Program-made: the position numbers and the translations under genes | Sequence record: KJ019152.1 | Length of the DNA stretch: 64,000 nucleotides | Reading direction: 5' to 3' (one strand) | Notes under the pieces: generated by a model | Seen by the model: the letters and a program-made list of their open reading frames with translations, nothing else | Told to the model about the DNA's origin: nothing | The model's database searches: none | Shown here: positions 1 to 64,000 of the stretch, piece by piece | Numbering within the stretch: the stretch's first letter is position 1 | Layout: every line of letters starts with the position of its first letter

Positions 1-1152
1 ATCGGTGGAGACTCTGAGGAGAAGCAGGAGGAGATCATTCAGTCGGATAGTGACTACTCCAAACTATCTGATAAACAACTGATCTACCTACGTGGGCAAA
101 CTATTAAAGATATTGCTAAGTTTTATAACTTCCAGCAAGTTCGTAAAATTACTCTAAACTCCGCTTATGGTGCTTTGGGTAACCAATACTTCAGATACTA
201 CAAACTGGCGAACGCAGAGGCTGTAACCTTCTCTGGTCAGTTGAGTATCCGTTGGATTGAGAATAAGATGAATGGATTCATCAATGAGATTCTAAAAACA
301 GAGGGTAAGGATTATGTGATCGCCTCTGATACTGACTCTATCTACATTAACTTTGGTGATGTGGTAGATAAGTTCTTGAAGAAGTTTGATGGTGATAAGG
401 AGAAGACTGTATCAATGGTAGATAAGATCTGTAAGGATCAACTAGAACCCTTCATTGATAAGTGCTATTCTCAGTTGGGTGAGTATGTGAATGCATACGA
501 ACAGAAGATGCAGATGAAGAGAGAGAATATTGCAGATAGGGGTATATGGACAGCGAAGAAGAGATATATCCTGAACGTGTGGGATAGTGAAGGTGTTCGT
601 TATGAGGAACCTAAACTGAAGATGATGGGTATTGAGGCTGTGAAGTCATCTACACCTGCCCCTTGTAGAACTATGATCAAGGATGCTCTCCGTATTATCA
701 TTGAGAAATCTGAGGATGAAGTCATTGACTACATTGATGATTGTAGGAAGAAGTTCAAACAGATGAAACCAGAGGAGATCGCGTTTCCTCGTTCCGTTAG
801 TGATATGATCAAGTTTCGTTCTGGGACAACAATATATGCTAAGAGTACTCCTATGCATGTGAGGGGGGCGTTACTATTCAATCATCACATTAAGAAGGGT
901 GGGTTGGAGAACAAGTATTCTCTCATCAATAGTGGTGAGAAGATCAAGTTCTGCTACCTCAAGATTCCTAATCTAATTGGTGAGAATGTTATCTCATTCA
1001 TCTCCGACTTTCCTAGGGAACTTAAGTTGGAGAAGTATGTTGATTATGATACCCAATTCAATAAAGCATTCCTAGATCCACTCAAGATCATCTTGGATGC
1101 TATTGGTTGGAACTGTGAAAAGCAGATGTCCTTGGAGTCATTTTTTACCTGA
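1..1152 (+). CDS. gp43: DNA polymerase, family B (T4 gp43-like), 5' end outside window
   Basis: Frame 1 is open from base 1. It contains KITLNSAYGALGN (motif B), YxDTDS (as ASDTDS) and KKRY. Confidence 0.97.
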   Translation: MGGDSEEKQEEIIQSDSDYSKLSDKQLIYLRGQTIKDIAKFYNFQQVRKITLNSAYGALGNQYFRYYKLANAEAVTFSGQLSIRWIENKMNGFINEILKTEGKDYVIASDTDSIYINFGDVVDKFLKKFDGDKEKTVSMVDKICKDQLEPFIDKCYSQLGEYVNAYEQKMQMKRENIADRGIWTAKKRYILNVWDSEGVRYEEPKLKMMGIEAVKSSTPAPCRTMIKDALRIIIEKSEDEVIDYIDDCRKKFKQMKPEEIAFPRSVSDMIKFRSGTTIYAKSTPMHVRGALLFNHHIKKGGLENKYSLINSGEKIKFCYLKIPNLIGENVISFISDFPRELKLEKYVDYDTQFNKAFLDPLKIILDAIGWNCEKQMSLESFFT

Positions 1153-1180
1153 TATATAAAACCCCCAGAGGAGATCACCA

Positions 1181-1339
1181 ATGGAAAAACAAAATCTAGC
1201 GATGGATCTATTCATCGAGTCTGTAATCAAACCAGACAGTGACCTTAGGGGTCAAGCATCAGAACAGGGTTGTCTAGAAGAACTATTGCAAATCCGTGAT
1301 GATGTGATAAAATATCTTTATAACGAGAGGAAAAACTAG
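1181..1339 (+). CDS. small hypothetical protein (52 aa)
   Basis: Hand-read ORF MEKQNLAMDLFIESVIKPDS..., preceded by GAGGAG. Confidence 0.7.
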   Translation: MEKQNLAMDLFIESVIKPDSDLRGQASEQGCLEELLQIRDDVIKYLYNERKN

Positions 1340-1342
1340 TTT

Positions 1343-1576
1343 ATGGCGTTATCCCAATCAGTGGAGAATTCCCTCAGGGAGGCAAGTTCGTCCCTGAGGA
1401 ATGCTCTAGCTTTTGCTGCCAGACAGGAGAGATCACATACCTGTCAGCATATTGCTAAAGTATTAAACGATATTGATCTTATTCAGAGAACGGATGAGAT
1501 GTTTGATACCCTTGATAGTATCAAGGATGGTAAGGGTGGTAGCAACCCATTTGGTAAATTTGGTTTTGATGAATAA
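1343..1576 (+). CDS. conserved cyanophage hypothetical protein
   Basis: 77-aa ORF whose stop overlaps the uvsX start. Confidence 0.75.
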   Translation: MALSQSVENSLREASSSLRNALAFAARQERSHTCQHIAKVLNDIDLIQRTDEMFDTLDSIKDGKGGSNPFGKFGFDE

Positions 1577-2583
1577 TGGATTTCTTAAAGGATATTGTAA
1601 ATGAAATTGGTGGCGACTTCACTCAGATTGCCTCAGAGATTGAAGAAAACGAAACATACGTGGACACTGGTTCGTTCATCTTTAATGCTCTTGTATCTGG
1701 GTCTATCTATGGTGGTGTATCTGGTAACAAGATTACTGCAATTGCTGGGGAAAGTTCTACTGGAAAGACTTTCTTCTCACTCGCCGTGGTCAAGAACTTC
1801 TTGGATACTAATCCCGATGCATATTGCCTTTATTTTGATACTGAAGCTGCAATCAATAGAAACCTTCTTGAGTCACGAGGTATTGACCTTAAGCGGTTGG
1901 TTGTCGTCAATGTCGTTACAGTAGAAGAGTTTAGGATGAAGGCACTTAAGTGTGTCGATATCTACCAGAAGAAACCAGAAGACGAACGCAAACCTTGTAT
2001 GTTTGTCCTAGATTCTCTGGGTATGTTGTCTACAGAGAAAGAGATCAATGATGCTCTGAATGACAAGAACGTTCGTGATATGACTAAATCACAACTCATC
2101 AAGGGGGCGTTCAGGATGTTGACCTTGAAACTAGGTCAGGCTAAGATACCAATGATTGTTACTAACCATACCTATGATGTGATTGGTGCCTATGTTCCTA
2201 CTAAGGAAATGGGTGGTGGTTCAGGTCTTAAGTATGCCGCCTCTACTATTATTCACCTCACTAAGAAGAAAGAGAAAGACGGTAAGGATGTTATTGGTAA
2301 CATTATCAAGTGTAAGACTGCTAAGTCCAGACTCTCCAAAGAGAATACAGACGTAGGTGTTAGACTATTCTATGATGAACGGGGTTTGGATAAGTACTAT
2401 GGTCTCCTAGAACTTGGTGAGCTTGGTGGTATGTGGAAGAATGTAGCTGGTCGTTATGACTTGGGTGATGGTAAGAAGATCTACGCTAAAGAGATACTAA
2501 AGGATCCAGAGAAGTACTTCACCGAAGAAGTTATGGAGAAACTGGATGTTGTTGCTAGGGGAACATTCTCATATGGGTCATAA
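1576..2583 (+). CDS. uvsX: RecA-like recombinase UvsX
   Basis: Walker A AGESSTGKT and Walker B FVLDS; lies in T4 order between gp43 and gp41. Confidence 0.95.
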   Translation: MDFLKDIVNEIGGDFTQIASEIEENETYVDTGSFIFNALVSGSIYGGVSGNKITAIAGESSTGKTFFSLAVVKNFLDTNPDAYCLYFDTEAAINRNLLESRGIDLKRLVVVNVVTVEEFRMKALKCVDIYQKKPEDERKPCMFVLDSLGMLSTEKEINDALNDKNVRDMTKSQLIKGAFRMLTLKLGQAKIPMIVTNHTYDVIGAYVPTKEMGGGSGLKYAASTIIHLTKKKEKDGKDVIGNIIKCKTAKSRLSKENTDVGVRLFYDERGLDKYYGLLELGELGGMWKNVAGRYDLGDGKKIYAKEILKDPEKYFTEEVMEKLDVVARGTFSYGS

Positions 2584-2588
2584 ACAAT

Positions 2589-3119
2589 ATGAGTGAGTAT
2601 ATCAAACACTATAGGGGAGTTCTAACAGATACATCTTGTGATGTTCTGATAGATGCTCTTCTGAGTGTAGATAGAAAGCATATAAAGGAACACCGAACAG
2701 ATCGTAAAACATTTGATCAGGTGTTTCTTAATGCTGCAAATATGGATCTGATTCCAGGTATTACTAAAATAGTTGGTAATGTAATCAAACAATACAAGAT
2801 GGATGTTCCATACTTCACACAGTTCTTTCCCAAGGGACTGGAGATTGAAACACCAAAGGTCAAAGGTTACAGTCCTGGGGGACAATTCAAACCACATTGT
2901 GATGTAGATGCTACTTCCTGTCCAAGGTATCTTGCCTTTCTATTTTATCTTAATGATAATTTTACAGGTGGACAAACAGAGTTCTTACCTGGTATAATGG
3001 TGGAACCTGTGAAAGGTTCAGTGGTGGTATTTCCACCCAACTGGCAACACCCTCATTGTGGATTACCAGTGGAGACTGGTAACAAATATATTATGTCAAC
3101 TTATCTAAGATACGTTTAA
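2589..3119 (+). CDS. 2OG-Fe(II) oxygenase
   Basis: HxD (PHCD), FLFYLND, GGQTEF, distal H (HPHCG) and K-x-x-x-S. Confidence 0.88.
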   Translation: MSEYIKHYRGVLTDTSCDVLIDALLSVDRKHIKEHRTDRKTFDQVFLNAANMDLIPGITKIVGNVIKQYKMDVPYFTQFFPKGLEIETPKVKGYSPGGQFKPHCDVDATSCPRYLAFLFYLNDNFTGGQTEFLPGIMVEPVKGSVVVFPPNWQHPHCGLPVETGNKYIMSTYLRYV

Positions 3120-4489
3120 TGGATCGAATTGAGAATTTAATACTAAGATCACTCTCACATAGTGAAGGGTTTTCTAGGAAGGTTATCCCCTTCATCAAAC
3201 CAGATTATTTCCATGATAATGCTGAGAAAGTTCTCTTCGAAGAAATTGCACAATACATTGTCAAGTACAACTCCAATGTTACTGTACAGGCTCTAAGTAT
3301 TGAGGTGGAACAGAGAACCGATTTATCTGATAGTGACGTCAAAACTATCAGAACCATCCTAGATGACTTTGATGCAGTCACAGGAACTGATGAGTGGATG
3401 ATTGATTCCACTGAGAAGTGGTGTAAGAAACAGGCAATTTACAACGCTCTTATGGAGTCTGTGAGTATTGCCAATGGAGATAGTCAGACTAAGGCTGAAG
3501 ACGCTATCCCCAGTATCCTCTCAGAGGCTCTGGGTGTATCCTTTGATAGTAATGTAGGTCACGACTATATCGAGAATGCAGAGGATAGGTGGGAGTACTA
3601 TCACCAGAAGGAAGATAAGATTCCCTTCGATATTGATCTACTCAATGCGATTACTAAAGGTGGATTACCTAACAAGACACTGAATATCGCACTCGCTGGT
3701 ACTGGTGTCGGTAAGTCACTCTTTATGTGTCACGTAGCAGCCTCTAGTTTAATGCAGGGTAAGAATGTTCTATACATCACTGCTGAGATGGCAGAAGAGA
3801 AGATTGCAGAACGTATTGACTCCAACCTACTCAATGTGAATATCAAGGATCTATCTGAACTACCTAAACAGATGTTTGAGAAGAAGATTGATTCAGTAGC
3901 TAAGAAGACACAAGGTTCTTTAGTTATCAAGGAATATCCCACAGCTTCTGCACACTCAGGACACTTCAAGTCTCTACTTAACGAACTAAAACTCAAGAAG
4001 AACTTCACACCAGATATTATCTTTATTGATTATCTCAATATCTGTGCTTCCTCTCGTATCAGAGCTGGTGCTAACGCTAACTCCTACACACTAGTGAAGA
4101 GTATCGCAGAAGAGATTCGTGGTCTAGCGGTAGAGTTCAACGTTCCTATCGTGAGTGCTACTCAGACGACCCGTAGTGGGTATGGAAACAGTGACGTGGG
4201 TATCACAGATACCTCTGAGTCTTTCGGTCTTCCTGCAACCGCTGACCTTATGATTGCTCTCATCTCCACTGAGGAGTTGGAGGGACTGAATCAGATTATG
4301 GTTAAACAACTCAAGAACAGATACAATGATCCCACCATCCACAAGCGTTTTGTTGTCGGTATTGACAGAGCTAAGATGCGGTTGTATGACTGTGAGCAGG
4401 CAGCTCAGGATGATATTCTGGATTCTGGTGATACAGAAACCCAGGAAGGTTCTTCTCTCAAGGATAAGTTGGCAAAACTGAGTTTCTAG
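3119..4489 (+). CDS. gp41: replicative DNA helicase
   Basis: AGTGVGKS, IFIDYLN, SATQTTRSG and KQLKNRY motifs. Confidence 0.97.
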   Translation: MDRIENLILRSLSHSEGFSRKVIPFIKPDYFHDNAEKVLFEEIAQYIVKYNSNVTVQALSIEVEQRTDLSDSDVKTIRTILDDFDAVTGTDEWMIDSTEKWCKKQAIYNALMESVSIANGDSQTKAEDAIPSILSEALGVSFDSNVGHDYIENAEDRWEYYHQKEDKIPFDIDLLNAITKGGLPNKTLNIALAGTGVGKSLFMCHVAASSLMQGKNVLYITAEMAEEKIAERIDSNLLNVNIKDLSELPKQMFEKKIDSVAKKTQGSLVIKEYPTASAHSGHFKSLLNELKLKKNFTPDIIFIDYLNICASSRIRAGANANSYTLVKSIAEEIRGLAVEFNVPIVSATQTTRSGYGNSDVGITDTSESFGLPATADLMIALISTEELEGLNQIMVKQLKNRYNDPTIHKRFVVGIDRAKMRLYDCEQAAQDDILDSGDTETQEGSSLKDKLAKLSF

Positions 4490-4497
4490 TGTATAAT
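4469..4497 (+). promoter_or_regulatory. sigma70-type (early) promoter
   Basis: TTGGCA-17 nt-TATAAT. Confidence 0.75.
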
Positions 4498-4498
4498 G

Positions 4499-4575
4499 GT
4501 TATGTTGGGAAGAAACCCCAACCTCCTTTGTGATGTGGTGTTTGTTGGGGAAGGGGTGGTTCCCTTCCCTTTTTT
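4499..4575 (+). ncRNA. candidate small RNA or attenuator leader upstream of mazG
   Basis: Follows the promoter. It has a hairpin GTTGGG/CCCAAC and ends in an 8-bp GGGAAGGG/CCCTTCCC stem plus T6. Confidence 0.5.
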
Positions 4576-4599
4576 ATTGTTTATTGGTATTCAATTATT

Positions 4600-5004
4600 A
4601 TGAGCGTAGATTTTTCTAAGTACGGTGAGTTTGTAGACACAGTAACTAGTGCCCCCTCCAAGGGAACTGGTGAGATGATCGCAGTACTCAAGGACCTTAA
4701 GCTTCGTGGAGCACAACCCGAAAGACTTCTTACTGGTGCAGTTGGTATCTGTGCTGAGGGTGGTGAGTTCATGGAAGTGGTCAAGAAGATGGTATTCCAA
4801 GGCAAACCCTATGACCAAGATAATGTCTGGCATATGAAGCGTGAGTTGGGTGATATTATGTTCTATGTACAAACAGCGTGTATCGCTCTAGGTACCTCTG
4901 TTGATGAGATTGTAGAGATGAATGTGGAGAAACTAGAAGCACGATATCCAGGTGGTCAATTTAGTGTAGAGAATAGTGAGAACCGAGTAGAGGGTGACTT
5001 ATGA
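4600..5004 (+). CDS. mazG: MazG-family nucleoside triphosphate pyrophosphohydrolase
   Basis: EGGEFMEVVKK and ELGDIMFY motifs, plus NVEKLEARYP. Confidence 0.92.
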   Translation: MSVDFSKYGEFVDTVTSAPSKGTGEMIAVLKDLKLRGAQPERLLTGAVGICAEGGEFMEVVKKMVFQGKPYDQDNVWHMKRELGDIMFYVQTACIALGTSVDEIVEMNVEKLEARYPGGQFSVENSENRVEGDL

Positions 5005-5123
5005 TTGCATCTGATACACATAATGAACCCACTGAGTTAATCAGACAAATCAATGAGTCAGTGGAACGCGCTAGATTGAAGGCACAGGACGACGAACTAA
5101 ACTATGAAACAGGAGGTAAATGA
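5001..5123 (+). CDS. small hypothetical protein (40 aa)
   Basis: Hand-read ORF with ATGA overlaps to both neighbours. Confidence 0.55.
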   Translation: MIASDTHNEPTELIRQINESVERARLKAQDDELNYETGGK

Positions 5124-5428
5124 TGGACAAACCAATTACAGTTGAGGAATACCAAGAGGCTGGTAAAGAGTTCTGGCCAAAGTATTGGTATGTTGCTAAA
5201 GAACTTGGTGAAAACGCTAAGACTGAAGATGTCCTACATGTTATGGAGTCTCTTGCTGGTGTTGTTATGGTCAACAGAAGCAATGAAAAGAAAGAATACT
5301 CTGGTATGATTGGGTTCAATAAGTCCCTAGAAGACAACCCATTGGCTTCTGCTACATACCACGGACAACCAGTTACAGAGTGTCCCCCAGGGACTATCTA
5401 CTGTAACGGTGAATGTTGTGATCTATGA
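5120..5428 (+). CDS. conserved cyanophage hypothetical protein
   Basis: 102-aa ORF with AGGAGG ribosome-binding site. Confidence 0.75.
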   Translation: MMDKPITVEEYQEAGKEFWPKYWYVAKELGENAKTEDVLHVMESLAGVVMVNRSNEKKEYSGMIGFNKSLEDNPLASATYHGQPVTECPPGTIYCNGECCDL

Positions 5429-5436
5429 GGTAAATT

Positions 5437-5571
5437 ATGGCTAAAAGAACCTATACTACAAAGTCTGGAGATGTGTTTGAGTGGGAAGAGACCCCTGAAA
5501 CTACTGCAGCACTCAAAGCTCTCCACAGACAAGTGGCAGAGACAAAACAGAAGCTTGACAGCACCAAGTGA
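5437..5571 (+). CDS. small hypothetical protein (44 aa)
   Basis: Hand-read ORF MAKRTYTTKSGDVFEWEET..., with GAGG ribosome-binding site. Confidence 0.6.
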   Translation: MAKRTYTTKSGDVFEWEETPETTAALKALHRQVAETKQKLDSTK

Positions 5572-5583
5572 GTCTGTTATAAT
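5555..5583 (+). promoter_or_regulatory. consensus sigma70 promoter for the ncRNA/tRNA cluster
   Basis: Perfect TTGACA-17 nt-TATAAT. Confidence 0.9.
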
Positions 5584-5588
5584 ATGAG

Positions 5589-5659
5589 AGTTGGGAAGGA
5601 AACCCCCCAACTGCGGTGACCCCCTTGGTAGTTCAGGGTTAGCGGCGATAGGAACTACC
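5589..5659 (+). ncRNA. unnamed structured RNA 5' of tRNA-Arg
   Basis: Stems AGTTGGG/CCCAACT and GGTAGTTC/GAACTACC; possible pseudoknot ACCC/GGGT. Confidence 0.55.
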
Positions 5660-5663
5660 ACAA

Positions 5664-5737
5664 GGGTCAGTAGCTCAGATGGATAGAGCAATTCACTTCT
5701 AATGAATTGGTCGGGGGTTCGAGTCCCTCCTGACCCG
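5664..5737 (+). tRNA. tRNA-Arg(TCT)
   Basis: Cloverleaf with acceptor GGGTCAG/CTGACCC, anticodon arm ATTCA-CTTCTAA-TGAAT and T loop GTTCGAG. No encoded CCA. Confidence 0.95.
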
Positions 5738-5758
5738 TTGGGGTCTAATTAACCCCAT

Positions 5759-5948
5759 AGGATGTGACAGAATGAACCGTTTGGTTAATACCGGTCATTG
5801 TATAGTAGGGAAGGCTGTGGTGGCCGCCAGAAAGACTAGGAGACTAGAGTTCTGAGAACCCATACCAGGGTCCCGAAAGTTCAGAGGTATTACTATTCTT
5901 AGTATGACCCCTCTGTTGGAGGTAAAAAGATAATCCTCCCATCCACCC
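5759..5948 (+). ncRNA. large structured RNA, probably the manA RNA motif class
   Basis: Non-coding and lies between two tRNAs. Stems include GGATG/CATCC (closing), AATGA-ACCG/CGG-TCATT, CTAG-GAGA-CTAG, CAGAGG/CCTCTG and GGAGG/CCTCC, with a possible GGTGG/CCACC pseudoknot. The manA name is from recollection, not a search. Confidence 0.6.
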
Positions 5949-5950
5949 AA

Positions 5951-6022
5951 TCCACAATAGCTCAGCGGTAGAGTCGGCGACTGTTAATCGCCTTGTCCCT
6001 GGTTCGAATCCAGGTTGTGGAG
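5951..6022 (+). tRNA. tRNA-Asn(GTT)
   Basis: Acceptor TCCACAA/TTGTGGA, anticodon arm GGCGA-CTGTTAA-TCGCC and T loop GTTCGAA. Confidence 0.95.
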
Positions 6023-6040
6023 TTCTTTATTATCTTTGAT

Positions 6041-6757
6041 ATGGATGTATCCAATCCTGATAACTGGTATATTGGTAGATTTTGTGAATCTAACTTCCTA
6101 GATCAAACAGCACTCTCCTCAGTGAGGTCATGGATTGATACTCAATCATGGGTAGATGGAGTTTTAACTTTGGACTACTCTAAAGATAAGGATCCATATC
6201 AACTGAAAAGAAATCAGGCAACGAGAAATATAATCCCACCCAGACTATTTTGGCCACATGTTGATAAGAACGAAAAGTTCGCTCGGTTCACCTGTCCCCG
6301 ATCAAGTACCGATCCAAACTGCACAAAAACATCTAAGGGTGAATACTACAAACCACACTTTGATGATGTAGTTAATGGGCACTTCTCAACTACGATCTTT
6401 ATCAGTGATCCTGATGAATATGATGGTGGTGAGTTAGTTCTGTATATTGACGGGAAGGAAGTATTCTTCAAACCAAAAGCAGGTGAAGGTGTAACTTATG
6501 AGACTGGTATTGGTCATAGAGTCAATACAGTCACAAGGGGTGAGAGATTGGCATTTGTATTCTGGACAGATTGTCGATGGGATGATATTGATGATTATCG
6601 TGATTGGCGTTATTATAACTATATGAAAGACTACCTAATGACAACTCCTTATGTTGATACCTTATATGAGTTTTGTAACGAACCCCATACTATATTCAAA
6701 GGGAAATCATATGATATTATGAGAAAGGTTATGAGGAAAGTTATTCCTAATGGTTGA
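6041..6757 (+). CDS. PKHD-type 2OG-Fe(II) hydroxylase
   Basis: YKPHFD, FISDPDEYDGGEL and HRVNTVTRGER. Start moved to ATG 6041 because the track start lies inside the tRNA. Confidence 0.88.
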   Translation: MDVSNPDNWYIGRFCESNFLDQTALSSVRSWIDTQSWVDGVLTLDYSKDKDPYQLKRNQATRNIIPPRLFWPHVDKNEKFARFTCPRSSTDPNCTKTSKGEYYKPHFDDVVNGHFSTTIFISDPDEYDGGELVLYIDGKEVFFKPKAGEGVTYETGIGHRVNTVTRGERLAFVFWTDCRWDDIDDYRDWRYYNYMKDYLMTTPYVDTLYEFCNEPHTIFKGKSYDIMRKVMRKVIPNG

Positions 6758-7283
6758 ATCATTTTACGGAGAAATACTCAACTCGGATGCTACTGGGCAT
6801 CTGTATTCGTATGCCCAAAGTATTCAAGACTGGCAAACCATAAAGCAAGACTATATGGGTAAGAACTATCAGTCTGTTATGGCTCATAAAGTTCCAAAGG
6901 GAAATGAAATTGAGAAGTATGTTGTTAGAACTTTCCTCACATTCAATAAGTTATATTTCAATTACGATCTAGTAGGAACATTTGAAACACAGATTCTAAA
7001 GTATAATGTTCATGATGGATATGATTGGCATTGTGACTATGGTGTGAGTGAGAATCCCAATGCGATAAGAAAACTGAGTATGATTATTCAACTCAGTGAT
7101 ATGTGGGACTACAACGGTGCAAATGTATTCCTAAGGGACTGGCACAACCGAGAACACATCCTAAGTAAGGAATCTGGGTATGTTACCGTATTCGACTCTA
7201 GGTCCCCTCACAGGGTATCTCCCCTAGCTATCGGAGAACGATACTCACTGGTAGCCTGGGCTCACGGTCCAGAGTGGAGATAA
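6750..7283 (+). CDS. 2OG-Fe(II) oxygenase
   Basis: YDWHCD, RKLSMIIQLSD and HRVSPL..GERYSLVAW. Confidence 0.88.
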   Translation: MVESFYGEILNSDATGHLYSYAQSIQDWQTIKQDYMGKNYQSVMAHKVPKGNEIEKYVVRTFLTFNKLYFNYDLVGTFETQILKYNVHDGYDWHCDYGVSENPNAIRKLSMIIQLSDMWDYNGANVFLRDWHNREHILSKESGYVTVFDSRSPHRVSPLAIGERYSLVAWAHGPEWR

Positions 7284-7308
7284 ATAAAATACAAAGAAAT
7301 GGAAACAT

Positions 7309-7623
7309 ATGCTTTCTACACAATATCGTCTTCGCCTTGAGGCTATCTGCCGAAAGATTGCGAATAGTGAATCTGTGGATTTGAGTGACATGATCTGGGC
7401 AGACAAGTTGGCAAAGAGCCATACTACTGCTAGAGACTGGTTACAGCAGGCAAGAAGACAATCAGCCCATCAAATTGAAGAAGGTACCATAGATGATTTT
7501 ATGAATCGGATGAATTTAGGGAACCCTGATCCATCCGATCATAAAACTGGGTTCGATAGTGCCGATGACATCAAAGATTGGTTTCGGCAAGATAAGTCCA
7601 AAGACTGGAGACAAAGAGACTAA
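7309..7623 (+). CDS. conserved cyanophage hypothetical protein
   Basis: 104-aa ORF MLSTQYRLRLEAIC..., preceded by ATAAATA. Confidence 0.8.
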   Translation: MLSTQYRLRLEAICRKIANSESVDLSDMIWADKLAKSHTTARDWLQQARRQSAHQIEEGTIDDFMNRMNLGNPDPSDHKTGFDSADDIKDWFRQDKSKDWRQRD

Positions 7624-7625
7624 CT

Positions 7626-7805
7626 ATGGCTAATAAAAACGACAAAGGCAATCACCCAAGAGAAGAGGGTTGGTTCACCGAAAAGTTGAAGAGAAGACTC
7701 AGGAATGATCTCATACATCCTGAACATCTAGTTCCCATTCTTATTGAAGAGAATGAGGCACTTAGAGCAGAGATTGCAACACTAAAAGCAATGCATAAAT
7801 GGTAA
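7626..7805 (+). CDS. small hypothetical protein (59 aa)
   Basis: Hand-read ORF MANKNDKGNHPREEGWF... that fills the gap between neighbours. Confidence 0.6.
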   Translation: MANKNDKGNHPREEGWFTEKLKRRLRNDLIHPEHLVPILIEENEALRAEIATLKAMHKW

Positions 7806-7806
7806 A

Positions 7807-9108
7807 ATGGCAGCATTAAGTTCCACTTCCCCAGGACAACTAGGTAAGTATGTCATCCCCACAGTCCAGAAACTAAATGATGCGATGAAACGCAGAACTA
7901 GTCTTGGTAGGGGGAGTGGTAAGTCTTATACCATTAAGAATACCCCTGCGAATGTGGCAGCTATCAAGGAGTTCTCTCGTATTGGTAGCTCCCCCAAGTC
8001 ACAGAAAGAAGCACTTGCTATTAGTCTGCAGACCACTGATACTAAAGTTCCTACTATTACTATCGGCAGTATTGATAAACCTAATATCAAATACAACCTT
8101 GGAGATATGTCTGAGGCTGTAGTTGGTGCTGCTATTGCTGCCAGGTTTATCTACAAGAATAGAAGTATTACGACTTCAAATGTTTATGGTGTTCTATATG
8201 GAATGCCACCATCATCTAACTACCCAGGGAAGAAGGGAAAATATACAGAGAAGACATTCCAGTCAGTTAATGAAAATAAGAAGGTTACAGATCAAGTTAA
8301 GGTGTATATCTCCTTAGCTGAGGTTAATATGGCTGCTGTGATGGATAGATCCAATAAGGATCTTATTCTTCCTTATGTTCGTTCTGCAGTCAGATATGCC
8401 AATAGTACTACTGTTAAGAAGTGGTCCAAACTACTTTATGAGAACAATAGATCAGATAAGATTGATGTAATGTCCGATGGTCTTGGAGGACAAACCACAA
8501 CTAAAGTGGATGTATATGTAAAAGTTAATGATGAGAAAGTAAATATTAATGTGTCACTGAAGGCTGGTGATGTCAAACAGTTTGGTCAGGTCTCTGGTAT
8601 TGAGTTTGAGAAACAAACTAAACTATGGGAAACCTCCTTTGGTTTTGGTAGTGAGATTAAGAGTCTAGAGTCAAAGTATAACCAGTTGATCTCAGATAAA
8701 TCAACAGTCCCACAGGCTGTAACTATGGTGTATCAAGAGGTGGCTAACCTTTTTAATCAAGGTATTAAGAGAGGTGATGCTGGTATGATAAGGAAATTTG
8801 CCAACTCCATTAAGTATTTTGCTACACTAAATGAAGACAATGTAACCCTACTACAGGTGGGTAATGATGCAGCAAAGCTCTATTCGTTTGATGATATATA
8901 CCAAGGAATAGAAAACATGCAACTGAACGCTTCTATTACTATGGGTAAGAGTGGTCTCCCAACCTTACTAATAAACGAGACTGCTAGTGGGCAACCTCTT
9001 ATTCAGTATCGAGTGAAGCAGGAGTTCAAACCCGATGGGTCTCCATACATCAGAAACTATGTGGAGAAGCAGACTGTTCTAGGAAAACTTATTGGTGAAA
9101 ACCTCTAG
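7807..9108 (+). CDS. hypothetical protein, possible PD-(D/E)xK nuclease fold
   Basis: 433 aa. GDMSEA helix, KVDVYV and VSLKAG are spaced like E...D...(S)xK motifs. Confidence 0.55.
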   Translation: MAALSSTSPGQLGKYVIPTVQKLNDAMKRRTSLGRGSGKSYTIKNTPANVAAIKEFSRIGSSPKSQKEALAISLQTTDTKVPTITIGSIDKPNIKYNLGDMSEAVVGAAIAARFIYKNRSITTSNVYGVLYGMPPSSNYPGKKGKYTEKTFQSVNENKKVTDQVKVYISLAEVNMAAVMDRSNKDLILPYVRSAVRYANSTTVKKWSKLLYENNRSDKIDVMSDGLGGQTTTKVDVYVKVNDEKVNINVSLKAGDVKQFGQVSGIEFEKQTKLWETSFGFGSEIKSLESKYNQLISDKSTVPQAVTMVYQEVANLFNQGIKRGDAGMIRKFANSIKYFATLNEDNVTLLQVGNDAAKLYSFDDIYQGIENMQLNASITMGKSGLPTLLINETASGQPLIQYRVKQEFKPDGSPYIRNYVEKQTVLGKLIGENL

Positions 9109-9120
9109 GTGTGTTATAAT
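9092..9120 (+). promoter_or_regulatory. sigma70-type promoter for the methyltransferase operon
   Basis: TTGGTG-17 nt-TATAAT with extended -10 TGTG. Confidence 0.6.
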
Positions 9121-9143
9121 ACCATTGTAGAGATTTCTATTTT

Positions 9144-10043
9144 ATGAAGGAACGCAGAAAGTATCCAACCGTATTGAGGTATCCAGGCGGTAAGTCTAGG
9201 ATTATCTACTATTTGTTTAGGGAAAATATGATCCCTAAGAATGTCAAGGAATACCGTGAGGGTTTCCTAGGTGGGGGTTCTTGTGCTCTTGCGTTCTCTG
9301 TGATGTACCCAAACACCCCAGTTTGGGTCAATGATCTTTACTACAATCTGTATATCTTCTGGACACAACTCCAGAAGAATCCAGATCCACTCATCAATCG
9401 TCTCCTAGAACTAAAGGACGAAGCCTGTGATGCATCGGGTACAGAAGAACTAGAGAAAAAGCATAGAAAACTCTACACAGATATGCGTGATCTCATTAAT
9501 ACTTCTAGTGATCACCTTGATATTGCAACCTCCTTCTACATTCTAAACCGATCTAGTTTCGGTGGATTCACTGAACAAAACAAGAATGCCTTCATCCGAG
9601 ACTCATACAAGAATACTATTTTCTCTCAGAGTAAAATCCGTAAGTTGGCTAATATCTCTGAGATTATCCAACCCTGGAGAATTACCAATACACACTACAA
9701 GGAACTAATGAGAGCTCCTGGTGATGATGTATTTGTGTTCCTAGACCCTCCATATCTAATCAAGGATATGTTGTATGGTAAGGACAAGGAGATGCACACT
9801 GGGTTCTCTCATGAAGAGTTTGTGAGTGAGTGTAAAGGTTCTACACATGACTGGATGATTACCTACAATGAACATGAATGGTTGAGATCCCAGTTCGCTG
9901 ACTATCATATGGAGTCTTTCGAGTTCCGTTATAGTCTCGCCCACAGGGAAGAGAATGGCAACAAGAAAGAAGAACTCCTCATAATGAACTATGAGATTCC
10001 TCGTGATATCCCAAACCCACTAGAGGTAGTTTTGTATGGATGA
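9144..10043 (+). CDS. Dam-like (D12 class) DNA N6-adenine methyltransferase
   Basis: LRYPGGKSR, FLGGGS (motif I) and FLDPPY (motif IV). Confidence 0.92.
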   Translation: MKERRKYPTVLRYPGGKSRIIYYLFRENMIPKNVKEYREGFLGGGSCALAFSVMYPNTPVWVNDLYYNLYIFWTQLQKNPDPLINRLLELKDEACDASGTEELEKKHRKLYTDMRDLINTSSDHLDIATSFYILNRSSFGGFTEQNKNAFIRDSYKNTIFSQSKIRKLANISEIIQPWRITNTHYKELMRAPGDDVFVFLDPPYLIKDMLYGKDKEMHTGFSHEEFVSECKGSTHDWMITYNEHEWLRSQFADYHMESFEFRYSLAHREENGNKKEELLIMNYEIPRDIPNPLEVVLYG

Positions 10044-10491
10044 TCTAGAGCTAGAGTATCATCTTTATCTGGATGGAAACCCTATTCAGACACTGAAGGA
10101 TGACGCTAGTACAATGACTTTAGCCAAGAAGAGAGTTATCGGTCCTTACATTCGTAGAGCTGAATCTTTTATTAAAATATCAGAACCATTTAGGGAACTA
10201 CTTCGTCTTGATGATGGTAAGGATAAACTTCTAGATGCAATAGGTGTTGTCTGGGCACACTACTTTGAACATAAGATTAACAAGAAGTATATGGTTATCC
10301 CTAAGGATGCATCTCTTGATTTTATGGAATACTTTGGTACTATGGCACAGAAGGATAAGTTTCCAGATGATAAATATATTAAGAAAGCTCAGCGTATCAT
10401 TCTCTCTCACGAAAAGAGTATTGATGCTTTCATTAAGGCTTTTCATAGTATCCGTTTAGCCAACGACAAATATCTCTCCCTGAAGAAATGA
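10036..10491 (+). CDS. hypothetical protein
   Basis: 151-aa ORF overlapping both neighbours. Confidence 0.7.
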   Translation: MDDLELEYHLYLDGNPIQTLKDDASTMTLAKKRVIGPYIRRAESFIKISEPFRELLRLDDGKDKLLDAIGVVWAHYFEHKINKKYMVIPKDASLDFMEYFGTMAQKDKFPDDKYIKKAQRIILSHEKSIDAFIKAFHSIRLANDKYLSLKK

Positions 10492-13166
10492 TCACACCGA
10501 AGTCCCTACTATCATTCCTATCTGAAGCCGCTGATTCTGAGGCTGCACAACAGGCTAAGGAGATGGGTTTAACCTCTGCCGGTTATGGTAACTGGAGAGA
10601 CAGGTCGGGCAATGTTGTTGCCAAAACTGTAGATGGTCAGTTGGTGATGATTGACGCCAAGGCAGACCCTATGGCTAGACCGGCGGCACCTGAGGAGGAA
10701 ATGCCACCTGAAGAGGAGGAGGAGCCCCAGTTTGTAGAACCAGATCCAGATATGGTTGAGAAAGTAGCTAAGGGTCTTTCTGGTGGTAGATATAATATTG
10801 CATCAGCACAGAGGAAGAAAGAGTTACTGGCTTCTGCTAGACAGATACTAATCAATAAACAGATCCAAGACGCTCAGATGCAGGCTGACGCTGAGGCTCA
10901 GGCAGCGGCACAGAACCCACCAGAACCCACTCCAGAGGAGTTGGCACAACAACAGGCGGATATGGAACTACAGCAACAGAACGCTGTGATGGATACTGAA
11001 CTGAAGGCACAGAGTGTAGAGAATGGGAAACTGGACCTTCAGATGAAGAAGGACCAGATGAAGCAACAGAAGGAGGCAGAGAAAGAAGCCAAGGCTATGG
11101 ATAAACTAGCCAAGAAAGCAGAGGCACAGAAACAAGCAGAAGCAGAAGCCGCAGCTCCTCCACCAATGCCACAGGGTGTCGCCCCCGATGCACCACCACT
11201 TCCTGAAGAAGAGATGGTTGTACCTGATGAACTGGATGCCCTGCTTGGAGCTATTAGGGGTGGTAATGAGAAGAAGACTAGTTCTGTTCTAGGTAAAATT
11301 CAGAAGAAAATTGGTAAGAAATCTGCTCCAAAGGCAAAAGCAAAACCCAAAAAGACACCTAAAGTTCAGACAGATCGAAGAATACCTGTTGCGGCTGTCG
11401 ATAGAACAGATGTCCCGCAGTTTCAATCTGAAGCCCTAAGTCAGATGAATGCATATCTATCCGAAAATAGACAGAGAGAGGAGGATGATTACTATAGGGG
11501 TGCAGCAATTGAGGCTGTGCGTGAGCAACACGGTGAGGCTTTCTATTACTTTGATGAACCAAATGGTGTTGTAACAGAAATCAACACCCCACAGGGTGCT
11601 GCTGACCTAATGGAGTGGTCAACTAATAGCTCTAACAAACTAATTGGTAAGTCCCTGAAACCTTTTTGGAAAGAAGTTGATAACTTCCATAACAACTGGG
11701 CAGATCCTGAACTCCGTGACGAGAATAACTACGAACAAATCATCGAAGTTACTCGCCCAAACCGAGGAAAGATACCTGATTCTGTAGTAGATTCTGAATG
11801 GAAGAAACTAAAGAATGCAGAGAGGAAGCAACTAGCTGAAATGGGTCTAGGTGGTGCTGGTGGTCGTGCTAATATGTTTCTAAAGACCGATAAGGATAGG
11901 GAGAAGAGGGGTAAATCTATCCTTAAGGTGTATCTAGAACAGGGCGGCCGAGATGCCTGGTTGGGTTCTTCTGACACTAACCCTATTAGTTGGAAGGATA
12001 TGACTGTCGATCATGTTCATTCTGAGGGTGATGTTCAGTTCTGGCAAGCCGAATGTGTCAAGAGGGGTATGGATCCTAAGGATTATCAGGCTTTGGCTAA
12101 TGATCCAGAAGTTAACTATGTTATGACTCGTTTTGGATTCAATGGAGCTCAGAAGAGGGACAACTCCATGGATAAACTATACACTGAAATGGAGAAGAAG
12201 TATTACTCTAAAGGTAAGAATGAAGTTGATAGTCTTACTAGAGGTAATGCTGAGAAGAAGATGAGGAAGCAACTTAGGGAACAAGAATATTATGCTCCCC
12301 TAGTTCAGAATCTTAAGGCGGCAGTTCAGTCTGGCAATTTTACCCCAGAAGTTTATAATGAACTATTTGATACTTATAAGAAAGGTAGGTCTGAACTTGA
12401 GACATCTAACGGTCCTAGAACTGATCGTTCTCAGATGATTATGGGACGTAATGAATCTACCGATCCTTGGAGATCTCTTGCTGAAAGATCACTATTTGGT
12501 TATAAGATCTTTGCTGGTGATGGTCTCCGTGCCAAGAAAGGTGGTCAGATTGCTGGTTGGTCTGGTGTCGGTGGAACTACCAGTGGTTCTAATGCGGCTG
12601 ATGGTGAAGCTCCTTCATATCCCTTCGAGGATACTGCTATGGACTTCTACTTCGATCCTATTCGGAGAATGGCACTATCCAGTCCAGAGAATCAAAAAAA
12701 GGCAGATTCTATCCACAAATACACTCAGTTTATGGGTAACGCCTTTGTTACTGGTAAGATTGGATCTCAAGAATGGCACAACTATCTAACCCAGTCTTCA
12801 CAGATGATGCATGAGATGCTTCCTGATGAGTGGAAAGGTGAGTATGAGGCGGAACGGGGACAGGAATACCTATCAACAATTAATAGAACTCTAAACAAAC
12901 TCAATAAGGGTCAGGATGATCTTGAGGGTGATAATTATGCGCCCGATCGTAATATCACTGAACTTTTTAAGAACTCACCACAGAAGAGTTTAGCTGATCA
13001 GGGTATTGAAATTATGAGATCTATGATGGATCCAGAGAACTTCAATGCGGTTGACTACTATGATCGTGGTAATCTTTATGAAGGTTTCGAAAATCTTGGG
13101 TTGTTATCTGGTAGAGGTGATGTTATAATGGAGAGGTTCCAAAATAAGAGAAGGAATGAAATTTGA
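10488..13166 (+). CDS. 892-aa protein with capsid-targeting-like N-terminus and central HNH-like domain
   Basis: N-terminal SFLSEA module and Pro/Glu/Ala-rich linker. HNH-like segment YLEQGGRDAWLG...TVDHV...NYVMTRFGFNGAQKRDN at about 11920-12170. Confidence 0.65.
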   Translation: MITPKSLLSFLSEAADSEAAQQAKEMGLTSAGYGNWRDRSGNVVAKTVDGQLVMIDAKADPMARPAAPEEEMPPEEEEEPQFVEPDPDMVEKVAKGLSGGRYNIASAQRKKELLASARQILINKQIQDAQMQADAEAQAAAQNPPEPTPEELAQQQADMELQQQNAVMDTELKAQSVENGKLDLQMKKDQMKQQKEAEKEAKAMDKLAKKAEAQKQAEAEAAAPPPMPQGVAPDAPPLPEEEMVVPDELDALLGAIRGGNEKKTSSVLGKIQKKIGKKSAPKAKAKPKKTPKVQTDRRIPVAAVDRTDVPQFQSEALSQMNAYLSENRQREEDDYYRGAAIEAVREQHGEAFYYFDEPNGVVTEINTPQGAADLMEWSTNSSNKLIGKSLKPFWKEVDNFHNNWADPELRDENNYEQIIEVTRPNRGKIPDSVVDSEWKKLKNAERKQLAEMGLGGAGGRANMFLKTDKDREKRGKSILKVYLEQGGRDAWLGSSDTNPISWKDMTVDHVHSEGDVQFWQAECVKRGMDPKDYQALANDPEVNYVMTRFGFNGAQKRDNSMDKLYTEMEKKYYSKGKNEVDSLTRGNAEKKMRKQLREQEYYAPLVQNLKAAVQSGNFTPEVYNELFDTYKKGRSELETSNGPRTDRSQMIMGRNESTDPWRSLAERSLFGYKIFAGDGLRAKKGGQIAGWSGVGGTTSGSNAADGEAPSYPFEDTAMDFYFDPIRRMALSSPENQKKADSIHKYTQFMGNAFVTGKIGSQEWHNYLTQSSQMMHEMLPDEWKGEYEAERGQEYLSTINRTLNKLNKGQDDLEGDNYAPDRNITELFKNSPQKSLADQGIEIMRSMMDPENFNAVDYYDRGNLYEGFENLGLLSGRGDVIMERFQNKRRNEI

Positions 13167-14061
13167 TGTTGTTATTGGCAACCCCCCATATCAGAATCCT
13201 GATGGTGTAAAGAACAAGAAGATCTGGTTATCTTTCTTTGATCTTGGTGTCTCCCTCCTAAAGAAGGGTGGCACTATGTGTTACATCACGCCCACCACTC
13301 ACTTCTGGAGTTTGGGTAGAAAGTGGCAAACTGGTGTGTCTGCTGATATTCTACTGAAACAGAACAACCTTCGTAGTGTAGATTTCACTACATCCAAACA
13401 CTTCCCACAGGTTGGTGACTATATTTGTAACTATGTTCTACGCAAAGAACCTCCCAGTGGTATGGTAGATGTTATTGAGAAAGATGGGACAGAGGTTCTA
13501 CGCCCACATGATGATGTCTATGATTGTGATGAGGAGAGACAAAAGGCAAAGTTCTTCTCTGCTATGAGAGAACTACGAGAGAAGTATGGGAAGTATCATA
13601 TTCCCCACGACACAAGAGATAAGAGTCATTATAGTCAGACACAGGAGGGCGTGTATCAGCATCCTACTTATATTTCGGCAGCAAAACAGATATGGTATGC
13701 TGACAGTCCTACACTAGGGACTGATACACTGAAGATTATTATGAATATGTCTTCCTACTTCTGGAATATCAATGATACTCAGAAGTATATGAGGATTGAT
13801 TCAGGTCCTGGTGTTGGGTTATTGGGAAGAATGTTGGCAATTGATAGTGTGAAGGATGGTGAGAAGATAGTTGAGTACCTAACTTCACCACTAGTGAAGT
13901 TCTACATTGACTGTATGAAGAGGACATCCCCATGGAACCACGCGATGTATCAGTTACCAAAGTGTCACCATATGACAGAGAGTGAGATCCTAGATGAGAT
14001 GGGTTGGACTAGAGACCAGTTTGAAGAAATGTATCCAGAACGTCTGGAAACCAAAGTATAG
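13156..14061 (+). CDS. Eco57I/TaqI-like N6-adenine methyltransferase domain protein
   Basis: FDVVIGNPPY at the N-terminus, then LLKKGGTMCYITP. No clear upstream motif I. Confidence 0.8.
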   Translation: MKFDVVIGNPPYQNPDGVKNKKIWLSFFDLGVSLLKKGGTMCYITPTTHFWSLGRKWQTGVSADILLKQNNLRSVDFTTSKHFPQVGDYICNYVLRKEPPSGMVDVIEKDGTEVLRPHDDVYDCDEERQKAKFFSAMRELREKYGKYHIPHDTRDKSHYSQTQEGVYQHPTYISAAKQIWYADSPTLGTDTLKIIMNMSSYFWNINDTQKYMRIDSGPGVGLLGRMLAIDSVKDGEKIVEYLTSPLVKFYIDCMKRTSPWNHAMYQLPKCHHMTESEILDEMGWTRDQFEEMYPERLETKV

Positions 14062-14090
14062 TTGACAAGGGACCCCAGGTGTGTTATACT
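14062..14090 (+). promoter_or_regulatory. sigma70-type promoter
   Basis: TTGACA-17 nt-TATACT. Confidence 0.85.
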
Positions 14091-14115
14091 ATCTGGGTAG
14101 GTTAGGTTATTCTGT

Positions 14116-14997
14116 ATGGTGAAACCCCTGTTTAAGTGGACTGGTGGAAAGGGGCGACTATTCCAGAAGTATCAAGATCTAAACTTCTTCCCAGAGGCAG
14201 ACAGGTTCGACACATTTGTTGACCTGTTTTTTGGTGCTGGGTCAGTCACCCTTTGGGTTGCGGAGAAGTATCCAGATAAGAAACTCATTATTAATGATAA
14301 GAACACGGAACTTATGGGGTTATATACCCAAATACGTGATAACTGGGGTGAGTTTAGTGAGCACTATAAGAGAGTGTATAACGTATTCCTAGACACCCCA
14401 ATAGAGAAAAGAAAGGCACTCTATAACTGCTATAAGAAAAGATACGCATGGAACTATAAGTGGTTGTCAGAAGCAGAAATTGCGGCAAACCTCCTGGTTA
14501 TGATGAAGATTAACTTCAATGGTATTTGGTTAGCGTATAAGATGTATGGTCGTAGGTATTCTACGGCACCAGGGAAGATTGATTATAAAGAAAGTATCTT
14601 TGGTATGGAGAATGTGGAACAGTTCCGTCAAGTCCTACTACGGGCAACACTCTACAATAGATCCTTTGAGGATGTTCCTATTCCTGATAACTCCTGGGTA
14701 TTTGCTGATCCACCATACAGAGACACCAGAGATATGTATTCCGATACATTCACCGATGAACTTCAGTCTAAACTGGCAAAGTTCATAGTTTCTACAGACG
14801 GACTATACTGTGAGTCTAATAAAGAAACTGGTGATGGTTTCTGGGGAGAACACTTCCCTATGGAGAACATCCACTTCACAGATCACAAATACACTTGTGG
14901 TTATGGGGGATCCATTAACCCAGTCACTGAAGTTCTTATAAAGAACTATGGGAATAATATCCCACAACCAACTACCCTTGATTCCTTTTTTAACTGA
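14116..14997 (+). CDS. second Dam-like DNA adenine methyltransferase
   Basis: KPLFKWTGGKGR, DLFFGAGS and FADPPY. Confidence 0.9.
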   Translation: MVKPLFKWTGGKGRLFQKYQDLNFFPEADRFDTFVDLFFGAGSVTLWVAEKYPDKKLIINDKNTELMGLYTQIRDNWGEFSEHYKRVYNVFLDTPIEKRKALYNCYKKRYAWNYKWLSEAEIAANLLVMMKINFNGIWLAYKMYGRRYSTAPGKIDYKESIFGMENVEQFRQVLLRATLYNRSFEDVPIPDNSWVFADPPYRDTRDMYSDTFTDELQSKLAKFIVSTDGLYCESNKETGDGFWGEHFPMENIHFTDHKYTCGYGGSINPVTEVLIKNYGNNIPQPTTLDSFFN

Positions 14998-14999
14998 TT

Positions 15000-15692
15000 A
15001 TGCAAAAGAAAAACCGTATCTCCCACGAAGAAGAAATTAAACTATGTCGTCAGGCACAACTACAAGATCATACATCCAAGTATGCTATGACTAAAATGGT
15101 TAGTGCTAATATTGGGTTGGTTGAGAAACTCGCTAACAAACTCTACATCAAGAATGATCAATACTCTTTCGATGATCTATACCAGGAGGGTGTATTTGGT
15201 CTTATCAGAGGTGTGAATAAGTTTGATCCTAGTGTTGGTTGTAGGTTCTCCACATATTCATACTACTGGATCTATAGTTATATCATGAGGTACTGTGAGA
15301 ATAACCTAGGTAAGATCCGTATTCCCACTCACCTCCGTGAGAAGATGAGGAAACAGAAAGATAATAAGGTAGAGTTGGACAGACTAAAGTCCAAAGTCCC
15401 GTCAGTAGTATCATTAAATACAATAGTGGGTGAATCACTATCCTTGGATAATGTAGTTACATACACCGAGAATATCTCATTTGATGATGAGATGGAACAT
15501 GTTTTGGTTGTTATGGATGAGGTTTTGGATGAAAGAGAACATCAGGTTCTCTGTAGTAGGTTTGGTATTGGTGGTGAGAAACCTCTATCACAAAGAGAGT
15601 GTGCCAAACTACACAATGTTACCCATGGTGCTATCTATTTGATTGAGAAGAAATCAATCAAGAAAATCAAACACCATATGGGTTATAAATAA
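15000..15692 (+). CDS. sigma70-family (RpoD/SigF-like) RNA polymerase sigma factor
   Basis: Region 2 ANIGLV...DLYQEG.FGLIRGVNKFDPSVGCRFSTYSYYWI and region 4 HTH LDEREHQVLCSRFG...SQRECAKLHNVT. Confidence 0.9.
   Translation: MQKKNRISHEEEIKLCRQAQLQDHTSKYAMTKMVSANIGLVEKLANKLYIKNDQYSFDDLYQEGVFGLIRGVNKFDPSVGCRFSTYSYYWIYSYIMRYCENNLGKIRIPTHLREKMRKQKDNKVELDRLKSKVPSVVSLNTIVGESLSLDNVVTYTENISFDDEMEHVLVVMDEVLDEREHQVLCSRFGIGGEKPLSQRECAKLHNVTHGAIYLIEKKSIKKIKHHMGYK
15684..15691 (+). promoter_or_regulatory. T4-type late promoter
   Basis: TATAAATA. Confidence 0.75.
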
Positions 15693-15708
15693 TACTATAG
15701 TAGATTCT

Positions 15709-16923
15709 ATGGCGATGAGATCGTTTCTAACATTCCTAACCGAAGCCCGTTCTCGTGCATCTAAAAGAGCCAAAGAGTTGGGACTCACTGGCAATGGTCA
15801 CGGTGGATGGGAAGATAACGAAGGTAACCTAGTCGCCATGACGGTGAAGGGTGATCTGGAGTTTGTGAAGGGAAGAGAACCCAAAGAGGAAGAAGAACCC
15901 GATGAAAAGACTTCTGCCCCTGAAGAGGAACCAACATCCAACAAAGCGCCTGGGGTAGATCCAGAGAACACAGATACTCCAAGACAGAAAGAACCAGCGC
16001 CTGTTCCCAAAGATAAGGGTATTCTAACTGTTGCTTTCGGTAGGTTTAACCCTCCTACGATTGGACATGAGAAACTAATCAATACTGTAGCATCATATTC
16101 AGAGAACGGTGATTACATAATCATTCCCTCTAGGAGTGAGGATAAGAAGAAGAACCCTTTAGATATCGACACTAAAGTTAGTATCATGAGGCAGATGTAT
16201 CCAACACACGCCGAGAAGATTGTTAACGATCCACATAATAGAACCATCTTTGATGTTATGCGTAAGGCGCATAATGATGGTTACGCTGGTATTAGGATTG
16301 TTGGTGGTGGAGATAGAGTTAAGGAATATGAGAAGTTAGCCAACGCATATAACGGATCTACCTATCAGTTTGATGAAATTGATGTAGTAAACGCTGGTGA
16401 CAGGGATCCAGATGCGGAAGGTGCGGAAGGTATGTCTGCCTCCAAGATGAGAAAGGCGGCAGCTGATAACGACTTTGCTTCTTTCAGAAAGGGAATGCCA
16501 AAGACCCTCAGTAACGACCAGATGGTTTCCATCTACACTCAGGTTCAGAAGTCTATGGGTGTAACACCTAAGGAAGCTGTCATTGAAAACTGGAAAGTTG
16601 CTCCTAGACTGTATCCACAGGAACTGAGAGAGGCTTATATCCAAAACGAAATCTATAATATTGGTGATACTGTCAGTCATGACACCACTGGTATGGTAGG
16701 TAAGATCGTAAGAAAGGGAACCAATCACCTCATTTGTGTAACAGAAAGTGAGGAAATGTTCAAGACCTGGACACAGGATGTTAGTCCCGCAGATCTAAAA
16801 CCACAACCAGCAATCTCTACTCCAAAGGAGAGGGAAGTTGGAACAGATTCCCTTAGATCTTTCCTTCAGAGGATCACTCCAGGAGAGAAAGAGCAATCCT
16901 TTATAAATAAACATAAGAAATAA
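15709..16923 (+). CDS. cytidylyltransferase-like (HxGH) nucleotidyltransferase
   Basis: FGRFNPPTIGHEKL, KNPL and MSASKMR. The start is set downstream of the late promoter. Confidence 0.85.
   Translation: MAMRSFLTFLTEARSRASKRAKELGLTGNGHGGWEDNEGNLVAMTVKGDLEFVKGREPKEEEEPDEKTSAPEEEPTSNKAPGVDPENTDTPRQKEPAPVPKDKGILTVAFGRFNPPTIGHEKLINTVASYSENGDYIIIPSRSEDKKKNPLDIDTKVSIMRQMYPTHAEKIVNDPHNRTIFDVMRKAHNDGYAGIRIVGGGDRVKEYEKLANAYNGSTYQFDEIDVVNAGDRDPDAEGAEGMSASKMRKAAADNDFASFRKGMPKTLSNDQMVSIYTQVQKSMGVTPKEAVIENWKVAPRLYPQELREAYIQNEIYNIGDTVSHDTTGMVGKIVRKGTNHLICVTESEEMFKTWTQDVSPADLKPQPAISTPKEREVGTDSLRSFLQRITPGEKEQSFINKHKK
16902..16909 (+). promoter_or_regulatory. T4-type late promoter
   Basis: TATAAATA. Confidence 0.7.
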
Positions 16924-16942
16924 GACAGTTCCTTTTTAGAAG

Positions 16943-18439
16943 ATGGATTTCAACGTAACCGAAGCTGTCGAGCTAATCGTATTGTTAGCCGAGACAGAAC
17001 AGCTAACACTACAAGATGCTCTACAGGAGTTCCTATCAGAGACCGAGTTGGACTCTGAAACGGCATCCCATCTAAAGGGTGCCCTCTTTGAGAAATATTC
17101 ACTCAGAGAGATGGCGACTGACGCCGTAACAAACGCTATGATGAAAGTGTTTGTTAGTCGTCCAGTAGTAGAAGAGGAAGTGGAGACTCCTGATGGTAAT
17201 CTCTATTTTGTAGAGGTTGAACTAGAGGAGGAAGTTCTAGAAGGTTATCTAACCCTAGAAGAAATCCAGAATATGAGAGTGGATGCTGATGTTCTATCCG
17301 TCAAGTTAGTTGATGAGGGTGTTCGTGACACTGACGCCGAGAAAGGAACAGAGGAAAGAAAGAAACGCCTTGAGAAGAAGCGTGGAATGAAGTTGGACGA
17401 CCATCCTCAGTATCTGGAAACAGATATGAAGAAGCGTCAGGAGAATAACGAGAAGGCTCGTAAGGATATGGATAAAGTGAAGGGTCAGAAGAACCCCCAC
17501 TTCGAAGAGTATGATATTTCTGAAGGTCGCAAAGAAGGTGAGTCTTCTAAAGATTACGCCGATAGAATGACTAAGAAGTATTCTGGTGGTAAGTCTAAGT
17601 CCTATGATCCCATGAAGGATAAGAACTTCGACCATGACAAGGCAGAAAGAACCCGTGGTTCTATGGAAGAAGGTCTAGATGCCGTAGGTGGCGAAGACGC
17701 TGACATTAATAACGATAATAAGGTTGATAAGACTGATAAGTATCTACACAATCGTCGTAAGGCTATCGGAAAGGCGATGAAGAAGGAATCAGCTTGGGCT
17801 GAGTATCTAAATCGTAGAGGAATCTCTGAGGAAGTATTCTCTGAAGGTGACCTAATCGACGCAGGTCGTAAGAATGAGGGAGAACGAAAGGGAAAAAAGA
17901 TTACCGGGGAGGGTGTTGATAACTCCTCCTCTGTGAAGTTGATGCCCCGTATCGCTGAAGCCGCTATCATCACTGAGAAGTCAGAGAGTAAGTCACAACA
18001 GCGTCTCTTTGGTATGGTAAGAGCAGCTCAGAAGGGTGAGAAACCCGCCTCTGGTAAGGTTGCTGAACTAGCTTCTAAGGTTGGTAAGAAAGACGTTCTA
18101 GACTTCGCTAAGACAAAACACAAGGGTTTGAAAGAGAACTGTTGTGATAAGTGTGGCACTCCTGATTGTACTTGTGATGAGAAGCCCAAGTCTAAGAAAA
18201 AGAAAGCTAAACTAGATGAAGCAGGGATGCCTATTCTAGAGTATTCTAGAAACAACGCTGAAGGTCCTACACCTGAAATGATTGATCCTCCAAAGGATGA
18301 AGAAGGTAAGAAGGGTGTAAAGAACCCTAAAGGTAAGTCTAAGAGACCTGGTGCAGGTGACAGAAGACCTAACGACGGTGGTTCCGAACTACCATTCGAT
18401 ATGGGAACCGTACCCGGTGGTGGCGGTTGTGGTTGCTAA
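16943..18439 (+). CDS. highly charged late hypothetical protein
   Basis: 498 aa, E/K-rich, contains SKSQQRLFGMVRAAQKG. Confidence 0.75.
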   Translation: MDFNVTEAVELIVLLAETEQLTLQDALQEFLSETELDSETASHLKGALFEKYSLREMATDAVTNAMMKVFVSRPVVEEEVETPDGNLYFVEVELEEEVLEGYLTLEEIQNMRVDADVLSVKLVDEGVRDTDAEKGTEERKKRLEKKRGMKLDDHPQYLETDMKKRQENNEKARKDMDKVKGQKNPHFEEYDISEGRKEGESSKDYADRMTKKYSGGKSKSYDPMKDKNFDHDKAERTRGSMEEGLDAVGGEDADINNDNKVDKTDKYLHNRRKAIGKAMKKESAWAEYLNRRGISEEVFSEGDLIDAGRKNEGERKGKKITGEGVDNSSSVKLMPRIAEAAIITEKSESKSQQRLFGMVRAAQKGEKPASGKVAELASKVGKKDVLDFAKTKHKGLKENCCDKCGTPDCTCDEKPKSKKKKAKLDEAGMPILEYSRNNAEGPTPEMIDPPKDEEGKKGVKNPKGKSKRPGAGDRRPNDGGSELPFDMGTVPGGGGCGC

Positions 18440-18465
18440 ATAGTGATGTAGTTTTTAGGTATAAC

Positions 18466-18642
18466 ATGTCAAAAGTAGTGAGTCTACTCAAGCCAGCACT
18501 TCTCTGGTTGCGTGATTCTACCGAAGTGAAGAAGTTAGTAATTGAACTCCTCCAGCGTTACGCTGAGAGTACGAAGACTGATGTTGATGATTTACTCGTC
18601 GCCACAGTCAGTAAAGCACTCCTCCCCGAAGGAGCTGAGTGA
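18466..18642 (+). CDS. small hypothetical protein
   Basis: MSKVVSLLKPALLWL...; ATG start chosen within the track ORF. Confidence 0.7.
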   Translation: MSKVVSLLKPALLWLRDSTEVKKLVIELLQRYAESTKTDVDDLLVATVSKALLPEGAE

Positions 18643-18815
18643 TGGAGTGTTTGTTGGTGTCCCATACTACGTTTTGGGTTCTAACAGGCGCGTTACTTCT
18701 TTCTGAAGCTATCGGTGAAACCAAATGGATTAAATCCAATGGAATTTTGTCATTCATCTTTGAACTTTTAGAGCATCTAGCTCGTATAGTCCGAAAGGCA
18801 CTATATCAACGTTAA
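18642..18815 (+). CDS. small membrane protein
   Basis: Hand-read ORF MECLLVSHTTFWVLTGALLLSEAIG..., hydrophobic. Confidence 0.6.
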   Translation: MECLLVSHTTFWVLTGALLLSEAIGETKWIKSNGILSFIFELLEHLARIVRKALYQR

Positions 18816-18848
18816 CCTAGAGGGTATTCAAAACCTTCTAGGTTTTTT
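18815..18848 (+). terminator. intrinsic terminator
   Basis: ACCTAGAGGGT/ACCTTCTAGGT stem followed by a T run. Confidence 0.7.
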
Positions 18849-18851
18849 CTG

Positions 18852-18859
18852 TATAAATA
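18852..18859 (+). promoter_or_regulatory. T4-type late promoter
   Basis: TATAAATA. Confidence 0.75.
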
Positions 18860-18894
18860 AAACTACCGGATATTCACACTAAAGGAATCAACAA

Positions 18895-19701
18895 ATGGCA
18901 CTCTGGGGAAACAAAGACAATTTACAAGGTCCAACTCCAGTTACTATTGTCGGCACAGCAACCTCCGAGTTTTGGACTGCTGCCGCAACTGGAATTGGCA
19001 CCATCGCAACAGGAACCACTATCGTATTGGGAGACGGTGGTTCAGCAGGTTTTGCAGTCATCGAAGCAAGTCTAGGGGCAGACCTAGTAAAGGTTAACCA
19101 CCTATCAGCACTTGCTGGAGCTAACGCGGCTGTATATTCACTACAACCTATCTCACTCAAGAACGATCCTGGTTATGCTCCTACTTCAGCCGATGGCTCA
19201 CTAGGACGTACTCAAAGACCAGTTGGTTTGAGTTCCGCAAACATGACAGCATCAGCTGATACAGTATGGGAAGCTGATCACAGTGGTTGGGTTGGAGTTA
19301 CAACCTACATGGATAACTCAGCAACACCTCCAGTGATGCGTGTTAAGAAGGAAGTTCTAGTCGCTATGTCTGGTATTCAGACTGGTGGACGTGAGTATCC
19401 TGGTATGTTCAGTAACGCAGCTGCCGCAGTTGTCATTGGTGCAGCATCAGTAAGTGGTTCTGCTACACCTGTAGCACTCACACCATCAGCATATACAGTA
19501 TCTACTGCTTCAGCAACCGCTGGTGACCTAACCTATGTTTGGTCTACTAACGATGGTTCTGCTACAATTACTGGTGGCACTACAACTACCGCTAACATTG
19601 GATTCAGTACAGCTGGTAGCTACAACGTTACTTGTACAGTTTCTTCTGCAACTGCCTCTGATTCACCATCAGCAGACACACTTGCAGTAGTCGCTAGCTG
19701 A
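18895..19701 (+). CDS. virion structural protein with C-terminal Ig/PKD-like domain
   Basis: MALWG start, late promoter, and Ala/Thr-rich LTYVWS...FSTAGSYNVTCTV segment. Confidence 0.7.
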   Translation: MALWGNKDNLQGPTPVTIVGTATSEFWTAAATGIGTIATGTTIVLGDGGSAGFAVIEASLGADLVKVNHLSALAGANAAVYSLQPISLKNDPGYAPTSADGSLGRTQRPVGLSSANMTASADTVWEADHSGWVGVTTYMDNSATPPVMRVKKEVLVAMSGIQTGGREYPGMFSNAAAAVVIGAASVSGSATPVALTPSAYTVSTASATAGDLTYVWSTNDGSATITGGTTTTANIGFSTAGSYNVTCTVSSATASDSPSADTLAVVAS

Positions 19702-19717
19702 TAACCAAGAGTAAGAG

Positions 19718-20101
19718 ATGAGATTTGACGAACTAAATGATGATAATTATCTCTTGTTTGCTATCAAGTTTTACGAGAATCCTCACGCGGTAACCCGTGA
19801 TGATTTTGAGGATGATCTTAAGAAGATTAAGTATGTTAAACGTCTATTGAGACGTTATAGGAATATGGGTGTGTTAAAAACGCACCTCATACTTAATCAC
19901 TTGATTGTATTATTTAATGTATTCGGGGATGCTGCCGTTCCCCTCCTGTTCTATAACATAGAAAAGGACCTATGGCCAGCACTGAAGGGGTTCCTTGTGT
20001 TTATGCACAAACTTCCTGAGTTTCCTAGGACACTTATGGATGAGGTTCCCTTAGACGAATATTGCCTAGAACAACTGGAGAACATAGATGAGTCATCCTA
20101 A
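19718..20101 (+). CDS. conserved T4-like hypothetical protein
   Basis: 127 aa, MRFDELNDDNYLLFAIKFYENP... Confidence 0.8.
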   Translation: MRFDELNDDNYLLFAIKFYENPHAVTRDDFEDDLKKIKYVKRLLRRYRNMGVLKTHLILNHLIVLFNVFGDAAVPLLFYNIEKDLWPALKGFLVFMHKLPEFPRTLMDEVPLDEYCLEQLENIDESS

Positions 20102-20273
20102 ACTAGATATTCTAATAAAAGCCTTCAGGAAACTGAGGGAAGACGCAGGGATGACTGTAGGTGGTGGTAACATCGCCGGTATGCCTCCAGAAGATACTGA
20201 TCCCCCTGTGGATCTAAAGAAGAAAAAGAAGAAGGTATTATCGACCTTCCGTAGAAGTTTACCCAACCAGTAG
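20088..20273 (+). CDS. hypothetical protein
   Basis: 61-aa ORF overlapping the upstream gene. Confidence 0.65.
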   Translation: MSHPKLDILIKAFRKLREDAGMTVGGGNIAGMPPEDTDPPVDLKKKKKKVLSTFRRSLPNQ

Positions 20274-20280
20274 GAAGTTT

Positions 20281-20667
20281 ATGTTCCAGAGGAATGACAA
20301 TGTGAAATTGGCAGTCCTTGAGGAGAAACTAAGCACAGCAACTGATGTTATCTCCAAACTCGATGAGAATATCGAGCAACTTAGTCATCTTAGTGTCAAT
20401 GTCAGCAAGATGCTAGCTGTCCACGAGGAAAAGCTAGAGGTTTCTAGGGAAGTTTCTCTGGAAACTGAAAAGGAATTAGGAGAACTATCGGATAGATTAG
20501 ACGAAAAGTATAATTGTCTATCCAGAAGACTCTCTGTTTTGGAACGCAGAGTCTGGATGGCTGCAGGTGCCTTTGCTATTATAGGTATCTGTCTTCAAAT
20601 TGGTATTATAGAGGGTGTTTCATTATCCCAAAAGTCTGTTATAATGGAGGTGTCCCCGACTGAGTGA
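20281..20667 (+). CDS. coiled-coil protein with C-terminal transmembrane segment
   Basis: Heptad-like Leu pattern and WMAAGAFAIIGICLQIGII. Confidence 0.7.
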   Translation: MFQRNDNVKLAVLEEKLSTATDVISKLDENIEQLSHLSVNVSKMLAVHEEKLEVSREVSLETEKELGELSDRLDEKYNCLSRRLSVLERRVWMAAGAFAIIGICLQIGIIEGVSLSQKSVIMEVSPTE

Positions 20668-20674
20668 ATACTGA

Positions 20675-21655
20675 ATGGATTTTGTTGATTCCAAGTTCAT
20701 AAGTCTAGTATCCTCTCGCTTAGAGAAGTTCAAACAGAAGAAGTCTGACCTGTATAACTGCAGGTGTCCCATTTGTGGAGACTCTTCTAGGAACCGAACT
20801 AAAGCGAGGGGATATATTTATGCAGTGAAACAAAATACAAACTACAAATGCCACAACTGTGGTGTGAGTATGTCATTCTCTAACTTCCTGAAGGAGATAG
20901 ATCCAGTATTACATAAGCAATATGTCTTTGAGAAGTTCAAGGGAAAGAACTCTACGCCCATCAAGAACGTTAAGTCAGTTCTGGATAAGTTTTCCTACGA
21001 ACCCAAGTTCAAGAAGAAGACAAAGATTGATTTGCCCTCCGCCTTTGATGTAAAACTATCTAAGGAGTATCTGGATAACAGAAAGATTACCTCTGGGGAG
21101 TTTTATTACACAGATAACTTCAAAGAGTTTGTGAATGTAATCAAACCAAGAACGTTTGATGACGAACGTGGGGGACCTAGAATTGTAATTCCCCTGTATG
21201 ACAGGGATGGTGTATTGTTTGGGTTACAGGGAAGATCTCTTCTCCCCAGTAAGGTTAAATACATCACAATCATCCTTGATGAAGACCAACCAAAAGTGTA
21301 TGGTTTGGAGAAGATAGACCCCACACAGAGGGTTTATCTAGTGGAGGGTCCTTTCGATTCCACATTCATAAATAACTCACTCGCTATGTGTGGTGCTGAT
21401 GTAGTATTAGATACACTGGGACTACAAGAACTAGTATATGTGTACGATAACGAACCTCGTAATAGAGAAATCTGCAATAGGATTAATAAAGTTATCGATC
21501 AGGGTAAGAAAGTTGTTATTTTCCCCACAAATATAGAACAAAAGGACATCAATGATATGATCCTAGCAGGGCATGATATAATGACTGTATTGGGATCCAA
21601 TGTCTACCAAGGACTAACTGCTAAAATTAAGTATAACGAATGGAAAAGATTATGA
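20675..21655 (+). CDS. gp61: DNA primase
   Basis: Zn finger CRCPICGD...CHNCG and TOPRIM motifs VEGPFDS and YDNEPRN. Confidence 0.96.
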   Translation: MDFVDSKFISLVSSRLEKFKQKKSDLYNCRCPICGDSSRNRTKARGYIYAVKQNTNYKCHNCGVSMSFSNFLKEIDPVLHKQYVFEKFKGKNSTPIKNVKSVLDKFSYEPKFKKKTKIDLPSAFDVKLSKEYLDNRKITSGEFYYTDNFKEFVNVIKPRTFDDERGGPRIVIPLYDRDGVLFGLQGRSLLPSKVKYITIILDEDQPKVYGLEKIDPTQRVYLVEGPFDSTFINNSLAMCGADVVLDTLGLQELVYVYDNEPRNREICNRINKVIDQGKKVVIFPTNIEQKDINDMILAGHDIMTVLGSNVYQGLTAKIKYNEWKRL

Positions 21656-23952
21656 ATTCTGTGATCAGTGTTGTTAAGAGGTCTGGTGACAAGGAAGTAC
21701 TTGACATTAACAAACTTCACGTAATGGTCGAGGCTGCTTGTGACGATCTATCTGGAGTCTCTGCCTCACAGGTAGAGATGAACTCAAATATTCAGTTCTA
21801 TGATGGAATTACAACTGATGCAATTCAGGAAATTCTTATTAAGAGTGCTTCTGATTTGATTGATCTTGATCACCCAAACTATCAGTTTGTTGCTGCTAGG
21901 TTGTTGTTGTTTGCTGTACGCAAACAGGTTTTTGATCGGATGCATGAACTACCTGATGTTAAGTCGCATGTTAGGAAGTGTGTAGACGCAGGTGTTTATG
22001 ATGCCGAAATCTTTGATCTCTATAGTGACGAAGAGTTTGCTGAGTTTGATAAGATTATCAATCACGACAGGGACTATATCTTCACCTTTGCTGGTCTCCG
22101 TCAGGTGGTAGATAAGTATTTGGTTCAGGATAGGACCAATAATAAGATGTATGAAACACCTCAGTTCATGTATCTCCTTATCGCCGCTACTATCTTCTCT
22201 CAGTATCCCAGAGATACAAGAATGTCCTATGTGAAACGTTACTATGACGCAATCTCAAAGCACCGCATCAATATTCCAACGCCTATTATGGCAGGCGTTA
22301 GAACGCCCCTTAGGCAGTTCGCTAGCTGCGTTCTTATTGATTCCGACGACAGTCTCGATTCTATCTTTAGTTCTGATATGGCTATTGGCAGATATGTTGC
22401 GCAAAGAGCTGGAATCGGGATCAACGCTGGTAGAATCCGTGGACTCAACAGTAAGATCCGTGGTGGAGAGGTCAGTCATACAGGGGTAATTCCTTTCCTT
22501 AAGAAGTTTGAAACTACCGTTAGGTGTTGTACCCAGAACGGTATCAGGGGAGGTTCGGCAACAGTTCACTTCCCTATCTGGCACCAAGAGATCGAAGATA
22601 TCATGGTGTTGAAGAATAACAAGGGTACAGAAGACAACCGAGTGAGGAAACTTGACTACTCAATCCAACTATCAAAGATTTTCTACGAGCGTTTCATCCA
22701 GAATGGAGAGATTAGCTTGTTCTCACCGCATGACGTACCAGGTTTGTATGATGCTTTTGGTACTGATGACTTTGACACTCTATATCGGATGCATGAACTC
22801 AATGATGCTGTTCCAAGAACGACACACAAAGCACAAGAGTTAATCATGGATCTCTTGAAGGAGAGATCTGAGACTGGTCGTATCTACTTAATGAATATCG
22901 ATCATTGTAACTCCCACTCGTCCTTCTTGGATAAGGTGGAGATGTCCAACCTCTGTCAGGAGATTACACTACCTACAAGACCCCTAAACCATATCGATGA
23001 TACCGAAGGTGAGATTGCTCTCTGTATCCTCTCTGCGTTGAACGTAGGTAAGTTACGCAACCTAGAAGAGATGGAGGAGCTATGTGACTTGGCAATTCGT
23101 GGTTTAGATGAACTCATTGACTTCCAGAACTACCCCATCAAGGCAGCTGAAATCGCTACTAAGAACCGTAGGTCACTAGGTGTTGGTTACATTGGGTTGG
23201 CACACTACCTAGCGAAACATAGAGTTGGGTATAATGACCAGGAAGCATTCCAGTTGGTTCATGATCTAACCGAACACTTCCAGTACTATCTAATCAAGGC
23301 AACAACTAATCTCGCCAAAGAGAAAGGAGCTTGTGGTTGGTCTGATCGTACTAAGTATAGTCAGGGTATTCTACCTATTGACACATACAAGAGTGATGTG
23401 GATGAGATTGTTCCCAACGTCCTCACACTAGACTGGGAAGCTCTACGAGCCGATTGTCTGAAGTATGGAGTCCGTAACTCCACTCTATCCGCACAGATGC
23501 CCTCTGAGTCCTCCTCAGTCGTCTGTAACGCCACTAATGGTATCGAACCACCCAGAGGGTTCCTATCGGTGAAGAAGTCCAAGAAGGGAACCCTGAAACA
23601 GATTGTTCCTTCCTATCCATACCTCAAGCAGTTCTACACTCTCCTATGGGAAATGGGTAGTAACGAGGGATACATCAAGATTGTGGCTGTGATGCAGAAG
23701 TTCTTTGACCAGGCTATCTCTGGGAACTGGTCTTACAACCCTAAGGACTACCCAAATAATGAGGTTCCAATGAGTGAGATGGTCAAAGATTGGCTCACTA
23801 CATATAAGTACGGTTGGAAGACTTCTTACTACCAAAACACATATGATATGTCCACCGATACTGGGGAATCTGACACCAAAGAAGAACTAGAAACATTACT
23901 GTCACAGATCGAACTCCTCGAAGATGACGACTGTGACAGTTGTAAAATCTAA
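21652..23952 (+). CDS. nrdA: ribonucleotide reductase class Ia, alpha subunit
   Basis: ATP cone, PTPIMAG, ASCVL, SNLCQEI and QMPSESSS. Confidence 0.98.
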   Translation: MNSVISVVKRSGDKEVLDINKLHVMVEAACDDLSGVSASQVEMNSNIQFYDGITTDAIQEILIKSASDLIDLDHPNYQFVAARLLLFAVRKQVFDRMHELPDVKSHVRKCVDAGVYDAEIFDLYSDEEFAEFDKIINHDRDYIFTFAGLRQVVDKYLVQDRTNNKMYETPQFMYLLIAATIFSQYPRDTRMSYVKRYYDAISKHRINIPTPIMAGVRTPLRQFASCVLIDSDDSLDSIFSSDMAIGRYVAQRAGIGINAGRIRGLNSKIRGGEVSHTGVIPFLKKFETTVRCCTQNGIRGGSATVHFPIWHQEIEDIMVLKNNKGTEDNRVRKLDYSIQLSKIFYERFIQNGEISLFSPHDVPGLYDAFGTDDFDTLYRMHELNDAVPRTTHKAQELIMDLLKERSETGRIYLMNIDHCNSHSSFLDKVEMSNLCQEITLPTRPLNHIDDTEGEIALCILSALNVGKLRNLEEMEELCDLAIRGLDELIDFQNYPIKAAEIATKNRRSLGVGYIGLAHYLAKHRVGYNDQEAFQLVHDLTEHFQYYLIKATTNLAKEKGACGWSDRTKYSQGILPIDTYKSDVDEIVPNVLTLDWEALRADCLKYGVRNSTLSAQMPSESSSVVCNATNGIEPPRGFLSVKKSKKGTLKQIVPSYPYLKQFYTLLWEMGSNEGYIKIVAVMQKFFDQAISGNWSYNPKDYPNNEVPMSEMVKDWLTTYKYGWKTSYYQNTYDMSTDTGESDTKEELETLLSQIELLEDDDCDSCKI

Positions 23953-24009
23953 TCCATAACGTGATATAATAGGATCACTACTTAAACCATAAACTAACTC
24001 TCACCAACT

Positions 24010-25176
24010 ATGAAGTTTCTAACAAATACAGGAAATATTGAAGGAATGACCGTGTTTAATCAGAATGAAGTTGATGCTAAGACCCAACCAATGTTTTTTG
24101 GTAAGCCTCTGGGGATACAACGTTATGATACCTTCAAGTATCCTATCTTTGAGAAGCTAACTCAACAACAACTAGGATACTTCTGGAAACCTGAGGAGAT
24201 CTCTCTCCAGAAGGATAGATCTGACTATCAGAAGCTACGTCCAGAACAGAAACACATCTTCACTTCTAACCTGAAGTATCAGATTCTTCTAGATTCTGTA
24301 CAGGGTCGCGGTCCTGGTATGGCTTTTGCTCCTTATTGCTCTCTCCCAGAACTAGAGGGTTGTCTAAAGGCTTGGGAGTTTATGGAGATGATTCATAGTA
24401 GATCTTATACTCATATCATCAAGAACCTATACCCAGATCCTTCTGAAGTATTTGATACTATTCTGACAGATGAAAAGATCCTTGAGCGAGCAAAGACGGT
24501 TACAGCGGCTTATAACGAATTCATTAATGCCGCTCACGAATACGACAACGGCAACACATGGCAACACGCAAATGAAGACGTACCTGCGGCTCTTATCAAC
24601 CGTTATGACCTTAAGCGTAAGCTTTACCGTGCTATGGCTAACGTTAATATCCTAGAGGGTATTCGTTTCTATGTTTCCTTTGCCTGTTCTTTCGCCTTTG
24701 GTGAGTTGAAGCAGATGGAGGCATCAGCCAAGATCATCTCACTCATTGCCCGTGACGAATCACAACACCTAGTTATTAGTCAGAACATTCTGAAGAACTG
24801 GAGGAATGGTGATGATCCTGATATGATCAAGATTGCTGAGGAACAGAAGCCTTGGTTGATTGAAACCTTCAAGTTGGCAGTGGATCAGGAGAAAGCCTGG
24901 GCGGAATACCTCTTTAAAGATGGTTCTATGATTGGTTTGAACGAGAAACTACTAGGAAACTATGTTGAGTGGATTGCTAACCGTCGTATGAAGGCTGTTG
25001 GTCTAGAACCCATCTACGATATCGCAGCTAAGAACAACCCCCTCCCCTGGACAGAACACTGGTTGAACTCCAAGAGTGTTCAGGTTGCCCCTCAGGAGAC
25101 TGAGATTACCTCCTATATCGTTGGTAATGTGAACCAGGATGTGAAATCAGATCAGTTTGCTAACTTCTCCCTATAA
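24010..25176 (+). CDS. nrdB: ribonucleotide reductase class Ia, beta subunit
   Basis: FWKPEE, EMIHSRSY, LEGIRFY, ARDESQH and VAPQETE. Confidence 0.98.
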   Translation: MKFLTNTGNIEGMTVFNQNEVDAKTQPMFFGKPLGIQRYDTFKYPIFEKLTQQQLGYFWKPEEISLQKDRSDYQKLRPEQKHIFTSNLKYQILLDSVQGRGPGMAFAPYCSLPELEGCLKAWEFMEMIHSRSYTHIIKNLYPDPSEVFDTILTDEKILERAKTVTAAYNEFINAAHEYDNGNTWQHANEDVPAALINRYDLKRKLYRAMANVNILEGIRFYVSFACSFAFGELKQMEASAKIISLIARDESQHLVISQNILKNWRNGDDPDMIKIAEEQKPWLIETFKLAVDQEKAWAEYLFKDGSMIGLNEKLLGNYVEWIANRRMKAVGLEPIYDIAAKNNPLPWTEHWLNSKSVQVAPQETEITSYIVGNVNQDVKSDQFANFSL

Positions 25177-25181
25177 TTTGA

Positions 25182-25823
25182 ATGGAACTATATTATGAAA
25201 AGTTAGATAAGAATCTCTATGTATTAGATGATTTCTTTACTATGGATGAATTCATGCCGTTACATGATGAACTACACGGCATGTACCATACTTTTTTGAG
25301 AAAGAGGGAGAGATATACGGGTGGTGAAAACCCATATTGGTTTGCACTCAGTAAGAATGATACTCCAAATTCATCACCAAATAACGGACTCGGGGAAAAT
25401 ATGGTTTTCCTCGATAGAGCCACAAAGATAAGATGGGCAATAAACAAAATACTGAGACCTGATTTCTCCTTTTACCTGAAGAGAATCAATACTAACCTGC
25501 AATGGAAGTTTCAGGATTCATCTTTCCATTTAGATTCGTATAGTAATGAACTAGACGAGAAATACTGGGGTTGGACTTTCCTCGCCTGCACCCAAACGGA
25601 TTGGGATTATGAGTGGGGAGGTGAGTTTGTGTGTCAGGTTGCAGACAGAACCTACAAAAACATCTCATATTCACCAAATAGGTGTATACTATTCAATGGG
25701 GATTGTTCCCATAGGGGAGCTGCCCCCAATATCTTTGCACGGGATGTTAGAACTACCGTAGCTTGGACATTTGTATCTGTGGACGCACATATAACCCCCG
25801 ATGCAACTAGCCATATTTCCTAG
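25182..25823 (+). CDS. 2OG-Fe(II) oxygenase
   Basis: FHLD, WGGEF, NRCILFNG..HRG and RTTVAW. Confidence 0.8.
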   Translation: MELYYEKLDKNLYVLDDFFTMDEFMPLHDELHGMYHTFLRKRERYTGGENPYWFALSKNDTPNSSPNNGLGENMVFLDRATKIRWAINKILRPDFSFYLKRINTNLQWKFQDSSFHLDSYSNELDEKYWGWTFLACTQTDWDYEWGGEFVCQVADRTYKNISYSPNRCILFNGDCSHRGAAPNIFARDVRTTVAWTFVSVDAHITPDATSHIS

Positions 25824-25870
25824 ATAGTCACGTCACATGATAGAATGACGTATATCACTAGGAGGATGTC

Positions 25871-26086
25871 ATGTCGAGTGAACCATTTCTTGAATGGATG
25901 GTGAAGCCGCCCATTTCAGATGAAGAGTTGATGTTGATTTGCCTAAAGAATGCCCCGTGTGGTACGAATAGGAAGCAAGCAATGAAATTGATCAGAGTAT
26001 TGGAAGTAAAGTTGGCGGAACCTACGGGATTTGCTAATATATTTCCACAACCCAAACCAGGTGGGGAGTCTGATTATGCTGGGTAA
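25871..26086 (+). CDS. conserved hypothetical protein
   Basis: 71-aa ORF with AGGAGG ribosome-binding site. Confidence 0.7.
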   Translation: MSSEPFLEWMVKPPISDEELMLICLKNAPCGTNRKQAMKLIRVLEVKLAEPTGFANIFPQPKPGGESDYAG

Positions 26087-26204
26087 TGTTTTACTTTGGA
26101 TATCAATTCCCTTTGTAGTTGCTACCATATTCTTTGGTATCTACAGAGGTGAAAATTATTATTATGAGAGTAGTGACTATGATGGAAATGGAACATCGCA
26201 TTAA
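26076..26204 (+). CDS. small membrane protein (42 aa)
   Basis: Hand-read MLGNVLLWISIPFVVATIFFGIYRGENYYYESS... Confidence 0.6.
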   Translation: MLGNVLLWISIPFVVATIFFGIYRGENYYYESSDYDGNGTSH

Positions 26205-26397
26205 GATGCGTTACGAATTCGCTATGAGTTCGTTCGCTAGAATGTACGGAGTGAGAGCTGTTTCTGGATCAGGGCACCATGTCAAATTCTGCAAAAGGTG
26301 GGCAGATACTAGTGTTGAGGAAGCTCCTAATGGAACTCTAACTGAAGTTGATTTCTACTTCAGGGATTTGTGGGACATTTGGGGGGAGTATATATAA
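26179..26397 (+). CDS. conserved hypothetical protein
   Basis: MEHRIKMRYEFAMSSFARMYG... Confidence 0.65.
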   Translation: MMEMEHRIKMRYEFAMSSFARMYGVRAVSGSGHHVKFCKRWADTSVEEAPNGTLTEVDFYFRDLWDIWGEYI

Positions 26398-26488
26398 TGA
26401 GAACATATATTCCAGCGTTTTTCATACTAACCTTTGTGATAGTATTTGTTACTTGGGGATTGAATAACGCCTACCCATAAAATTACAT

Positions 26489-26632
26489 ATGATTGCTTCG
26501 TATAAGAAACTCGAAACGGAAAACTTCATGTTGCGTTTGGAAGTCGAGAGACTACGAATGGCACTACAAGAGACCCAAAACGAGTGGTCACACCCAGAGT
26601 CTTGTGTTAGAAAACAAAGTCTCTGGAAATAG
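26489..26632 (+). CDS. small hypothetical protein (47 aa)
   Basis: Hand-read MIASYKKLETENFMLRLEVERL..., ending just before a terminator. Confidence 0.55.
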   Translation: MIASYKKLETENFMLRLEVERLRMALQETQNEWSHPESCVRKQSLWK

Positions 26633-26635
26633 GTT

Positions 26636-26674
26636 AGGGGGGTGGTTGCCACCTCCCTTTTTTTGTGCTATAAT
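26636..26674 (+). terminator. terminator overlapping a downstream sigma70 promoter
   Basis: AGGGGGGTGG/CCACCTCCCT stem plus T run. TTGCCA(26646)-17 nt-TATAAT(26669) overlaps it. Confidence 0.75.
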
Positions 26675-26741
26675 ACCTTTGTGAAGGGAAACAGGGGCTG
26701 CTTAGCATCTAAATACTTAATGAGAGGAGTTATCATTTAAT

Positions 26742-26876
26742 ATGGCATACAGAGTTTGGCATTCACCAATAAAGAGTATTATCCTACAAACCTATGAGGA
26801 GGTAGTTGTATACTATGCAATGCAAAGAGCAGCACATAACACTACTCCATCAGGTTGGGAAGAAGTTGCTGCATAG
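26742..26876 (+). CDS. small hypothetical protein (44 aa)
   Basis: Hand-read MAYRVWHSPIKSII..., with GAGGAG upstream. Confidence 0.5.
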   Translation: MAYRVWHSPIKSIILQTYEEVVVYYAMQRAAHNTTPSGWEEVAA

Positions 26877-26899
26877 ATAGGGTAGAATGATTATGTTAT

Positions 26900-27340
26900 G
26901 TGAAAGAAGTAGATTATGAGAACCCATGGATCTATCTGGACAATCCCTTTACTGATAATGATGTTCTGGACTATTTCGGTTTTGTTTATCGTATTACCAA
27001 TAAGACCACAGGACGAAAGTATTTGGGAAGAAAGGTATTCTGGTTCCACAGAAAGCCTCCTGGTAAGAAACGAAGGGTAAAGAAACCATCAGACTGGAAG
27101 AAGTACTATGGATCCAGTGATGAACTTAAAGCAGATATTCAACTCTTAGGGAAAGATATCTTCACCAGGGAGATTATATCATTGCATAAGACCCTAGGAA
27201 AGACAAACTTTGCAGAGACAGAAGCACTCTTCCAATACAAAGTATTGACAGAGAAACTTGACGATGGGTCTCCAATGTATTATAATGCGAATATACTTTC
27301 GAGATACTACAGGAAAGACTACTTTGATTATGAGGACTAA
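26900..27340 (+). CDS. GIY-YIG family nuclease
   Basis: GFVYRITNKTTGRKYLGRK, YYGSS and FTREII. Confidence 0.8.
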   Translation: MKEVDYENPWIYLDNPFTDNDVLDYFGFVYRITNKTTGRKYLGRKVFWFHRKPPGKKRRVKKPSDWKKYYGSSDELKADIQLLGKDIFTREIISLHKTLGKTNFAETEALFQYKVLTEKLDDGSPMYYNANILSRYYRKDYFDYED

Positions 27341-28428
27341 TGAGTTATTTTACTGATCGTTTTGGTGATACCTATAAGGTTATCCGTAACTATATCTCTA
27401 GTGAAGAAGCAAATACTTTAGGAGAGAACTATAAAGAGTTTGTATCTACTGATGGGGTGCCTACAGAGGCAACCATGATTACTTCGAATGCATATGATTT
27501 CTACAACCGACCTGAACAGGTAGCACTTCTATCAGAGAAAGTATCACATATCAATGAACTATTAGGTAAGAAAGTTCTTCCTGCCTATTCCTTTGTTAGA
27601 CAATACGGAGTTGGATCCTTTCTAGGCAAACATACGGACAGAAAGTCCTGTGAGGTATCTCTGAGTATCCACCTGTGTGGTGATAAGGAATGGCCGTTCT
27701 GTATAGAGGATAAGGAAGGAAACCCCGTAGAACTCATCCTACACCCCGGAGATGCAGTCTTATATGATGCACCCAATGCAACTCACTGGAGAGAAGAATA
27801 TGATGGTGAGTTCTATATTCAAACCTTTCATCACTATGTAACTTTAGGTGGTGAGTATGAGAATCTATTCTTTGATAATAATGATAAAGAATTCTCACTA
27901 ACCAATTATATTAAACAATATAAGGAATCAGTACCTCCTGATATCTGTGATATGATTGTTAAATACGCAGAACAATTCCCCAATAGGTGGGAAAATGCTA
28001 CTACTATACAATCTATAAAAGATAATACTATTGATACTAGGATATGTGAGAGTTGGAATGTTTTACCAACTGATAGTATTGATGATGTTGTTTATAAGTA
28101 TATAACTGAAGCATCTTCTAAGTTCTGTAATACCTTCCCACACTTTAATCTTACTCAGGACACTGGATATCAGATTTTAAGATACAAACCAGGTGGTAAG
28201 TATGACTACCATACAGATCAACATGCCACTTATAACAGGGAAGTTACTATTATTCTAAACCTTAATGATGACTACGAAGGTGGTAACCTATGTCACATTA
28301 AAGACAACCATATGATAAAGATGGGTAAGGGTGATATCATTATTTTCCCTGCTAACTTTATGTATCCACATCGTATTACTCCCATAACATCTGGTGTTAG
28401 GTATTCTATTGTGACTTGGGCAGTCTAA
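27340..28428 (+). CDS. tandem two-domain 2OG-Fe(II) oxygenase
   Basis: Domain 1 has KHTDR...HWRE. Domain 2 has YHTD...LNDDYEGG...HRITPITSGVRYS. Confidence 0.88.
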   Translation: MSYFTDRFGDTYKVIRNYISSEEANTLGENYKEFVSTDGVPTEATMITSNAYDFYNRPEQVALLSEKVSHINELLGKKVLPAYSFVRQYGVGSFLGKHTDRKSCEVSLSIHLCGDKEWPFCIEDKEGNPVELILHPGDAVLYDAPNATHWREEYDGEFYIQTFHHYVTLGGEYENLFFDNNDKEFSLTNYIKQYKESVPPDICDMIVKYAEQFPNRWENATTIQSIKDNTIDTRICESWNVLPTDSIDDVVYKYITEASSKFCNTFPHFNLTQDTGYQILRYKPGGKYDYHTDQHATYNREVTIILNLNDDYEGGNLCHIKDNHMIKMGKGDIIIFPANFMYPHRITPITSGVRYSIVTWAV

Positions 28429-28450
28429 ATACTCTGTTATTTCGGTTACA

Positions 28451-29914
28451 GTGATGAAAATAGATTTCAGTAACTTTTTCCAATACTATGATGGTAATCT
28501 AAAGAACCATGTAGAATCAATTGCTCTACTAGAGCGTGAGATTGAAAAGGTTGCTCCCCATCTCCTCCAGGACGAAGCGGAGTGGGTTAAGTTATATCGT
28601 AATACTGCTCAGGTTGATAAACCTGATAAGGTTATTGCCTTACCTGTACCTTACTTCCCCCAGACAGATAACTACACACAGCCAGAGAGGACTTGTAACT
28701 CCTCCTCCTGTGCTATGTGTCTAGAATACTTTAGACCTGGGACTCTAGTTGGTTCTAAAGGTGATGACGCGTATATCAGAAAGGTATTTGCTGTAGGAGA
28801 TACCACAGACCACTCAGTTCAAACTAAAGTTCTAGCAGACTATGGTGTAGATTCTGAGTTCAACTATTCACTCAGTTTTGATAACCTAGATCACGAACTT
28901 GAGAACAAGAGACCTGTTGTGATTGGTATCCTCCACAGAGGAAGCCTAGCACACCCCACAGGGGGTCATATGGTGGTTGTGATAGGTAAGACGGCAGAAG
29001 GTGATTACATCTGTCACGACCCCTACGGAGACCTTAACGACGGATATACAACCAATGTATACAACGGTCAGTCTGTTGTGTATAAGAGAAATGTTCTAGA
29101 GGCTAGATGGACTCCTGACGGTCCTACCAGTGGTTGGGGGCGTACTTTCCAGGCGAAAGTAACCGCAAAAAAGTCTGAGGAGGGTAAGTTGCCCTCCGCT
29201 GGTGTTGAACTTATCAAAGAGTTTGAAGGACTTCATGTTCTAAAATCTGATGGAATGATTCATGCTTATCCTGACCCTCTATCTGGTGGTGAACCCTGGA
29301 CTATTGGTTGGGGTTCTACTAGGGATCTTGATGGATCAGCATTCCATCCTGGGGATAAAATCACCAGAGAGAAAGCAGACATCCTCCTAGAGGAACAACT
29401 TAGAAGAGATTATCTTTCTAAGTTAGAGCAAACCATTCCCTATTGGGATGAGATGAATGACAACCAGCATGGTGCTCTACTCAGTTTTGGGTATAACCTA
29501 GGAGCCAGTTTCTACGGAAGTCCTGATTTTAACACAATAACCCGTGTTTTGCGAGACAAAGAGTGGAATAAAGTCCCCGACGCGTTATACTTGTATCGTA
29601 ACCCCGGAACTCCTGTAGAGGAGGGTCTTTCTAGACGACGGATTAGGGATAAGACCCCTTATAGGGACTTTACCCTGAATATCAACGGACATGATAGTGA
29701 TATTATTCTGTCTGATAAGGAAACCAGGTTAGTTTATTCTTTATATAACGGAGCGTATACCTGTCACTTTGATAAGATAATCAAAGGAAAAAGATATGTA
29801 TTTGATTCTGTATTAGCGAATACTTTCTATAAACTTAATGATCAGTGTTTTGATGGAACCCGATTAGTTCGGGGTCTAGAAACCGGTGAGTTTTATGACT
29901 TTAGAAAGGAATAA
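28451..29914 (+). CDS. peptidase C39-like plus GH24 lysozyme fusion (endolysin-like) with atypical C-terminus
   Basis: VPYFPQ..TCNSSSCAM, GHMVVVIG and HDPYG. Lysozyme part has IKEFEG..YPD..WTIGWGST and GLSRRR. Confidence 0.82.
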   Translation: MMKIDFSNFFQYYDGNLKNHVESIALLEREIEKVAPHLLQDEAEWVKLYRNTAQVDKPDKVIALPVPYFPQTDNYTQPERTCNSSSCAMCLEYFRPGTLVGSKGDDAYIRKVFAVGDTTDHSVQTKVLADYGVDSEFNYSLSFDNLDHELENKRPVVIGILHRGSLAHPTGGHMVVVIGKTAEGDYICHDPYGDLNDGYTTNVYNGQSVVYKRNVLEARWTPDGPTSGWGRTFQAKVTAKKSEEGKLPSAGVELIKEFEGLHVLKSDGMIHAYPDPLSGGEPWTIGWGSTRDLDGSAFHPGDKITREKADILLEEQLRRDYLSKLEQTIPYWDEMNDNQHGALLSFGYNLGASFYGSPDFNTITRVLRDKEWNKVPDALYLYRNPGTPVEEGLSRRRIRDKTPYRDFTLNINGHDSDIILSDKETRLVYSLYNGAYTCHFDKIIKGKRYVFDSVLANTFYKLNDQCFDGTRLVRGLETGEFYDFRKE

Positions 29915-29916
29915 TA

Positions 29917-30081
29917 TTATCTAATCCCCACCCACCAGTCGCGAGCACAGTTTGCGATTTGTTCTGCGGTGGGGTTTTCTACGCGGATAATCTCAGAGCA
30001 CTCATCTATCATTTCCTCTAGATGTTTATTGCAGGTAGCGAGATCGTTCATTTGCTTGTGCCTTGATATTTTCGCAGTCAT
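29917..30081 (-). CDS. small hypothetical protein on the minus strand
   Basis: MTAKISRHKQMNDLATCNKHLEEMIDEC... occupies an otherwise empty gap, with TAAATA upstream on the minus strand. Confidence 0.5.
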   Translation of the reverse strand: MTAKISRHKQMNDLATCNKHLEEMIDECSEIIRVENPTAEQIANCARDWWVGIR

Positions 30082-30242
30082 GAGAATACTAACAATGATC
30101 ACATATAGAGTTATTTAGTTCTCAGAGAACTCTCAGTTGTGGGAAATGTGTAATATGATATAATGTAAATATCTTCATATTTTCTTCATATACATAATGA
30201 AGAAACTATTAAGTTTCACATTGTCGTTTGTAAATTAAAGTT

Positions 30243-30884
30243 TTGGATTCCAATAAGAGATCGATTATTAGAAAACTAGCAGCTATTGCTGCGATTGGCT
30301 TCGTGGGTATTCCCGCTGGAGCTGGTCTAATCCCTACTCTAGAACAGTTTCAAGAAGAAAATGGATATGGTACTGAGGAAGTAGTAGAGGATACAACTGA
30401 AGAGGTAGTAGAAGTAGCAATGACAAGGCGTTGGGTTCTCCCCAATGGAACACATAATGAGAAGATAGTACTCAGTGCCCTACAGGATAGGGGTATTACT
30501 GATAAAGTTGCTCTAGCGGTTGTTTTAGGTAATATCAAACAGGAGTCACGATTCCATTCCAACATCTGTGAGGGTGGTGCAAGGGTCAACTATCATGGTT
30601 GTAGATATGGTGGGTATGGTCTTATCCAATGGACTACTTCAGATAGATATAGAGGACTTGGACACTACGCTTCTAGGATTGGTGGTGATCCTTCCAGTGT
30701 AGAAACTCAGGTTGGATATATCTTCAGAGAGAGGCAGTGGTTAGACATTGAATCATCCCTCAAAAGAAATGGTCATAGTGTTGGTTACTACATGAATAGG
30801 GCATATTACTGGTTGGGATGGGGTCACCATGGAGCCAGAACCCACTACTCACATGACTATGCTGCTCGTCTCATCTTTAAATAA
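30243..30884 (+). CDS. phage tail lysozyme-like cell-wall hydrolase with N-terminal hydrophobic segment
   Basis: LGNIKQES, GYGLIQWT and SVETQVGY. Confidence 0.75.
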   Translation: MDSNKRSIIRKLAAIAAIGFVGIPAGAGLIPTLEQFQEENGYGTEEVVEDTTEEVVEVAMTRRWVLPNGTHNEKIVLSALQDRGITDKVALAVVLGNIKQESRFHSNICEGGARVNYHGCRYGGYGLIQWTTSDRYRGLGHYASRIGGDPSSVETQVGYIFRERQWLDIESSLKRNGHSVGYYMNRAYYWLGWGHHGARTHYSHDYAARLIFK

Positions 30885-30898
30885 ATAGATGAAACCCA

Positions 30899-31294
30899 AT
30901 GAAAGTCCCAGAGTTTAAAGTCAGTTTTCAGTTTGGTAAGAAGAAGAAAAACCCCCTACGTCTATACATTATAGGGGCAGTTTTGAGCTTTGTTATCGAT
31001 ATGATACATACTTTTATGAGGGTTCCCACAAAGGACCTCTGGGCTTTGGTTGACGAATTGGGAAAAGAGCTTAGAATAGAAGATATCAATGAGCTCGTTT
31101 TGAATAGTCCCGAACTACTACAGGCTAGAATCGAACGAGAAGTTGATGGAGCTGTTGGGGACCATCTTAAAGAAACAGGTCACAAAGACCCAGAGATTGA
31201 ATCAGTATTTACTGAAACACTAAAGGGAGAAACCCCCTTAGGTGGTGAACTAAGAATCCGTGGTAAGTGGGTTCCTGAAAATAAGGAGGACTAA
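30899..31294 (+). CDS. hypothetical protein
   Basis: 131-aa ORF. Confidence 0.7.
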   Translation: MKVPEFKVSFQFGKKKKNPLRLYIIGAVLSFVIDMIHTFMRVPTKDLWALVDELGKELRIEDINELVLNSPELLQARIEREVDGAVGDHLKETGHKDPEIESVFTETLKGETPLGGELRIRGKWVPENKED

Positions 31295-31455
31295 TGAAAC
31301 GACACAACAAAGTGATGCACCTTATCCGTGAGTCTCTTCGTAACCCAGAAGCATATTCTGAGGAAGAGATTACATATATGAGAGAGCAACTCAAACTACT
31401 GGAGGGTGAGAAGGAAACTATTAAACGGGAGAAGAATCGTGGATTTGGATCTTAA
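31294..31455 (+). CDS. small conserved hypothetical protein
   Basis: Hand-read MKRHNKVMHLIRESLRNPEAYS..., with AGGAGG ribosome-binding site. Confidence 0.65.
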   Translation: MKRHNKVMHLIRESLRNPEAYSEEEITYMREQLKLLEGEKETIKREKNRGFGS

Positions 31456-31885
31456 ATTCATTGGAGATGAGTGTCTTAGGAAACCATCAGTAAATGTTGA
31501 AGATATCACAGAGGATGTGGTAACTTTATCCAAGGCAATGAAACAGAAGATGGTTGAGTGTAATGGTATTGGTCTAGCAGCCCCACAGGTTGGTAGGAAT
31601 ATCAGACTTATAGTTGTGCGACTAATGTGTGGTATGACTGTGGAGATGATTAATCCACGCATCAGTTGGACTTCTGATGACAGATGCATACTTGATGAAG
31701 GTTGTCTTAGTATCCCTGGAAAAACACACCCTGTTGAGAGGTATAAATCCATCAGAGTTAAATTTCAGGACATTACAGGACAACATAAATATTGGAAATT
31801 ATCTAAGATGGACGCACGAGTGGTTCTACATGAGTATGATCATTTGGAAGGTTTATTGATGGTTGATTACCAGAAGACTGGTTAA
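31439..31885 (+). CDS. def: peptide deformylase
   Basis: GIGLAAPQVG, EGCLS and HEYDHLEG. Confidence 0.95.
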   Translation: MDLDLKFIGDECLRKPSVNVEDITEDVVTLSKAMKQKMVECNGIGLAAPQVGRNIRLIVVRLMCGMTVEMINPRISWTSDDRCILDEGCLSIPGKTHPVERYKSIRVKFQDITGQHKYWKLSKMDARVVLHEYDHLEGLLMVDYQKTG

Positions 31886-31901
31886 CTTTATAGTATTAAC
31901 A

Positions 31902-32093
31902 ATGATTATGAAAACGAAGAGAGAGCGTCTTGAAGATGTCATTATGGAATATCTAGATGAAGAATACTCGTCTCGACGTATCTACGAAGAATTCTTATCA
32001 GTAATGATGAATGAATGTCAAGGTAGGGAGGAGGCATCTAAGAAAGCCTTAGAACTTAGAGACTTGATGTTAGGTGATAGACCTGTATTTTAA
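31902..32093 (+). CDS. hypothetical protein
   Basis: MIMKTKRERLEDVIMEYLD... Confidence 0.65.
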   Translation: MIMKTKRERLEDVIMEYLDEEYSSRRIYEEFLSVMMNECQGREEASKKALELRDLMLGDRPVF

Positions 32094-32111
32094 CAAAGGA
32101 GATTATCAATT

Positions 32112-32423
32112 ATGACTAAAGAAGTTAGCGATTTGAAACTCACACGACTTGAGTGTGTGAAGTGTGGCGCCACTTGGATCAATGGTAATCATGTATGGAA
32201 GACTGGTAATACTGGAAGTGAAACCGATCTAGCTGGGTTAGTTTGCAATAAACTAGGTGATGACGATTGCATCAACCCCCTAAGGGGTGCTGAGACAGGT
32301 GACACTTGGGAACAACGCCTTGGTGACCTGGATACTGGATTCAATGCAAGGAGAGAGCGTCTAGAAGACCAGAGAGCAAGGTTCAAAGAACAATATGGGG
32401 AAGACCCTCACTTTGACGATTGA
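32112..32423 (+). CDS. conserved cyanophage hypothetical protein with CxxC
   Basis: ECVKCGATWING...LVCNKLG. Confidence 0.75.
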   Translation: MTKEVSDLKLTRLECVKCGATWINGNHVWKTGNTGSETDLAGLVCNKLGDDDCINPLRGAETGDTWEQRLGDLDTGFNARRERLEDQRARFKEQYGEDPHFDD

Positions 32424-32440
32424 GGAAGTGGCACACCCCC

Positions 32441-32469
32441 TAGGCAAACCTATGGGGATGCGTTATAAT
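32441..32469 (+). promoter_or_regulatory. early sigma70-type promoter
   Basis: TAGGCA-17 nt-TATAAT, preceded by AAGTGGCAC. Confidence 0.7.
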
Positions 32470-32491
32470 ATGAAGGTAATCAACCAGAGAG

Positions 32492-32707
32492 ATGACACAG
32501 CTTAAAACAAAGTTCCGCAGGTATATCGGTGTTCTCACTGAAGCCGTATCTCGTTCCATCGAGTTAGACTACTCACAACCCAAACTCTATAAGAAGGTCC
32601 GAAGGTTCTATGAGGAACAGGGAGTCTCCTTCACTGGAGACGAGGTAGATGACTACCAAATTGTTATGGATTGTTTAACTGAAGATCTAGTAAAGGAGCC
32701 AGTATGA
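32492..32707 (+). CDS. hypothetical protein
   Basis: 71-aa ORF downstream of the promoter. Confidence 0.7.
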   Translation: MTQLKTKFRRYIGVLTEAVSRSIELDYSQPKLYKKVRRFYEEQGVSFTGDEVDDYQIVMDCLTEDLVKEPV

Positions 32708-32940
32708 AGACTATTCTTGAGAGAGAAGGTTTCCGTTTCATTGAGAAAGGTATTATTGAACTCAATGGAATGCCAGACTACCGACTACAGAAACAAGATC
32801 ACTATTCCCAACGATGGAATGATGTTTATCTCTTCGATAACAAGATGCAGTGTCTAACTGCTATGGAAGATATCGAATATTGTAAGTGGTTGTGTGGAGA
32901 ACCCTGTTATGTTCGTGATGTTGTTGGTTCCTATTCATAG
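32704..32940 (+). CDS. conserved cyanophage hypothetical protein
   Basis: MKTILEREGFRFIEKGIIELNGMPDYRLQ... Confidence 0.75.
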   Translation: MKTILEREGFRFIEKGIIELNGMPDYRLQKQDHYSQRWNDVYLFDNKMQCLTAMEDIEYCKWLCGEPCYVRDVVGSYS

Positions 32941-33171
32941 ATGAGAACTACATCCTTCCTAAGGTATCTTGGAAATACCTTACTAGTGTTGGGTCATTTC
33001 ACACTCCTTTGGGGGGATACACAGACCGCCTTGACTATCAAAATCATAGGTGGTCTTTCTTTGTTACCCTTTGCCATCTCCTGGAAGTTGTGGGATGTTG
33101 TGGCACTTGAGTTAATATTTGGAGGTATGGATGTAACCAAGTTCATCCAGCTGGTGTTTTCTAACTCCTAG
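32941..33171 (+). CDS. small membrane protein
   Basis: Several hydrophobic segments. Confidence 0.65.
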   Translation: MRTTSFLRYLGNTLLVLGHFTLLWGDTQTALTIKIIGGLSLLPFAISWKLWDVVALELIFGGMDVTKFIQLVFSNS

Positions 33172-33211
33172 GGTTTCTTTATTCCCTTACAAAGATGAAG
33201 TGGCGCACCTG

Positions 33212-33332
33212 ATTGGCAAACCCAAAAATATGTGTTATACTGGGTAGGTATTGGTAGCGTTTTCAGGGGTGAATAAACTACCAATACCAATCTAAACTCA
33301 TAGAAAACCACTCCTCATGGGGTGGTTTTTTT
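33212..33332 (+). ncRNA. stand-alone promoter-hairpin-terminator unit (candidate sRNA of about 85 nt)
   Basis: TTGGCA-17 nt-TATACT, an 11-bp perfect stem GGTATTGGTAG/CTACCAATACC, then terminator AAAACCACTCC/GGGGTGGTTTT. Confidence 0.6.
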
Positions 33333-33366
33333 GTGCGCGTATAACTAGTGTAACTTGGGTTACATT

Positions 33367-33663
33367 ATGAAAGCCGACGCACAACTAGAACACCACGCCA
33401 ATTGCTGGAATGCTATTCGAAATAATGATAAGGAATACTTTAAGATAGGAGTTGGTGTTTATAAAACTATCAACGCTGATAGGGAATACTATATCAATAG
33501 TCGTATTGAAACTGATAAGAATAGTGATATATCAGAGATGGATCAAGTGAAAGAAGCCCACTCCAAACACTTAAGTTATTTTATTGGATACAAATCAGAA
33601 GTAACAGTTGAAGCTATCAGTAGTGATTGGAAATCTACCCTATACCGGGTTACTACCTGCTAG
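33367..33663 (+). CDS. hypothetical protein
   Basis: [17 protein letters not shown]... Confidence 0.6.
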
Positions 33664-33695
33664 GGTGTGTTATAATAGATGAAATGCATGTTGTG

Positions 33696-34694
33696 ATGAA
33701 AGCTTTAATCTCTGGTATAACTGGGCAGGATGGATCCTATCTTGCTGAACTTCTACTGAAGAAGGGGTATGAAGTCCATGGTATTATTCGTAGAACCTCC
33801 TCGTTTAATACAGGAAGAATCGATCATATCTTCGATCAGTTACACCTCCACTACGGGGATTTGACTGACTCCCTGAACATAGTCTCTATCATTAAGGAAG
33901 TAGAACCTGATGAGATCTACAACCTAGGGGCACAGAGTCATGTGAAAGTATCTTTCGAGGAACCTGAATATACAGCACAGACTGATGCTCTGGGAACCCT
34001 AAGAGTATTGGAGGCAGTTCGTCTCCTAGGTATGACAGATAGGGTCCGTATCTACCAGGCATCCACCAGTGAGTTGTATGGGTTAGTACAAGAAACACCA
34101 CAGAAAGAAACAACACCTTTCTACCCACGATCTCCATATGGCGTAGCTAAACTCTATGGATATTGGATTATAAAGAACTATCGTGAGAGTTATGGGATGC
34201 ACGCCAGTAGTGGTATTCTATTCAACCATGAGTCACCACGACGGGGTGAGACTTTCGTAACCCGTAAGATTACTAGGGGACTATCCCGTATTAGTACAGG
34301 ACTACAGGATTGTCTATACCTAGGTAATCTAAACTCAAGACGAGATTGGGGTCATGCTGAAGACTATGTGGAGGCTATGTGGTTGATGTTACAACAGGAA
34401 ACTCCTGATGACTATGTGATTGCCACAGGTAAAGAGTATTCAGTGAAGGACTTTGTAGAGGCATCTGCTGAATACTTTGGTATGAAGATTGAGTGGCAGG
34501 GTGAAGGATTGGATGAAGTGGGTATAGATAGATTTACAAAGAAGGTTGTCGTTCGTGTGAGTGACAAATACTTCAGACCAGCAGAGGTTGAAACTCTCTG
34601 GGGTGATCCCACTAAGGCTAAAGAGGTATTGGGTTGGAAACCTAATCATACCTTTGCTTCCCTAGTAGAAGATATGTGTATCTACGGTCAGTAA
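33696..34694 (+). CDS. gmd: GDP-mannose 4,6-dehydratase
   Basis: [35 protein letters not shown] and NHESPRRG. Confidence 0.97.
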
Positions 34695-34696
34695 TT

Positions 34697-35623
34697 ATGG
34701 AAAAAGGTGCAACGGTAGCAGTATTTGGTTCGGGTGGATTGGCTGGAAGTGCCATCACCAGGGCACTCAGGTGTTCTTTTGGGGGGTATAAGATTCTTAC
34801 TCCTAGGAGTAAAGAACTAGACCTAAGAGAACAAGCAGATGTTCGTAGTTGGTTTAAGCATAACAAAGTTGATTATGTATTCTTAGCTGCTGCCTTAGTT
34901 GGTGGTATCATGGCTAACAAGACTAGAAAGGCAGAGTTCTTACATGACAATCTAATGATGCAGTGTAATGTAATTGACTCTGCATACTATAGTGGAGTAA
35001 AGAAACTCCTATTCTTAGGTACCTCTTGTATCTATCCAGCAGGAAGACACCATCCACTAGTGGAACATGAACTACTCACAGGACTATTAGAACCAACCAA
35101 TGACGCATACGCAATCGCAAAGATCGCAGGGATCAAACAATGTGACTTCTACCGAGAACAATATGGATTTGATGCTATCTCTATCATGCCTCCTAATCTA
35201 TATGGTCCTGGAGATAATTTCAATGAGGGATCAGGACATGTCCTCGCCTCATTGATGAATAGGTTTCACCTAGCGAAGGAAGCAGGTGCATCTAGAGTTG
35301 AATGTTGGGGTGATGGATCACCTATGAGAGAGTTTCTATATGTGGATGACTTAGCAGATGCTTCCTTATACTTTATGAATAGTTATAGTGAGTCTGGGCA
35401 CATTAATACTGGGACTGGTAGGGATGTAACTATCAAACAACTAGCGGAGACTATTGCTGATGTAGTTGGATACAAAGGTGAGATAGGTTGGGATACAACT
35501 AAACCCAACGGAAACCCAAGGAAACTACTTGACAGCAGTAGGGCAAACCTGTTAGGATGGGAACCCAAGGTTAAATTTGAAGACGGAATCAAACTCACAT
35601 ACAACTGGTATCTAGCACAATGA
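34697..35623 (+). CDS. GDP-L-fucose synthase-like epimerase/reductase (Fcl/WcaG or ColC)
   Basis: FLAAALVGGIMAN, LGTSCIYP, YAIAK and WGDGSPMREFL. Confidence 0.92.
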   Translation: MEKGATVAVFGSGGLAGSAITRALRCSFGGYKILTPRSKELDLREQADVRSWFKHNKVDYVFLAAALVGGIMANKTRKAEFLHDNLMMQCNVIDSAYYSGVKKLLFLGTSCIYPAGRHHPLVEHELLTGLLEPTNDAYAIAKIAGIKQCDFYREQYGFDAISIMPPNLYGPGDNFNEGSGHVLASLMNRFHLAKEAGASRVECWGDGSPMREFLYVDDLADASLYFMNSYSESGHINTGTGRDVTIKQLAETIADVVGYKGEIGWDTTKPNGNPRKLLDSSRANLLGWEPKVKFEDGIKLTYNWYLAQ

Positions 35624-36813
35624 CAAAGATTACAAATGGATATACGTGGCCTCTTATGAAGGACACTGTGACCAAGAGAGATAGGTTGAGGATGGCAAAG
35701 TTTATCCTCACCAGTGATAGACTAACACAAGGTAAAGAAGTTCGTAAGTTTGAGGAGCAGTGGAGTGAGTGGCTTGGAGTTAAACATTCTCTTTTTGTTA
35801 GCAGTGGCAGTACCGCTAACCTACTTCTTGTGTCTGCTTGGAAGGAATTATACGAGATCCCAGACCAGTCGAAAGTAATTGTACCTGCTTGTACTTGGGT
35901 AACTAATGTTGCTCCTATCATCCAGTGTGGTTTGACTCCAATCTTTTGTGACATCAACTTAGAAGACTACTCCTTTGATCTGGATAAACTACAGGATATT
36001 CGTGATGAATATCACGATGACATTAGAGGTATCTTTGTTACTCACCTCCTAGGATTTCCTGCTAATGTGGAAAAGTTTCGTGATGTTTTCCCCGACGCTC
36101 ATATTCTAGAAGATGTATGTGAGAGTCACGGAGCAGTCCTCCCTAGTGGTGATAAGGCGGGAACCTTTGATGTTGGTGGCACATTTAGTTTCTACTTTGG
36201 GCACCACATGACTACCATTGAAGGTGGTATGGTGAGTACTAATGATCCAGAACTCTATGATCTAATGAGAATGAAGCGTTCTCATGGGTTAGCGAGAGAA
36301 TCACTATACTTTGAAACATACAAAGAGAAGTATCCTGATGTAAATCCACAGTTTCTCTTCGTTACTGAGGGATATAACTTCCGTAATACTGATCTAGCTG
36401 CTGTATTAGGACAGTCTCAACTGAAGAGACTAGACAGTATGATTGGGATTCGTAACAGGAACTATGAGTTATACCAACAATTACTAAAGAAACACGAACA
36501 TGACCTTACACATGAGTATGGTGGTTCTTTCTATATCCCCTCCACACAGGGGGATGTAAGTAGTTTCTGTTTTCCATTTGTAGTTGATAATATGCACTGC
36601 TATCTTAAGTTAAAAGAACTTCTAGAAGAATACTATGTTGAGTATCGACCTATTGTGAGTGGTAACCTCCTACGACAACCATTCTTGAGAGAATATTCTG
36701 CTGAGTGTCCCAAGGCAGATATAGCCCATGAAAAGGGACTATATATTGGGAATAATCACTTTGTAGATGAGTCTAACTTTCACATGCTAGATGAGATTTT
36801 GAGCCAACTTTGA
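35620..36813 (+). CDS. PLP-dependent sugar 3-dehydratase (ColD/RfbH-like, DegT fold)
   Basis: SSGSTANL and EDVCESHG. SFYFGHHMTTIEGG has His where DegT aminotransferases have the Schiff-base Lys. Confidence 0.85.
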   Translation: MTKITNGYTWPLMKDTVTKRDRLRMAKFILTSDRLTQGKEVRKFEEQWSEWLGVKHSLFVSSGSTANLLLVSAWKELYEIPDQSKVIVPACTWVTNVAPIIQCGLTPIFCDINLEDYSFDLDKLQDIRDEYHDDIRGIFVTHLLGFPANVEKFRDVFPDAHILEDVCESHGAVLPSGDKAGTFDVGGTFSFYFGHHMTTIEGGMVSTNDPELYDLMRMKRSHGLARESLYFETYKEKYPDVNPQFLFVTEGYNFRNTDLAAVLGQSQLKRLDSMIGIRNRNYELYQQLLKKHEHDLTHEYGGSFYIPSTQGDVSSFCFPFVVDNMHCYLKLKELLEEYYVEYRPIVSGNLLRQPFLREYSAECPKADIAHEKGLYIGNNHFVDESNFHMLDEILSQL

Positions 36814-36814
36814 T

Positions 36815-37609
36815 ATGACATTTTCATTTAATCATATGGGCAACTTGGGGCATCTGGGAAACCAGATGTTTCAGTATGCCGCACTCATTGGTATGGGGGC
36901 TAAGCATGGGAGGAGTATTTGTATCCCCCATAAACAAAGTTTTGGGCAATCATACTACCAGGATCTTCGTAGTAATATCTACGATGCTTTCAACCTCTCA
37001 CCCAATGGTGTAGGTATCAGTAGGTTCCCCACAGTTCAGGAAGGTAGTTTCCACTTTGATGAAAACTTATTTGAGAACCCACCAGATGAGAACTGTAACC
37101 TCTATGGATTCTTCCAGAGTGAAAAGTGGTTCTCACATATCAAAGAAGGTATTAGGAAAGAGTTCACTCTAAAGGATGAGTACCGGGAAGTGGCACAACT
37201 GATGAGAGAACAACTCTCTGGTCAGGTTGTTGCTATTCATGTTCGTAGAACTGACTACCTATCCAATCCAAACCACGGAGCATTGGGTTTAGATTACTAT
37301 GAGAAGGCACTGGAGTTGGTTCCTAATAACCTTACAGTAGTTGTATTCACTGATGATCCAGAGTGGGCTAAAGAACAACCACTCTTTCCAGATGATAGGT
37401 TCTTTGTATCAGAGACAGACTGTCCCTATACAGACCTTGCTCTTATGAGTATGTGTGATTATCATATTATTGCCAACAGTTCATACTCTTGGTGGGGTGC
37501 ATACTTATCTGATAGTAAGAAAGTAATTGCTCCTAAACAGTGGTTTGGGGAACCACTTAAAACAAATAACCTGAAAGATCTTTATTGTGATGGGTGGGTG
37601 AAACTATGA
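36815..37609 (+). CDS. GT11 alpha-1,2-fucosyltransferase-like protein
   Basis: GHLGNQMFQYA, GFFQSEKWF, IHVRRTDY and IIANSSYSWWGAYL. Confidence 0.93.
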   Translation: MTFSFNHMGNLGHLGNQMFQYAALIGMGAKHGRSICIPHKQSFGQSYYQDLRSNIYDAFNLSPNGVGISRFPTVQEGSFHFDENLFENPPDENCNLYGFFQSEKWFSHIKEGIRKEFTLKDEYREVAQLMREQLSGQVVAIHVRRTDYLSNPNHGALGLDYYEKALELVPNNLTVVVFTDDPEWAKEQPLFPDDRFFVSETDCPYTDLALMSMCDYHIIANSSYSWWGAYLSDSKKVIAPKQWFGEPLKTNNLKDLYCDGWVKL

Positions 37610-38229
37610 GTAACTTTGCAAGTGCTAAACAGTTTATCAAGAATGGTATTGATACACAACAGGAGTCTATCTCTGGTGGTGGCAGCACTATGGCTTCCAC
37701 AGTTGCCTTCAGATACTTCCTACCAAAGTATATCAAACAGTATGGTATTGAGAGTATCTTAGACATTGGGTGTGGTGACTGGCATTGGATGTCTACTATC
37801 AGAGAAGAGTTTCCTGATGTAGACTATGAGGGATGGGATGCCTCTGAGGATATGATTAATCCCATGACTGAGAAGTATGGAACAGAGAATACCAGGTTTG
37901 AGGTAAAGGATATCATTGATAACAAGTATCCCAAAGTGGATTTGGTTATCGCTCGTGATGTCCTATTCCACCTCAAAGAAGATTACCTAAAGAAGGTTCT
38001 CAAGAATATCAGTAAGGCAGGTGTGAAGTATCTACTAGCAACCACCTTTCCAGGTTTACCTAAGAACGAAGAACTCACTCCTAAGAAATATGACGGTTGG
38101 GGATTCAGACCAATCAATCTGGATATCGAGCCTTATAATATGAAAGATTATTGTATCAATGATTTCAAGGAAACGACAGCCCCTAACAGAGGATACTATC
38201 GTCATGTCTATTTGTATGAGGTAAAATGA
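37606..38229 (+). CDS. class I SAM-dependent methyltransferase
   Basis: ILDIGCGD, GWDAS and DLVIARDVLFH. Confidence 0.85.
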   Translation: MSNFASAKQFIKNGIDTQQESISGGGSTMASTVAFRYFLPKYIKQYGIESILDIGCGDWHWMSTIREEFPDVDYEGWDASEDMINPMTEKYGTENTRFEVKDIIDNKYPKVDLVIARDVLFHLKEDYLKKVLKNISKAGVKYLLATTFPGLPKNEELTPKKYDGWGFRPINLDIEPYNMKDYCINDFKETTAPNRGYYRHVYLYEVK

Positions 38230-38378
38230 AGATCGAAATTGAACTCTCTAAAGATGTAGAATACAAAGGAGAGAAACTAGGTGAGTATATCTGGAACCTA
38301 GAAGAGGGAATTAATCATGTTACTGGTTTTGGTGATTCACTTGAGGAATGTTTTAAGGAAATTGTGAGGTTTAGATGA
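38226..38378 (+). CDS. small hypothetical protein (50 aa)
   Basis: Hand-read ORF with ATGA overlaps on both sides. Confidence 0.6.
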   Translation: MKIEIELSKDVEYKGEKLGEYIWNLEEGINHVTGFGDSLEECFKEIVRFR

Positions 38379-39106
38379 AGAAAGTAGCTATTATCTTTAT
38401 TGGAACAGGTAGATACCTAGAGTTTCTACCAAAGTATTATGAACAGGCAGAAGCAAACCTCTTCCCCGACAGACCCAAACACTACTATGTGTTTACTGAT
38501 GGTGACTTAGGTAATGAACTACCTGATAATGTAACTGTATACGAACAGGAACATCTCCAATGGCCATATATCACCCTCTATCGTTTCGGTATTATCCAGA
38601 AACACCTAGAGGAGATTGAGAAGGAGTGTGGTTTCCTACTCTTTATGGATGCTGATACACAGGTAGTATCCCCTGTATCGTTCGATGAAGTATTCAGGAA
38701 GGGAAAACCCTATACAGGTGTTCATCACCCCTGCCACGCCCTGAATATGCCACCACACAATGAGTTTCCTGGTAGTCTAGAAACTAATACAGCATCCAAG
38801 GCAGCATGTAAACCTGGTGATGACTTCTCTGTATATTGGCAAGGTTGTGTATGGGGTGGAAACATCAAGGGTGCTCGTAAGATTATTGATACTCTCCACC
38901 ACAGAACTAAACAAGATGAGGAGAATGGAATCATTGCCAAGTGGCATGATGAAAGTCATATCAATAGATACTTCCTTGATAACAAAGATAAGGTGAATAC
39001 CCTATCACCTAGTTTCGCATACCCAGAGTCCTTCACTGAGTATATGGAAGACTATGAACCTAAGATTGTACACCTAGCAAAAGAGAATTCTAAGTATCAG
39101 GTATGA
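38375..39106 (+). CDS. GT6 (ABO-like) glycosyltransferase
   Basis: IGTGRY, YYVFTD, WPYITLYRF, FMDAD and WHDESHINRY. Confidence 0.9.
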   Translation: MKKVAIIFIGTGRYLEFLPKYYEQAEANLFPDRPKHYYVFTDGDLGNELPDNVTVYEQEHLQWPYITLYRFGIIQKHLEEIEKECGFLLFMDADTQVVSPVSFDEVFRKGKPYTGVHHPCHALNMPPHNEFPGSLETNTASKAACKPGDDFSVYWQGCVWGGNIKGARKIIDTLHHRTKQDEENGIIAKWHDESHINRYFLDNKDKVNTLSPSFAYPESFTEYMEDYEPKIVHLAKENSKYQV

Positions 39107-39726
39107 GTTACTTCACAGATTATGACAACGAATTCACAGTATTCGAGGCACCAAAGAACGGGGGAACTACTCTCCGTCTTTGGATATACTACGCAGGAAC
39201 AGGGGAGTTAGTAAAGTCAGCGGAGTCTGAATACTACGCTGGCACTGGAGAAACATACAAACAACTCCAAGAGTGGGGTTATGTGAATGGGGAATACGAG
39301 AACCCCAAGACCCAGATGGTATGTATCAAGAGAGACCCTGTAGATAGGTTTGTAAGTGCCTTCTATGATAAGGTAATCAAAGAGGGAAGAATCAAAGTAA
39401 CCATCGATGAGTTTCTCTCAAACTATGAAGAGATACTTGATAAGTCTACCCTCAAGATGAATGATGGTAAGACTAACTTCATGAAGTTTCACTTTGAGTC
39501 ACAGACATATCACTTCGGTAAAGATAAAGATCTATATCATAAGGTCTTTGATATCTCAGAGGTTGGTACTGGTCTGAAGAAGTATCTGGAGAGTAAGTGG
39601 AATATAGAACTACCTGATGTCCATGCTAGAAATAGTGGTGGTGGTAGAAAGTTTGATCTCTCCAGGGGACAACTGAATAGGGTGAAGGAAATCTACACAC
39701 AGGACTATTATAATGGGTGGTACTGA
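39103..39726 (+). CDS. sulfotransferase family 2
   Basis: PAPS-loop-like APKNGGTT and RDPVDRFVSAF. Confidence 0.8.
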   Translation: MSYFTDYDNEFTVFEAPKNGGTTLRLWIYYAGTGELVKSAESEYYAGTGETYKQLQEWGYVNGEYENPKTQMVCIKRDPVDRFVSAFYDKVIKEGRIKVTIDEFLSNYEEILDKSTLKMNDGKTNFMKFHFESQTYHFGKDKDLYHKVFDISEVGTGLKKYLESKWNIELPDVHARNSGGGRKFDLSRGQLNRVKEIYTQDYYNGWY

Positions 39727-40498
39727 AGGATATATCCTGATAGGTATTGGTGATAGGTATCTACAGATGACAGAGAACCTCACTAAAACTCTAAAGAAAC
39801 ATGGAGATAATAGAGGATCCCTAACTATCACAAGATCGGATAATAGGGAACTCTATAGTGAGTGTAACACTGAGTTTGAGAGGAATGGAACTCTACCTAA
39901 GATTACCTTAGATAGATACCTACCTTTTGATCACAATATATTCCTAGATGCTGATATGTTATGTGTAGGTGATACACAACATGTATGGGATCTATTCAGG
40001 AGTAGTGATCAGTTTGTTCAACAGGTAGGATGTTTGGGAAGAGATCCTAACTTCCACGCTCACCAGTATGAGAGTGAGTTGGGTTTTGAGATTCCTAGAG
40101 TCCATGGTGGTTGTATCTACATCAATAGAGAGAAACTAGACCCAGAGTTCTTTCCCTATATGAGAGAGTGTTTCCTAAACTATAAACAAATATTTCATAA
40201 TAGTGGTCTAACCTATAAGAATAGTAGACCAGACCAACCACTATACGCTCTAGCAAATGGTATGTGGGGATTCAAACCTGTGGATCTATACACTAACCCT
40301 ATCATGACTATTGTGAATGATAGCACCCCACCCCCACTAGATAGTGTGTTCTTCAATAAGAAGAGAGGTCCTAAGTTAGATACTCCTGTTCCTTTTGTTC
40401 ATGTATTCCGTGGAGAAGAGGGTATGTCTAAGGGTTATACTAGAGGTGACCAGAAGATGTTGTTGTCCCATTATGATTACTACCTGAACTATGAATAA
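39713..40498 (+). CDS. GT-A fold glycosyltransferase (GT8-like)
   Basis: IFLDADML, GGCIYIN and DQP. Confidence 0.65.
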   Translation: MGGTEGYILIGIGDRYLQMTENLTKTLKKHGDNRGSLTITRSDNRELYSECNTEFERNGTLPKITLDRYLPFDHNIFLDADMLCVGDTQHVWDLFRSSDQFVQQVGCLGRDPNFHAHQYESELGFEIPRVHGGCIYINREKLDPEFFPYMRECFLNYKQIFHNSGLTYKNSRPDQPLYALANGMWGFKPVDLYTNPIMTIVNDSTPPPLDSVFFNKKRGPKLDTPVPFVHVFRGEEGMSKGYTRGDQKMLLSHYDYYLNYE

Positions 40499-41279
40499 AA
40501 CTATATGGATGTGTTGGTTCCAGGGTTGGGATAAGGCACCAGAGATTACAGAGAAGTGTTTAGAGTCCTGGAAACACTACAATAGTGATTGGGATATTGT
40601 TCTACTAGATGAATCCAACTACAAGGATTACATCTCCATTGATAAAGAACTACCAGGACTGAAGACAAACTATATCTCACTGGGTGATATCCTCCGTCTC
40701 TTTCTACTAAAAGAGCATGGTGGAGTATGGGCAGATGCAACTATCTTCTGTAACAAACCAGTGGATTGGGTTTTGGATTATGAGGATTCTTTCATCTTCA
40801 CCAGGAAGGATAAGATGATTGCCTCTTGGTTTGTTGCTGCTCAGAAAGATTCCCATGTTGTAGATGTATGGTATAATAAGATGTTAGAGTTCTGGAAGTA
40901 TCGTATGGAAAATACAGATACTTTCGAGCAACAATATGGTTGGATACACGCTTTGTTCCGTCAGTCCTACGCTCAGGATAAGGGGTTCAGGGATATTGTA
41001 GATAGTATGGATAAGATTGATTGCATGAGTGATGGTCAATCTAGAGGTAAGGGTCCGCACTTCTTTGCACCCTACAGTAAATACTTCTACAACCCTATCA
41101 GTGACACGATAAAGAATCGTATAGACTCTAAAGTTGATCCACTATATAAGTTGTCTTACAAGGCAAACACAGACTGGAGAAGTCCAGAGAACAGGGGTAT
41201 CCACCCAGCAGACCAAAAGATTATGTTGGAATATCCAACTAATAGTGAACTACATTATCTACTCAACACATTAAAATGA
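40491..41279 (+). CDS. capsular polysaccharide synthesis-type (GT32-like) glycosyltransferase
   Basis: KTIWMCWFQG, CLESWK, DILRLFLL and GGVWADAT. Confidence 0.82.
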   Translation: MNKTIWMCWFQGWDKAPEITEKCLESWKHYNSDWDIVLLDESNYKDYISIDKELPGLKTNYISLGDILRLFLLKEHGGVWADATIFCNKPVDWVLDYEDSFIFTRKDKMIASWFVAAQKDSHVVDVWYNKMLEFWKYRMENTDTFEQQYGWIHALFRQSYAQDKGFRDIVDSMDKIDCMSDGQSRGKGPHFFAPYSKYFYNPISDTIKNRIDSKVDPLYKLSYKANTDWRSPENRGIHPADQKIMLEYPTNSELHYLLNTLK

Positions 41280-42181
41280 CAAATAAATCATTGGTTACCG
41301 GTGGCGCGGGTTTCATCGGGTCACATATTGTGGACCGACTTATTACACTAGGACATCAAGTCGTAGTGATTGACAATGAATCCTCTGATGGTCATGATGA
41401 ATACCATTGGAACAGAAGCGGACAAGTACAAAACCATAAGGCAGACATTCGTGACTACGATGCAATCAAACACTTGTTTGGTGGAGTCAATAATGTTTTT
41501 CACCTTGCCGCTAAAGCATCAGTACAGGCGTCAGTAGATAACCCCCTACCAACTATTGCCACACAGGTAATGGGAACCGCCAATGTATTGGAGGCAGCAC
41601 GACAATCTGGTGTGAGTAAGTTTGTATATTCCTCTACTAGTGCTTGTTATGGTAACAACAACCCCATTCCTAATGTAGAAACGATGAGAGAAGATCCTCT
41701 CAACGCCTATGCTATTGGTAAGTTATCTGGGGAACAACTAGTTCGTGCCTATCACTACCTCTATGGTATGAAGACGGTGGCATTCCGTTATACCAATGTG
41801 TATGGGGAGAGGGCAAGACACGTAGGACACTACGCTCCTGCTGTTAGTAAGTTCCTAAAGATGAGAGCACAGGGAGAACCCCTAACTATCTTTGGTGATG
41901 GTGCCCAACGCCGGGACTTTATTCATGTATCTGATGTAGTCAACGCTAACTGCTGTATTACCTATGAGGAACTAGAGCAGTGGGGTGAGACCTATAACAT
42001 TGGTTATGGTAAGAACTGGAGTATCCAAGAGATCGCAGACTCTATCAGTCAGGAACAGATTCACCTATCTGCTCGTACTGGTGAGATGCGTGAGACGCTT
42101 GCTGATATTGGGAAGGCAAAGGCAGAGTTGATGTGGAAACCAAAGACTGACATCATGGATTGGATTAGGGCACAACTCTGA
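41276..42181 (+). CDS. NAD-dependent epimerase/dehydratase
   Basis: TGGAGFIGS, HLAA, YAIGK and RYTNVYG. Confidence 0.92.
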   Translation: MTNKSLVTGGAGFIGSHIVDRLITLGHQVVVIDNESSDGHDEYHWNRSGQVQNHKADIRDYDAIKHLFGGVNNVFHLAAKASVQASVDNPLPTIATQVMGTANVLEAARQSGVSKFVYSSTSACYGNNNPIPNVETMREDPLNAYAIGKLSGEQLVRAYHYLYGMKTVAFRYTNVYGERARHVGHYAPAVSKFLKMRAQGEPLTIFGDGAQRRDFIHVSDVVNANCCITYEELEQWGETYNIGYGKNWSIQEIADSISQEQIHLSARTGEMRETLADIGKAKAELMWKPKTDIMDWIRAQL

Positions 42182-42798
42182 TGCCAGTATTTCAGAAGGA
42201 CAACAAGAAAGTTCTATTCATCCATGTTCCCAAGACTGCAGGGAGTTCTGTGAATAAACTCTTTGTGAATAATGGATATGAAATGTCCTACTATTCTGAG
42301 AGTTCTAAAGATCTATACAATGGATTATGTGGACCACAACATCTGGACTCACTTCTATTGGAAGATGAGTTCCAAGATTTCTCTCAGTTTGATTATATCT
42401 TCTCTATCTTCAGAGACCCAGTAGACAGACATCTATCTGAGTTCACCTGGGCACCCTGGGGACTAATGGGTAGAAACATCTACACACCAGAAAGATTTGA
42501 TGAGTGGTGTCCTAAGATATTCAGGGCGTATCAGGACTCACCATATAGGATGGATAACCACATTAGACCTCAACATGAGTTCTATGTCAATGGATGTGAT
42601 GTGTATGACTATGAAAATATCAATACACTCACAGAGAAACTATGTGATAAAATAGGTCTAGATAATAAAGAGATGCCATATGAAAGGTCTTCACGATATG
42701 ATAGTGAGGATTATGTCATCTATGAAGATACTTACAATTGTATTACTGAATTTTACAAAGGAGACTATCAATGGCAAAAGGATTCAGTCCTGTTGTGA
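42181..42798 (+). CDS. sulfotransferase family 2
   Basis: LFIHVPKTAGSS, RDPVDRHLSEF and HIRPQ. Confidence 0.85.
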   Translation: MPVFQKDNKKVLFIHVPKTAGSSVNKLFVNNGYEMSYYSESSKDLYNGLCGPQHLDSLLLEDEFQDFSQFDYIFSIFRDPVDRHLSEFTWAPWGLMGRNIYTPERFDEWCPKIFRAYQDSPYRMDNHIRPQHEFYVNGCDVYDYENINTLTEKLCDKIGLDNKEMPYERSSRYDSEDYVIYEDTYNCITEFYKGDYQWQKDSVLL

Positions 42799-43649
42799 CT
42801 AAGGATAAGAACAAGTCCCAGTTCAAACTACAGGGTGTTCCTAGGATTTACTACATCAGTTTAGATGATCATGCTCATCGTCAAGACTATATGGAGTCCC
42901 AGTTTGAAGACTGGGGCATCACTAACTTCGAAAGAATCTCTGCTCATGATGGTAGAGGTGATAATGATCTGAGTGATATTCTCAAAGGGTCTTATCCAAA
43001 GATGATGAGTTCTGGTGAGGTTGGTTGTGTAACCTCTCACCTAAAGGCACTAAAACACTGGTTAGATACTACAGAGGGTGAAGAGTTTCTCCTTATGATG
43101 GAGGATGATTGTGATATCTCCACTGCTTCCCACTGGGGGTTCTCCTGGAGAGAGTTTGTTGGGAATATTCCATCCCATGTAGATTGTGTTCAGTTAGCAG
43201 TTATCAACCCATCAGAACTACATATCAAACTCCATATCAGGTTTGTGAATGATTTCTCCACTGCCTCATACCTAATCCGTAGATCACACGCAGAGAAGTT
43301 AGTTAGACTCTATTGTAGGGGTGATAAGTATAAACTTGATAGTGATATCAAACCCAGAGCAGTTGCTGATGATCTTATCTACAACTCTGGTGTGACTCTT
43401 GCTATGCCTCTATTTGCCTTCAAGATTGCACTAGGTTCCAGTATCCATGATGTCCATATCAATACCTTCCACAAGAGTAGTCATGATGGTATCTGGGAGT
43501 TTTGGAAGAAAACAGCACCAACTATTGAGAACTGGAAACCATTCTTCAACTATGATGCCTATCTGGGAACCCTACCACCCAATGTTGTGGTTCAACAATG
43601 GCAGCAAAAACAGGAATCCAAAGCAAAAGATTCAGGGGCTTCGCAATAG
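42771..43649 (+). CDS. GT25 glycosyltransferase
   Basis: YYISLD, FERISAHDG, GEVGCVTSH and MMEDD. Confidence 0.85.
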   Translation: MAKGFSPVVTKDKNKSQFKLQGVPRIYYISLDDHAHRQDYMESQFEDWGITNFERISAHDGRGDNDLSDILKGSYPKMMSSGEVGCVTSHLKALKHWLDTTEGEEFLLMMEDDCDISTASHWGFSWREFVGNIPSHVDCVQLAVINPSELHIKLHIRFVNDFSTASYLIRRSHAEKLVRLYCRGDKYKLDSDIKPRAVADDLIYNSGVTLAMPLFAFKIALGSSIHDVHINTFHKSSHDGIWEFWKKTAPTIENWKPFFNYDAYLGTLPPNVVVQQWQQKQESKAKDSGASQ

Positions 43650-43693
43650 AACATATATATGTTATAATATTTACATTCACCCATGAGGTTATT

Positions 43694-43813
43694 ATGAAAT
43701 TTGGTTTTACCCCCGAAGCAGAAATCCTAAACGCTCGTTTGGCAATGTTGGGATTCGTTATCGCCGTAGGCACTTACTTGACCACAGGTCAGATTATTCC
43801 AGGAGTTCTTTGA
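43694..43813 (+). CDS. hli: high-light-inducible protein
   Basis: [13 protein letters not shown] chlorophyll-binding motif and TGQIIPG. Confidence 0.93.
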
Positions 43814-44106
43814 TGGCGTTTTCTGTAACACTTAGATCACCTACTGGTGAAGATAAAGTTGTAACAGTGGAGGGAGATCAATACATCCTAGATGCCGCAG
43901 AGGAAGCGGGTGTAGATCTCCCATATTCATGTAGAGCTGGTGCTTGTTCATCCTGTGCAGGTAAGATTGTATCTGGAAAGGTGAATCAAGAAGACCAGTC
44001 ATTCTTAGATGATGATCAGATCGAAGCAGGTTTCGCACTCTTATGTGTATCTTATGCCGAATCTGATTGTGTGATTGAGACGGAAAAAGAGGAAACCCTT
44101 TACTGA
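43813..44106 (+). CDS. petF: plant-type [2Fe-2S] ferredoxin
   Basis: [15 protein letters not shown]...LLC. Confidence 0.97.
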
Positions 44107-44111
44107 GACTG

Positions 44112-44261
44112 ATGTCTAATCCAAACGCTCTATATGAAGATATGGAGAAACTGAATGCCCTCTACGAAGAACTTTGTTGGGGGCATAACGATGAACTACA
44201 ATTTTCCCATGACGGGGAGAGCATTATTATTACCAATAAAACCCAGGAGAAACAAAAATGA
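44112..44261 (+). CDS. small conserved cyanophage protein
   Basis: Hand-read MSNPNALYEDMEKLNALYEELCW... Confidence 0.7.
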   Translation: MSNPNALYEDMEKLNALYEELCWGHNDELQFSHDGESIIITNKTQEKQK

Positions 44262-44467
44262 CAGTAACAACTGAAGACGGCGGACGCACAAACATGTACG
44301 CCACTGAACCCACTATGTTTATTGATCCTTCTTACACTGAGAAGTATGGTTTAGAAACACACGCTGAACGAGCTGAAACAGCAAACGGGCGTTGGGCAAT
44401 GATTGGATTTGTTTCTGGTATTGTATCCTATGTTATTACTGGTAACTTCTTCTTTGGTGTTATCTAA
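44258..44467 (+). CDS. hli: high-light-inducible protein
   Basis: AETANGRWAMIGF, with a viral-type N-terminal extension TTEDGGRTNMYATEP. Confidence 0.92.
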   Translation: MTVTTEDGGRTNMYATEPTMFIDPSYTEKYGLETHAERAETANGRWAMIGFVSGIVSYVITGNFFFGVI

Positions 44468-44473
44468 TATTAG

Positions 44474-44501
44474 AAGGAGGGTTTGATACCCTCCTTTTTT
44501 T
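44474..44501 (+). terminator. intrinsic terminator
   Basis: AAGGAGGGT/ACCCTCCTT stem plus T run. Confidence 0.8.
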
Positions 44502-44508
44502 GTGCTCC

Positions 44509-44516
44509 TATAAATA
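44509..44516 (+). promoter_or_regulatory. T4-type late promoter
   Basis: TATAAATA. Confidence 0.75.
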
Positions 44517-44548
44517 CCTTCTAGGCACCCACACACCTTCGTATCAAA

Positions 44549-46840
44549 ATGGCATTTAAGATTAATGGCGTAGTACGCATTGATAATAGTGGCAACGGTT
44601 TTCTGGGAATTGTAACCGCTACCGACGCTAATATCACAGGAGTTCTCACTGCCACTGAGGTGGATGCGAAAGTATCATCTAAGGCAATAACTGAACAAAC
44701 AGATGGAACCGTAGATGATGTAACTGGTGCAGATGAACTATTACTATTAGATGCCGAGACTGGTGGATTACTAAGAGTATCAATAGATGAGTTCGTGCAG
44801 GGTTCAGGCATTGGAACTCTAGTAACGGACTTTGATAACTTAACTGTTACTGGTATCACAACCGTTGCCACCCTCAAAGGTATTGGATCTAATAACATCA
44901 GTGTAGGGAGCACACTTTCCTTTGCTGATGGTACAGAGATCATCATGGGTGACTCTGGTGACTTCAGTATTCATCATGATGGTGACCATACTTACCTAGA
45001 TGAGACGGGGCAGGGTAATCTAAAACTCCGTACAAATAACTTTAGAGTAACAAATATAGCAGAAACAAAACCAGCTATTACAGCACAGGTTACTTCTGGT
45101 GTTGAGTTGTATTTTGATGGTAATAAGAAGATAGAAACTACAAATACTGGTGTTCTTGTGAGTGGTATGCTCACTGCTGATAGATTAAGATCAGGTGATA
45201 TTGCTGCTAGAAATGTAATCACACTGGGTATTACCACTATCCAAGATCATTTGGAAGTGAATGATAGTACTGGTTCTGGTACGGAATATAATCTTAATGT
45301 TAAGACTAATGGTAGTTCTACCTTTGGTGTCTTAGGTAATGGAAATATTCTACTTGGAAACAGTTCCGGTGCTCCATTCATGGCGACGAATGATCACCAC
45401 GCAACTTCCAAGAAATATGTAGATGACGCCATCGCTGATGATCCTAGCGGTGCTGCGGCTTGGGGTACTGTTGCCGCAAACAACAGTGGTGGTGCTAGTA
45501 GTATTACTTTACTGGGTGGGATGAATGTAGCAAGTGTCACAGCTGGCACATCAAATGCAAAAGGAAATTTCGTGGTTACATTTGCCACTCCAATGCCTGA
45601 TGCAAACTATTCAGTAACCGCTAGTTATAATAACGCTAATGTTAACACATATGGGGATATTAGTGTAGGTTCTAAAACAGCAAGTAGTTTTGAGGTTCAA
45701 ACTTTTGAATCATCAAATCTGCCTGACTGGCAGGGGTTTGGATTTGTCGTCTTCGCAACCAATGCCCTCCCACCAACAGGCGGCACGGGAACAGATGCCT
45801 GGGGTGATATTGCAGCAGATGTAACGATTAACGCTAGCTTTAACATCGCTTCAGTAACTAGAACTGCCACGGGCTTCTCTGCTGTGGTGTTTAATACGCC
45901 GATGCCAAACGCTAATTACTCCGTTGTTGGTACTGTTGAGGGTAATAATGCAAGTCATAACTTAACAGTCAAAGATAAGACCGCTAACGGTTTTACTGTA
46001 GTAACTGAGTCTGGGTATGACTATGCCAAGAATAATGACGCATACAGTTTCACCGTCAACGCCACCAACGCAACGCTACCTGAAACTATTACAACGGATC
46101 AGTTTACCTCTGCGTTTAATGCTCCTACCTTCAAAAACATTCTCATCAATGGAAATCTGACAATTAATCAACGTAATGTTAATATTACATCTGTTTCTGG
46201 CGGTGAATATGGTGAAGATCGTTGGAAAAAGACATTAGGTGGGATGACGCAGATTGTTGAAGATGGTAATTATCTACCAAGTTCTTCTTACACTTTATCT
46301 GGAACAGGTATTACTACAACTACAGCAAACTCACCTGCTTCTGGTGACTGGGACATCTCAACAACCTTTGGTGATATTCCTGTTACTGCTCGTTCTATCC
46401 AACTTGAATATGGCAACGTAGCCTCAGCGTTTGACTTGAGACCGGTTGGGGTGGAGCTGAGTTTGTGTCATCGTTATTTTTATAGAATAATAAGGTCCGT
46501 CAACAGCACTCCTTTTACTATTAAATCTAACAGTAACTCAAACGACATTCCCGCTGTAGGCTCGATCGAGTGTTCTTACAATGTAGTTTTTCCAGCCACA
46601 ATGAGAACCCAACCTACTGGCTCAAATTACAGTAACAACGGAGCAAATAACTATTTGGCAATTCCAGGATATAGGGCTATTACTAACTCTTTTCTGGCAA
46701 GCGATGTAAGTTTTTCATACGCATCCTCTGAAGACGCAGTAATTTTAGTGGATACGACCTTAGGGAGCATCGGAGTAGTTCAAGGAGCTGCGTTCCCGCT
46801 AGAGGCGGCTTTTAGTTATGACATCGACGCCGAACTTTAA
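44549..46840 (+). CDS. tail fibre-like structural protein
   Basis: Late promoter, Thr/Gly/Val-rich sequence, duplicated WG...NIASV...F.TPMP.ANYSV module and a C-terminal NILINGN...QLEYG...ELSLCHRYF domain. Confidence 0.75.
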   Translation: MAFKINGVVRIDNSGNGFLGIVTATDANITGVLTATEVDAKVSSKAITEQTDGTVDDVTGADELLLLDAETGGLLRVSIDEFVQGSGIGTLVTDFDNLTVTGITTVATLKGIGSNNISVGSTLSFADGTEIIMGDSGDFSIHHDGDHTYLDETGQGNLKLRTNNFRVTNIAETKPAITAQVTSGVELYFDGNKKIETTNTGVLVSGMLTADRLRSGDIAARNVITLGITTIQDHLEVNDSTGSGTEYNLNVKTNGSSTFGVLGNGNILLGNSSGAPFMATNDHHATSKKYVDDAIADDPSGAAAWGTVAANNSGGASSITLLGGMNVASVTAGTSNAKGNFVVTFATPMPDANYSVTASYNNANVNTYGDISVGSKTASSFEVQTFESSNLPDWQGFGFVVFATNALPPTGGTGTDAWGDIAADVTINASFNIASVTRTATGFSAVVFNTPMPNANYSVVGTVEGNNASHNLTVKDKTANGFTVVTESGYDYAKNNDAYSFTVNATNATLPETITTDQFTSAFNAPTFKNILINGNLTINQRNVNITSVSGGEYGEDRWKKTLGGMTQIVEDGNYLPSSSYTLSGTGITTTTANSPASGDWDISTTFGDIPVTARSIQLEYGNVASAFDLRPVGVELSLCHRYFYRIIRSVNSTPFTIKSNSNSNDIPAVGSIECSYNVVFPATMRTQPTGSNYSNNGANNYLAIPGYRAITNSFLASDVSFSYASSEDAVILVDTTLGSIGVVQGAAFPLEAAFSYDIDAEL

Positions 46841-46882
46841 ACTCCTTAATTCCTTACAATAGAACTATCACACTTTAAAACT

Positions 46883-47125
46883 ATGGCTTATACTTACGCA
46901 TTTACTGATGCTGATAACAACAGCATCAAACGCACTGATGAAGACGGTAACGTTGCATTCGTTCCAGTCGCAGAAGGCAATCGTGACTACGCAGAATATC
47001 TATCCTCTGGTATCACTGCCGATGCATACGTAGCACCACCGGAACCAGAACCCCTTACTCCAGAAGAGAAACTAGCCAACTCTGGACTGACAGTTGATGA
47101 GCTAAAGAGTTTGTTAGATCTATAG
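46883..47125 (+). CDS. small tail-fibre-associated (chaperone-like) protein
   Basis: Follows the fibre gene; NRDYAEYL and TPEEKLANSGLTVDELKSLL. Confidence 0.55.
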   Translation: MAYTYAFTDADNNSIKRTDEDGNVAFVPVAEGNRDYAEYLSSGITADAYVAPPEPEPLTPEEKLANSGLTVDELKSLLDL

Positions 47126-47155
47126 GTGTGACAGCCAGCAAACTGGCACAGGGGG

Positions 47156-47184
47156 TTGGCACCCTGGGGAATCTGTGTTATAAT
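47156..47184 (+). promoter_or_regulatory. psbA promoter
   Basis: TTGGCA-17 nt-TATAAT, preceded by AACTGGCAC. Confidence 0.8.
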
Positions 47185-47232
47185 AAACACATAAATAAGA
47201 AATGTAAAGTTCTTATTACAACACTTCCATCT

Positions 47233-47333
47233 AACCGAGACCTACGGGGAAGTAAAATACGTCTCTAATACCTACACCGGAGGGTGGTGTAGGAATAATA
47301 CTATCGTCAGCTCCCCCTGGCACTACTTACCCT
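47233..47333 (+). ncRNA. PhotoRC-II-like structured 5' leader of psbA
   Basis: GAGAC/GTCTC and CCTACACC/GGTGTAGG stems in the psbA leader. The family name is from recollection. Confidence 0.65.
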
Positions 47334-47342
47334 TTTTACACA

Positions 47343-48422
47343 ATGGCTTCAACACTTACACGCCGTCAAGGCGCATCTATCTGGGATCAGTTTTGTTCCT
47401 GGGTCACATCAACCAACAATCGTCTTTACGTCGGTTGGTTCGGTGTTCTAATGATTCCTACATTGTTAGCCGCAACTGTATGTTTCATTATCGCTTTCGT
47501 GGGTGCTCCCCCAGTGGACATCGACGGAATCCGTGAACCAGTAGCTGGTTCACTCATGTATGGAAACAACATCATCTCTGGTGCAGTTGTTCCTAGTTCA
47601 AACGCAATCGGTCTACACTTCTACCCAATCTGGGAAGCAGCCACACTCGACGAATGGCTCTACAACGGTGGTCCTTTCCAACTAGTTGTCTTCCACTTCC
47701 TTATTGGTATCTACGCCTATATGGGACGTGAGTGGGAACTCTCTTATCGTTTAGGTATGAGACCTTGGATCTGTGTAGCATACTCTGCACCAGTTGCAGC
47801 AGCTTCAGCAGTATTCCTAGTCTATCCTTTCGGTCAAGGTTCATTCTCAGACGCGATGCCCTTGGGTATCTCTGGAACATTCAACTACATGTTGGTCTTC
47901 CAAGCAGAACATAACATCTTGATGCACCCCTTCCACATGTTGGGAGTCGCAGGTGTCTTCGGTGGTTCATTGTTCTCAGCGATGCATGGTTCACTTGTTA
48001 CCTCTTCACTTGTCCGTGAGACAACTGAAACTGAGTCACAGAACTATGGTTACAAGTTCGGCCAAGAAGAAGAGACCTATAACATCGTGGCAGCCCATGG
48101 CTACTTCGGTCGTTTGATCTTTCAATACGCTTCATTCAACAACTCACGCTCACTCCACTTCTTCTTAGCCGCATGGCCAGTTGTGGGTATCTGGTTCACC
48201 GCACTTGGTGTTTCCACAATGGCATTCAACCTCAATGGTTTCAACTTCAACCAGTCTGTTATCGACGGACAAGGTAGAGTATTGAACACCTGGGCGGATG
48301 TTCTTAACAGAGCTGGTCTTGGGATGGAAGTAATGCATGAGAGAAATGCACACAACTTCCCACTAGATTTGGCAGCAGCTGAGTCCACACCAGTGGCTCT
48401 AATTGCACCATCTGTTGGTTGA
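47343..48422 (+). CDS. psbA: photosystem II D1 protein
   Basis: Full length and uninterrupted; NRLYVGWFG...[14 protein letters not shown]. Confidence 0.99.
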
Positions 48423-48444
48423 TCACTCAACCTGTGGTATGATA

Positions 48445-48476
48445 AAGGGGGACTTCGGTCCCCTTTCTTTTTCTTT
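48445..48476 (+). terminator. intrinsic terminator
   Basis: AAAGGGG(G)AC-TTCG-GTCCCCTTT followed by Ts. Confidence 0.85.
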
Positions 48477-48492
48477 TGTAATGTAAAGTTTT

Positions 48493-48723
48493 ATGTCTCA
48501 CGATCTAATCGAATTGCTCACTTACTATGTGATCGGTGGTGCCCTTATCATAGGACCACCCGCTATCTTTCTCATCATTGCTATGATGGCAGCACTCCAA
48601 AATACGAAAGGTCGCATGGTTGGATACAAAGATCACAAAACTTATGGTGATTCATCTATCTACGATCCGGCACCAAAATTGCCAGTAGATCAAACGAAAT
48701 TCTTCTTGGAACTAAACAATTAA
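48493..48723 (+). CDS. small membrane protein
   Basis: 76 aa with one hydrophobic helix. Confidence 0.7.
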   Translation: MSHDLIELLTYYVIGGALIIGPPAIFLIIAMMAALQNTKGRMVGYKDHKTYGDSSIYDPAPKLPVDQTKFFLELNN

Positions 48724-48734
48724 GGTAAACAAAA

Positions 48735-48782
48735 ATGACGACAAGTACACTTACAACACCACAAAGGGGGTGTATTCGTTAG
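48735..48782 (+). pseudogene. orphaned original 5' end of psbD
   Basis: Encodes MTTSTLTTPQRG, a typical cyanophage D2 N-terminus, then diverges to CIR-stop. Confidence 0.8.
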
Positions 48783-48823
48783 TCTGGAAGCAACTGACAC
48801 AAAACACAAAATATCATAGGGGT

Positions 48824-48901
48824 ATTGGCAAACCCAAAAATATGTGTTATACTGGGTAGGGATAGGTAGAGTATTCAGGGGTGAAAAGACTACCTATACC
48901 C
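48824..48901 (+). repeat. second copy of the promoter-hairpin unit at 33212
   Basis: 37 nt identical to 33212-33248, the same TTCAGGGGTGAA core, and stem ATAGGTAG/CTACCTAT. Confidence 0.9.
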
Positions 48902-49098
48902 CCCAATAATACACAGCAATAATACACAGAGAATACTTATAATAAAACCCCTACGGGGTTTGCCTACGGGCAACTGAAAGAGATATATGTATAGGGGGCA
49001 ACTGATATAACTGCTATGCCCGCTACGCCAACCTGAAAAACCACAAAGGTAGTATAACACCAGAAGTAGTTATTGGCAACTATCTAGAAACTATCTAG

Positions 49099-49127
49099 TT
49101 GCCGCAGGGGTTTTTATGCGTTATAAT
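49099..49127 (+). promoter_or_regulatory. sigma70-type promoter for the HNH operon
   Basis: TTGCCG-17 nt-TATAAT. Confidence 0.7.
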
Positions 49128-49150
49128 AATAATACCCTGAATACAAAACT

Positions 49151-49315
49151 ATGAGTATGGTGAAGCAACACCTGTGGCAAGAGCAACACGCCCCTACCGC
49201 AGAAGATATAGAAGAGTATGAGTTATACTGCTACTACCTAGATATGGTAGAGCGGTATAATACTACCGCCCCTATGAAGTTTTTAGAAGAAGTGTTTGGT
49301 GAAGAGGTAGAGTGA
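49151..49315 (+). CDS. small acidic hypothetical protein (54 aa)
   Basis: Hand-read MSMVKQHLWQEQHAPTAEDIEEYELY...; GTGA overlap with the HNH gene. Confidence 0.65.
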   Translation: MSMVKQHLWQEQHAPTAEDIEEYELYCYYLDMVERYNTTAPMKFLEEVFGEEVE

Positions 49316-49944
49316 AGCAACTAATACAAAACCCAAACAACTATACAATAACCCCAGAGGGGGTTGTATTATCTAACAAATACAAACGCCCCCTATCACT
49401 ACAATATGATAGAGGGGGCAACCCCTTCTACCAGATAAAACGCCTAGGGGGTGGTAGTAGGCAACAACTATACCAAAACAAACTACTACCCCAACACTAC
49501 CCCTTCTACTGGATAAACCAGTTAGAGGGGGGTGAAGAGTGTAGGAATATAACTTATATCTACCAACACCCTATACCCCCCTACAAATACTTTATAACCA
49601 ACAGAGGTAGGGTTTGGAGCAACCTATCTAATAGGTTTTTAGAAACCCAACACAACTATGGTAGGGGTGGATACTATGATAGAATAACCATAGATACACA
49701 CTCTGTGAATACACACTGGTTGGTAGGTAGATACTTTTTAGAGAACTGGTATGCTGGTTGCTTTGTTTGCCATAGGTGTGAAACTCTACCCTACCCAAAC
49801 AGAAACTACCCTACTAACCTGTGGGTAGGCAACAACAGCAGCAACCAGTTAGATAGTGAGAGCAAGCAGAGAACACTACACAGAAGAAAGAGAGTGAGTG
49901 AGTGTATGAGAGGCAACCAAAACTGGCGGGGCAAACACAAATAA
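49312..49944 (+). CDS. NUMOD4/HNH homing endonuclease (I-HmuI-like)
   Basis: YFITNRGRVWS (NUMOD4-like), GY, THWLVGRYF, VCH, NRNYPTNL and SNQLD. Confidence 0.85.
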   Translation: MKQLIQNPNNYTITPEGVVLSNKYKRPLSLQYDRGGNPFYQIKRLGGGSRQQLYQNKLLPQHYPFYWINQLEGGEECRNITYIYQHPIPPYKYFITNRGRVWSNLSNRFLETQHNYGRGGYYDRITIDTHSVNTHWLVGRYFLENWYAGCFVCHRCETLPYPNRNYPTNLWVGNNSSNQLDSESKQRTLHRRKRVSECMRGNQNWRGKHK

Positions 49945-50001
49945 CACACAAACTCTGTATAACTGCTCTACTACGCTTTCTAACCTAGCACTTTGTTGCT
50001 C

Positions 50002-50030
50002 TGGACTAACAGGGAGTTATGTGTTATAAT
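50002..50030 (+). promoter_or_regulatory. replacement promoter for psbD
   Basis: TGGACT-17 nt-TATAAT with extended -10 TGTG. Confidence 0.7.
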
Positions 50031-50063
50031 ATAAACATAAATACATATAACTTCACAAAAACT

Positions 50064-51122
50064 ATGACTGCTTCACTTGCACCCCCAAAAAGCAACGGGG
50101 GTTGGTATGATATTTTAGAAGACTGGTTGCAGAAAGATAGGTTTATCTTTATTGGCTGGTCTGGATTACTACTTCTTCCCACTGCTTATCTTGCCATTGG
50201 CGGCTGGCTTACTGGCACAACTTTTGTCACGAGTTGGTACACCCATGGTCTTGCTTCTTCCTATCTTGAGGGTGCTAACTTTCTCACGGCGGCTGTCTCG
50301 ACTCCTGCTGATGCTATGGGTCATTCTCTTCTTCTACTTTGGGGTCCTGAATCTCAGGGCGACTTCCAGCGGTGGCTCCAACTTGGAGGGCTTTGGTCCT
50401 TTGTTGCTCTCCACGGTGCCTTCGCTCTAATTGGATTCATGCTTCGTCAGTTCGAACTGTCACGACTCATTGGTATCCGTCCCTACAACGCTATTGCATT
50501 CAGTGGTCCTATCGCTGTATTCGTCAGTGTGTTTCTTCTATACCCACTAGGTCAATCTTCCTGGTTCTTTGCCCCCTCCTTTGGTGTGGCAGCAATCTTT
50601 AGATTCCTATTGTTTCTTCAGGGTTTCCACAACTGGACACTGAACCCCTTCCATATGATGGGAGTTGCTGGTATACTAGGTGGAGCACTACTATCTGCAA
50701 TCCATGGCGTTACTGTTGAAAATACCCTATATGAAGATGGAGAACAGAATAACACCTTCACTGCGTTCGATTCCACGCAGGAGGAAGAGACCTATTCGAT
50801 GGTTACTGCGAACCGCTTCTGGTCGCAAATCTTCGGGGTTGCGTTTAGTAATAAGCGTTGGCTTCACTTCTTTATGTTGTTTGTCCCTGTCATGGGTCTT
50901 TGGGTCTCAAGTATTGGCATCATTGGGCTTGCTCTTAATCTTCGTGCTTATGATTTTGTGAGCCAAGAGATTAGAGCAGCAGAAGATCCTGAGTTTGAAA
51001 CTTTCTACACAAAGAACATCCTTCTTAACGAAGGACTAAGAGCATGGATGGCACCTGTGGATCAACCACATGAGTCATTTGTATTCCCAGAAGAAGTTCT
51101 ACCTAGAGGTAACGCATTGTGA
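50064..51122 (+). CDS. psbD: photosystem II D2 protein with recoded N-terminus
   Basis: [17 protein letters not shown] and [10 protein letters not shown]. The N-terminus reads [31 protein letters not shown]. Confidence 0.98.
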
Positions 51123-51364
51123 TTAACGCACTCTTCACTTTTATATTTGCTGCGGTGATGTGGGTGCAAGTCCCACAGTGGCAGGATGATTGGTCTAAGT
51201 GCGCAGTAGATGTACCTGATGTTCAATGTCATTGGTATATCACAGCACCCGATAGCACCATGGGTGAAGGATTTAGTTGGGCGAATGCCCCTTGGTTCAG
51301 TGCTGAAGGTCTCCTTGATATTGGAGAACTTCACAACACAGTTCAATCACTTCAGGAGGCATGA
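51119..51364 (+). CDS. conserved cyanophage hypothetical protein
   Basis: [20 protein letters not shown]... Confidence 0.75.
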
Positions 51365-51576
51365 TGAATATATTATTTTTAGTATTATACTTCGTCTGTT
51401 TCTGTCTCATTGCAGGTGGTGCCGCAGCTATGATGTATGCAAACATACAATCTATCTGGAACACACCACCCGCTCTACCTAAACCAATTCATCCTGAGGC
51501 ACCTGTAGCAGGTGAAGAGGTTATGTATGTCGATCTAACAAGAGAAAAACTGGAAGATTTGTACCATGAACATTGA
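51361..51576 (+). CDS. small membrane protein
   Basis: N-terminal hydrophobic helix. Confidence 0.65.
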   Translation: MMNILFLVLYFVCFCLIAGGAAAMMYANIQSIWNTPPALPKPIHPEAPVAGEEVMYVDLTREKLEDLYHEH

Positions 51577-51688
51577 ATACCTTTTAGGTTGGGTTGCTAT
51601 TCTTGTTTTGTTTATAGCAACACAGAATACTGATGATGACGATGATCCAGAAGGTGGTATGATGGTTCCTTCCACTCAATCTACATAA
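51566..51688 (+). CDS. small membrane protein (40 aa)
   Basis: Hand-read ORF with a hydrophobic helix then DDDDDPEGGMMVP. Confidence 0.6.
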   Translation: MNIEYLLGWVAILVLFIATQNTDDDDDPEGGMMVPSTQST

Positions 51689-51810
51689 CAAAACTACAAG
51701 GGGATTGCTAACAATCCTCTTTTTTTGTATCGTTATTTTGTTTGATTGTTATATATTGTGTGTATTCTCACACAAACCATATACATAGAGTGTAGAACAA
51801 GAGGAGTATT

Positions 51811-52011
51811 ATGTTATCGCATAATCTTATTTCGCATAACCAACTAGAAGGTTGGCGTGAATCTTTTCAGAAGATAGATAAATCTACCAATAGAACAACA
51901 GACGAACTAAACCTAATTAATGATTACTATGATTGCTTAATAGAGTGTGATGATAACCAATCAGCATGTAAGCGTATCTGTAAACATGTATTGACATCTC
52001 CACCAATTTAA
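51811..52011 (+). CDS. conserved Cys-containing hypothetical protein
   Basis: DYYDCLIECDDNQSACKRIC, with GAGGAG ribosome-binding site. Confidence 0.8.
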   Translation: MLSHNLISHNQLEGWRESFQKIDKSTNRTTDELNLINDYYDCLIECDDNQSACKRICKHVLTSPPI

Positions 52012-52023
52012 ATATGTTAGAAT

Positions 52024-52050
52024 GGAGGGTATAACAACCCTCCTTTTTTT
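52024..52050 (+). terminator. intrinsic terminator
   Basis: GGAGGGT/ACCCTCC stem plus T7. Confidence 0.8.
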
Positions 52051-52218
52051 ATGCGATTCGATTTAACCATGGATGATTATGCCATCATCCTCAACGCATT
52101 ACACTATTATAAGAAAGTAGAGAAGCGTGGCAACTTCAAGCAGTATAACGAGGAGCGAGTTAACGATCTTAGGGACCGAATGGCCCACCAAATCGTCTGG
52201 GAACAGGGTGAAGAGTAG
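52051..52218 (+). CDS. small hypothetical protein (55 aa)
   Basis: Hand-read MRFDLTMDDYAIILNALHYY... Confidence 0.6.
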   Translation: MRFDLTMDDYAIILNALHYYKKVEKRGNFKQYNEERVNDLRDRMAHQIVWEQGEE

Positions 52219-52333
52219 CAAATACCACCATTTTCAGGAACCTCTCACCAAACCTTTGGGATACACTATGGAAAAACGGGTTGTTGATCGCCTATAATAA
52301 GGGGGTAGAACACAACTGGAGAGAAAATCCACT

Positions 52334-52717
52334 ATGAAAATCCAACAATCAATGCTTCGTCGTCTCGCCGCTAAGAGGGGGAAGAAGCAGAACGGATTCA
52401 CACTAATTGAACTGATGGTGGTTGTTGCTATCGTTGGTGTATTGTCGGCTGTTGGTCTCCCTCAGCTATTGAAAGCACAAGACCGAGCAAAGATCTCAGT
52501 AGCACAACAGGAAGCAGTCAACTACGCTAAAGAGTGTTCTATCTCCATTCTTACAGGTGGTGATGGTCCTGTCGTTGCTAACTTTTCAACAGTTCCTTCC
52601 GACCAAACCTGTGCCGCTGGTACTGATGTAACCGCTTTATCTGATACTGAGACAGTAGTAACCTGGACAGTAGAAATGGAAGGCGGCATCCCTGGCGTTC
52701 CTTCTTCCGATGAGTGA
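52334..52717 (+). CDS. type IV prepilin (PilA-like)
   Basis: Basic leader followed by G|FTLIELMVVVAIVGVLSAVGLP. Confidence 0.93.
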   Translation: MKIQQSMLRRLAAKRGKKQNGFTLIELMVVVAIVGVLSAVGLPQLLKAQDRAKISVAQQEAVNYAKECSISILTGGDGPVVANFSTVPSDQTCAAGTDVTALSDTETVVTWTVEMEGGIPGVPSSDE

Positions 52718-52723
52718 TCTATT

Positions 52724-53287
52724 ATGAACCTAATGTCCACCATGGTGGGACTTAGCATCATGGGGGCTTCTGCCCCCGCTATGATGAAAATGTCCATGGC
52801 ACCATATGAAGCACAACTAAGAGCACAAAACCTAGGTGTAGCCGAAACTGCTGCTGTAGTATTCGCCGCTACTTACGAAGGTAAGCTCGAACTCCCAGAA
52901 GATACAGACACCTGTGTATCAAAACTACGTGAAGGTACTGCAAACGCTTTTAGCGTTACCTGTACTGAAGGTGATGGTAGGTATGTTCAGTCTGTAACTC
53001 GTGCATTCCGTCTAGCTGTTCCCGATGAAGGACTAGACGGTGGTAATGCAACTGATACAAGCAGAGAGTTTGCATTTGAAACTCCTACTCGTTTCTCAGG
53101 ACACCAATGTCCTGGTTATGATTCCTGGGGAGTCAACGGTTACAATGACAAAAACTACTCTGCCTTAGGTGGAGCTTGTATTCCTAACGATGGATGGAAT
53201 CAAACTAATTATCAGTTCTCTGATCCAGACGCTTGGCTTTATGACATCAACAACCGTAATGGTTGGGGAGCACATCCTGACTACTAA
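52724..53287 (+). CDS. pilin-like protein lacking a canonical cleavage site
   Basis: Hydrophobic start LMSTMVGLSIMGASAP, four Cys, adjacent to the prepilin. Confidence 0.5.
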   Translation: MNLMSTMVGLSIMGASAPAMMKMSMAPYEAQLRAQNLGVAETAAVVFAATYEGKLELPEDTDTCVSKLREGTANAFSVTCTEGDGRYVQSVTRAFRLAVPDEGLDGGNATDTSREFAFETPTRFSGHQCPGYDSWGVNGYNDKNYSALGGACIPNDGWNQTNYQFSDPDAWLYDINNRNGWGAHPDY

Positions 53288-53469
53288 TGATTGAGTTACT
53301 CGCATCTAGCATTATCATTTACGGTAATGCCAACGGGGTGTGGTCTCCCTCACATCCCGATATTTATCCTTATTCAGAACCACCTACACGAGTAGAAAAA
53401 CCTGAAACTCCAAAAACATCTACGACTAGCGGAAATGGAGATATCATTTTCCCTCAACTATTAGAATAA
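53287..53469 (+). CDS. small hypothetical protein
   Basis: 60-aa ORF. Confidence 0.55.
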   Translation: MIELLASSIIIYGNANGVWSPSHPDIYPYSEPPTRVEKPETPKTSTTSGNGDIIFPQLLE

Positions 53470-53489
53470 CTAAAACTAGGAAACACACA

Positions 53490-53523
53490 CAGGAGGGCAA
53501 CCCTCCTTTTTTTGTGCTATAAT
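53490..53523 (+). terminator. terminator followed by a -10 box
   Basis: AGGAGGG-CAA-CCCTCCT stem plus T run, then GTGCTATAAT. Confidence 0.75.
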
Positions 53524-53546
53524 TATAAGTGAGTTGTGAGATTTCT

Positions 53547-53828
53547 ATGGACGAAAGAATAAGAACTTTATATGTCTTTCAGTCGGATGATCGTCTTATA
53601 ACTCATGACGGGCATGTCCAACTAGGTTGTCATAACATGACCATGGAAAAGTTTATGTCTTTCGATAGGGAGAATATCCGATACATCGAAACCTACTGGT
53701 TGCCTGATGTATTTGGAAATAGGTATAAGCGTTCTAACTTCCAAGCACACCAGAGGGTATCTGGGGAGAAGGGTGTATTAGAACTATCTAATAACCAACC
53801 AGGAAACAGACTTGATAGGTCTGTATAA
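53547..53828 (+). CDS. hypothetical protein
   Basis: MDERIRTLYVFQSDD... Confidence 0.65.
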   Translation: MDERIRTLYVFQSDDRLITHDGHVQLGCHNMTMEKFMSFDRENIRYIETYWLPDVFGNRYKRSNFQAHQRVSGEKGVLELSNNQPGNRLDRSV

Positions 53829-53856
53829 GGCACCTATATACACAAAAAGGATTCCT

Positions 53857-54066
53857 ATGGGACCTATAATTGTATTTGCTTGTTTTCTACCTATAGTTGC
53901 TATATTCATTGTAATAAAACTAGCTGTTTGGGTAGAAGCTGTTAACTCCGAAACAAACTATGTCAGAGAAGAATCTTCAAGACAACGAGGACCTTGGGTG
54001 GAAAACCCATATGAGGATATTGATGTTGAGGAAGAGGAGTATGGAGATCGCACAGACTATCGATGA
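53857..54066 (+). CDS. small membrane protein
   Basis: Hydrophobic N-terminus and acidic tail. Confidence 0.65.
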   Translation: MGPIIVFACFLPIVAIFIVIKLAVWVEAVNSETNYVREESSRQRGPWVENPYEDIDVEEEEYGDRTDYR

Positions 54067-54193
54067 AGCGATTAACGACTATTATTCGCTTCATGGACTC
54101 CCTGTTCCCGATTGGAAACTGAAAAAGAATCCAGACTGGTGGATTGAATACTTACTTTCTCTTGGATTAACTGATAACAATGAACCCCTTTAA
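54041..54193 (+). CDS. small conserved hypothetical protein
   Basis: MEIAQTIDEAINDYYSLHGLPVPDWK..., with GAGGAG ribosome-binding site. Confidence 0.65.
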   Translation: MEIAQTIDEAINDYYSLHGLPVPDWKLKKNPDWWIEYLLSLGLTDNNEPL

Positions 54194-54352
54194 GATACTC
54201 GGACCTTTCCTAAACCTATTGGTGGTGTATAGTCTATGGTATTCTGACTTATACAGTAGGAATCGATACTACGCATATGGTATTGTATTACTACACATTC
54301 TCGTACTGGCATCAATTCCAACCATACCCGCAATTCTATATTGGTATTAATT

Positions 54353-55003
54353 ATGAAGATCTTTTTAGACACTGCTGACTTGAATGAGATCAGAGAAGCA
54401 TCATCCACTGGTTTGATTGATGGGGTGACTACCAACCCAACACTCATTCTAAAGAGTGGTAATGACCTATACTCCACTGCAAAACTATTACAACTAGAAT
54501 ACCCCACATTTGAGAGTATCTCCACTGAGGTGGTTGCAGACACCGCAGAGGAGATGGTAGAGCAGGCACGTCAGTATCTTAATATTGGATCTGCAATCAC
54601 TGTTAAGGTTCCTTGTACTGTAGAGGGTCTTAAGGCGTGTAGAACACTCTCAGAGGAGGGTGTGAAGACCAATGTGACCCTTGTGTTCTCTGTATCCCAG
54701 GCTATCCTGGCAGCTAAGTCAGGAGCCACCTACGTGTCTCCCTTTGTTGGTAGGGTAAATGATAACTCCTTCAGTGGAGTTGCACTTATCCAAGCTATCT
54801 CAGAGACCTTCTCCCTACACAGGGTGAAGACAGAGGTATTGGCAGCTTCAGTTCGTGAAGCAAACCAAGTAGGACGTTGTTTTGCAGCTGGTGCTGACAT
54901 TTGCACCATCCCAACCAAAGTATTCTGGAAGATGTACGAGCACATTCTCACAGAGAAAGGTTTAGAACTCTTCCAAAAGGACTGGGAGAACTCAGTACGA
55001 TAA
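54353..55003 (+). CDS. talC: transaldolase, TalC type
   Basis: KIFLDTAD, GVTTNPTLI, VKVP and YVSPFVGR. Confidence 0.96.
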   Translation: MKIFLDTADLNEIREASSTGLIDGVTTNPTLILKSGNDLYSTAKLLQLEYPTFESISTEVVADTAEEMVEQARQYLNIGSAITVKVPCTVEGLKACRTLSEEGVKTNVTLVFSVSQAILAAKSGATYVSPFVGRVNDNSFSGVALIQAISETFSLHRVKTEVLAASVREANQVGRCFAAGADICTIPTKVFWKMYEHILTEKGLELFQKDWENSVR

Positions 55004-55066
55004 AGTGTGAATATTCACACTTTAAGTATTATATAAATATTAAAGAATACATATTTCTTTGCATAA

Positions 55067-55273
55067 ATGAAACGTCCAGCCTTTTATTTGGTTGCGAGTG
55101 TTGTTATTGTTCAGATGTTAATGGCGGCGGGGGTATTATTTGGTTGTTTTGCACGACCGGATCCCCGTTGTACCGGAGATAAGGCATCTGATTTACTGAA
55201 TAATATTATTGTACAAACTTTCGCACTCTATGCGGCTGAGAAAGTTTCCCATAAAGATGATAAACAAGTATAG
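55067..55273 (+). CDS. small membrane or secreted protein
   Basis: 68 aa, with TATAAATA at 55032 upstream. Confidence 0.6.
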   Translation: MKRPAFYLVASVVIVQMLMAAGVLFGCFARPDPRCTGDKASDLLNNIIVQTFALYAAEKVSHKDDKQV

Positions 55274-55312
55274 TGTGGTAGAATAGGGGAGAACACCTCC
55301 ACCTATTTTTTT

Positions 55313-55801
55313 ATGCCTATCAATAAAGAGTATTATGATAAATGGTATGGGATATGGAGTTCCCAATCAGAAGATGTATTGGAAGTTACTGCCTTAGTTA
55401 GAGCTATTGAATGTACTAATGGGTGTATTCAGTGGGCGTTTAGGGACGATGATGACAGGTCACTACCCATTGAGAAGACCAGAGAGGCTATGAAACTCTC
55501 CATGGGTGTGATGAAGAATAAGGTTTTACCATTCCCTGATGGTGGGAAGTTTGTTATCCCAGAGGATGTAGTTCCCCTCATGGATAAGTCCAGAGATATT
55601 TACATTAGAGGATTCAAACAAGGTGATGAGGATGCCTACCAAGAGTTTATGGCACTATCCAAGTCACACTTTGTTGTAATGGGTAGAGAGAGGATGGATA
55701 GAAACTTCCAGAAGGTGAAGGATCATTTCATAGATGTGTTTAGTGACTACTGGATTGAGATGGGTAGGGGATATGTTTATGCCCTTGGGGAGTATGTATA
55801 A
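55313..55801 (+). CDS. hypothetical protein
   Basis: 162-aa ORF. Confidence 0.7.
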   Translation: MPINKEYYDKWYGIWSSQSEDVLEVTALVRAIECTNGCIQWAFRDDDDRSLPIEKTREAMKLSMGVMKNKVLPFPDGGKFVIPEDVVPLMDKSRDIYIRGFKQGDEDAYQEFMALSKSHFVVMGRERMDRNFQKVKDHFIDVFSDYWIEMGRGYVYALGEYV

Positions 55802-55825
55802 ATATCTGGTATCGCTTCTCCTCCA

Positions 55826-56017
55826 ATGGACGAAAATAGTGCATCACGTATTTTAGATTCAGCAGGAAAAGGTGGGCATGTTAATCCTACCGCCCTGGCT
55901 GTTACCATACGTGCCGCAGTGAAGGAATGTCTAGACCATAATGGTATGGTTAGTATGTCATCCCTCTACGAACTCAGTTGTCAGTTGGAAAAGAAGGGAA
56001 AAGAGTGGTATGATTAG
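55826..56017 (+). CDS. hypothetical protein
   Basis: 63-aa ORF, with TATAAATA at 55797 upstream. Confidence 0.6.
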   Translation: MDENSASRILDSAGKGGHVNPTALAVTIRAAVKECLDHNGMVSMSSLYELSCQLEKKGKEWYD

Positions 56018-56037
56018 TAAACTTATTTGGTGATGTC

Positions 56038-56238
56038 ATGAGTGAAAAACTTTGGGTGAAGATGGCGGAAGTATTCTACAATAAGGATGCCGAGACCGCA
56101 GAGCGAATGGGAGTTGAGAACTTCTTCAATAAAGCAGCATCTAGAATGATTACAGTTGTTGCTGAGAGTATTGATGGGGAGGAGAGACTATACCTAGAAG
56201 AGCAATCCAAAATAGCAGAGGCTGAACAACGAGTATGA
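56038..56238 (+). CDS. hypothetical protein
   Basis: 66-aa ORF. Confidence 0.6.
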   Translation: MSEKLWVKMAEVFYNKDAETAERMGVENFFNKAASRMITVVAESIDGEERLYLEEQSKIAEAEQRV

Positions 56239-56462
56239 ACACTTACTATGTGATAGTATACACACTAGTATTCTTTGTTGGTGTATGTATTATTGAACCC
56301 AACCTACTCAAGTGGATAGAACTCCAGTTTAAGTGGGCAGGTATAAACGTTAGAAGAGCTATACTTATAGTTCAATTTCATCCACGTAACTTTGTTACCA
56401 ACTGGATAATTCGTAGGAAGTTTCAGAAGATTATCAGAGAACATAGTCAACCTAAAGAGTAG
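56235..56462 (+). CDS. small membrane protein
   Basis: 75 aa, ATGA overlap with the upstream gene. Confidence 0.6.
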   Translation: MNTYYVIVYTLVFFVGVCIIEPNLLKWIELQFKWAGINVRRAILIVQFHPRNFVTNWIIRRKFQKIIREHSQPKE

Positions 56463-56634
56463 GAGTTAGTTGTGATTGAGACTTTGGCATTTGTTTTCCT
56501 TTCATGCCAAGATGCACGTCAGGTTGCAGATCGTGCAATGAATACTGAGAGTATTACCAAAGAAGTAGCCATAGAAGTTATTATTGAACTTGATATAGCT
56601 TCTGGCGGCAAATGTAACTTACCTGGAATAACTG

Positions 56635-57024
56635 ATGGGCATGTTTGATACTATAAGATGCTCCTATGATATTGGAGAACTAACTGATGTAGAATGTCAG
56701 TCTAAGAATATAGATGATTGGGGAGGCACTATGTCTTTCTATTGGGTAGATCCTAATGGGAGGTTGTGGTCTCCCAGTTATGCTGGAACCTATGACTTTG
56801 TTCCTGAAGAGGGACCCTTCCCTGAGCTCGGAAAGGGGAAGCTTAGTCATGTACAATATTTGGGTACTACACCTAATGGAACTCATGGGAAGTATCAGTT
56901 CGTATCTATGACAAGATGTATAGAGATATATGATACAAAAACACATGCAGATGGGTATGTAGAGTTTGTGACATGTTATTTGTCATTCTACCAAGGACTA
57001 CTGAGAGATTACTTTTATAAATAA
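56635..57024 (+). CDS. conserved hypothetical protein
   Basis: MGMFDTIRCSY...QSKNID. Confidence 0.7.
   Translation: MGMFDTIRCSYDIGELTDVECQSKNIDDWGGTMSFYWVDPNGRLWSPSYAGTYDFVPEEGPFPELGKGKLSHVQYLGTTPNGTHGKYQFVSMTRCIEIYDTKTHADGYVEFVTCYLSFYQGLLRDYFYK
57016..57023 (+). promoter_or_regulatory. T4-type late promoter
   Basis: TATAAATA. Confidence 0.7.
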
Positions 57025-57049
57025 GTCCATATAGAGTTGTTTTTAACCA

Positions 57050-58528
57050 ATGGATCTCCAATCATATATCCAACTTAAAGAGGCGTACACCAACGTCCAC
57101 TCCCCAAAGGTAGAAGTCACTAGAGAAGAAGTTGATGCTTTCATTGATGCTCTACTGGAAGAAGGATACGATCTAAGTGAGTTCACTTGGGAGGAAGTCC
57201 GTGATGCTTACCTAGAAGAGGGTGTTGCTAATAATCCTCGTTGGGGAGTTATTGGTCAAGGTGCAAGACTTCTTCAGAAAGGTTTTGGTAACAAACAACA
57301 GGGAGATGCTGCTAGGGATTATGAGACATCTGTAAATAATATTAATAGTCGTAGAAATCAAAATTCTAGTACATCAACCGCAACTGCTAACGAGATTGCA
57401 GCAGAAACCAAAGGTAGGAAAGCTCAGACAGGTGGTGGATCTAGTTCTAGTGGATCTAGTTCTAGTGGATCTGGTGGATCAAGTCTCTCTGATTCTGTTG
57501 CTAGAAAACAGAAAGAGGCTGATGCCAAACGCGCAAGACAAAGGGAGACTGGTGGAACTGGAGCCACCGACAATAAGCCCGCTGGTGGTTCCGGTGGATC
57601 CGGTGGTTCTGGTGGATCCGGTGGTTCTGGTGGATCCGGTGGCGGCAGTAATAGACCAGTAGCAAAGGCTAAGCCAGTACAGACAGCACAACAGAAGGCA
57701 GACTCTTCTACTAACGCACAGTATGACAAGTTGAGGAAGTCTGATCCAGCTGCCGCTAAGAAGTTTGGTATGGCTGCATCACAGAAGAAGTTTGGTAATC
57801 AACTAAAGCCAAAGACTCCAAATCCATTGATGAGGGGTATGAATACTGCTTCTACTAAGCCAGCAACTACTCCTAAGCCAGCAACTACTCCTAAGCCAAC
57901 AACTCCAGTATCAGACTCATCTCCTGTTAGGGCAATGAGTAAGACTACCCCCACACCAGCTGCCTCCAAGCCAAAGGCAACACCTATCAAGTCAAGTCGC
58001 CTAAACAAGGCACTATCCAGTGTTGGTGAAGCAGTGGAATTTGATTCCTTTGATATCATCCTAGAATACCTAGTTGATTCTGGTTTCCCACAACAGGAAG
58101 CTCTCGTCATCATGGCGGAAATGCCTGAAGAGAAACGCGAAGAGATTCTCGAAGCTATGAAGCATCGTGACGCCAAGACTGGTGAAGTCACAGACAAGCC
58201 TGAAATTGGCAAGACATACTACCCCCATGGTGAGCGTCAGAAGTCTTCTGTAGCTCTTCGCAAAGAGAAGGAGAGGGCAGATGCTAAAAAGAAATCAGTG
58301 AAGGAGGATAGAGCTTCTCTCGCAGATGCCTATCGGGCAGTTTATTCTGAGGAAGCTTCCGATACTAAAAAGGATAAGCACCTAGAGCGTGGTGGTCACT
58401 CTGCTAAGACTGACTATAGTAAGCCACCTTCTACTGGTAACACCTTCGGTAAGAAGCCATCTATGAGTGAGGAAGATCGTAGTGAGGCTATGGCTAAGAT
58501 TGTGGCTAGAATGAAAGGTAAGAAATAA
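57050..58528 (+). CDS. late low-complexity hypothetical protein
   Basis: 492 aa with GSSSS, GGS and KPATTP repeats, and repeated LxEAY motifs. Confidence 0.75.
   Translation: MDLQSYIQLKEAYTNVHSPKVEVTREEVDAFIDALLEEGYDLSEFTWEEVRDAYLEEGVANNPRWGVIGQGARLLQKGFGNKQQGDAARDYETSVNNINSRRNQNSSTSTATANEIAAETKGRKAQTGGGSSSSGSSSSGSGGSSLSDSVARKQKEADAKRARQRETGGTGATDNKPAGGSGGSGGSGGSGGSGGSGGGSNRPVAKAKPVQTAQQKADSSTNAQYDKLRKSDPAAAKKFGMAASQKKFGNQLKPKTPNPLMRGMNTASTKPATTPKPATTPKPTTPVSDSSPVRAMSKTTPTPAASKPKATPIKSSRLNKALSSVGEAVEFDSFDIILEYLVDSGFPQQEALVIMAEMPEEKREEILEAMKHRDAKTGEVTDKPEIGKTYYPHGERQKSSVALRKEKERADAKKKSVKEDRASLADAYRAVYSEEASDTKKDKHLERGGHSAKTDYSKPPSTGNTFGKKPSMSEEDRSEAMAKIVARMKGKK
57587..57645 (+). repeat. coding tandem repeat (GGS)n, 9-nt unit
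   Basis: Repeated units such as GGTGGTTCC, GGTGGATCC and GGTGGTTCT. Confidence 0.9.
57854..57907 (+). repeat. coding tandem repeat, 18-nt unit (PKPATT)
   Basis: AAGCCAGCAACTACTCCT repeated about three times. Confidence 0.85.
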
Positions 58529-58539
58529 TAGTGTTATAA

Positions 58540-58572
58540 TAACCCCATAGGTCCATTCCCATGGGGTTTTTT
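58540..58572 (+). terminator. intrinsic terminator
   Basis: AACCCCAT/ATGGGGTT stem plus T run. Confidence 0.65.
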
Positions 58573-58606
58573 GTTATGAATACATAAAACTAGATGGACT
58601 TACTCC

Positions 58607-58981
58607 ATGAATACATATGGTTCTCCCGAAGGTTATCTCTTTAACCTTCATACCTGCTCAGCATCAGAAGCGAAGCGAATGTGGAAAGAATCTATAAAGA
58701 ATGATTGGAAACATAAATGTGCTTATTGTGGATCGGAACATGAAATTACTTTAGATCATATAGTACCCAAAGCGAAAGGGGGTACTAGTCATACAACCAA
58801 TGTCGTAGCTTGTTGTCGTTCTTGTAACGGGAGTAAGGCATATGAGGATTGGATTATCTGGTATATTCAACAGCCATTCTTCACTGAAGAGAGGAGGGAG
58901 GCTATTGAAAAGTGGATGGAGAAGGGCCTCCTCAACAATAACTTAGTTGCATATCCACCCAGAAGAAATGTCGTTTATTGA
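58607..58981 (+). CDS. Zn-binding HNH endonuclease (McrA-like)
   Basis: CAYCG, TLDHIVPKAKGG and NVVACCRSCNGSK. Confidence 0.92.
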   Translation: MNTYGSPEGYLFNLHTCSASEAKRMWKESIKNDWKHKCAYCGSEHEITLDHIVPKAKGGTSHTTNVVACCRSCNGSKAYEDWIIWYIQQPFFTEERREAIEKWMEKGLLNNNLVAYPPRRNVVY

Positions 58982-59135
58982 GTCTTTATGGATTCCTATC
59001 ACCCGTCTAGGGCAGATCAAGAACTAGAACTAGAACAGCAAGAACTAAAAACAATCATAGGAGGATCTATACTATCCTTCTTCACTGTACTTATACCTTT
59101 TATTATACTTCTCTAAAACCTTTCAGTTCAGGCGA

Positions 59136-59143
59136 TATAAATA
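59136..59143 (+). promoter_or_regulatory. T4-type late promoter
   Basis: TATAAATA. Confidence 0.75.
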
Positions 59144-59197
59144 AACCTAAGAAGAGTATATGCGTTCTTCGTCGGATAGCCTGAATCGACAAAAGAG

Positions 59198-62100
59198 ATG
59201 ATCTCAACAGCGACTAAGATTAAATTTAAAAGGTCTGGTGTAGCCGGACGTAGACCCTCCTTAGCTGATCTTCAGTTAGGTGAATTGGGGATCAATTATA
59301 ACGATGGTAAACTATTTTTCCGACAGGAAAATGAAGTAGTTGGCTCTCGTATCATTGAACCTGGACAGGGTGATGTAATCGGTAAGACTATTTTCGTATC
59401 CACAAAGGGTAACGATAACAATAGTGGTCTTAACGAAAGAGATGCCAAGAGAACTGTTAAAGCGGCCGCCGCAGTAGCAGAACCTGGTGACTCCATCAAA
59501 CTGTATCCAGGTCAGTACATCGAAGATAACCCTATCGTATTTAAGGATAGGGTATCTGTAGAGGGTATGGAGCTTCGTAACGTTCTCGTTACTCCAGCCA
59601 ACCCCAGTAAAGACTTGTATCAAGTTGGTGAGGCGTTCCACGCTACCAACCATTCCTTTGTGTCCAATAGGGATTCAACAGATGGTGCCTCTATTATCAC
59701 CTATCGTCCTCTAGAGGGAACTGCGTCTGACAGGTATTTTGACGCGGCTAGACTCATCAGGGACAATCTTAGCTTCATTGCTAACGAGACAGTAGGTTTC
59801 CTAACCAGTGGATATTCAGGCTTTGCCGCTGGTCAGAGATCACAGGACGCTGCTCGTGCTCTAGAACTAAACAAGAACTTCATAGTAGAAGAAGCATTTC
59901 AATATATCAACTCTCCTGATTATACAGGAGCCACATACTTCAACCCAGACCCAGCACAGTGTAAGAGAGACCTAGGAAATATCATTGATGGTTGGAGATA
60001 TGATCTCATCTCTGATGGTAACACCAGATCTACTGGTCTTGGTCTAACCTACTACGCACCTATTCCCTTTGTGAATAGTGCTAATGTTGCTGACCTTGTA
60101 TACAACAGAAATAACGGTGATGTTCTAATTGAAACCGACGTAGATACACAGGTTTCAGTTGGTGAGAAGATCAAACTACAGGATATCAGACTAGAGTGTG
60201 GTTCCTACAATAACGACTTCTTTATCACTGGTTTCAAGTATGATAACACCAGTGGTATTGGAACAGTTAATCTACCCTTTATCCATAACGTCAAGGTTGG
60301 AGACCTTGTTAAGTTTGATGGTTTAGAGTTTGATTGTCCTGCCTATGGTGCCATTGAATATGGTATCCAAGACTTCAAGTATAATGAAACTACTGGTGGA
60401 AGTGTTGTCACACTCACCGAAGATCACGATCTAAAGATTGGTGACACCATTGAACTAAGAGACCTTCAGTTCGATTGTCCCGCCTATGGTGGTGACTTCA
60501 CTAACATCATCAACCTAGAATACAATAAGACCAGTGGTCAGGGTGTTATCACATATGACAAACCCGCCGATCTCAAGTCTGGTGACGTTGTTATCCTCTA
60601 TGACCTCACACTAACTTGTGATGCTTATGGTAACGCTATCTCAGTTACTGATTTCTCTTATGATAACTTCACTGGTATCACTGAAGTAGAAGTAAATAGA
60701 CCCCACAACCTCCGTCCCGGAGACCTAATCAAACTAGAGAACCTTAAGTTCTCTTGTGATTCCTACCTTAATGAAACATACAAGGTCTCTAACTTTGTAT
60801 ATAATGAGAGCACTGGTGATAGTGTCCTCACCCTAACTGAACCACATAGTTTAGTTGCTGGTAAGAACGTCAGACTTGCTGACCTAGTTTTCTCCTGTAA
60901 CTCCTATGTTCCAACCGCTAAAGCAATCTCTGATTTCCAGTATGATGAAGTAGTTGGTATCTCTACTATTACTCTAGCATCTCCACACAACTTATCAGTT
61001 GGTGAGCAGTTCAGACTAGAGGACCTAGTATTCTCCTGTAACTCATACTCCTTCACTGATATTCCTATCATTGATGCACCATATGATAATGTAACTGGTT
61101 ATGTAACCCTATCGTTCTCTGGTGACCACGGACAACAGGTTGGTGAGAGAGTAAGACTCAGAGATATTGAGTACTCCTGCCCTGGTGGTTCAGGTATCAC
61201 TACAACCTTGTTCCCCGATGGAACCTTTGGTTATGAGTTTGAAATCCTAAGTGTTCCAAACACTAAGAAGATGATTCTTAATGTTGGCACCTCCACTATT
61301 GAACACTCCTATGTGAGTGGTGGTACTGCTACCGTTGGTATTACAACTACTATCTTCCCTGATGGAACACAAGGTTTCGACTTCAATGTATCCAGTGTTA
61401 ATAGTTCCACTGTTATCGAAGCAAGTGTTGGTATTTCTACCATCGCTCACAACTATGTTTCTGGTGGATCATTATTCGTTGGTTTCACTACCACAGTATT
61501 CCCCGATGGAACACAAGGTGATACCTTCAGAGTTAATTCTATTCCTTCTAGCACTCAAATCAGTGTTAATGTTGGTGTATCTTCTATCGCCCATACTTTC
61601 GTATCCGGTGGTACAGCAACTGACCTAGACTCTTTCATCCCTGTATCTGGTTTCACCTACAATGAAGGTGACGGAACTGGACTAGTATCCCTAGACAAGG
61701 CACACAACCTAGTGGTTGGTGACTCTTTTGTTCTAGAGGATCTTAAGTTCAACTGTAACTCCTACAGAACAGGTGGTACTTCTACTATTGATATCACTAA
61801 CTTTGAGTATGATAAGGTAACCGGACTATCTACAGTCACACTATCTTCTTCACACAACCTACATGTTAATGATACCGTAGCACTATATGATATCAAGTTC
61901 TCTTGTCCTGGTGGTTCAGGTATTACAACTAATATCTTCCCCGATGGAACCAGAGACAACTTCTATGATGTAGTTGCTGACCTAAACCCCAACCAGATTA
62001 TTGTTCGTGTTGGTAAGTCTGACATTACTCACACATACGCTAGTGGTGGTAGTCTATCCGTTGGTATCACTACTAACATCTTCCCTGATGGAACCAGACC

Positions 62101-64000
62101 TTCTGGTGACTTCTTCCAGGTCATCTCTGTCCCCTCTACCAAGTCTGTTCTAACTCAGGTTGGTCTATCCTCTATCGCCCACTCATACGCAAGTGGTGGT
62201 AAGTTCTACACTGGTATCACTACCAATGTATTCCCACAGGTATTCACTGACCCCAACATCAAGGTAACCAACGCTGTATATGACGAAGTATCTGGTGTTA
62301 TCACCATTACTACTAACAAGGCACACGGACTTACCGCTACCGCACCTGTTCTACTACAGGACCTAAACTTCTCTTGCCTCTCTGGTGGTGTAGGAAACAC
62401 CCCAGGCAACCTTGTATTCCCCAGGAACCAGGAAGTTTATGATGTTGTGTCCGTTCTATCTACTACACAATATACGATCAATGTAGGTCCTTCTGACTTC
62501 GCTCACGCATATGTTGATGGTGGTACTTCTACCACACAGAACATCACTAAGGCATCCTACAACAAAGGAACTGGTGATCTAACAGTAACCCTAGACAAGC
62601 AACACGGTTATTCAGTTGGTGATCGTGCTAGTGTGGTTGATCTCCTCTTCTCCTGTCAGTCTGGTGGTCCTAACAACCAACCTGGAACACTTCTATTCCC
62701 TCGTCCTACTGATGAGTATGAAGTTCTATCCGCAAGTGGTAAGACACTCACAGTTAATGTTGGAGCGTTCCCATCACTAGTTCATACCTATAAGAATGGT
62801 GGATCACTAACCTATAGTTCTACTGTACTTCCTGTAAGTAACGCAGTTTATGATCAATCAACTGGAGTTCTAACACTTACCACATCAATTGCACTAGGGG
62901 CACCTGTTGGTTCTACCATTAAGATGCAGGGTCTAAACTTCTCCTGTGCCTCTGGTGGTCCTGGTAATGACGCTGGTGCTATTGTATTCCCAAGACTAGA
63001 CACCCCTACCTTCAAGGTTAAGGAAGTCAAGAGTGGTGTATCCTATGTTATCAATGTAGGAACCTCTACACTCTCACACACATATACATCTGGTGGTTTC
63101 TCCTCACTCAAGAAGTTGAAGAACGACCCCAATATTTTCAAAGTTATCGACACCCCAACACCTAGTAAGGTTATTACTAATGTAGGTGTCTCATCTATCG
63201 TTCATGACTATGTGAGTGGTGGTAATATGTTCGTGGGTATCACCACTAATGTATTCCCTGATGGAACTCGCCCTGATGGAAGTAGGTTCGAAGTTATCTC
63301 CGCCCTATCACCCAACCAGGCACTCATCAACATCGGTGTTTCTACTATCACCCACAACTACGATAGTGGTGGTAGGATGCAGTATGGTACTACCAATGAG
63401 AGACCTGTTCTAGACTTCCTATACGATGGTCAGACTGGTATCTCCACTGTAACTATTAGAGGAACTCATGGTTTGAACCAGGGTGACCTAGTGAAACTCA
63501 GAGGTCTTGAGTTCGCTTGTACTAACTCACCTGGTATTACAACTACTATCTTCCCAGATGGAACTGCCGCTGGTCTCAATATCTACAAGGTTACTGAGAT
63601 TATTAGTAACAGTACCTTCAAGACAAATGTAGGTAGAGTTGGATTCGATCATACTTACATCCAAGGTGGTTCCGCTTTCGTTGGTATCACTACTAACATC
63701 TTCCCAGATGGAACACAAGGTTACAACTATACAGTTGCCGCCATTCCTAATAAGAATCAGGTAACAGTTGATGTGGGTATCTCCAGTATCCAACATGATT
63801 ATATTCGTGGTGGATCACTATTCTCTGGTAAGACTAACGAGAGAGATATCGCAGACTTCAAGTATGATCACATCTCTGGTGATGCGGTTCTTACCTTCAG
63901 AAAGGCACAGAACTTATTCACACAAGATCTAGTAAAACTTAAGAACCTTCAGTTTGATTGTCCAAACTCTACTGGTATCACTACTACTCTCTTCCCAGAC
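59198..64000 (+). CDS. giant repeat-rich virion structural protein (at least 1601 aa, 3' end outside window)
   Basis: Starts MISTATKIKFKRSGVAGRRPSLADLQLGELGINYNDGKLF. Spot checks are in frame to the last codon (GITTTLFPD), with many GITT.IFPDG and Y.SGG repeats. It is absent from the ORF track, presumably because it has no stop in the window. Confidence 0.85.
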   Translation, partial: MISTATKIKFKRSGVAGRRPSLADLQLGELGINYNDGKLFFRQENEVVGSRIIEPGQGDVIGKTIFVSTKGNDNNSGLNERDAKRTVKAAAAVAEPGDSIKLYPGQYIEDNPIVFKDRVSVEGMELRNVLVTPANPSKDLYQVGEAFHATNHSFVSNRDSTDGASIITYRPLEGTASDRYFDAARLIRDNLSFIANETVGFLTSGYSGFAAGQRSQDAARALELNKNFIVEEAFQYINSPDYTGATYFNPDPAQCKRDLGNIIDGWRYDLISDGNTRSTGLGLTYYAPIPFVNSANVADLVYNRNNGDVLIETDVDTQVSVGEKIKLQDIRLECGSYNNDFFITGFKYDNTSGIGTVNLPFIHNVKVGDLVKFDGLEFDCPAYGAIEYGIQDFKYNETTGGSVVTLTEDHDLKIGDTIELRDLQFDCPAYGGDFTNIINLEYNKTSGQGVITYDKPADLKSGDVVILYDLTLTCDAYGNAISVTDFSYDNFTGITEVEVNRPHNLRPGDLIKLENLKFSCDSYLNETYKVSNFVYNESTGDSVLTLTEPHSLVAGKNVRLADLVFSCNSYVPTAKAISDFQYDEVVGISTITLASPHNLSVGEQFRLEDLVFSCNSYSFTDIPIIDAPYDNVTGYVTLSFSGDHGQQVGERVRLRDIEYSCPGGSGITTTLFPDGTFGYEFEILSVPNTKKMILNVGTSTIEHSYVSGGTATVGITTTIFPDGTQGFDFNVSSVNSSTVIEASVGISTIAHNYVSGGSLFVGFTTTVFPDGTQGDTFRVNSIPSSTQISVNVGVSSIAHTFVSGGTATDLDSFIPVSGFTYNEGDGTGLVSLDKAHNLVVGDSFVLEDLKFNCNSYRTGGTSTIDITNFEYDKVTGLSTVTLSSSHNLHVNDTVALYDIKFSCPGGSGITTNIFPDGTRDNFYDVVADLNPNQIIVRVGKSDITHTYASGGSLSVGITTNIFPDGTRPSGDFFQVISVPSTKSVLTQVGLSSIAHSYASGGKFYTGITTNVFPQVFTDPNIKVTNAVYDEVSGVITITTNKAHGLTATAPVLLQDLNFSCLSGGVGNTPGNLVFPRNQEVYDVVSVLSTTQYTINVGPSDFAHAYVDGGTSTTQNITKASYNKGTGDLTVTLDKQHGYSVGDRASVVDLLFSCQSGGPNNQPGTLLFPRPTDEYEVLSASGKTLTVNVGAFPSLVHTYKNGGSLTYSSTVLPVSNAVYDQSTGVLTLTTSIALGAPVGSTIKMQGLNFSCASGGPGNDAGAIVFPRLDTPTFKVKEVKSGVSYVINVGTSTLSHTYTSGGFSSLKKLKNDPNIFKVIDTPTPSKVITNVGVSSIVHDYVSGGNMFVGITTNVFPDGTRPDGSRFEVISALSPNQALINIGVSTITHNYDSGGRMQYGTTNERPVLDFLYDGQTGISTVTIRGTHGLNQGDLVKLRGLEFACTNSPGITTTIFPDGTAAGLNIYKVTEIISNSTFKTNVGRVGFDHTYIQGGSAFVGITTNIFPDGTQGYNYTVAAIPNKNQVTVDVGISSIQHDYIRGGSLFSGKTNERDIADFKYDHISGDAVLTFRKAQNLFTQDLVKLKNLQFDCPNSTGITTTLFPD

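What the first reader, a model, noticed from the sequence alone, without database searches (positions are those of the whole stretch)
10488..14061. 892-aa protein with a capsid-targeting-like head and a Cys-free HNH domain, translationally coupled to DNA methyltransferases
Seen in sequence: YLEQGGRDAWLG...MTVDHV...NYVMTRFGFNGAQKRDN follows the pattern of the Zn-free HNH of SpCas9 (YLQNGRDMY...DVDHIV...NKVLTRSDKNRGKSDN), keeping D-H and two Asn. The N-terminus (KSLLSFLSE-A) resembles the T4 internal-protein capsid targeting sequence (MKTYQEFIAE) cleaved by gp21. The gene sits in an overlapping chain: Dam-like MTase (9144), 151-aa ORF, this protein, NPPY MTase (13156), with a further Dam-like MTase at 14116. 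Inference: this may be a head-packaged, injected nuclease whose cognate methylases protect the phage genome, i.e. a phage-borne restriction system against host or co-infecting phage DNA.
Basis: partly seen in the sequence, partly recalled or inferred. Interest (0 to 1): 0.8.

Follow-up and report, generated by a model that had tools for sequence, protein, structure and literature searches.

The report
Virion-delivered cyanophage nuclease with swappable cassette
A marine cyanophage gene wrongly named "cytitidyltransferase" most likely encodes a DNA-cutting enzyme that is packed into the virus particle by a short N-terminal address tag, and its cutting half is swapped between near-identical phage isolates together with the neighbouring DNA-methylase genes.

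Summary
The window is Synechococcus phage ACG-2014f, a T4-like cyanomyovirus. The 892-aa ORF (10488-13166), the quoted motifs and the overlapping gene chain are all real.

- **HNH reading: supported.** D/E-H, N and N are invariant across very divergent relatives. Two family profiles each have a Cas9 HNH domain as best PDB hit (E about 0.006). The AlphaFold secondary structure fits beta-beta-alpha. Foldseek found no HNH match, and no Pfam hit reaches its cut-off.
- **Capsid-targeting reading: strongly supported.** The leader [FL]x[SAT]F[LM]xE heads unrelated enzymes. In phage S-CREM2 the only five proteins carrying it, including a homologue of this protein, were all detected by mass spectrometry in virions. 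This protein's own packaging and cleavage are untested.
- **New here.**
  - ACG-2014f isolates keep the first ~215 residues and swap the rest as a cassette, in five types.
  - Relatives are almost always followed by a DNA methyltransferase.
  - The "NPPY MTase" is only half of a split enzyme.
- **Restriction-like function: plausible, unproven.** Chloroviruses offer a precedent, and some cassette types have no methylase of their own.

Verdict: a new variant of T4-type packaged effectors.

The parts
10488..13166 (+). 892-aa CDS (AAJ63_gp190 homologue, deposited name 'cytitidyltransferase'), member of PHROG 3561
   Evidence: It is 100% identical to KJ019152 and NC_026927. It has no Pfam, NCBIfam or PADLOC hit.
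10488..10529 (+). N-terminal leader M1-A14 (…KSLLSFLSE|A): candidate capsid-targeting sequence ending in L-x-E
   Evidence: The motif [FL]x[SAT]F[LM]xE occurs in the window only here and at the cytidylyltransferase N-terminus. The same leader heads the kinase-like, 78-aa, cytidylyltransferase and SAM-lyase proteins of other phages. All five S-CREM2 carriers are virion proteins by mass spectrometry.
10530..10661 (+). About 45-aa module after the leader (AKEMGLTSAGYGNWRDRSGNVVAKTVDGQLV), shared with the virion-associated cytidylyltransferase
   Evidence: BLASTP against window 15643-16920 gives E = 9e-15. The module sits at the N-terminus of the cytidylyltransferase in 178 cyanomyovirus records. 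It is also found in the kinase-like proteins.
10662..11384 (+). Acidic/Pro-rich and Q/A/K/E-rich low-complexity linker. It contains the recombination breakpoint at about 11132-11149, where isolates stop being about 97% identical.
11133..13155 (+). Variable cassette relative to type B isolates. Relative to type C it runs 11150-14078, so it then includes the half-MTase.
   Evidence: blastn breakpoints. Five cassette types are seen in ACG-2014f isolates.
11880..12167 (+). HNH-like (Cas9 / HNH_4-type) domain, residues about 465-560. It has a 34-aa helical insertion between the two strands.
   Evidence: Alignment A3 and the PDB profile hit to 6o56, E = 0.0057. Profile A5 hits Cas9 9vj8 at E = 0.0063. 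hhalign of A3 against A5 gives 99.4%. AlphaFold places strands at residues 505-509 and 544-548 and a helix at 549-556.
12009..12014 (+). D508-H509, the putative metal ligand and general base at the end of strand 1
   Evidence: H509 is invariant and position 508 is always D or E. The pair aligns to the Cas9 D-H.
12114..12143 (+). N543 … N552, the two invariant Asn (before strand 2 and in the following helix)
12168..13163 (+). C-terminal, mostly helical region with a conserved Gly-rich loop (AGWSGVGGTTSGSNA). Its role is unknown; DNA recognition is a guess.
   Evidence: AlphaFold model of residues 300-892: pLDDT 80.6, pTM 0.70. G756 and N799 are invariant. No PDB fold match was found.
13156..14061 (+). 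301-aa C-terminal half (motifs IV-VIII plus a target-recognition part) of a split gamma-class N6-adenine DNA MTase. It is the partner gene that travels with A-type cassettes.
   Evidence: Pfam Eco57I positions 73-169 of 171. A homologous gene directly follows every A-type homologue. The SAM-binding half is absent from the window and lies at NC_026927 35896-36300.
9144..10043 (+). D12-class (Dam-like) DNA MTase, constant in all isolates
10036..10491 (+). 151-aa ORF of unknown function (PHROG 3417), constant in all isolates, overlapping both neighbours
14116..14997 (+). Second D12-class DNA MTase, constant in all isolates. It directly follows the big gene in type E isolates and in S-N03.
15709..16923 (+). 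Cytidylyltransferase/NMNAT-like enzyme carrying the same leader and module. It is a cyanophage core gene (T4-GC190) detected in virions. TATAAATA lies at 15684-15691.
   Evidence: Virion detection comes from Sullivan et al. 2010, PMC3037559, and from PMC10665884.

Best explanation
The 892-aa protein is a modular effector that the phage carries inside its virion.

**Step 1 (supported by comparison and by published proteomics of relatives).** The first ~14 residues are a T4-style capsid-targeting leader, hydrophobic-x-x-F-L-x-E. Together with the following ~45-residue module, it brings the protein into the prohead. The same leader does this for the phage's cytidylyltransferase and, in related phages, for a kinase-like protein and a SAM lyase.

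**Step 2 (inferred).** The gp21-type prohead protease probably cuts after Glu13.

**Step 3 (shown by sequence conservation, not by activity).** Residues about 465-560 form a zinc-free, Cas9-type HNH nuclease centre with D508-H509, N543 and N552.

**Step 4 (inferred).** The protein is ejected with the DNA and cuts DNA in the newly infected cell. The target would be the host chromosome and/or rival phage DNA.

**Step 5 (inferred from gene linkage).** The phage's own DNA is spared because the cassette-linked DNA methyltransferase marks it before packaging. In this isolate that enzyme is a split gamma-class MTase whose catalytic/recognition half is the gene at 13156.

**Step 6 (shown).** The nuclease body and its partner gene are exchanged as one cassette between isolates and between phage lineages, while each lineage keeps its own targeting head. 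This is the same logic as polymorphic effector-immunity loci.
For: **HNH centre.**
- Invariant D/E-H, N and N across A1, A3 and A5.
- Best PDB hits of two profiles are Cas9 HNH domains: 6o56 at E = 0.0057 and 9vj8 at E = 0.0063, with the catalytic residues aligned.
- Sub-threshold Pfam hits in relatives: HNH E = 0.0036, HNH_4 E = 0.03, GmrSD_C E = 6.5e-4.
- The AlphaFold strand-insertion-strand-helix order fits.

**Packaging.**
- The leader sits on unrelated enzymes.
- In the whole S-CREM2 genome the motif occurs in annotated proteins only at the N-termini of gp6, gp12, gp13, gp14 and gp154.
- All five are among the 52 virion proteins found by mass spectrometry (PMC10665884). My own hypergeometric estimate of that happening by chance is about 6e-4.
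- gp12 (28 peptides) is homologous to the type C protein of ACG-2014f, E = 2e-60.
- The cytidylyltransferase with the same head is a virion protein in S-SM1 (PMC3037559).
- T4 precedent: a 10-residue capsid-targeting sequence suffices to package foreign proteins, nucleases included (PMC9026906).

**MTase linkage.** An MTase gene follows directly in the window and in L002, L004-L013, L022, L024 and L025. This holds in different genomic surroundings.

**Cassette swapping.**

**Functional precedent.** Chloroviruses package restriction endonucleases but not the adjacent MTases, and they degrade host DNA within minutes (PMC7019647).
Against: - No nuclease activity or methylation sensitivity has been shown for any family member.
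- Foldseek found no HNH structure with either model.
- The window protein itself gets no Pfam HNH hit, and the relatives' hits are below the curated cut-offs.
- The partner 'MTase' here is only a half enzyme. Its other half is 100 kb away, so its activity is unproven.
- Types C and E have no cassette-specific MTase. Type C and S-CREM2 have a small unknown protein instead. S-CRM01 g51 has no adjacent MTase.
- S-CREM2 and S-N03 carry a SAM lyase, leader-bearing and virion-detected in S-CREM2, which sits oddly with dependence on methylation.
- The authors of the proteome warn that abundant non-structural proteins may co-purify with virions.
- No full TATAAATA late promoter lies directly upstream of the gene; only ATAAATA is found at 7280 and 10370.
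Confidence: 0.5

Rival explanations
1. The protein is a packaged nuclease effector, but the neighbouring methyltransferases are not its cognate protection. They are ordinary anti-host-restriction MTases that happen to sit in the same hypervariable counter-defence island. Self-sparing, if it is needed, comes from something else: an inhibitor protein, compartmentation or timing.
For: - Cyanomyoviruses carry many orphan MTases. Two Dam-like genes here are constant whatever the cassette.
- Types C and E and S-CRM01 g51 lack a cassette-specific MTase.
- Type C and S-CREM2 instead have a small unknown protein downstream.
- SAM lyase accompanies the C/E-type relatives: virion-detected in S-CREM2, a leader-bearing homologue in S-N03.
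Against: - An MTase gene is immediately adjacent in about 13 of 15 contexts, across unrelated surroundings.
- The MTase kind follows the nuclease clade: A-type goes with the split Eco57I-like enzyme, and the B-type sequences (B, P0009) and the related P0012 go with N6_N4.
- In L010 the gene lies between the two MTase halves.
Confidence: 0.2
2. The variable body is a selfish mobile HNH (homing-type) endonuclease cassette. Its mobility, not any benefit to the phage, explains the polymorphism among isolates and the split MTase genes.
For: - The domain is HNH.
- The locus is patchily variable in otherwise ~97% identical genomes.
- The MTase is split, with the big gene lying between the halves in L010.
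- T4-like phages are rich in free-standing HNH endonucleases, for example S-CREM2 gp177.
Against: - The locus shows replacement, not presence/absence. All 45 ACG-2014f records matched have a match here, and all five loci examined carry a full-length gene with the same head.
- The proteins are 700-980 aa with a conserved targeting head and a large non-HNH body.
- The S-CREM2 homologue is abundant in virions, with 28 peptides.
- The split MTase halves are also found contiguous without an intervening gene.
Confidence: 0.08
3. The protein is a non-catalytic internal head or ejection protein, acting as scaffold, DNA-condensing or channel-forming component. The HNH-like motif is a structural relic.
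For: - The protein is mostly helical with long low-complexity stretches.
- Foldseek matches only other cyanophage proteins, one of them named 'virion structural protein'.
- No fold match to nucleases was found.
Against: - The D/E-H, N and N positions are the only invariant residues in the core across sequences as low as 14-19% identical. Such conservation is hard to explain without catalysis.
- Rapid cassette turnover is typical of conflict genes, not of structural parts.
Confidence: 0.1
4. The protein is not packaged at all. It is an abundant intracellular DNA-processing nuclease (recombination or host-DNA breakdown) that co-purifies with virions. The shared N-terminus then serves another purpose, such as regulation or localisation.
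For: - The authors' own caveat about co-purification.
- The gene lies among replication and recombination genes: uvsX, gp41, gp61.
- No full late-promoter consensus lies directly upstream.
Against: - All five leader-bearing S-CREM2 proteins are in the virion proteome, and the motif appears in no other annotated protein of that phage.
- The cytidylyltransferase was detected in several independent virion proteomes.
- The T4 capsid-targeting precedent applies.
Confidence: 0.1

Closest known systems
T4 capsid-targeting-sequence (CTS) proteins: internal proteins IPI-III and Alt
   Same: - A short N-terminal peptide is shared by otherwise unrelated proteins.
- It ends in a hydrophobic-x-Glu site of the kind cut by the gp21 prohead protease.
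- The cargo is ejected with the DNA.
- The cargo genes are poorly conserved and thought to track host-phage conflict (PMC9026906).
   Different: - The leader here is followed by an extra ~45-residue conserved module and a long low-complexity linker.
- The cargo is a 600-700-residue nuclease rather than a small basic protein or an ADP-ribosyltransferase.
- There is no demonstrable sequence homology to the T4 CTS, only the same pattern.
- Cleavage and ejection are untested.
Chlorovirus virion-packaged restriction endonucleases with adjacent DNA methyltransferases
   Same: - The virus encodes nuclease and MTase genes side by side.
- The nuclease is packaged and the MTase is not.
- The proposed role is rapid degradation of host DNA on entry (PMC7019647).
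   Different: - Those are small classical type II enzymes of eukaryotic-alga viruses with proven specificities.
- Here there is a large HNH protein with a targeting head in a tailed phage.
- The partner is a split MTase or another kind of MTase.
- Biochemistry is lacking.
Cas9 HNH domain / Pfam HNH_4 (zinc-free His-Me finger)
   Same: - The motif order matches: G-(R/K)-D-x-Y…D-H…N-x-V-L-T-R…N-x-x-K.
- There are no Cys pairs.
- It is the best PDB match of two family profiles.
- The S-CREM2 homologue is deposited as 'CRISPR-associated endonuclease Cas9/Csn1'.
   Different: - Only about 70 residues align.
- The family searches returned no RuvC, REC or PAM-interacting domain, and neither fold search matched Cas9. 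CRISPR arrays were not searched for.
- A/B-type members have a 34-residue helical insertion between the strands.
- It is not a Cas9.
Polymorphic effector-immunity loci (constant delivery head, variable C-terminal nuclease, linked protective gene), including phage MuF-type polymorphic effectors
   Same: The head is constant within a lineage, the C-terminal bodies are interchangeable, and the downstream partner gene is swapped along with them.
   Different: - Protection here would act by DNA modification rather than by a binding immunity protein, at least in types A, B and D.
- Delivery is by the phage head, not by a secretion system.
- This comparison rests on my own knowledge of those systems, not on a test made here.
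Phage P1 Dar system (head-packaged anti-restriction proteins, DarB with an MTase domain)
   Same: Large non-structural proteins are packaged in the head and ejected to act in DNA-level conflict. A PHROG 'DarB-like antirestriction' family weakly matches the motif IV region of the 248-aa half-MTase of type B (E = 0.001).
   Different: - Dar proteins protect incoming DNA against host type I restriction.
- Here the packaged protein is the nuclease, and the MTases carry no leader.

Membership tests
HNH / His-Me finger nucleases (Cas9-type, Pfam HNH_4 / HNH) | Catalytic His at the end of strand 1, preceded by Asp/Glu | tested here: met
   H509 is invariant and position 508 is D or E in all 18 sequences aligned. 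AlphaFold puts residues 505-509 in a strand.
HNH / His-Me finger nucleases (Cas9-type, Pfam HNH_4 / HNH) | Structural Asn before strand 2, and Asn/His metal ligand in the following helix | tested here: met
   N543 and N552 are invariant. They align to the two Asn of the Cas9 HNH in the HMMER alignments.
HNH / His-Me finger nucleases (Cas9-type, Pfam HNH_4 / HNH) | Significant match to a family model or to a solved HNH structure | tested here: inconclusive
   - The window protein has no Pfam hit.
- Relatives score below the cut-offs: HNH 17.9 bits against 21.4, and GmrSD_C 20 against 23.
- Profile against PDB: Cas9 HNH is the top hit twice, at E about 0.006.
HNH / His-Me finger nucleases (Cas9-type, Pfam HNH_4 / HNH) | Beta-beta-alpha-metal fold | tested here: inconclusive
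   The AlphaFold models (pLDDT 81) give strand, helical insertion, strand, helix in the right order. Foldseek against the PDB gave no match better than E = 3.9 for the domain and 0.26 for residues 300-892.
HNH / His-Me finger nucleases (Cas9-type, Pfam HNH_4 / HNH) | Metal-dependent nuclease activity | not testable with these tools
   This needs a biochemical assay.
T4-type capsid-targeting-sequence cargo proteins | A short N-terminal peptide shared by otherwise unrelated proteins of the phage | tested here: met
   The leader is shared with the cytidylyltransferase in the window. In relatives it heads the kinase-like, 78-aa, SAM-lyase and cytidylyltransferase proteins.
T4-type capsid-targeting-sequence cargo proteins | Presence of the protein in purified virions | tested here: inconclusive
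   No proteome exists for this protein. The homologue S-CREM2 gp12 was detected with 28 peptides, and all other leader-bearing S-CREM2 proteins were detected too (PMC10665884). The cytidylyltransferase is in S-SM1 virions (PMC3037559).
T4-type capsid-targeting-sequence cargo proteins | Removal of the leader by the prohead protease after Glu in a hydrophobic-x-Glu site | not testable with these tools
   The sequence has L-S-E13|A14, and relatives have L-T-E, M-A-E and L-V-E. A prohead protease gene is annotated in S-CREM2 (gp143). Its presence in ACG-2014f was not checked. Cleavage itself needs mass spectrometry.
Type II-like restriction-modification pair | Adjacent nuclease and DNA MTase genes that occur together | tested here: met
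   An MTase gene is directly downstream in the window and in L002, L004-L009, L012/13, L022, L024 and L025. In L010/11 the MTase halves flank the gene. Exceptions are L003, S-CREM2 and S-CRM01.
Type II-like restriction-modification pair | A complete, active cognate MTase | tested here: inconclusive
   The 301-aa protein lacks motifs X and I-III. The missing half is a separate ~122-aa gene next to it in relatives. In ACG-2014f it is gp051, 100 kb away. Assembly of the two halves is untested.
Type II-like restriction-modification pair | Cleavage blocked by the cognate methylation | not testable with these tools
   This needs an enzyme assay and a methylome.
Cytidylyltransferase (the deposited name of this gene) | Nucleotidyltransferase domain (Pfam CTP_transf_like) | tested here: not met
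   There is no such hit in the 892-aa protein. Similarity to the true enzyme (window 15709-16923; Pfam 2.4e-6) is confined to the first ~58 residues.
Cas9 (the deposited name of the S-CREM2 homologue) | RuvC, REC and PAM-interacting domains and a CRISPR locus | tested here: not met
   Only the ~70-residue HNH core aligns to Cas9, at residues 814-880 of 9vj8. There are no other Pfam or PADLOC hits. CRISPR arrays were not searched for.

The most novel reading that the evidence does not exclude
T4-like cyanophages would have a general address-tag system: a leader plus a ~45-residue module that loads a changing arsenal of enzymes into the head (HNH nuclease, SAM lyase, kinase, NMNAT-like transferase). 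The nuclease locus would be a polymorphic effector-immunity cassette, with nuclease body and DNA-modification partner exchanged among co-occurring phage genotypes. It would then act as a virion-delivered restriction system used against the host genome and/or against competing phages in the same cell.
Probability: 0.35. Interest if true: 0.85.

Novelty: new variant of a known kind. Interest (0 to 1): 0.68.

Why it matters
- **Explains published proteomes.** A shared address tag would explain why metabolic and DNA-acting enzymes keep turning up in cyanophage virion proteomes. The tag can be read directly from sequence, so ejected proteins could be predicted in thousands of marine phage genomes.
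- **A phage-borne restriction system.** This would be a bacteriophage counterpart of the chlorovirus packaged restriction enzymes. It would also be a clear case of diversifying cassette exchange within one wild phage population, bearing on how co-existing cyanophage genotypes compete and how quickly host DNA is shut down in globally abundant Synechococcus.
- **Annotation fixes.** Two misleading database names are corrected: 'cytitidyltransferase' and 'CRISPR-Cas9 nuclease'.
- **Tools.** The leader and the zinc-free HNH bodies, possibly with differing specificities, could be of use for loading cargo into phage heads and as new nucleases.

Tried and rejected
**Searches that gave nothing.**
- Pfam, NCBIfam and PADLOC scans of the 892-aa protein.
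- Foldseek against the PDB gave only helical-repeat noise for residues 300-892 and nothing for the 121-residue HNH model.
- The word-indexed protein search with P0016 and with the HNH alignment A3.
- The exhaustive representative search found only 12 relatives among 1.84 billion proteins, so the family is rare.

**Ideas dropped.**
- A weak Pfam Ocr (DNA mimic) hit in the type C protein (E = 0.031) was not pursued and is treated as noise.
- A FlgP/LPP20-like match at residues about 630-700 (E = 0.045) is also treated as noise.
- My impression that the 433-aa ORF (7807-9108) and the 169-aa type C partner look like PD-(D/E)xK nucleases got no support from PDB or Pfam searches. I make no such claim.
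- I checked whether the C-terminus of the 892-aa protein could supply the missing SAM-binding half of the MTase. It cannot. The model is helical with no Rossmann-like strands, and the real missing half is a separate small gene.

**Other.**
- The S-CRM01 paper with its virion proteome was not available.
- The late-promoter scan found TATAAATA in front of the cytidylyltransferase but not in front of this gene.

Full report
**What the window is.**
The region is 100% identical to Synechococcus phage ACG-2014f (Kyanoviridae, Atlauavirus), a ~220-kb T4-like cyanomyovirus. The 892-aa ORF at 10488-13166 is AAJ63_gp190, deposited as 'cytitidyltransferase'. It lies between the replication/recombination genes uvsX and gp41 on one side and a sigma factor, the true cytidylyltransferase and gp61 on the other.

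**Checking the observation.**
- The overlaps are 8 nt (10036-10043), ATGA (10488-10491) and 11 nt (13156-13166).
- Both flanking Dam-like genes are D12-class MTases.
- One correction: the 'NPPY MTase' begins at motif IV. It covers only Pfam Eco57I positions 73-169 of 171, so it is the catalytic and recognition half of a gamma-class MTase without its SAM-binding half.

**The HNH claim.**
- Standard family libraries see nothing in the 892-aa protein. It belongs to PHROG 3561, of unknown function.
- An exhaustive search of 1.84 billion representatives found only 12 relatives.
- Aligning them with the other ACG-2014f alleles gives very few invariant residues. These include D489, H509, P540, N543 and N552.
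- A short relative, P0016, has an almost textbook E-H-I-K-P-L-S-K-G-G…N…N-K motif. It gets sub-threshold Pfam HNH and HNH_4 hits. Another relative, P0008, hits GmrSD_C at E = 6.5e-4.
- A profile of the 121-residue core (A3) has the Cas9 HNH domain 6o56 as its best PDB hit (E = 0.0057). Two colinear stretches align D-H and both Asn, and the next hits are noise at E = 0.4.
- A second profile (A5), built from the more canonical alleles and from relatives in other phages, returns only two PDB hits below E = 1. Both are Cas9 HNH domains (9vj8 at 0.0063, 6o56 at 0.086).
- The two profiles match each other at 99.4%.
- AlphaFold models are confident (pLDDT 81). They place M-T-V-D-H in a strand, then a 34-residue helical insertion, then Y-V-M-T-R in a strand followed by a short helix carrying N552.
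- Against this, Foldseek found no HNH structure with either model.
- My assessment: a Cas9-type, zinc-free HNH centre is likely, at about 0.85. The fold test remains inconclusive.

**The N-terminal head.**
- The first ~58 residues are shared with the phage's real cytidylyltransferase (E = 9e-15). This explains the wrong database name.
- That N-terminus is found on the cytidylyltransferase of 178 cyanomyovirus records.
- In metagenomic and isolate relatives, the same short leader heads quite different proteins:
  - a 783-aa kinase-like protein,
  - a 78-aa protein,
  - short cytidylyltransferases,
  - a SAM lyase.
- Published virion proteomes bear on this.
  - The cytidylyltransferase (T4-GC190) was found in S-SM1 virions (PMC3037559).
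  - NMNAT-like proteins and kinases are reported in several other cyanophage virions (PMC10665884).
  - In S-CREM2 the virion proteome contains ORF6 (SAM hydrolase), ORF12 ('CRISPR-Cas9 nuclease', 28 peptides), ORF13, ORF14 (kinase) and ORF154 (cytidylyltransferase).
- I defined the motif [FL]x[SAT]F[LM]xE from sequences outside S-CREM2 and scanned the whole S-CREM2 genome in six frames.
  - It occurs eight times.
  - Five hits are at the N-termini of exactly those five proteins.
  - The other three are in unannotated frames.
  - With 52 of about 219 proteins detected, five out of five has a chance probability of about 6e-4 (my own calculation).
- S-CREM2 gp12 is a true homologue. Its head is 70% identical to that of P0004, and its body matches the ACG-2014f type C protein at E = 2e-60.
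- The paper does not mention a leader or targeting. A full-text search found no paper linking capsid-targeting sequences with cyanophage proteins, other than a T4 review.
- The T4 precedent is direct. Ten N-terminal residues suffice to load foreign proteins, nucleases included, into heads, and they are removed after Glu by gp21 (PMC9026906).
- Cleavage after E13 here is inference only.

**A cassette locus.**
- Among 45 ACG-2014f records, 19 carry this allele. The others share only the first ~180-220 residues at about 97% identity.
- Five types exist:
  - A: 892 aa plus a half-MTase.
  - B: 953 aa plus an N6_N4 MTase plus two half-MTases.
  - C: 961 aa plus an unknown 169-aa protein.
  - D: 796 aa plus two half-MTases.
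  - E: 980 aa followed directly by the Dam gene.
- DNA identity breaks at window 11132-11149. It resumes at 13156 relative to type B and at 14079 relative to type C.
- Each body's closest relative sits in a different phage lineage behind that lineage's own head:
  - A is closest to a Tara S-CREM2-like contig.
  - C is closest to S-CREM2 gp12.
  - D is closest to S-CRM01 g51.
  - E is closest to the S-N03 972-aa protein, at 63% identity.
- All five keep the HNH motif.

**Link to methylases.**
- Every homologue with enough flanking sequence is followed by a DNA MTase gene. The exceptions are type C, S-CREM2 (Dam four genes away) and S-CRM01 g51.
- A-type bodies go with the Eco57I-like half-MTase. 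B-type sequences (B, P0009) and the related P0012 go with an N6_N4 MTase.
- The missing SAM-binding half (motifs X and I, about 122-147 aa) is a separate gene.
  - In relatives it lies just downstream.
  - In L010 it lies just upstream, so the big gene sits between the halves.
  - In ACG-2014f it is 100 kb away, as gp051.

**Interpretation.**
The best-supported reading is a virion-delivered HNH nuclease whose body and DNA-modification partner are exchanged as a unit. This is a phage version of the chlorovirus arrangement, where packaged restriction enzymes sit beside unpackaged MTases and destroy host DNA within minutes (PMC7019647). I put the parts at:
- about 0.85 for the HNH centre,
- about 0.8 for packaging,
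- about 0.45 for methylation-based self-protection.

The rival readings are listed separately: unrelated MTases, a selfish homing cassette, a non-catalytic internal protein, and co-purification.

**Novelty.**
Virion association of a homologue is already published, under a misleading Cas9 name. T4 capsid targeting is classic. The following appear new as far as my searches reach:
- the shared leader in cyanophages,
- the constant-head, swappable-body cassette structure,
- the MTase linkage,
- the split MTase.

I file this as a new variant of a known kind.

Noticed in passing
window 13156-14061; L007:5364-6624; L008:2493-3753; L010:71-3677; L015:4897-5301 (NC_026927 35896-36300): A gamma-class DNA MTase is split into two genes. 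One is a ~301-aa motif IV-VIII plus recognition half. The other is a ~122-147-aa motif X plus I half (GEVFTP…LDNxAGxGNFL). The gene order is reversed in most loci. The halves flank the big gene in L010 and lie 100 kb apart in ACG-2014f. Types B and D carry two different catalytic halves, so one SAM-binding half may serve several recognition halves.
   Followed up: partly
window 15684-15691, 16902-16909 and six further sites: All eight exact TATAAATA matches (the T4 late-promoter consensus) are on the + strand. One lies 17 nt before the cytidylyltransferase ATG (15709) and one about 30 nt before the next gene (16943). Only ATAAATA (7280, 10370) lies upstream of the 892-aa gene.
   Followed up: partly
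window 16943-18439: A 498-aa highly charged protein ('gp186') lies directly after the cytidylyltransferase. It has LQEFLSE near its N-terminus and a Cys/Gly-rich C-terminal end. It may be another internal head protein.
   Followed up: no
L016 (S-CREM2 3837-13331, minus strand); L022 (S-N03); L004:6752-12343: A conserved block of leader-bearing genes runs kinase-like protein, 78-aa protein, HNH protein. A leader-bearing SAM lyase lies nearby. The kinase-like protein has a second, internal copy of the ~45-residue module at residues 195-242.
   Followed up: partly
L006:2-1762: A second, different HNH-like protein (PHROG endonuclease VII, E = 2e-6; …ELDHV…N…N-Q-V-K) is followed by a complete gamma MTase. 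This pair sits just upstream of a leader-bearing short cytidylyltransferase and the P0005 gene, giving two nuclease-MTase pairs side by side.
   Followed up: no
L007:2905-5374: In this low-coverage (3.77x) long-read contig the big gene is broken into a 258-aa head and a 526-aa body by a stop or frameshift. This is probably an assembly error rather than a real pseudogene.
   Followed up: no
L003:9001-11886 residues 454-528: The type C protein has a weak Pfam match to the DNA mimic Ocr (E = 0.031, 15 bits against a cut-off of 25). It is probably noise, but it would be relevant to anti-restriction if real.
   Followed up: no
window 7807-10491: A 433-aa protein (PHROG 3560), a Dam-like MTase and a 151-aa protein (PHROG 3417) are constant in all isolates and are chained to the variable gene by overlaps. 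Both unknowns lack any family or PDB match.
   Followed up: partly
window 15643-15708: The mechanical ORF for the cytidylyltransferase starts at TTG 15643, inside the sigma-factor gene. The deposited start, ATG 15709, puts the leader at the very N-terminus and is the more likely start.
   Followed up: no
BFVD hits to the model of residues 300-892: Foldseek against viral models finds only cyanophage proteins: S-N03 972 aa (E = 8.5e-7), S-CBWM1 528 aa named 'virion structural protein' (E = 3.6e-5), F5B3S1 692 aa (E = 5.7e-5) and another ACG-2014f allele (E = 2e-4). The helical body therefore seems to be a cyanophage-specific fold.
   Followed up: partly

What the first reader, a model, noticed from the sequence alone, without database searches (positions are those of the whole stretch)
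33212..33332. Promoter plus hairpin RNA unit present twice, with a compensatory base change
Seen in sequence: 33212-33248 and 48824-48860 are identical over 37 nt (ATTGGCAAACCCAAAAATATGTGTTATACTGGGTAGG). Both continue into GGTAG-20 nt-CTACC stems with TTCAGGGGTGAA at the same offset. The flanking pair covaries (TGGTAG/CTACCA versus AGGTAG/CTACCT) while the linkers diverge. Copy 1 is followed by its own terminator with no ORF, so it looks like a stand-alone gene of about 85 nt. Copy 2 is the first thing inside the psbD cassette. Inference: this is a selected RNA (or ssDNA) structure of unknown function, such as an sRNA, a protein decoy or antitoxin mimic, an R-loop replication origin, or a recombination handle that built the cassette.
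Basis: partly seen in the sequence, partly recalled or inferred. Interest (0 to 1): 0.75.

Follow-up and report, generated by a model that had tools for sequence, protein, structure and literature searches.

The report
Promoter-hairpin head of homing-endonuclease cassettes
The repeated 77-base unit is the promoter plus folded RNA leader that sits at the front of a family of mobile homing-endonuclease gene cassettes in this cyanophage; one copy heads an intact cassette in front of psbD and the other is a leftover without its genes.

Summary
The window is Synechococcus phage ACG-2014f (100% to KJ019152.1). The repeat is real: 33212-33288 and 48824-48900 share 77 nt at 91% identity, and the first 37 nt are identical. 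Each copy holds an extended -10 sigma-70-type promoter. A stable hairpin starts at the predicted +1.

It is not a two-copy oddity. A third copy lies 7 kb left of the window in the same genome. Further members occur in another isolate, in Tara metagenome contigs and in IMG/VR contigs.

The shared layout is: promoter, AGG, a two-tier hairpin that usually has a GGGG loop, a terminator fused to a second promoter, sometimes a small acidic ORF54-family gene, and then an endonuclease gene. The endonucleases are HNH/NUMOD4, Endo VII-type, NUMOD3-type or GIY-YIG-like. All sites are isolate-specific insertions.

Copy 2 heads a 1.3-kb cassette inserted into the 5' end of psbD. Copy 1 is a solo remnant. 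Tara contigs carry the full cassette at that same site. The terminator after copy 1 is native to the locus and belongs with a wcaG-like RNA motif.

Within the close copies covariation is not significant. Across the whole family 8 of 15 pairs show compensatory changes.

Most likely this is the regulatory head of the cassette, an early promoter plus a 5'-terminal RNA stem-loop. A discrete small RNA remains possible.

The parts
33212..33288 (+). Copy 1 of the 77-nt repeat: promoter P1 (-35 at 33213-33218, -10 at 33236-33241, TG extension) plus hairpin (stem 33247-33257 with 33278-33288; apical TTCA-GGGG-TGAA at 33262-33273).
   Evidence: It is a solo copy with no ORF54-type or endonuclease gene behind it.
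33289..33306 (+). Short tail that came in with copy 1. It is absent from empty-site genomes.
   Evidence: Alignment with KJ019085 and KJ019093.
33307..33332 (+). Intrinsic terminator native to the locus. It is the likely end point of copy-1 transcripts, giving an RNA of about 85-90 nt.
   Evidence: Present in genomes without the element.
33121..33214 (+). wcaG-like RNA motif (below the Rfam threshold), immediately upstream of copy 1. It overlaps the 3' end of ORF 32941-33171.
   Evidence: RF01761 scores 30.7 bits against a gathering score of 42, E 0.0012. It is also seen in L004 and L018. The gmd and epimerase genes lie downstream.
32941..33171 (+). Conserved small membrane-type ORF (76 aa, phrog_2318), not annotated in KJ019152. 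It is the left neighbour of the copy-1 site.
48735..48790 (+). Orphan 5' fragment of psbD left by the cassette insertion. It is truncated and also carries one frame-disrupting change in this isolate.
48791..50092 (+). The 1.3-kb cassette inserted in the 5' end of psbD (outer bounds approximate). It is present in 8 of about 45 ACG-2014f isolates.
48824..48900 (+). Copy 2 of the repeat: promoter P1 at 48825-48853 plus hairpin at 48859-48901 (one bulged A, GGGG loop).
49059..49127 (+). Degenerate terminator stem plus T-run, fused to the second promoter P2 (TTGCCG-17-TATAAT at 49099-49127). It is a PeSL-like composite that is clean in the third copy and in the Tara contigs.
49151..49315 (+). ORF54, a small acidic protein of the phrog_10005 family.
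49312..49944 (+). ORF210, an HNH/NUMOD4-like free-standing homing endonuclease candidate.
   Evidence: PHROG HNH families match with E 1e-6. It is 33% identical (E 7e-20) to the L033 endonuclease, and the L034 counterpart of that gene passes Pfam NUMOD4.
50002..50030 (+). Outward-facing promoter at the right end of the cassette, serving psbD. It is about 92% identical to the -10 region of the psbA promoter.
50064..51122 (+). Full-length psbD. Its first codons are of donor type, different from those of cassette-free isolates.

Best explanation
The 77-nt unit is the conserved upstream control module of a family of mobile, free-standing homing-endonuclease cassettes of T4-like cyanophages.

Shown by sequence comparison. 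The module is a host-type (sigma-70-like, extended -10) early promoter. It is followed by AGG and a long two-tier hairpin that usually has a GGGG loop. In most members a terminator follows, fused to a second promoter. After that come a small ORF54-family gene and/or an endonuclease gene, and an outward promoter for the interrupted neighbour. Copy 2 heads such a cassette inserted in the 5' end of psbD. Copy 1 is what remains of one at the wcaG-motif/terminator site.

Inferred mechanism. Host RNA polymerase starts at the A or G just before the stem. The nascent RNA closes into a 5'-terminal stem-loop. Such a stem-loop protects the transcript from 5'-end-dependent decay and keeps the leader folded independently of whatever lies upstream. 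Most transcripts stop at the next terminator, giving RNAs of 70-105 nt. Read-through adds to expression of the cassette genes from the second promoter.
For: Family and context:
- A covariance model finds only three copies in the 221-kb genome, at record positions 116967, 157213 and 172825. Each is an isolate-specific insertion.
- Three different sites carry the module next to endonuclease genes of different families: HNH-like ORF210, an Endo VII-type 197-aa gene (phrog_1035, E 1e-31), and a NUMOD3 gene.
- IMG/VR contigs carry it before a GIY-YIG-like gene.
- Tara contigs L033, L034 and L037 hold the full cassette at exactly the copy-1 site.

Promoter:
- The -35 hexamer (TTGGCA, or TTGACT in the IMG/VR members), the -10 hexamer and the TG extension are kept in 7 distinct versions, while the spacer varies.
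- Seven ordinary early promoters of the same TTGGCA-17-TATACT type sit in front of small ORFs elsewhere in the genome.

Structure:
- All members fold at the same place.
- On the family alignment 95% of cells are paired and 8 of 15 pairs have changes on both sides. None of 500 shuffles reaches this, and the slid controls collapse.
- Eight G-U cells pair only on the + strand.
Against: - No transcript data exist for this phage, so the start site and the stop are predictions.
- The family alignment was fitted to the structure by the model and represents only about five independent lineages.
- Within the close copies covariation is not significant, and two population variants break a pair.
- With its own terminator and a second promoter behind it, the first promoter is not obviously needed for the cassette genes. 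This fits a separate RNA product at least as well.
- The 5'-end protection role rests on general knowledge of 5' stem-loops, not on anything tested here.
Confidence: 0.55

Rival explanations
1. The promoter, hairpin and following terminator form a separate small RNA gene of 70-105 nt. Its folded GGGG-loop hairpin acts in trans, for example by binding a protein or by controlling the neighbouring endonuclease, and it travels with the cassette.
For: In 6 of 8 loci a strong terminator follows within 0-25 nt, and a second promoter then serves the genes. The promoter hexamers and the GGGG loop are kept while the stems covary. Copy 1 persists alone in about 22 isolates.
Against: The single-stranded tail is not conserved; it is absent in L039 and different in copy 1. 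No complementary target was found in the phage genome. The terminator of copy 1 is borrowed. One member (KJ019101) has no terminator and a different loop. No Rfam family matches at threshold.
Confidence: 0.25
2. The repeat is a recombination handle, like the promoter-early stem-loop cassettes (PeSLs) of T4-type phages. Exchange between copies moved or built the psbD cassette.
For: Every copy lies at an insertion/deletion site. PeSL-mediated shuffling is documented in T4-type phages (PMC2839356, PMC4122927).
Against: The cassette junctions lie 33 nt and 68 nt outside the repeat. The stem-loop is downstream of the promoter, not upstream, and no Shine-Dalgarno sequence and start codon follow. The sequences that are actually duplicated at junctions are terminators: contig L018 has a gene flanked by two copies of the 33307-33331 terminator. 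The terminator plus second-promoter composite fits the PeSL layout better.
Confidence: 0.08
3. The unit has no function of its own. It is a hitch-hiking piece of cassette DNA, and copy 1 is a decaying scar.
For: Copy 1 has lost its genes. Some isolates carry a pair-breaking change in the stem. Presence is polymorphic at every site.
Against: The promoter hexamers are invariant across diverged members. The stems are rebuilt with different sequences in at least four lineages. The hairpins are among the most stable 0.2-0.4% of windows.
Confidence: 0.08
4. It acts at the DNA level, as an R-loop replication origin or as a cruciform recognised by a nuclease.
For: It combines a promoter with a long palindrome. 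One cassette carries an Endo VII-type gene.
Against: It is absent from most conspecific genomes at each site, so it is not an essential origin. G-U pairs would be A-C mismatches on the other strand and G-T in DNA. The accompanying nucleases belong to unrelated families.
Confidence: 0.04

Closest known systems
PeSL (promoter-early stem-loop) regulatory cassettes of T4-type phages (Arbiol et al. 2010, PMC2839356; Comeau et al. 2014, PMC4122927)
   Same: It is a short repeated unit in a T4-like phage made of a sigma-70-type early promoter and a stem-loop, and it is found at sites of gene gain and loss.
   Different: In a PeSL the stem-loop is a terminator just upstream of the promoter, and a Shine-Dalgarno sequence plus start codon follows. 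Here the hairpin is downstream at +1, has no U-run, and is followed by no start codon. There are only three copies per genome. The second promoter inside the cassette (49059-49127) is the PeSL-like part.
Free-standing homing endonuclease genes of phages, e.g. F-CphI next to psbA in cyanophage S-PM2 (PMC6083498) and the seg/mob genes of T4
   Same: The genes are optional and inserted between or into conserved genes. The flank of the target gene (the psbD 5' end) is replaced with donor sequence. The region is the same psbA-psbD region. One family member carries an Endo VII-type enzyme like F-CphI.
   Different: No conserved promoter-hairpin-terminator head shared by cassettes with unrelated nucleases is described in the papers read here. 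ORF210 is HNH/NUMOD4-like, not Endo VII-type.
Putative mobile promoters / promoter reuse in prokaryotes (PMC3575422)
   Same: A promoter-bearing segment with over 80% identity across more than 50 nt is found upstream of unrelated genes in one genome.
   Different: Here the carrier of the promoter is identified (endonuclease cassettes), and the segment includes a structured RNA with covariation.
5'-terminal stabilising stem-loops of bacterial and phage mRNAs (general knowledge, e.g. the ompA leader; not tested here)
   Same: The hairpin begins within 0-2 nt of the predicted 5' end, which is the geometry known to block 5'-end-dependent RNase attack.
   Different: In most members the transcript meets a terminator before any coding sequence, so it is unclear what would be stabilised.
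wcaG RNA motif (RF01761; Weinberg et al. 2010, PMC2864571). This is the neighbour of copy 1, not the element itself.
   Same: The region 33121-33214 matches the model. It lies upstream of GDP-mannose dehydratase and epimerase genes, the typical context.
   Different: The score is below the gathering threshold (30.7 against 42 bits). Copy 1 separates the motif from the terminator that follows it directly in other isolates.

Membership tests
PeSL | A sigma-70-like early promoter with a 17-nt spacer | tested here: met
   TTGGCA-17-TATACT with a TG extension in both copies.
PeSL | A stem-loop (terminator) located just upstream of the promoter | tested here: not met
   No hairpin lies upstream of either -35. 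The hairpin lies downstream at +1 and lacks a U-run.
PeSL | A Shine-Dalgarno sequence and the start codon of the served gene at the 3' end | tested here: not met
   Copy 1 runs into a terminator. Copy 2 is 250 nt from the next ORF, which has its own promoter.
PeSL | Break points of insertions, deletions or exchanges fall in the element | tested here: not met
   The junctions lie 33 nt (copy 2) and 68 nt (third copy) to the left of the unit. Only the left junction of copy 1 abuts it.
Any Rfam family (release 15) | A score at or above the family's gathering threshold | tested here: not met
   There are no hits at either copy. Only generic leader-like matches below threshold appear, for example Leu_leader at 35.7 against 50 bits.
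Free-standing homing endonuclease cassette | Optional presence between or in conserved genes among close relatives | tested here: met
   The psbD cassette is in 8 of about 45 isolates. The gp45 cassette is in 1 and the gp32 cassette in 1. Empty sites were sequenced.
Free-standing homing endonuclease cassette | Encodes a protein of a homing-endonuclease family | tested here: met
   ORF210 matches PHROG HNH families with E 1e-6 and has no Pfam hit of its own. It is 33% identical to the L033 endonuclease, whose L034 counterpart passes Pfam NUMOD4. The paralogous cassettes carry an Endo VII-type gene (E 1e-31) and a NUMOD3 gene.
Free-standing homing endonuclease cassette | Donor-type sequence in the flank of the target gene | tested here: met
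   psbD behind the cassette has different first codons, and an orphan 5' fragment remains upstream.
Free-standing homing endonuclease cassette | Site-specific cleavage of the cassette-free allele | not testable with these tools
   This would need biochemistry.
Intrinsic terminator (for the hairpin itself) | A G+C-rich stem followed by a U-run | tested here: not met
   The hairpin is followed by CCAAUCUAAAC in copy 1 and CCCCCCAAUAAU in copy 2. The scan does not list it as a terminator.
Miniature inverted-repeat element | Terminal inverted repeats and a target-site duplication | tested here: not met
   Only a 5-nt ATTGG...CCAAT symmetry is present, and there is no duplication at the copy-1 junctions.
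Trans-acting small RNA | A discrete transcript with defined ends | not testable with these tools
   Only a promoter and terminator are predicted. No expression data are available.
wcaG RNA (neighbouring motif) | Rfam gathering score, and a position upstream of exopolysaccharide genes | tested here: inconclusive
   The score is 30.7 bits in the window and 27.1-32.4 bits in L018 and L004, against a threshold of 42. The context criterion is met (PMC2864571).

The most novel reading that the evidence does not exclude
The promoter-hairpin-terminator unit encodes a discrete 70-105-nt structured RNA with a conserved GGGG-loop hairpin. This RNA would be a functional RNA partner of free-standing homing endonucleases. 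It would be shared by cassettes carrying HNH, Endo VII-type, NUMOD3-type and GIY-YIG-like enzymes, and would, for example, control endonuclease expression or activity in the carrier phage. That would make it a new class of mobile-element-associated RNA in marine phages.
Probability: 0.25. Interest if true: 0.8.

Novelty: new variant of a known kind. Interest (0 to 1): 0.55.

Why it matters
Homing-endonuclease cassettes are a main route of gene exchange among T4-like phages. Here one such cassette has remodelled the 5' end and promoter of psbD, a photosynthesis gene. Another has split a candidate riboswitch (the wcaG-like motif) from its terminator.

It was not described, in the papers I could read, that cassettes with unrelated nucleases share one conserved promoter plus structured-RNA head. 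This gives a sequence marker for finding such cassettes in viromes. It also gives a concrete candidate RNA motif whose expression can be checked in existing metatranscriptomes. Finally, it shows how a leftover promoter can rewire a phage auxiliary-gene operon.

Tried and rejected
- Rfam at gathering and at permissive thresholds gave nothing for either copy. It did reveal the neighbouring wcaG-like motif.
- ARAGORN found no tRNA-like element at the copies.
- The IMG/VR scan with the loop pattern returned only the phage's own genome. The scan with TGTTATACTGGGTAGG gave two chance hits in unrelated contigs. The scan with the second-promoter composite again returned only the phage's own genome.
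- In the metagenome scan, two of the three hits were chance matches in coding DNA.
- Looking for more copy-1 variants through ORF76 homologues gave contigs without the element.
- A promoter at 14062-14090 shares TGTGTTATACT and GGGTAGGT. It is the ordinary promoter of a methylase gene, not a further copy.
- The idea that the cassette is an intron in psbD was rejected. The 5' end of psbD is duplicated, and the downstream copy has its own start codon and promoter.
- A search for phage targets complementary to the tails or the loop found only chance-level matches.
- A MAFFT/RNAalifold alignment of the divergent paralogues was too poor to use. A model-based alignment was used instead, and its bias is stated.
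- ORF210 has no informative match among solved structures or in NCBIfam.

Full report
IDENTITY OF THE WINDOW. The window matches Synechococcus phage ACG-2014f isolate Syn7803C25 (KJ019152.1) at 100% identity. This is a T4-like cyanomyovirus. Window position 1 corresponds to record position 124001. About 45 closely related isolates are in the phage collection, which allowed a population comparison.

THE OBSERVATION.
- The repeat is real. Positions 33212-33288 and 48824-48900 share 77 nt at 91% identity, and the first 37 nt are identical.
- The promoter string occurs twice in the window, against 0 expected by chance.
- Both copies are scored as TTGGCA-17-TATACT promoters with a TG extension.
- RNA from the predicted start folds into an 11-bp lower stem, a 4x4 internal loop, a 4-bp upper stem and a GGGG loop. 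The energy is -19.8 kcal/mol (z -5.9) for copy 1 and -18.2 (z -2.5, one bulged A) for copy 2.
- These values lie in the most stable 0.2-0.4% of 45-nt windows of this sequence.
- The stem starts at 33247. The predicted start site, 5-7 nt after the -10 hexamer, is 33246-33248.

COVARIATION IN THE CLOSE COPIES. However, copy 2 also breaks another pair. One group of isolates has a G-C to A-C change, and one metagenome variant has G-C to G-U. Counted formally, the close subfamily gives one compensatory pair, and 12/500 or 69/500 shuffles reach the observed score. That is suggestive but not significant.

COPY 1 IN CONTEXT.
- In conspecific genomes without the element (KJ019085, KJ019093), the terminator 33307-33332 is present. 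It follows the sequence GTGGCGCGCC or GTGGTGCGCC after only 8 nt. The terminator is therefore native to the locus, not part of a self-contained gene.
- The sequence just upstream, 33121-33214, matches the wcaG RNA motif below threshold: 30.7 bits against a gathering score of 42, E 0.0012. Similar scores were seen in two other loci.
- The motif lies upstream of GDP-mannose 4,6-dehydratase and an NAD-dependent epimerase. That is the context for which the motif was named (PMC2864571).
- Copy 1 plus an 18-nt tail is therefore inserted exactly between a candidate riboswitch aptamer and its terminator.
- The motif overlaps the end of a conserved 76-aa ORF (32941-33171, phrog_2318). This ORF is not annotated in the record.

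COPY 2 IN CONTEXT.
- In most isolates psbD starts 12 nt after the small ORF that follows psbA.
- In 8 isolates, including this one, about 1.3 kb (about 48791-50092) is inserted inside the first codons of psbD. The insertion leaves an orphan 5' fragment (48735-48790), which is truncated and carries one further frame-disrupting change in this isolate.
- A full-length psbD lies downstream, with different first codons and its own promoter at 50002-50030. That promoter is about 92% identical to the -10 region of the psbA promoter.
- From left to right the insert carries: copy 2, starting 33 nt from the left junction; a degenerate terminator fused to a second promoter (49099-49127); ORF54 (phrog_10005); and ORF210.
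- ORF210 matches PHROG HNH-endonuclease families with E 1e-6. By eye it shows a NUMOD4-like and an HNH-like motif.
- ORF210 is 33% identical (E 7e-20) to the endonuclease of Tara contig L033, whose L034 counterpart passes Pfam NUMOD4.
- This is the anatomy of a free-standing homing-endonuclease cassette. One such gene, F-CphI, is already known next to psbA in cyanophage S-PM2 (PMC6083498).

THE FAMILY. Weak BLAST hits led to further members.
- A third copy lies in the same genome, 7 kb left of the window at record 116967. It consists of a TTGGCA-17-TATACT promoter, GGGTAGGGATA..., a three-tier hairpin with a GGGG loop, the tail TATAATACACAGCAA (as in copy 2), a clean terminator fused to TTGCCG-17-TATAAT, an ORF54 paralogue (71% identity) and a 197-aa Endo VII-type endonuclease gene (phrog_1035, E 1e-31).
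- This 1041-nt cassette is unique to this isolate. In the others, the gp45 stop codon and its terminator directly precede the next gene.
- Isolate KJ019101 has a member downstream of gp32. It has a different, longer hairpin (-29 kcal/mol), a second promoter, an ORF54 paralogue and a NUMOD3 homing-endonuclease gene on the other strand.
- Tara Oceans contigs found through ORF54 homologues show the complete cassette at the copy-1 site. The order is ORF76 and wcaG-like motif, promoter, hairpin with TTCAGGGGTGAA, tail, terminator plus second promoter, ORF51, endonuclease, outward promoter, ORF98.
- Copy 1 of the window is therefore a solo remnant of such a cassette.
- Two IMG/VR contigs from a different phage carry TTGACT-17-TATACT, AGG, a hairpin with new lower and upper stems and again a GGGG loop, an immediate terminator, a second promoter, and a gene that by eye looks GIY-YIG-like. 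The Pfam scan did not include this gene.
- A covariance model built from the close copies finds exactly three copies in the whole 221-kb genome, and it finds all these relatives.

STRUCTURE ACROSS THE FAMILY. Ten distinct sequences were aligned to the model.
- 95% of cells are paired.
- 8 of 15 pairs have changes on both sides.
- None of 500 shuffles reaches the observed values.
- Sliding the partner by 1-3 columns lowers pairing to 30-48%.
- Caveats: the alignment was fitted to the structure, and only about five independent lineages are represented.
- The eight G-U cells pair only on the + strand, which argues for RNA rather than DNA or the antisense strand.
- The -35 hexamer, the -10 hexamer and the TG extension are kept in seven versions while the spacer varies.
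- Ordinary early promoters of the same TTGGCA-17-TATACT type precede seven small ORFs in the hyperplastic region of the genome, without a hairpin. The promoter is therefore of the phage's normal early type.

WHAT IT IS AND HOW IT LIKELY WORKS.
- Shown: the unit is the upstream regulatory head of a family of mobile endonuclease cassettes. Copy 2 is in place on a cassette, and copy 1 is a remnant.
- Inferred: host polymerase starts just before the stem, the RNA folds into a 5'-terminal stem-loop, and most transcripts end at the next terminator.
- I favour a cis role. The hairpin would give 5'-end protection and independent folding of the cassette leader, with read-through adding to the second promoter.
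- The layout of promoter, hairpin, terminator and then a second promoter fits a separate 70-105-nt RNA about as well, and I keep that as the main rival.
- Against a base-pairing small RNA: the single-stranded tail is not conserved, and no phage target was found.

COMPARISON WITH PeSLs. PeSLs have the stem-loop upstream of the promoter and a ribosome-binding site plus start codon downstream (PMC4122927). The unit fails both features, and the junctions do not fall in it. The terminator plus second-promoter composites do have the PeSL layout. So does the duplicated terminator that flanks an extra gene in metagenome contig L018. These are the better candidates for recombination handles. The repeat meets the sequence criterion of 'putative mobile promoters' (PMC3575422), and here its carrier is identified.

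LIMITS.
- There are no expression data.
- Endonuclease activity is untested.
- The wcaG assignment is below threshold.
- Counts of isolates include a few RefSeq duplicates, which I removed by eye.

DISCLOSURE. None was entered into a tool or used as evidence.

Noticed in passing
window 33121-33214: There is a wcaG-like RNA motif below the Rfam threshold, upstream of gmd and epimerase genes. In element-free isolates it is followed after 8 nt by the terminator, like an aptamer with its expression platform. Copy 1 splits the two.
   Followed up: partly
window 32941-33171: A conserved 76-aa membrane-type ORF (phrog_2318, many metagenome homologues) is not annotated in KJ019152.1. Its 3' end overlaps the wcaG-like motif.
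   Followed up: partly
window 4469-4575 and 5555-5612: A second promoter-plus-hairpin family is present. TTGGCA-17-TATAAT, then GTTGGGAAGAAACCCCAAC, then a terminator at 4547-4575 with no ORF. TTGACA-17-TATAAT, then GAGTTGGGAAGGAAACCCCCCAACT, lies ahead of the tRNA/manA cluster.
   Followed up: partly
window 5664-6022: A manA RNA (90 bits) lies between tRNA-Arg(TCT) and tRNA-Asn(GTT).
   Followed up: no
window 47211-47306: A PhotoRC-II RNA (69 bits) lies between a TTGGCA-17-TATAAT promoter (47156-47184) and psbA (47343-48422).
   Followed up: no
window 26639-26674, 44476-44511, 52035-52057, 53497-53523: There are repeated composites of a terminator whose T-run runs into TGnTATAAT. These are PeSL-like terminator-promoter units.
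   Followed up: no
window 50002-50030 vs 47174-47197: The promoter that serves psbD behind the cassette is about 92% identical to the -10 region and start of the psbA promoter. This is a second case of promoter reuse.
   Followed up: partly
window 49079-49051 (minus strand): A promoter-like site (TTGCCA-17-TATACT with TG) lies inside the cassette and points leftwards. Its RNA would be antisense to copy 2. It sits in about 170 nt that the compact paralogue lacks.
   Followed up: no
window 49151-49315; L031 13148-13306; L026 1066-1221: The ORF54 family (about 50 aa, very acidic, phrog_10005) accompanies endonuclease genes of unrelated families. Its role is unknown.
   Followed up: partly
L018 (metagenome contig), reverse strand 640-941: At the copy-1 site an extra small gene of about 250 nt is flanked by two copies of the 33307-33331 terminator. 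This suggests terminator-mediated cassette exchange.
   Followed up: partly
KJ019152.1 record 30144-55605 (L029, L030): Seven near-identical early promoter cassettes (TTGGCA-17-TATACT, a leader of about 25 nt, then ATG) lie in front of small ORFs of the hyperplastic region.
   Followed up: no
window 60200-64000: A large ORF running off the right end of the window contains many diverged coding repeats of about 144-150 nt.
   Followed up: no

Follow-up and report, generated by a model that had tools for sequence, protein, structure and literature searches.

A probable intron-less homing-endonuclease cassette at codon 19 of psbD in Synechococcus phage ACG-2014f

Aeromonas phage Aeh1 carries mobE, a free-standing HNH-type homing endonuclease gene (HEG), inside nrdA without an intron, and both halves of the split nrdA are expressed and assemble into an active enzyme. 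We take F-CphI of cyanophage S-PM2 to belong to a nuclease family other than that of ORF210, the endonuclease described here. Like the predicted endonuclease ORF210, F-CphI is a free-standing homing endonuclease that a T4-like cyanophage carries in association with a gene for a photosystem II reaction centre. It lies outside psbA, on the downstream side, and cleaves intron-less psbA at the point where the intron would insert (Zeng, Bonocora and Shub 2009, cited in PMC3037559). Unlike the psbD cassette, F-CphI neither interrupts a coding sequence nor duplicates a gene end. As described in PMC3037559, SegF, SegG and MobE of T4 are stand-alone HEGs with their own promoters and a presence/absence polymorphism, and they combine cleavage of a neighbouring gene with local co-conversion of flanking markers (Belle et al. 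2002; Liu et al. 2003, cited in PMC3037559). They are portrayed there as intergenic and lacking a duplicated gene end, whereas the psbD cassette lies within an open reading frame, between two diverged copies of the first 55-58 nt of the gene.

The closest analogue appears to be the endonuclease "hybrid genes" of fungal mitochondria, in which mobile ORFs are found at atp6 of Allomyces macrogynus, at atp6, atp9, cox2 and nad3 of Glomus, at atp9 of Rhizopus and at cox2 of Mortierella (PMC3630166). In these and at psbD alike, a conserved gene of energy metabolism houses a free-standing endonuclease gene, a foreign and diverged gene end keeps the interrupted gene functional without splicing, and the native end persists as an unexpressed remnant. 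The three hallmarks of a hybrid gene, an endonuclease ORF, a foreign gene end and a displaced remnant, are all present at psbD. The fungal hybrids have a replaced 3' end, an endonuclease of the LAGLIDADG or GIY-YIG type downstream of the new end, an ORF that is often in phase with the host gene, and a mitochondrial setting; psbD has a replaced 5' end with an HNH endonuclease upstream of it, in a T4-like cyanophage. Because it is the 5' end that is replaced, a promoter and a start codon must likewise come from the element.

The window analyzed here is a 64,000-nucleotide stretch of record KJ019152.1, from Synechococcus phage ACG-2014f isolate Syn7803C25. An insert of 1.33 kb interrupts psbD in 8 of approximately 40 sequenced sister isolates, and the gene is uninterrupted in the rest. 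Carriage thus amounts to about one isolate in five (8 isolates, 9 records), against some 30 empty sisters whose flanks are at least 98% identical, a presence/absence polymorphism at a single psbD site among close relatives. The cassette is not intergenic: it lies within the psbD reading frame at codon 19, between duplicated gene starts. An assembly artefact or chance was ruled out, as the insertion is shared by eight independent assemblies and two metagenome contigs. A first-pass annotation of the window had proposed an intron-less insertion at the psbD 5' end. The comparison of carriers with the many empty sites bears out this polymorphism, and the features that the annotation listed (the first psbD start, the ORFs, the promoter and the second psbD start) were all recovered, at the coordinates below. 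Literature searches returned no published description of a psbD cassette. We read the insert as a probable free-standing, intron-less homing-endonuclease cassette lodged at psbD codon 19 and equipped with promoters, a nuclease and a replacement gene head, and we assign this reading a probability of roughly two in three. The features of the locus are as follows.

48735-48790, + strand: dead native psbD 5' remnant (56 nt), a 15-codon stub with codons 1-12 intact
48791-50063, + strand: cassette proper (1,273 bp), missing from empty-site isolates
48825-48853, + strand: predicted promoter P1 (TTGGCA, 17-nt spacer, TATACT, extended -10 TG; 10/12)
48859-48901, + strand: leader hairpin RNA predicted by folding (lower stem, internal loop, apical UUCA-GGGG-UGAA mini-stem)
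49099-49127, + strand: predicted promoter P2 (TTGCCG, 17-nt spacer, TATAAT; 10/12), ahead of ORF54 and the HNH gene
49151-49315, + strand: ORF54, a small acidic 54-aa protein with the core motif D-x-EEYELY, matching phrog_10005
49312-49944, + strand: ORF210, an I-HmuI-like HNH endonuclease of 210 aa, by profile and structure match
50002-50030, + strand: predicted promoter P3 (TGGACT, 17-nt spacer, TATAAT, extended -10 TG; 10/12)
50064-50135, + strand: cassette-linked psbD head, codons 1-24, near-invariant among the eight carriers
50064-51122, + strand: functional psbD (D2, 352 aa), an intact ORF; Pfam Photo_RC, E = 4.6e-72

The A content of the cassette is the highest of any 1.27-kb stretch in the window, and the pentamer GCAAC is enriched approximately 10-fold within it. 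Upstream of the cassette, the ATG at 48735 encodes MTTSTLTTPQRG, followed by CIR and a TAG stop codon at 48780-48782. The first 38 nt of this remnant are identical to empty-site psbD, and nt 39-56 (48773-48790) are scrambled with a +1 frameshift that produces the CIR-stop ending. The breakpoint had initially been placed at 48772. This was corrected by the remnant in carrier Syn7803US37, which keeps unscrambled psbD to ...TTTTGGAAG/CAACTGAC (GGAAG/CAACTGAC, the slash marking the junction) and thereby fixes the left junction 18 nt further 3', between g48790 and c48791, at psbD nt 55 (codon 19). The equivalent position in the new head is 50121/50122. The insertion did leave behind a dead native psbD start, as had been proposed. 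Unlike the split nrdA of Aeh1, the upstream piece of psbD is a dead 15-codon stub and the downstream gene is complete. The upstream remnant is frameshifted in seven of the eight carriers, and that of Syn7803US37 is of the WYDILE type. Within the scrambled part, seven changes cluster in 12 nt and none occurs in the preceding 38 nt; because of this clustering, neutral decay is a doubtful source of the scrambling.

An insert bearing an HNH gene could also be a self-splicing group I or group II intron, as in psbA of S-PM2, with exon 1 running from 48735 to about 48772 and exon 2 from about 50102 onward. Introns in cyanophage psbA are known (Zeng et al. 2009, cited in PMC3037559), and on paper the remnant and the downstream gene can be joined in frame at GGGGGTG/GTATGAT. 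Nevertheless, Rfam covariance models (Intron_gpI and group II) gave no match in 48400-50400 even at E ≤ 10 and none at gathering score over the whole window, and none of the three possible boundary choices provides a group I junction, with a 5' exon ending in U and an intron ending in G. Since native sequence runs to 48790 in Syn7803US37, the would-be exon includes the stretch that is frameshifted and stopped in seven of eight carriers. The insert also ends with its own candidate promoter, an ATG and a complete homologous head. On these grounds splicing of the psbD insert appears very unlikely, in agreement with the unspliced element first proposed, and an intron is the least probable of the explanations weighed here.

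A scan of the + strand with a sigma-70-like consensus returned three promoter matches, each at 10 of 12 positions. P1 and the hairpin recur at 33212-33288 as the promoter and hairpin of a small-RNA-like gene, with 91% identity over 77 nt. The two-tier hairpin is found in this 33.2-kb paralogue and also in the metagenome contig L022 (TARA) and in L146 and L004, with lower-stem sequences that differ and are still paired. P2 is conserved nearly base for base in the metagenome variants L022 and L023, and P3 is conserved in both as well. P3 coincides exactly with the fresh promoter that the first-pass annotation had called at 50002-50030. It sits 34 nt upstream of the new psbD start. Over 24 nt, comprising the -10 element and the sequence that follows it, P3 matches the psbA promoter region at 47174-47197 with 92% identity. 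The claim that the cassette supplies both a promoter and a complete replacement head therefore stands, with a candidate promoter that resembles the phage's own psbA promoter. No terminator was found between the upstream promoters and psbD, and we infer that all three promoters may be used.

ORF54 overlaps ORF210 by 4 nt and is translationally coupled to it. Both reading frames are intact in all eight carriers and in two metagenome variants. Their dN/dS ratios of 0.25-0.35 (approximately 0.25-0.3 for the HNH gene) indicate purifying selection across 24-30% protein divergence. Small ORFs homologous to ORF54 also lie directly upstream of HNH relatives of just 40% identity (L146, L147), and another adjoins a GIY-YIG-like gene in KJ019101.

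ORF210 is preceded by candidate promoter P2 and a GAGG ribosome-binding site, and it is coupled to ORF54. Besides an HNH core (H154, N169, N178), it has two NUMOD4-like β-hairpin modules and a tail that is short and basic. Profile methods were needed for the HNH assignment because Pfam applied to ORF210 alone gave just NUMOD4 at E = 0.16, below the Pfam cut-off, and no HNH domain. A word-indexed protein search gave 2 relatives and an exhaustive HMMER search 121 cluster representatives; NUMOD4 was matched in 41 of 50 aligned relatives (best E, 2e-14). The 50-member family profile matches I-HmuI of Bacillus phage SPO1 (PDB 1u3e_M, E = 8.7e-14) over the catalytic half. The AlphaFold (AF2) model of ORF210 (pLDDT 88.3) likewise returned 1u3e_M as the sole Foldseek match below 1e-3 (E = 6.7e-5, probability 1.00). 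In the 50-member alignment, H154, E157, N169 and K185 never vary, conservation at N178 and D181 is 90% or higher, and the motif VCHRCE..N..NLWVGNNSSNQ displays the H-N-N/H catalytic pattern. By profile and structure, then, ORF210 belongs to the HNH homing-endonuclease family, as the initial reading of the sequence had suggested.

ORF210 shares its N-terminal NUMOD4-like β-hairpin and HNH architecture with I-HmuI, which is a nickase. I-HmuI is intron-encoded and has C-terminal helical and helix-turn-helix modules, whereas in ORF210 these modules are missing, and one more NUMOD4-like module, at the N terminus, and a basic tail are present. A search of ORF210 for C-terminal helix-turn-helix (NUMOD1-like) modules found none, the alignment to 1u3e stopping at residue 114 of 174, and the C terminus is a 25-residue basic tail modeled with low confidence. 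Distant relatives of ORF210 are free-standing genes at typical HEG positions (e.g., regA-hsp20 in S-H34).

The cassette-linked head is approximately 35% diverged from the native one, and the observation that 7 of 18 residues differ is correct when made against the cyanobacterial consensus. Among the eight carriers the head varies at a single site (50132, a synonymous CAG/CAA difference in Syn7803US37) even though their flanks differ; the next polymorphic site, 50145, tracks flank haplotype. The DRFIFIG sequence, previously counted as element-linked, proved to be such a flank polymorphism, with DRFVF in six carriers. The coding pattern of a 10-residue stretch of the cassette-type head was absent from 185,579 species genomes and found in IMG/VR just in ACG-2014f; the canonical head pattern occurs in at least 120 cyanobacterial contigs. 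The 970-nt psbD body differs at 0-10 sites among 15 isolates, and identical bodies are found under different heads.

The first-pass annotation attributed the diverged head to recoding by the element, and this was not borne out. In contig L023, a cassette of 76% identity precedes an APPKSNGG-type head on another psbD background, and the head is better described as part of a different psbD allele, carried along with the cassette. Relatives carrying the diverged head and no HNH gene had been named in advance as counterevidence to the first-pass reading, and formally they exist because parts of the head also occur without a cassette: APPKSNGG in two empty isolates, Syn7803C16 and KJ019151 (MTTSTL followed by APPKSNGG-type residues), and WYDILEDW in about ten further empty isolates. 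The head is therefore not strictly element-specific. These empty alleles are chimeric, however, being native upstream of the gene and through its first 18 nt and E1-type beyond that point, and they look more like footprints of conversion or excision.

The same empty isolates would be expected if the cassette-type head were an old natural psbD allele, upstream of which the cassette had inserted by chance, so that linkage reflected proximity. Their chimeric structure argues against such an origin. Elsewhere in INPHARED, IMG/VR and the 185,579 genomes, moreover, the head type occurs only beside cassettes; it follows the 76%-identical cassette in a different psbD background, and it is all but invariant among carriers whose flanks differ. 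We consider an old allele improbable.

Recoding to WYDILEDW had also been a candidate for a change conferring immunity, a role weakened by the presence of the motif in empty alleles and in the Syn7803US37 remnant. Because that remnant is of the WYDILE type, the WYDILE variant cannot simply be the immune allele. The sole near-junction change common to both cassette-linked heads and absent from all empty sites is TTA (A at 50117) in place of YTG.

Variation inside the cassette is patchy and mosaic, and in their flanks the carriers are not monophyletic but fall into several haplotypes. The nearest flank to that of Syn7803C25 belongs to an empty isolate (C80), and the nearest to those of six other carriers to another (US30). 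The right flank of Syn7803US37 shows 13-19 differences from the empty isolates US4 and C16 and about 206 from the other carriers. Among empty sites alone, nucleotide diversity (pi) reaches 0.136 in psbD nt 1-100 versus a background of 0.011, a 13-fold excess. This peak is confined to approximately 95 nt (psbD nt 1-95) and centered on the junction; the end points of conversion vary, and some heads are chimeric. Such a pattern, seen in isolate sequences rather than in a cross, is consistent with local co-conversion around a target. Together with the several flank haplotypes of the carriers, the mosaic cassette and the diverged copies on two metagenome contigs, it is indirect evidence of mobility.

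Phages of the ACG-2014f lineage recombine heavily within their population (PMC5112629), and carrier polyphyly and mosaic heads alone are therefore no proof of nuclease-driven homing. The cassette and the adjoining psbD start could have been captured once, illegitimately, and shuffled later by general recombination, with the HNH protein inactive, non-specific or otherwise employed and the head variation due to recombination or to selection on D2. Besides the recombination rate, this account is favored by the head variants that occur without a cassette, the putative status of the ORF210 target site and the lack of recognizable C-terminal DNA-binding modules. It accounts less well for the purifying selection on both ORFs, the invariance of the catalytic H/N/N pattern in 50 relatives, and the sharp diversity peak at the junction next to 970 nearly identical nucleotides. 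That both the cassette and its head type recur in another psbD background, a diverged one, also counts against it. A one-off capture seems unlikely to us, although more likely than the other alternatives.

If the insert is instead a homing-endonuclease cassette, its history may be pictured as follows. In a donor lineage, the cassette would have stood immediately upstream of psbD. The predicted nuclease would cut or nick a psbD without the cassette at about nt 55. On the right side of the break, repair would proceed by homologous copying of the donor psbD and run leftwards across the head, promoter and cassette; the left end would be joined illegitimately at GGAAG/CAAC, leaving the gene start duplicated. 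Afterwards, the remnant and the upstream gene could serve as the left homology arm and the psbD body as the right arm, allowing the cassette to move between co-infecting ACG-2014f phages by ordinary break-induced recombination. With a promoter and a head supplied by the cassette, we propose, psbD would need no splicing to remain functional. Chimeric heads would result where repair was partial or the cassette was lost, and such events would make the first ~100 nt of psbD a hot spot of recombination and diversity. In this history we infer cleavage of psbD, its position, active homing, and an immunity of the cassette-linked head.

The order of parts seen in the window is repeated in diverged cassettes on TARA and ERZ891134 contigs. 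Among the sequences searched, no donor with a cassette upstream of an unduplicated psbD was found: a protein-pattern scan of metagenome contigs gave no donor genome, IMG/VR contained no record beyond that of ACG-2014f, and a scan of metagenomes for a DNA pattern yielded a single contig of 1,060 nt, L023, which is truncated on the left. GGAAGCAACTGAC and the left end of the cassette are marker sequences by which possible donor contigs can be spotted.

More tentatively, these elements might represent an undescribed family of modular homing cassettes in marine cyanophages, in which a promoter, a two-tier hairpin RNA and a coupled EEYELY protein are combined with an HNH relative of just 40% identity or, at another locus, with a GIY-YIG-like gene. 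The small protein or the RNA could be a new accessory or regulator of homing, in its specificity, immunity or timing, and repeated attack and repair by the cassette could diversify the D2 N terminus, which is nearly invariant otherwise. If this reading is true, it would explain the signal of "positive selection" in psbD reported for the lineage (PMC5112629).

Selfish nuclease genes can persist within essential phage genes through splicing or gene splitting. Supplying a replacement start and promoter would be a third solution, and the psbD 5' case would mirror the 3'-end hybrid genes of fungal mitochondria. It also suggests that a photosynthesis gene can be rewired to a candidate promoter borne by a mobile element. 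The approximately 40 sympatric cultured sisters on Synechococcus WH7803 as their one laboratory host constitute a natural experiment: eight carry the cassette, the empty alleles are of at least five kinds, and apparent footprints of conversion are among them. Homing, immunity and cassette loss are therefore directly testable. The cassette offers a concrete and testable reason why the first 30 residues of D2 are hypervariable in this phage population.

Window 47300-51200 matches isolate Syn7803C25 of Synechococcus phage ACG-2014f (KJ019152.1), a T4-like cyanomyovirus of 221 kb (Kyanoviridae, Atlauavirus), at 100% identity. At this locus, a cassette separates a broken psbD start from a complete psbD.

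48735, + strand: native psbD start, MTTSTLTTPQRG followed by CIR and a stop (TAG, 48780-48782)
48735-48790, + strand: remnant of the native head (5' end of psbD), a broken psbD start
48791-50063, + strand: cassette, between the remnant and the complete psbD
48825-48853 (P1), 49099-49127 (P2) and 50002-50030 (P3), + strand: sigma-70-like promoters, each matching 10/12 positions in a promoter scan
49151-49315, + strand: 54-aa ORF (ORF54), an ORF call
49312-49944, + strand: 210-aa ORF (HNH gene), an ORF call overlapping ORF54 by 4 nt
50064, + strand: second psbD start, opening an intact 352-aa D2

All features named in the first-pass annotation (a psbD start running into CIR-stop, the ORFs, the promoter, and the second psbD start) were found, although its junction at 48772 requires correction. 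Among the eight isolates with the cassette (carriers), seven have a left junction reading ...AGGGGGTG TATTCGTTAGTCTGGAAG/CAACTGAC, in which window nt 48773-48790 form a scrambled copy of psbD nt 39-55, longer by one base. The corresponding sequence in Syn7803US37 is ...AGGGGGTG GTATGATATTTTGGAAG/CAACTGAC, and because psbD is intact there to nt 55, the native gene is broken between g48790 and c48791, in codon 19. The equivalent position in the functional psbD copy falls between 50121 and 50122, and the first 58 nt of that copy are a second head, ~35% diverged.

On its + strand, the cassette has 12 copies of the pentamer GCAAC (1.45 expected; 0/2,000 shuffles reach 12), a rate ~10 times that of the remaining window, and a 13th copy is formed exactly at the left junction (GGAAG/CAAC). 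A minus-strand promoter-like site at 49051-49079 (TTGCCA, 17-nt spacer, TATACT, with TG) is directed back at the leader RNA. Existing annotation of the locus is uneven: the remnant is unannotated in every record, RefSeq copies name psbD "photosystem II D1," and six carrier records (KJ019111, KJ019085, KJ019144, KJ019091, KJ019142, and KJ019155) begin psbD at an ATG 45 nt upstream (window 50019-50063). That ATG falls within the P3 -10 region, so the start is probably mis-called.

The insertion is polymorphic. A 1.33-kb segment is present in nine records (eight isolates and one RefSeq duplicate), and the remaining ACG-2014f records align in two pieces, with an uninterrupted psbD of 1,056 nt directly 3' of a 76-aa upstream gene. 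Elsewhere among 50,697 phage records, no element DNA was found save two short paralogous pieces. The tail-fibre gene 5' of psbA (window 44549-47125) also has at least two forms among isolates: one of 2,292-2,316 nt accompanied by an 80-aa ORF, the other a single gene of 2,370-2,409 nt. All carriers have the first form.

A spliced intron could also account for a divided psbD. Group I/II introns gave no match in 48400-50400 in a permissive Rfam scan (E ≤ 10) or across the whole window at the gathering score. None of three possible boundary placements pairs a U-ending 5' exon with a G-ending intron, the putative exon 1 is frameshifted in seven of eight carriers, and the 3' end of the insert is its own promoter, ATG, and homologous head. 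The insert is very unlikely to be an intron. The initial interpretation, an intron-less HEG cassette supplying its own promoter and head, is right in outline.

The eight carriers differ at one position in codons 1-24 of the functional gene (50064-50135), where Syn7803US37 has a synonymous CAG/CAA change (50132). Variation resumes at 50145 (DRF-I/V-F), a site that tracks the flank haplotype. Isolates without the cassette (empty isolates) have at least five head classes, including those listed here.

WFDVLDDWVKR: canonical head, 11 records
C80-type head: a class of its own
US17 and US3 head types (US3: WFDVLDDWVKR-IF): one class
WFDLLDDWIKR: C58
MTTSTL plus cassette-type residues: chimeric head, C16 and KJ019151

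A fifth empty allele class (locus L144, KJ019037.1, 3690-3840), with WFDLLDDWIKRDRFIF and a psbD body that is also diverged downstream, is probably common to ~10 further isolates that ranked low in the head search. The first-pass annotation named, as an observation that would refute it, relatives with the same diverged head but no HNH gene. Formally, the chimeric class in C16 and KJ019151 is such a case, and the head is not exclusive to carriers; however, the first 18 nt and upstream sequence of these isolates are native, and the downstream part is of the C80 type. The chimera resembles the product of either a short conversion tract copied from a cassette-type head or loss of the cassette by deletion between the two heads. 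Recoding by the element is wrong or unproven, as a metagenome contig (L023) joins this head type to another psbD background. The immunity of the cassette-linked head, also part of the first interpretation, is likewise wrong or unproven. The coding pattern G-W-Y-D-I-L-E-D-W was found in none of 185,579 species genomes and, in IMG/VR, only in ACG-2014f, whereas the canonical pattern matched at least 120 cyanobacterial contigs. A second, 11-residue head pattern is likewise confined to ACG-2014f, and the unusual residues are thus specific to the cassette-associated gene pool. Overall, head and cassette are linked, yet the head is not exclusive to the cassette.

Carriers do not form a clade by their flanks. 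The 3.9-kb right flank of US37 differs at 13-19 sites from empty US4 and C16 and at ~206 from other carriers; the window isolate is nearest to empty C80, and the remaining six carriers are nearest to empty US30. Variation within the cassette is patchy, with a 28-site ORF54 block common to C11 and C29, blocks at 49336-49386 in US37 and 49639-49659 in C29, and a C-terminal indel block common to US13 and C29, which indicates recombination with other cassette variants. Among empty isolates only, nucleotide diversity is 0.136 in psbD nt 1-100 versus 0.011 elsewhere, peaking at nt 25-75, around the junction, and reaching zero by ~nt 100. Carriers C14 and C11 have 970-nt psbD bodies that match, base for base, those of three empty isolates with three different heads. 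Hot spot and flank pattern fit nuclease-induced localized recombination, although this is not proof because the population recombines freely (PMC5112629). In the mechanism we propose, psbD would be nicked or cut near nt 55 and repaired from a cassette-bearing genome, with the remnant side and psbD body as homology arms. The gene would survive because the cassette carries a promoter and complete head, and incomplete events and cassette losses would yield chimeric heads and the hot spot.

The 210-aa protein gave only a sub-threshold NUMOD4 match in Pfam and weak HNH families in PHROGs (E = 1e-6 and 2e-5). An exhaustive HMMER search retrieved relatives in 121 cluster representatives. A 50-member alignment shows H154, E157, N169, and K185 without variation and N178 and D181 with very little; NUMOD4 is detected in 41 of the members. 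The family profile matches the HNH homing endonuclease I-HmuI (1u3e, E = 8.7e-14), which is also the sole significant PDB match to the AlphaFold model (pLDDT 88.3; E = 6.7e-5, probability 1.0); the C-terminal DNA-binding modules of I-HmuI are absent from the 210-aa protein. In phage S-H34, a distant relative occupies a typical HEG position as a stand-alone gene flanked by regA and hsp20.

None of the eight carriers or two metagenome variants has a disrupted ORF54 or HNH gene, and dN/dS is 0.25-0.35 between diverged copies. In a TARA contig (L022, 861 nt), the hairpin is followed in turn by P2, ORF54, HNH (76% identity), and P3, and L023 (ERZ891134, 1,060 nt) runs P2, ORF54, HNH, P3, and psbD start. 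Window 48906-49098 (~190 nt) is absent from these TARA and ERZ variants and near-invariant among carriers. More distant metagenome contigs, L146 (86-375) and L147 (412-567), encode HNH relatives of only ~40% identity, each preceded by a translationally coupled small ORF with the D-x-EEYELY core of ORF54. The promoter and two-tier hairpin leader recur in L146, the lower stem differing in sequence yet still paired. These contigs suggest a conserved three-part cassette family. One isolate has a second cassette between gp32 and petE (KJ019101.1 locus, 930-1900), comprising a P1-like promoter, a hairpin, and a 51-aa ORF54 homologue (72% identity). A 210-aa GIY-YIG-like protein lies on the opposite strand (NUMOD3 repeat, 20.2 bits versus a cut-off of 20.4), making the leader and small-ORF module common to two nuclease families.

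An unannotated small-RNA-like gene at window 33212-33335, present in most ACG-2014f genomes, has a promoter (TTGGCA, 17-nt spacer, TATACT), a two-tier hairpin, and a strong intrinsic terminator (fold z-score -7.5). Over its first 77 nt it shares 91% identity with cassette P1 and leader hairpin, with a compensatory stem change. A sub-threshold wcaG RNA match (33121-33214; 30.7 bits versus a gathering score of 42, E = 6e-4) immediately precedes this small RNA and the GDP-mannose dehydratase-like and epimerase-like genes at 33627-35623.

From its -10 box onward, P3 shares 92% identity over 24 nt with the psbA promoter region (47174-47197). Within window 47156-47306, the psbA promoter (TTGGCA, 17-nt spacer, TATAAT) precedes a PhotoRC-II RNA motif in the psbA leader (69.4 bits); P3 repeats the promoter-proximal sequence without this motif. 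In empty isolates, just 11 nt separate the upstream gene from the psbD start, and psbD has no promoter of its own; the cassette thus adds a psbA-like one. No terminator was found between P1 or P2 and psbD, and transcripts may therefore also read through into the gene. We infer promoter use and psbD expression from the cassette on sequence grounds. Elsewhere in the window are a manA RNA motif (5664-6022, 90 bits) between two tRNA genes and a large ORF region (60200-63900) in which imperfect direct repeats of 54-113 nt (63-77% identity) fall into several families and resemble reiterated protein modules in a structural gene.

Unlike the psbD cassette, F-CphI at S-PM2 psbA and the T4 Seg/Mob genes are intergenic and without duplication. 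The cassette is also unlike mobE of Aeh1, which splits nrdA into two halves that both remain in use. Its closest analogues are fungal mitochondrial hybrid genes (e.g., Allomyces atp6 and Glomus atp6/atp9/cox2/nad3), in which a foreign 3' end arrives with a mobile endonuclease ORF and the native 3' end becomes a remnant (PMC3630166). The psbD cassette is a mirror image, at the 5' end, with an HNH enzyme, and in a phage; replacing a 5' end requires a promoter and start codon. No description of the psbD element was found in the searchable literature.

ACG-2014f belongs to "lineage VI" in a set of 142 cyanophages that were obtained from two water samples with a single isolation host, a lineage with a weak "positive selection" signal on psbD that its own authors doubted (PMC5112629). 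The mosaic psbD head is a plausible cause of that signal.
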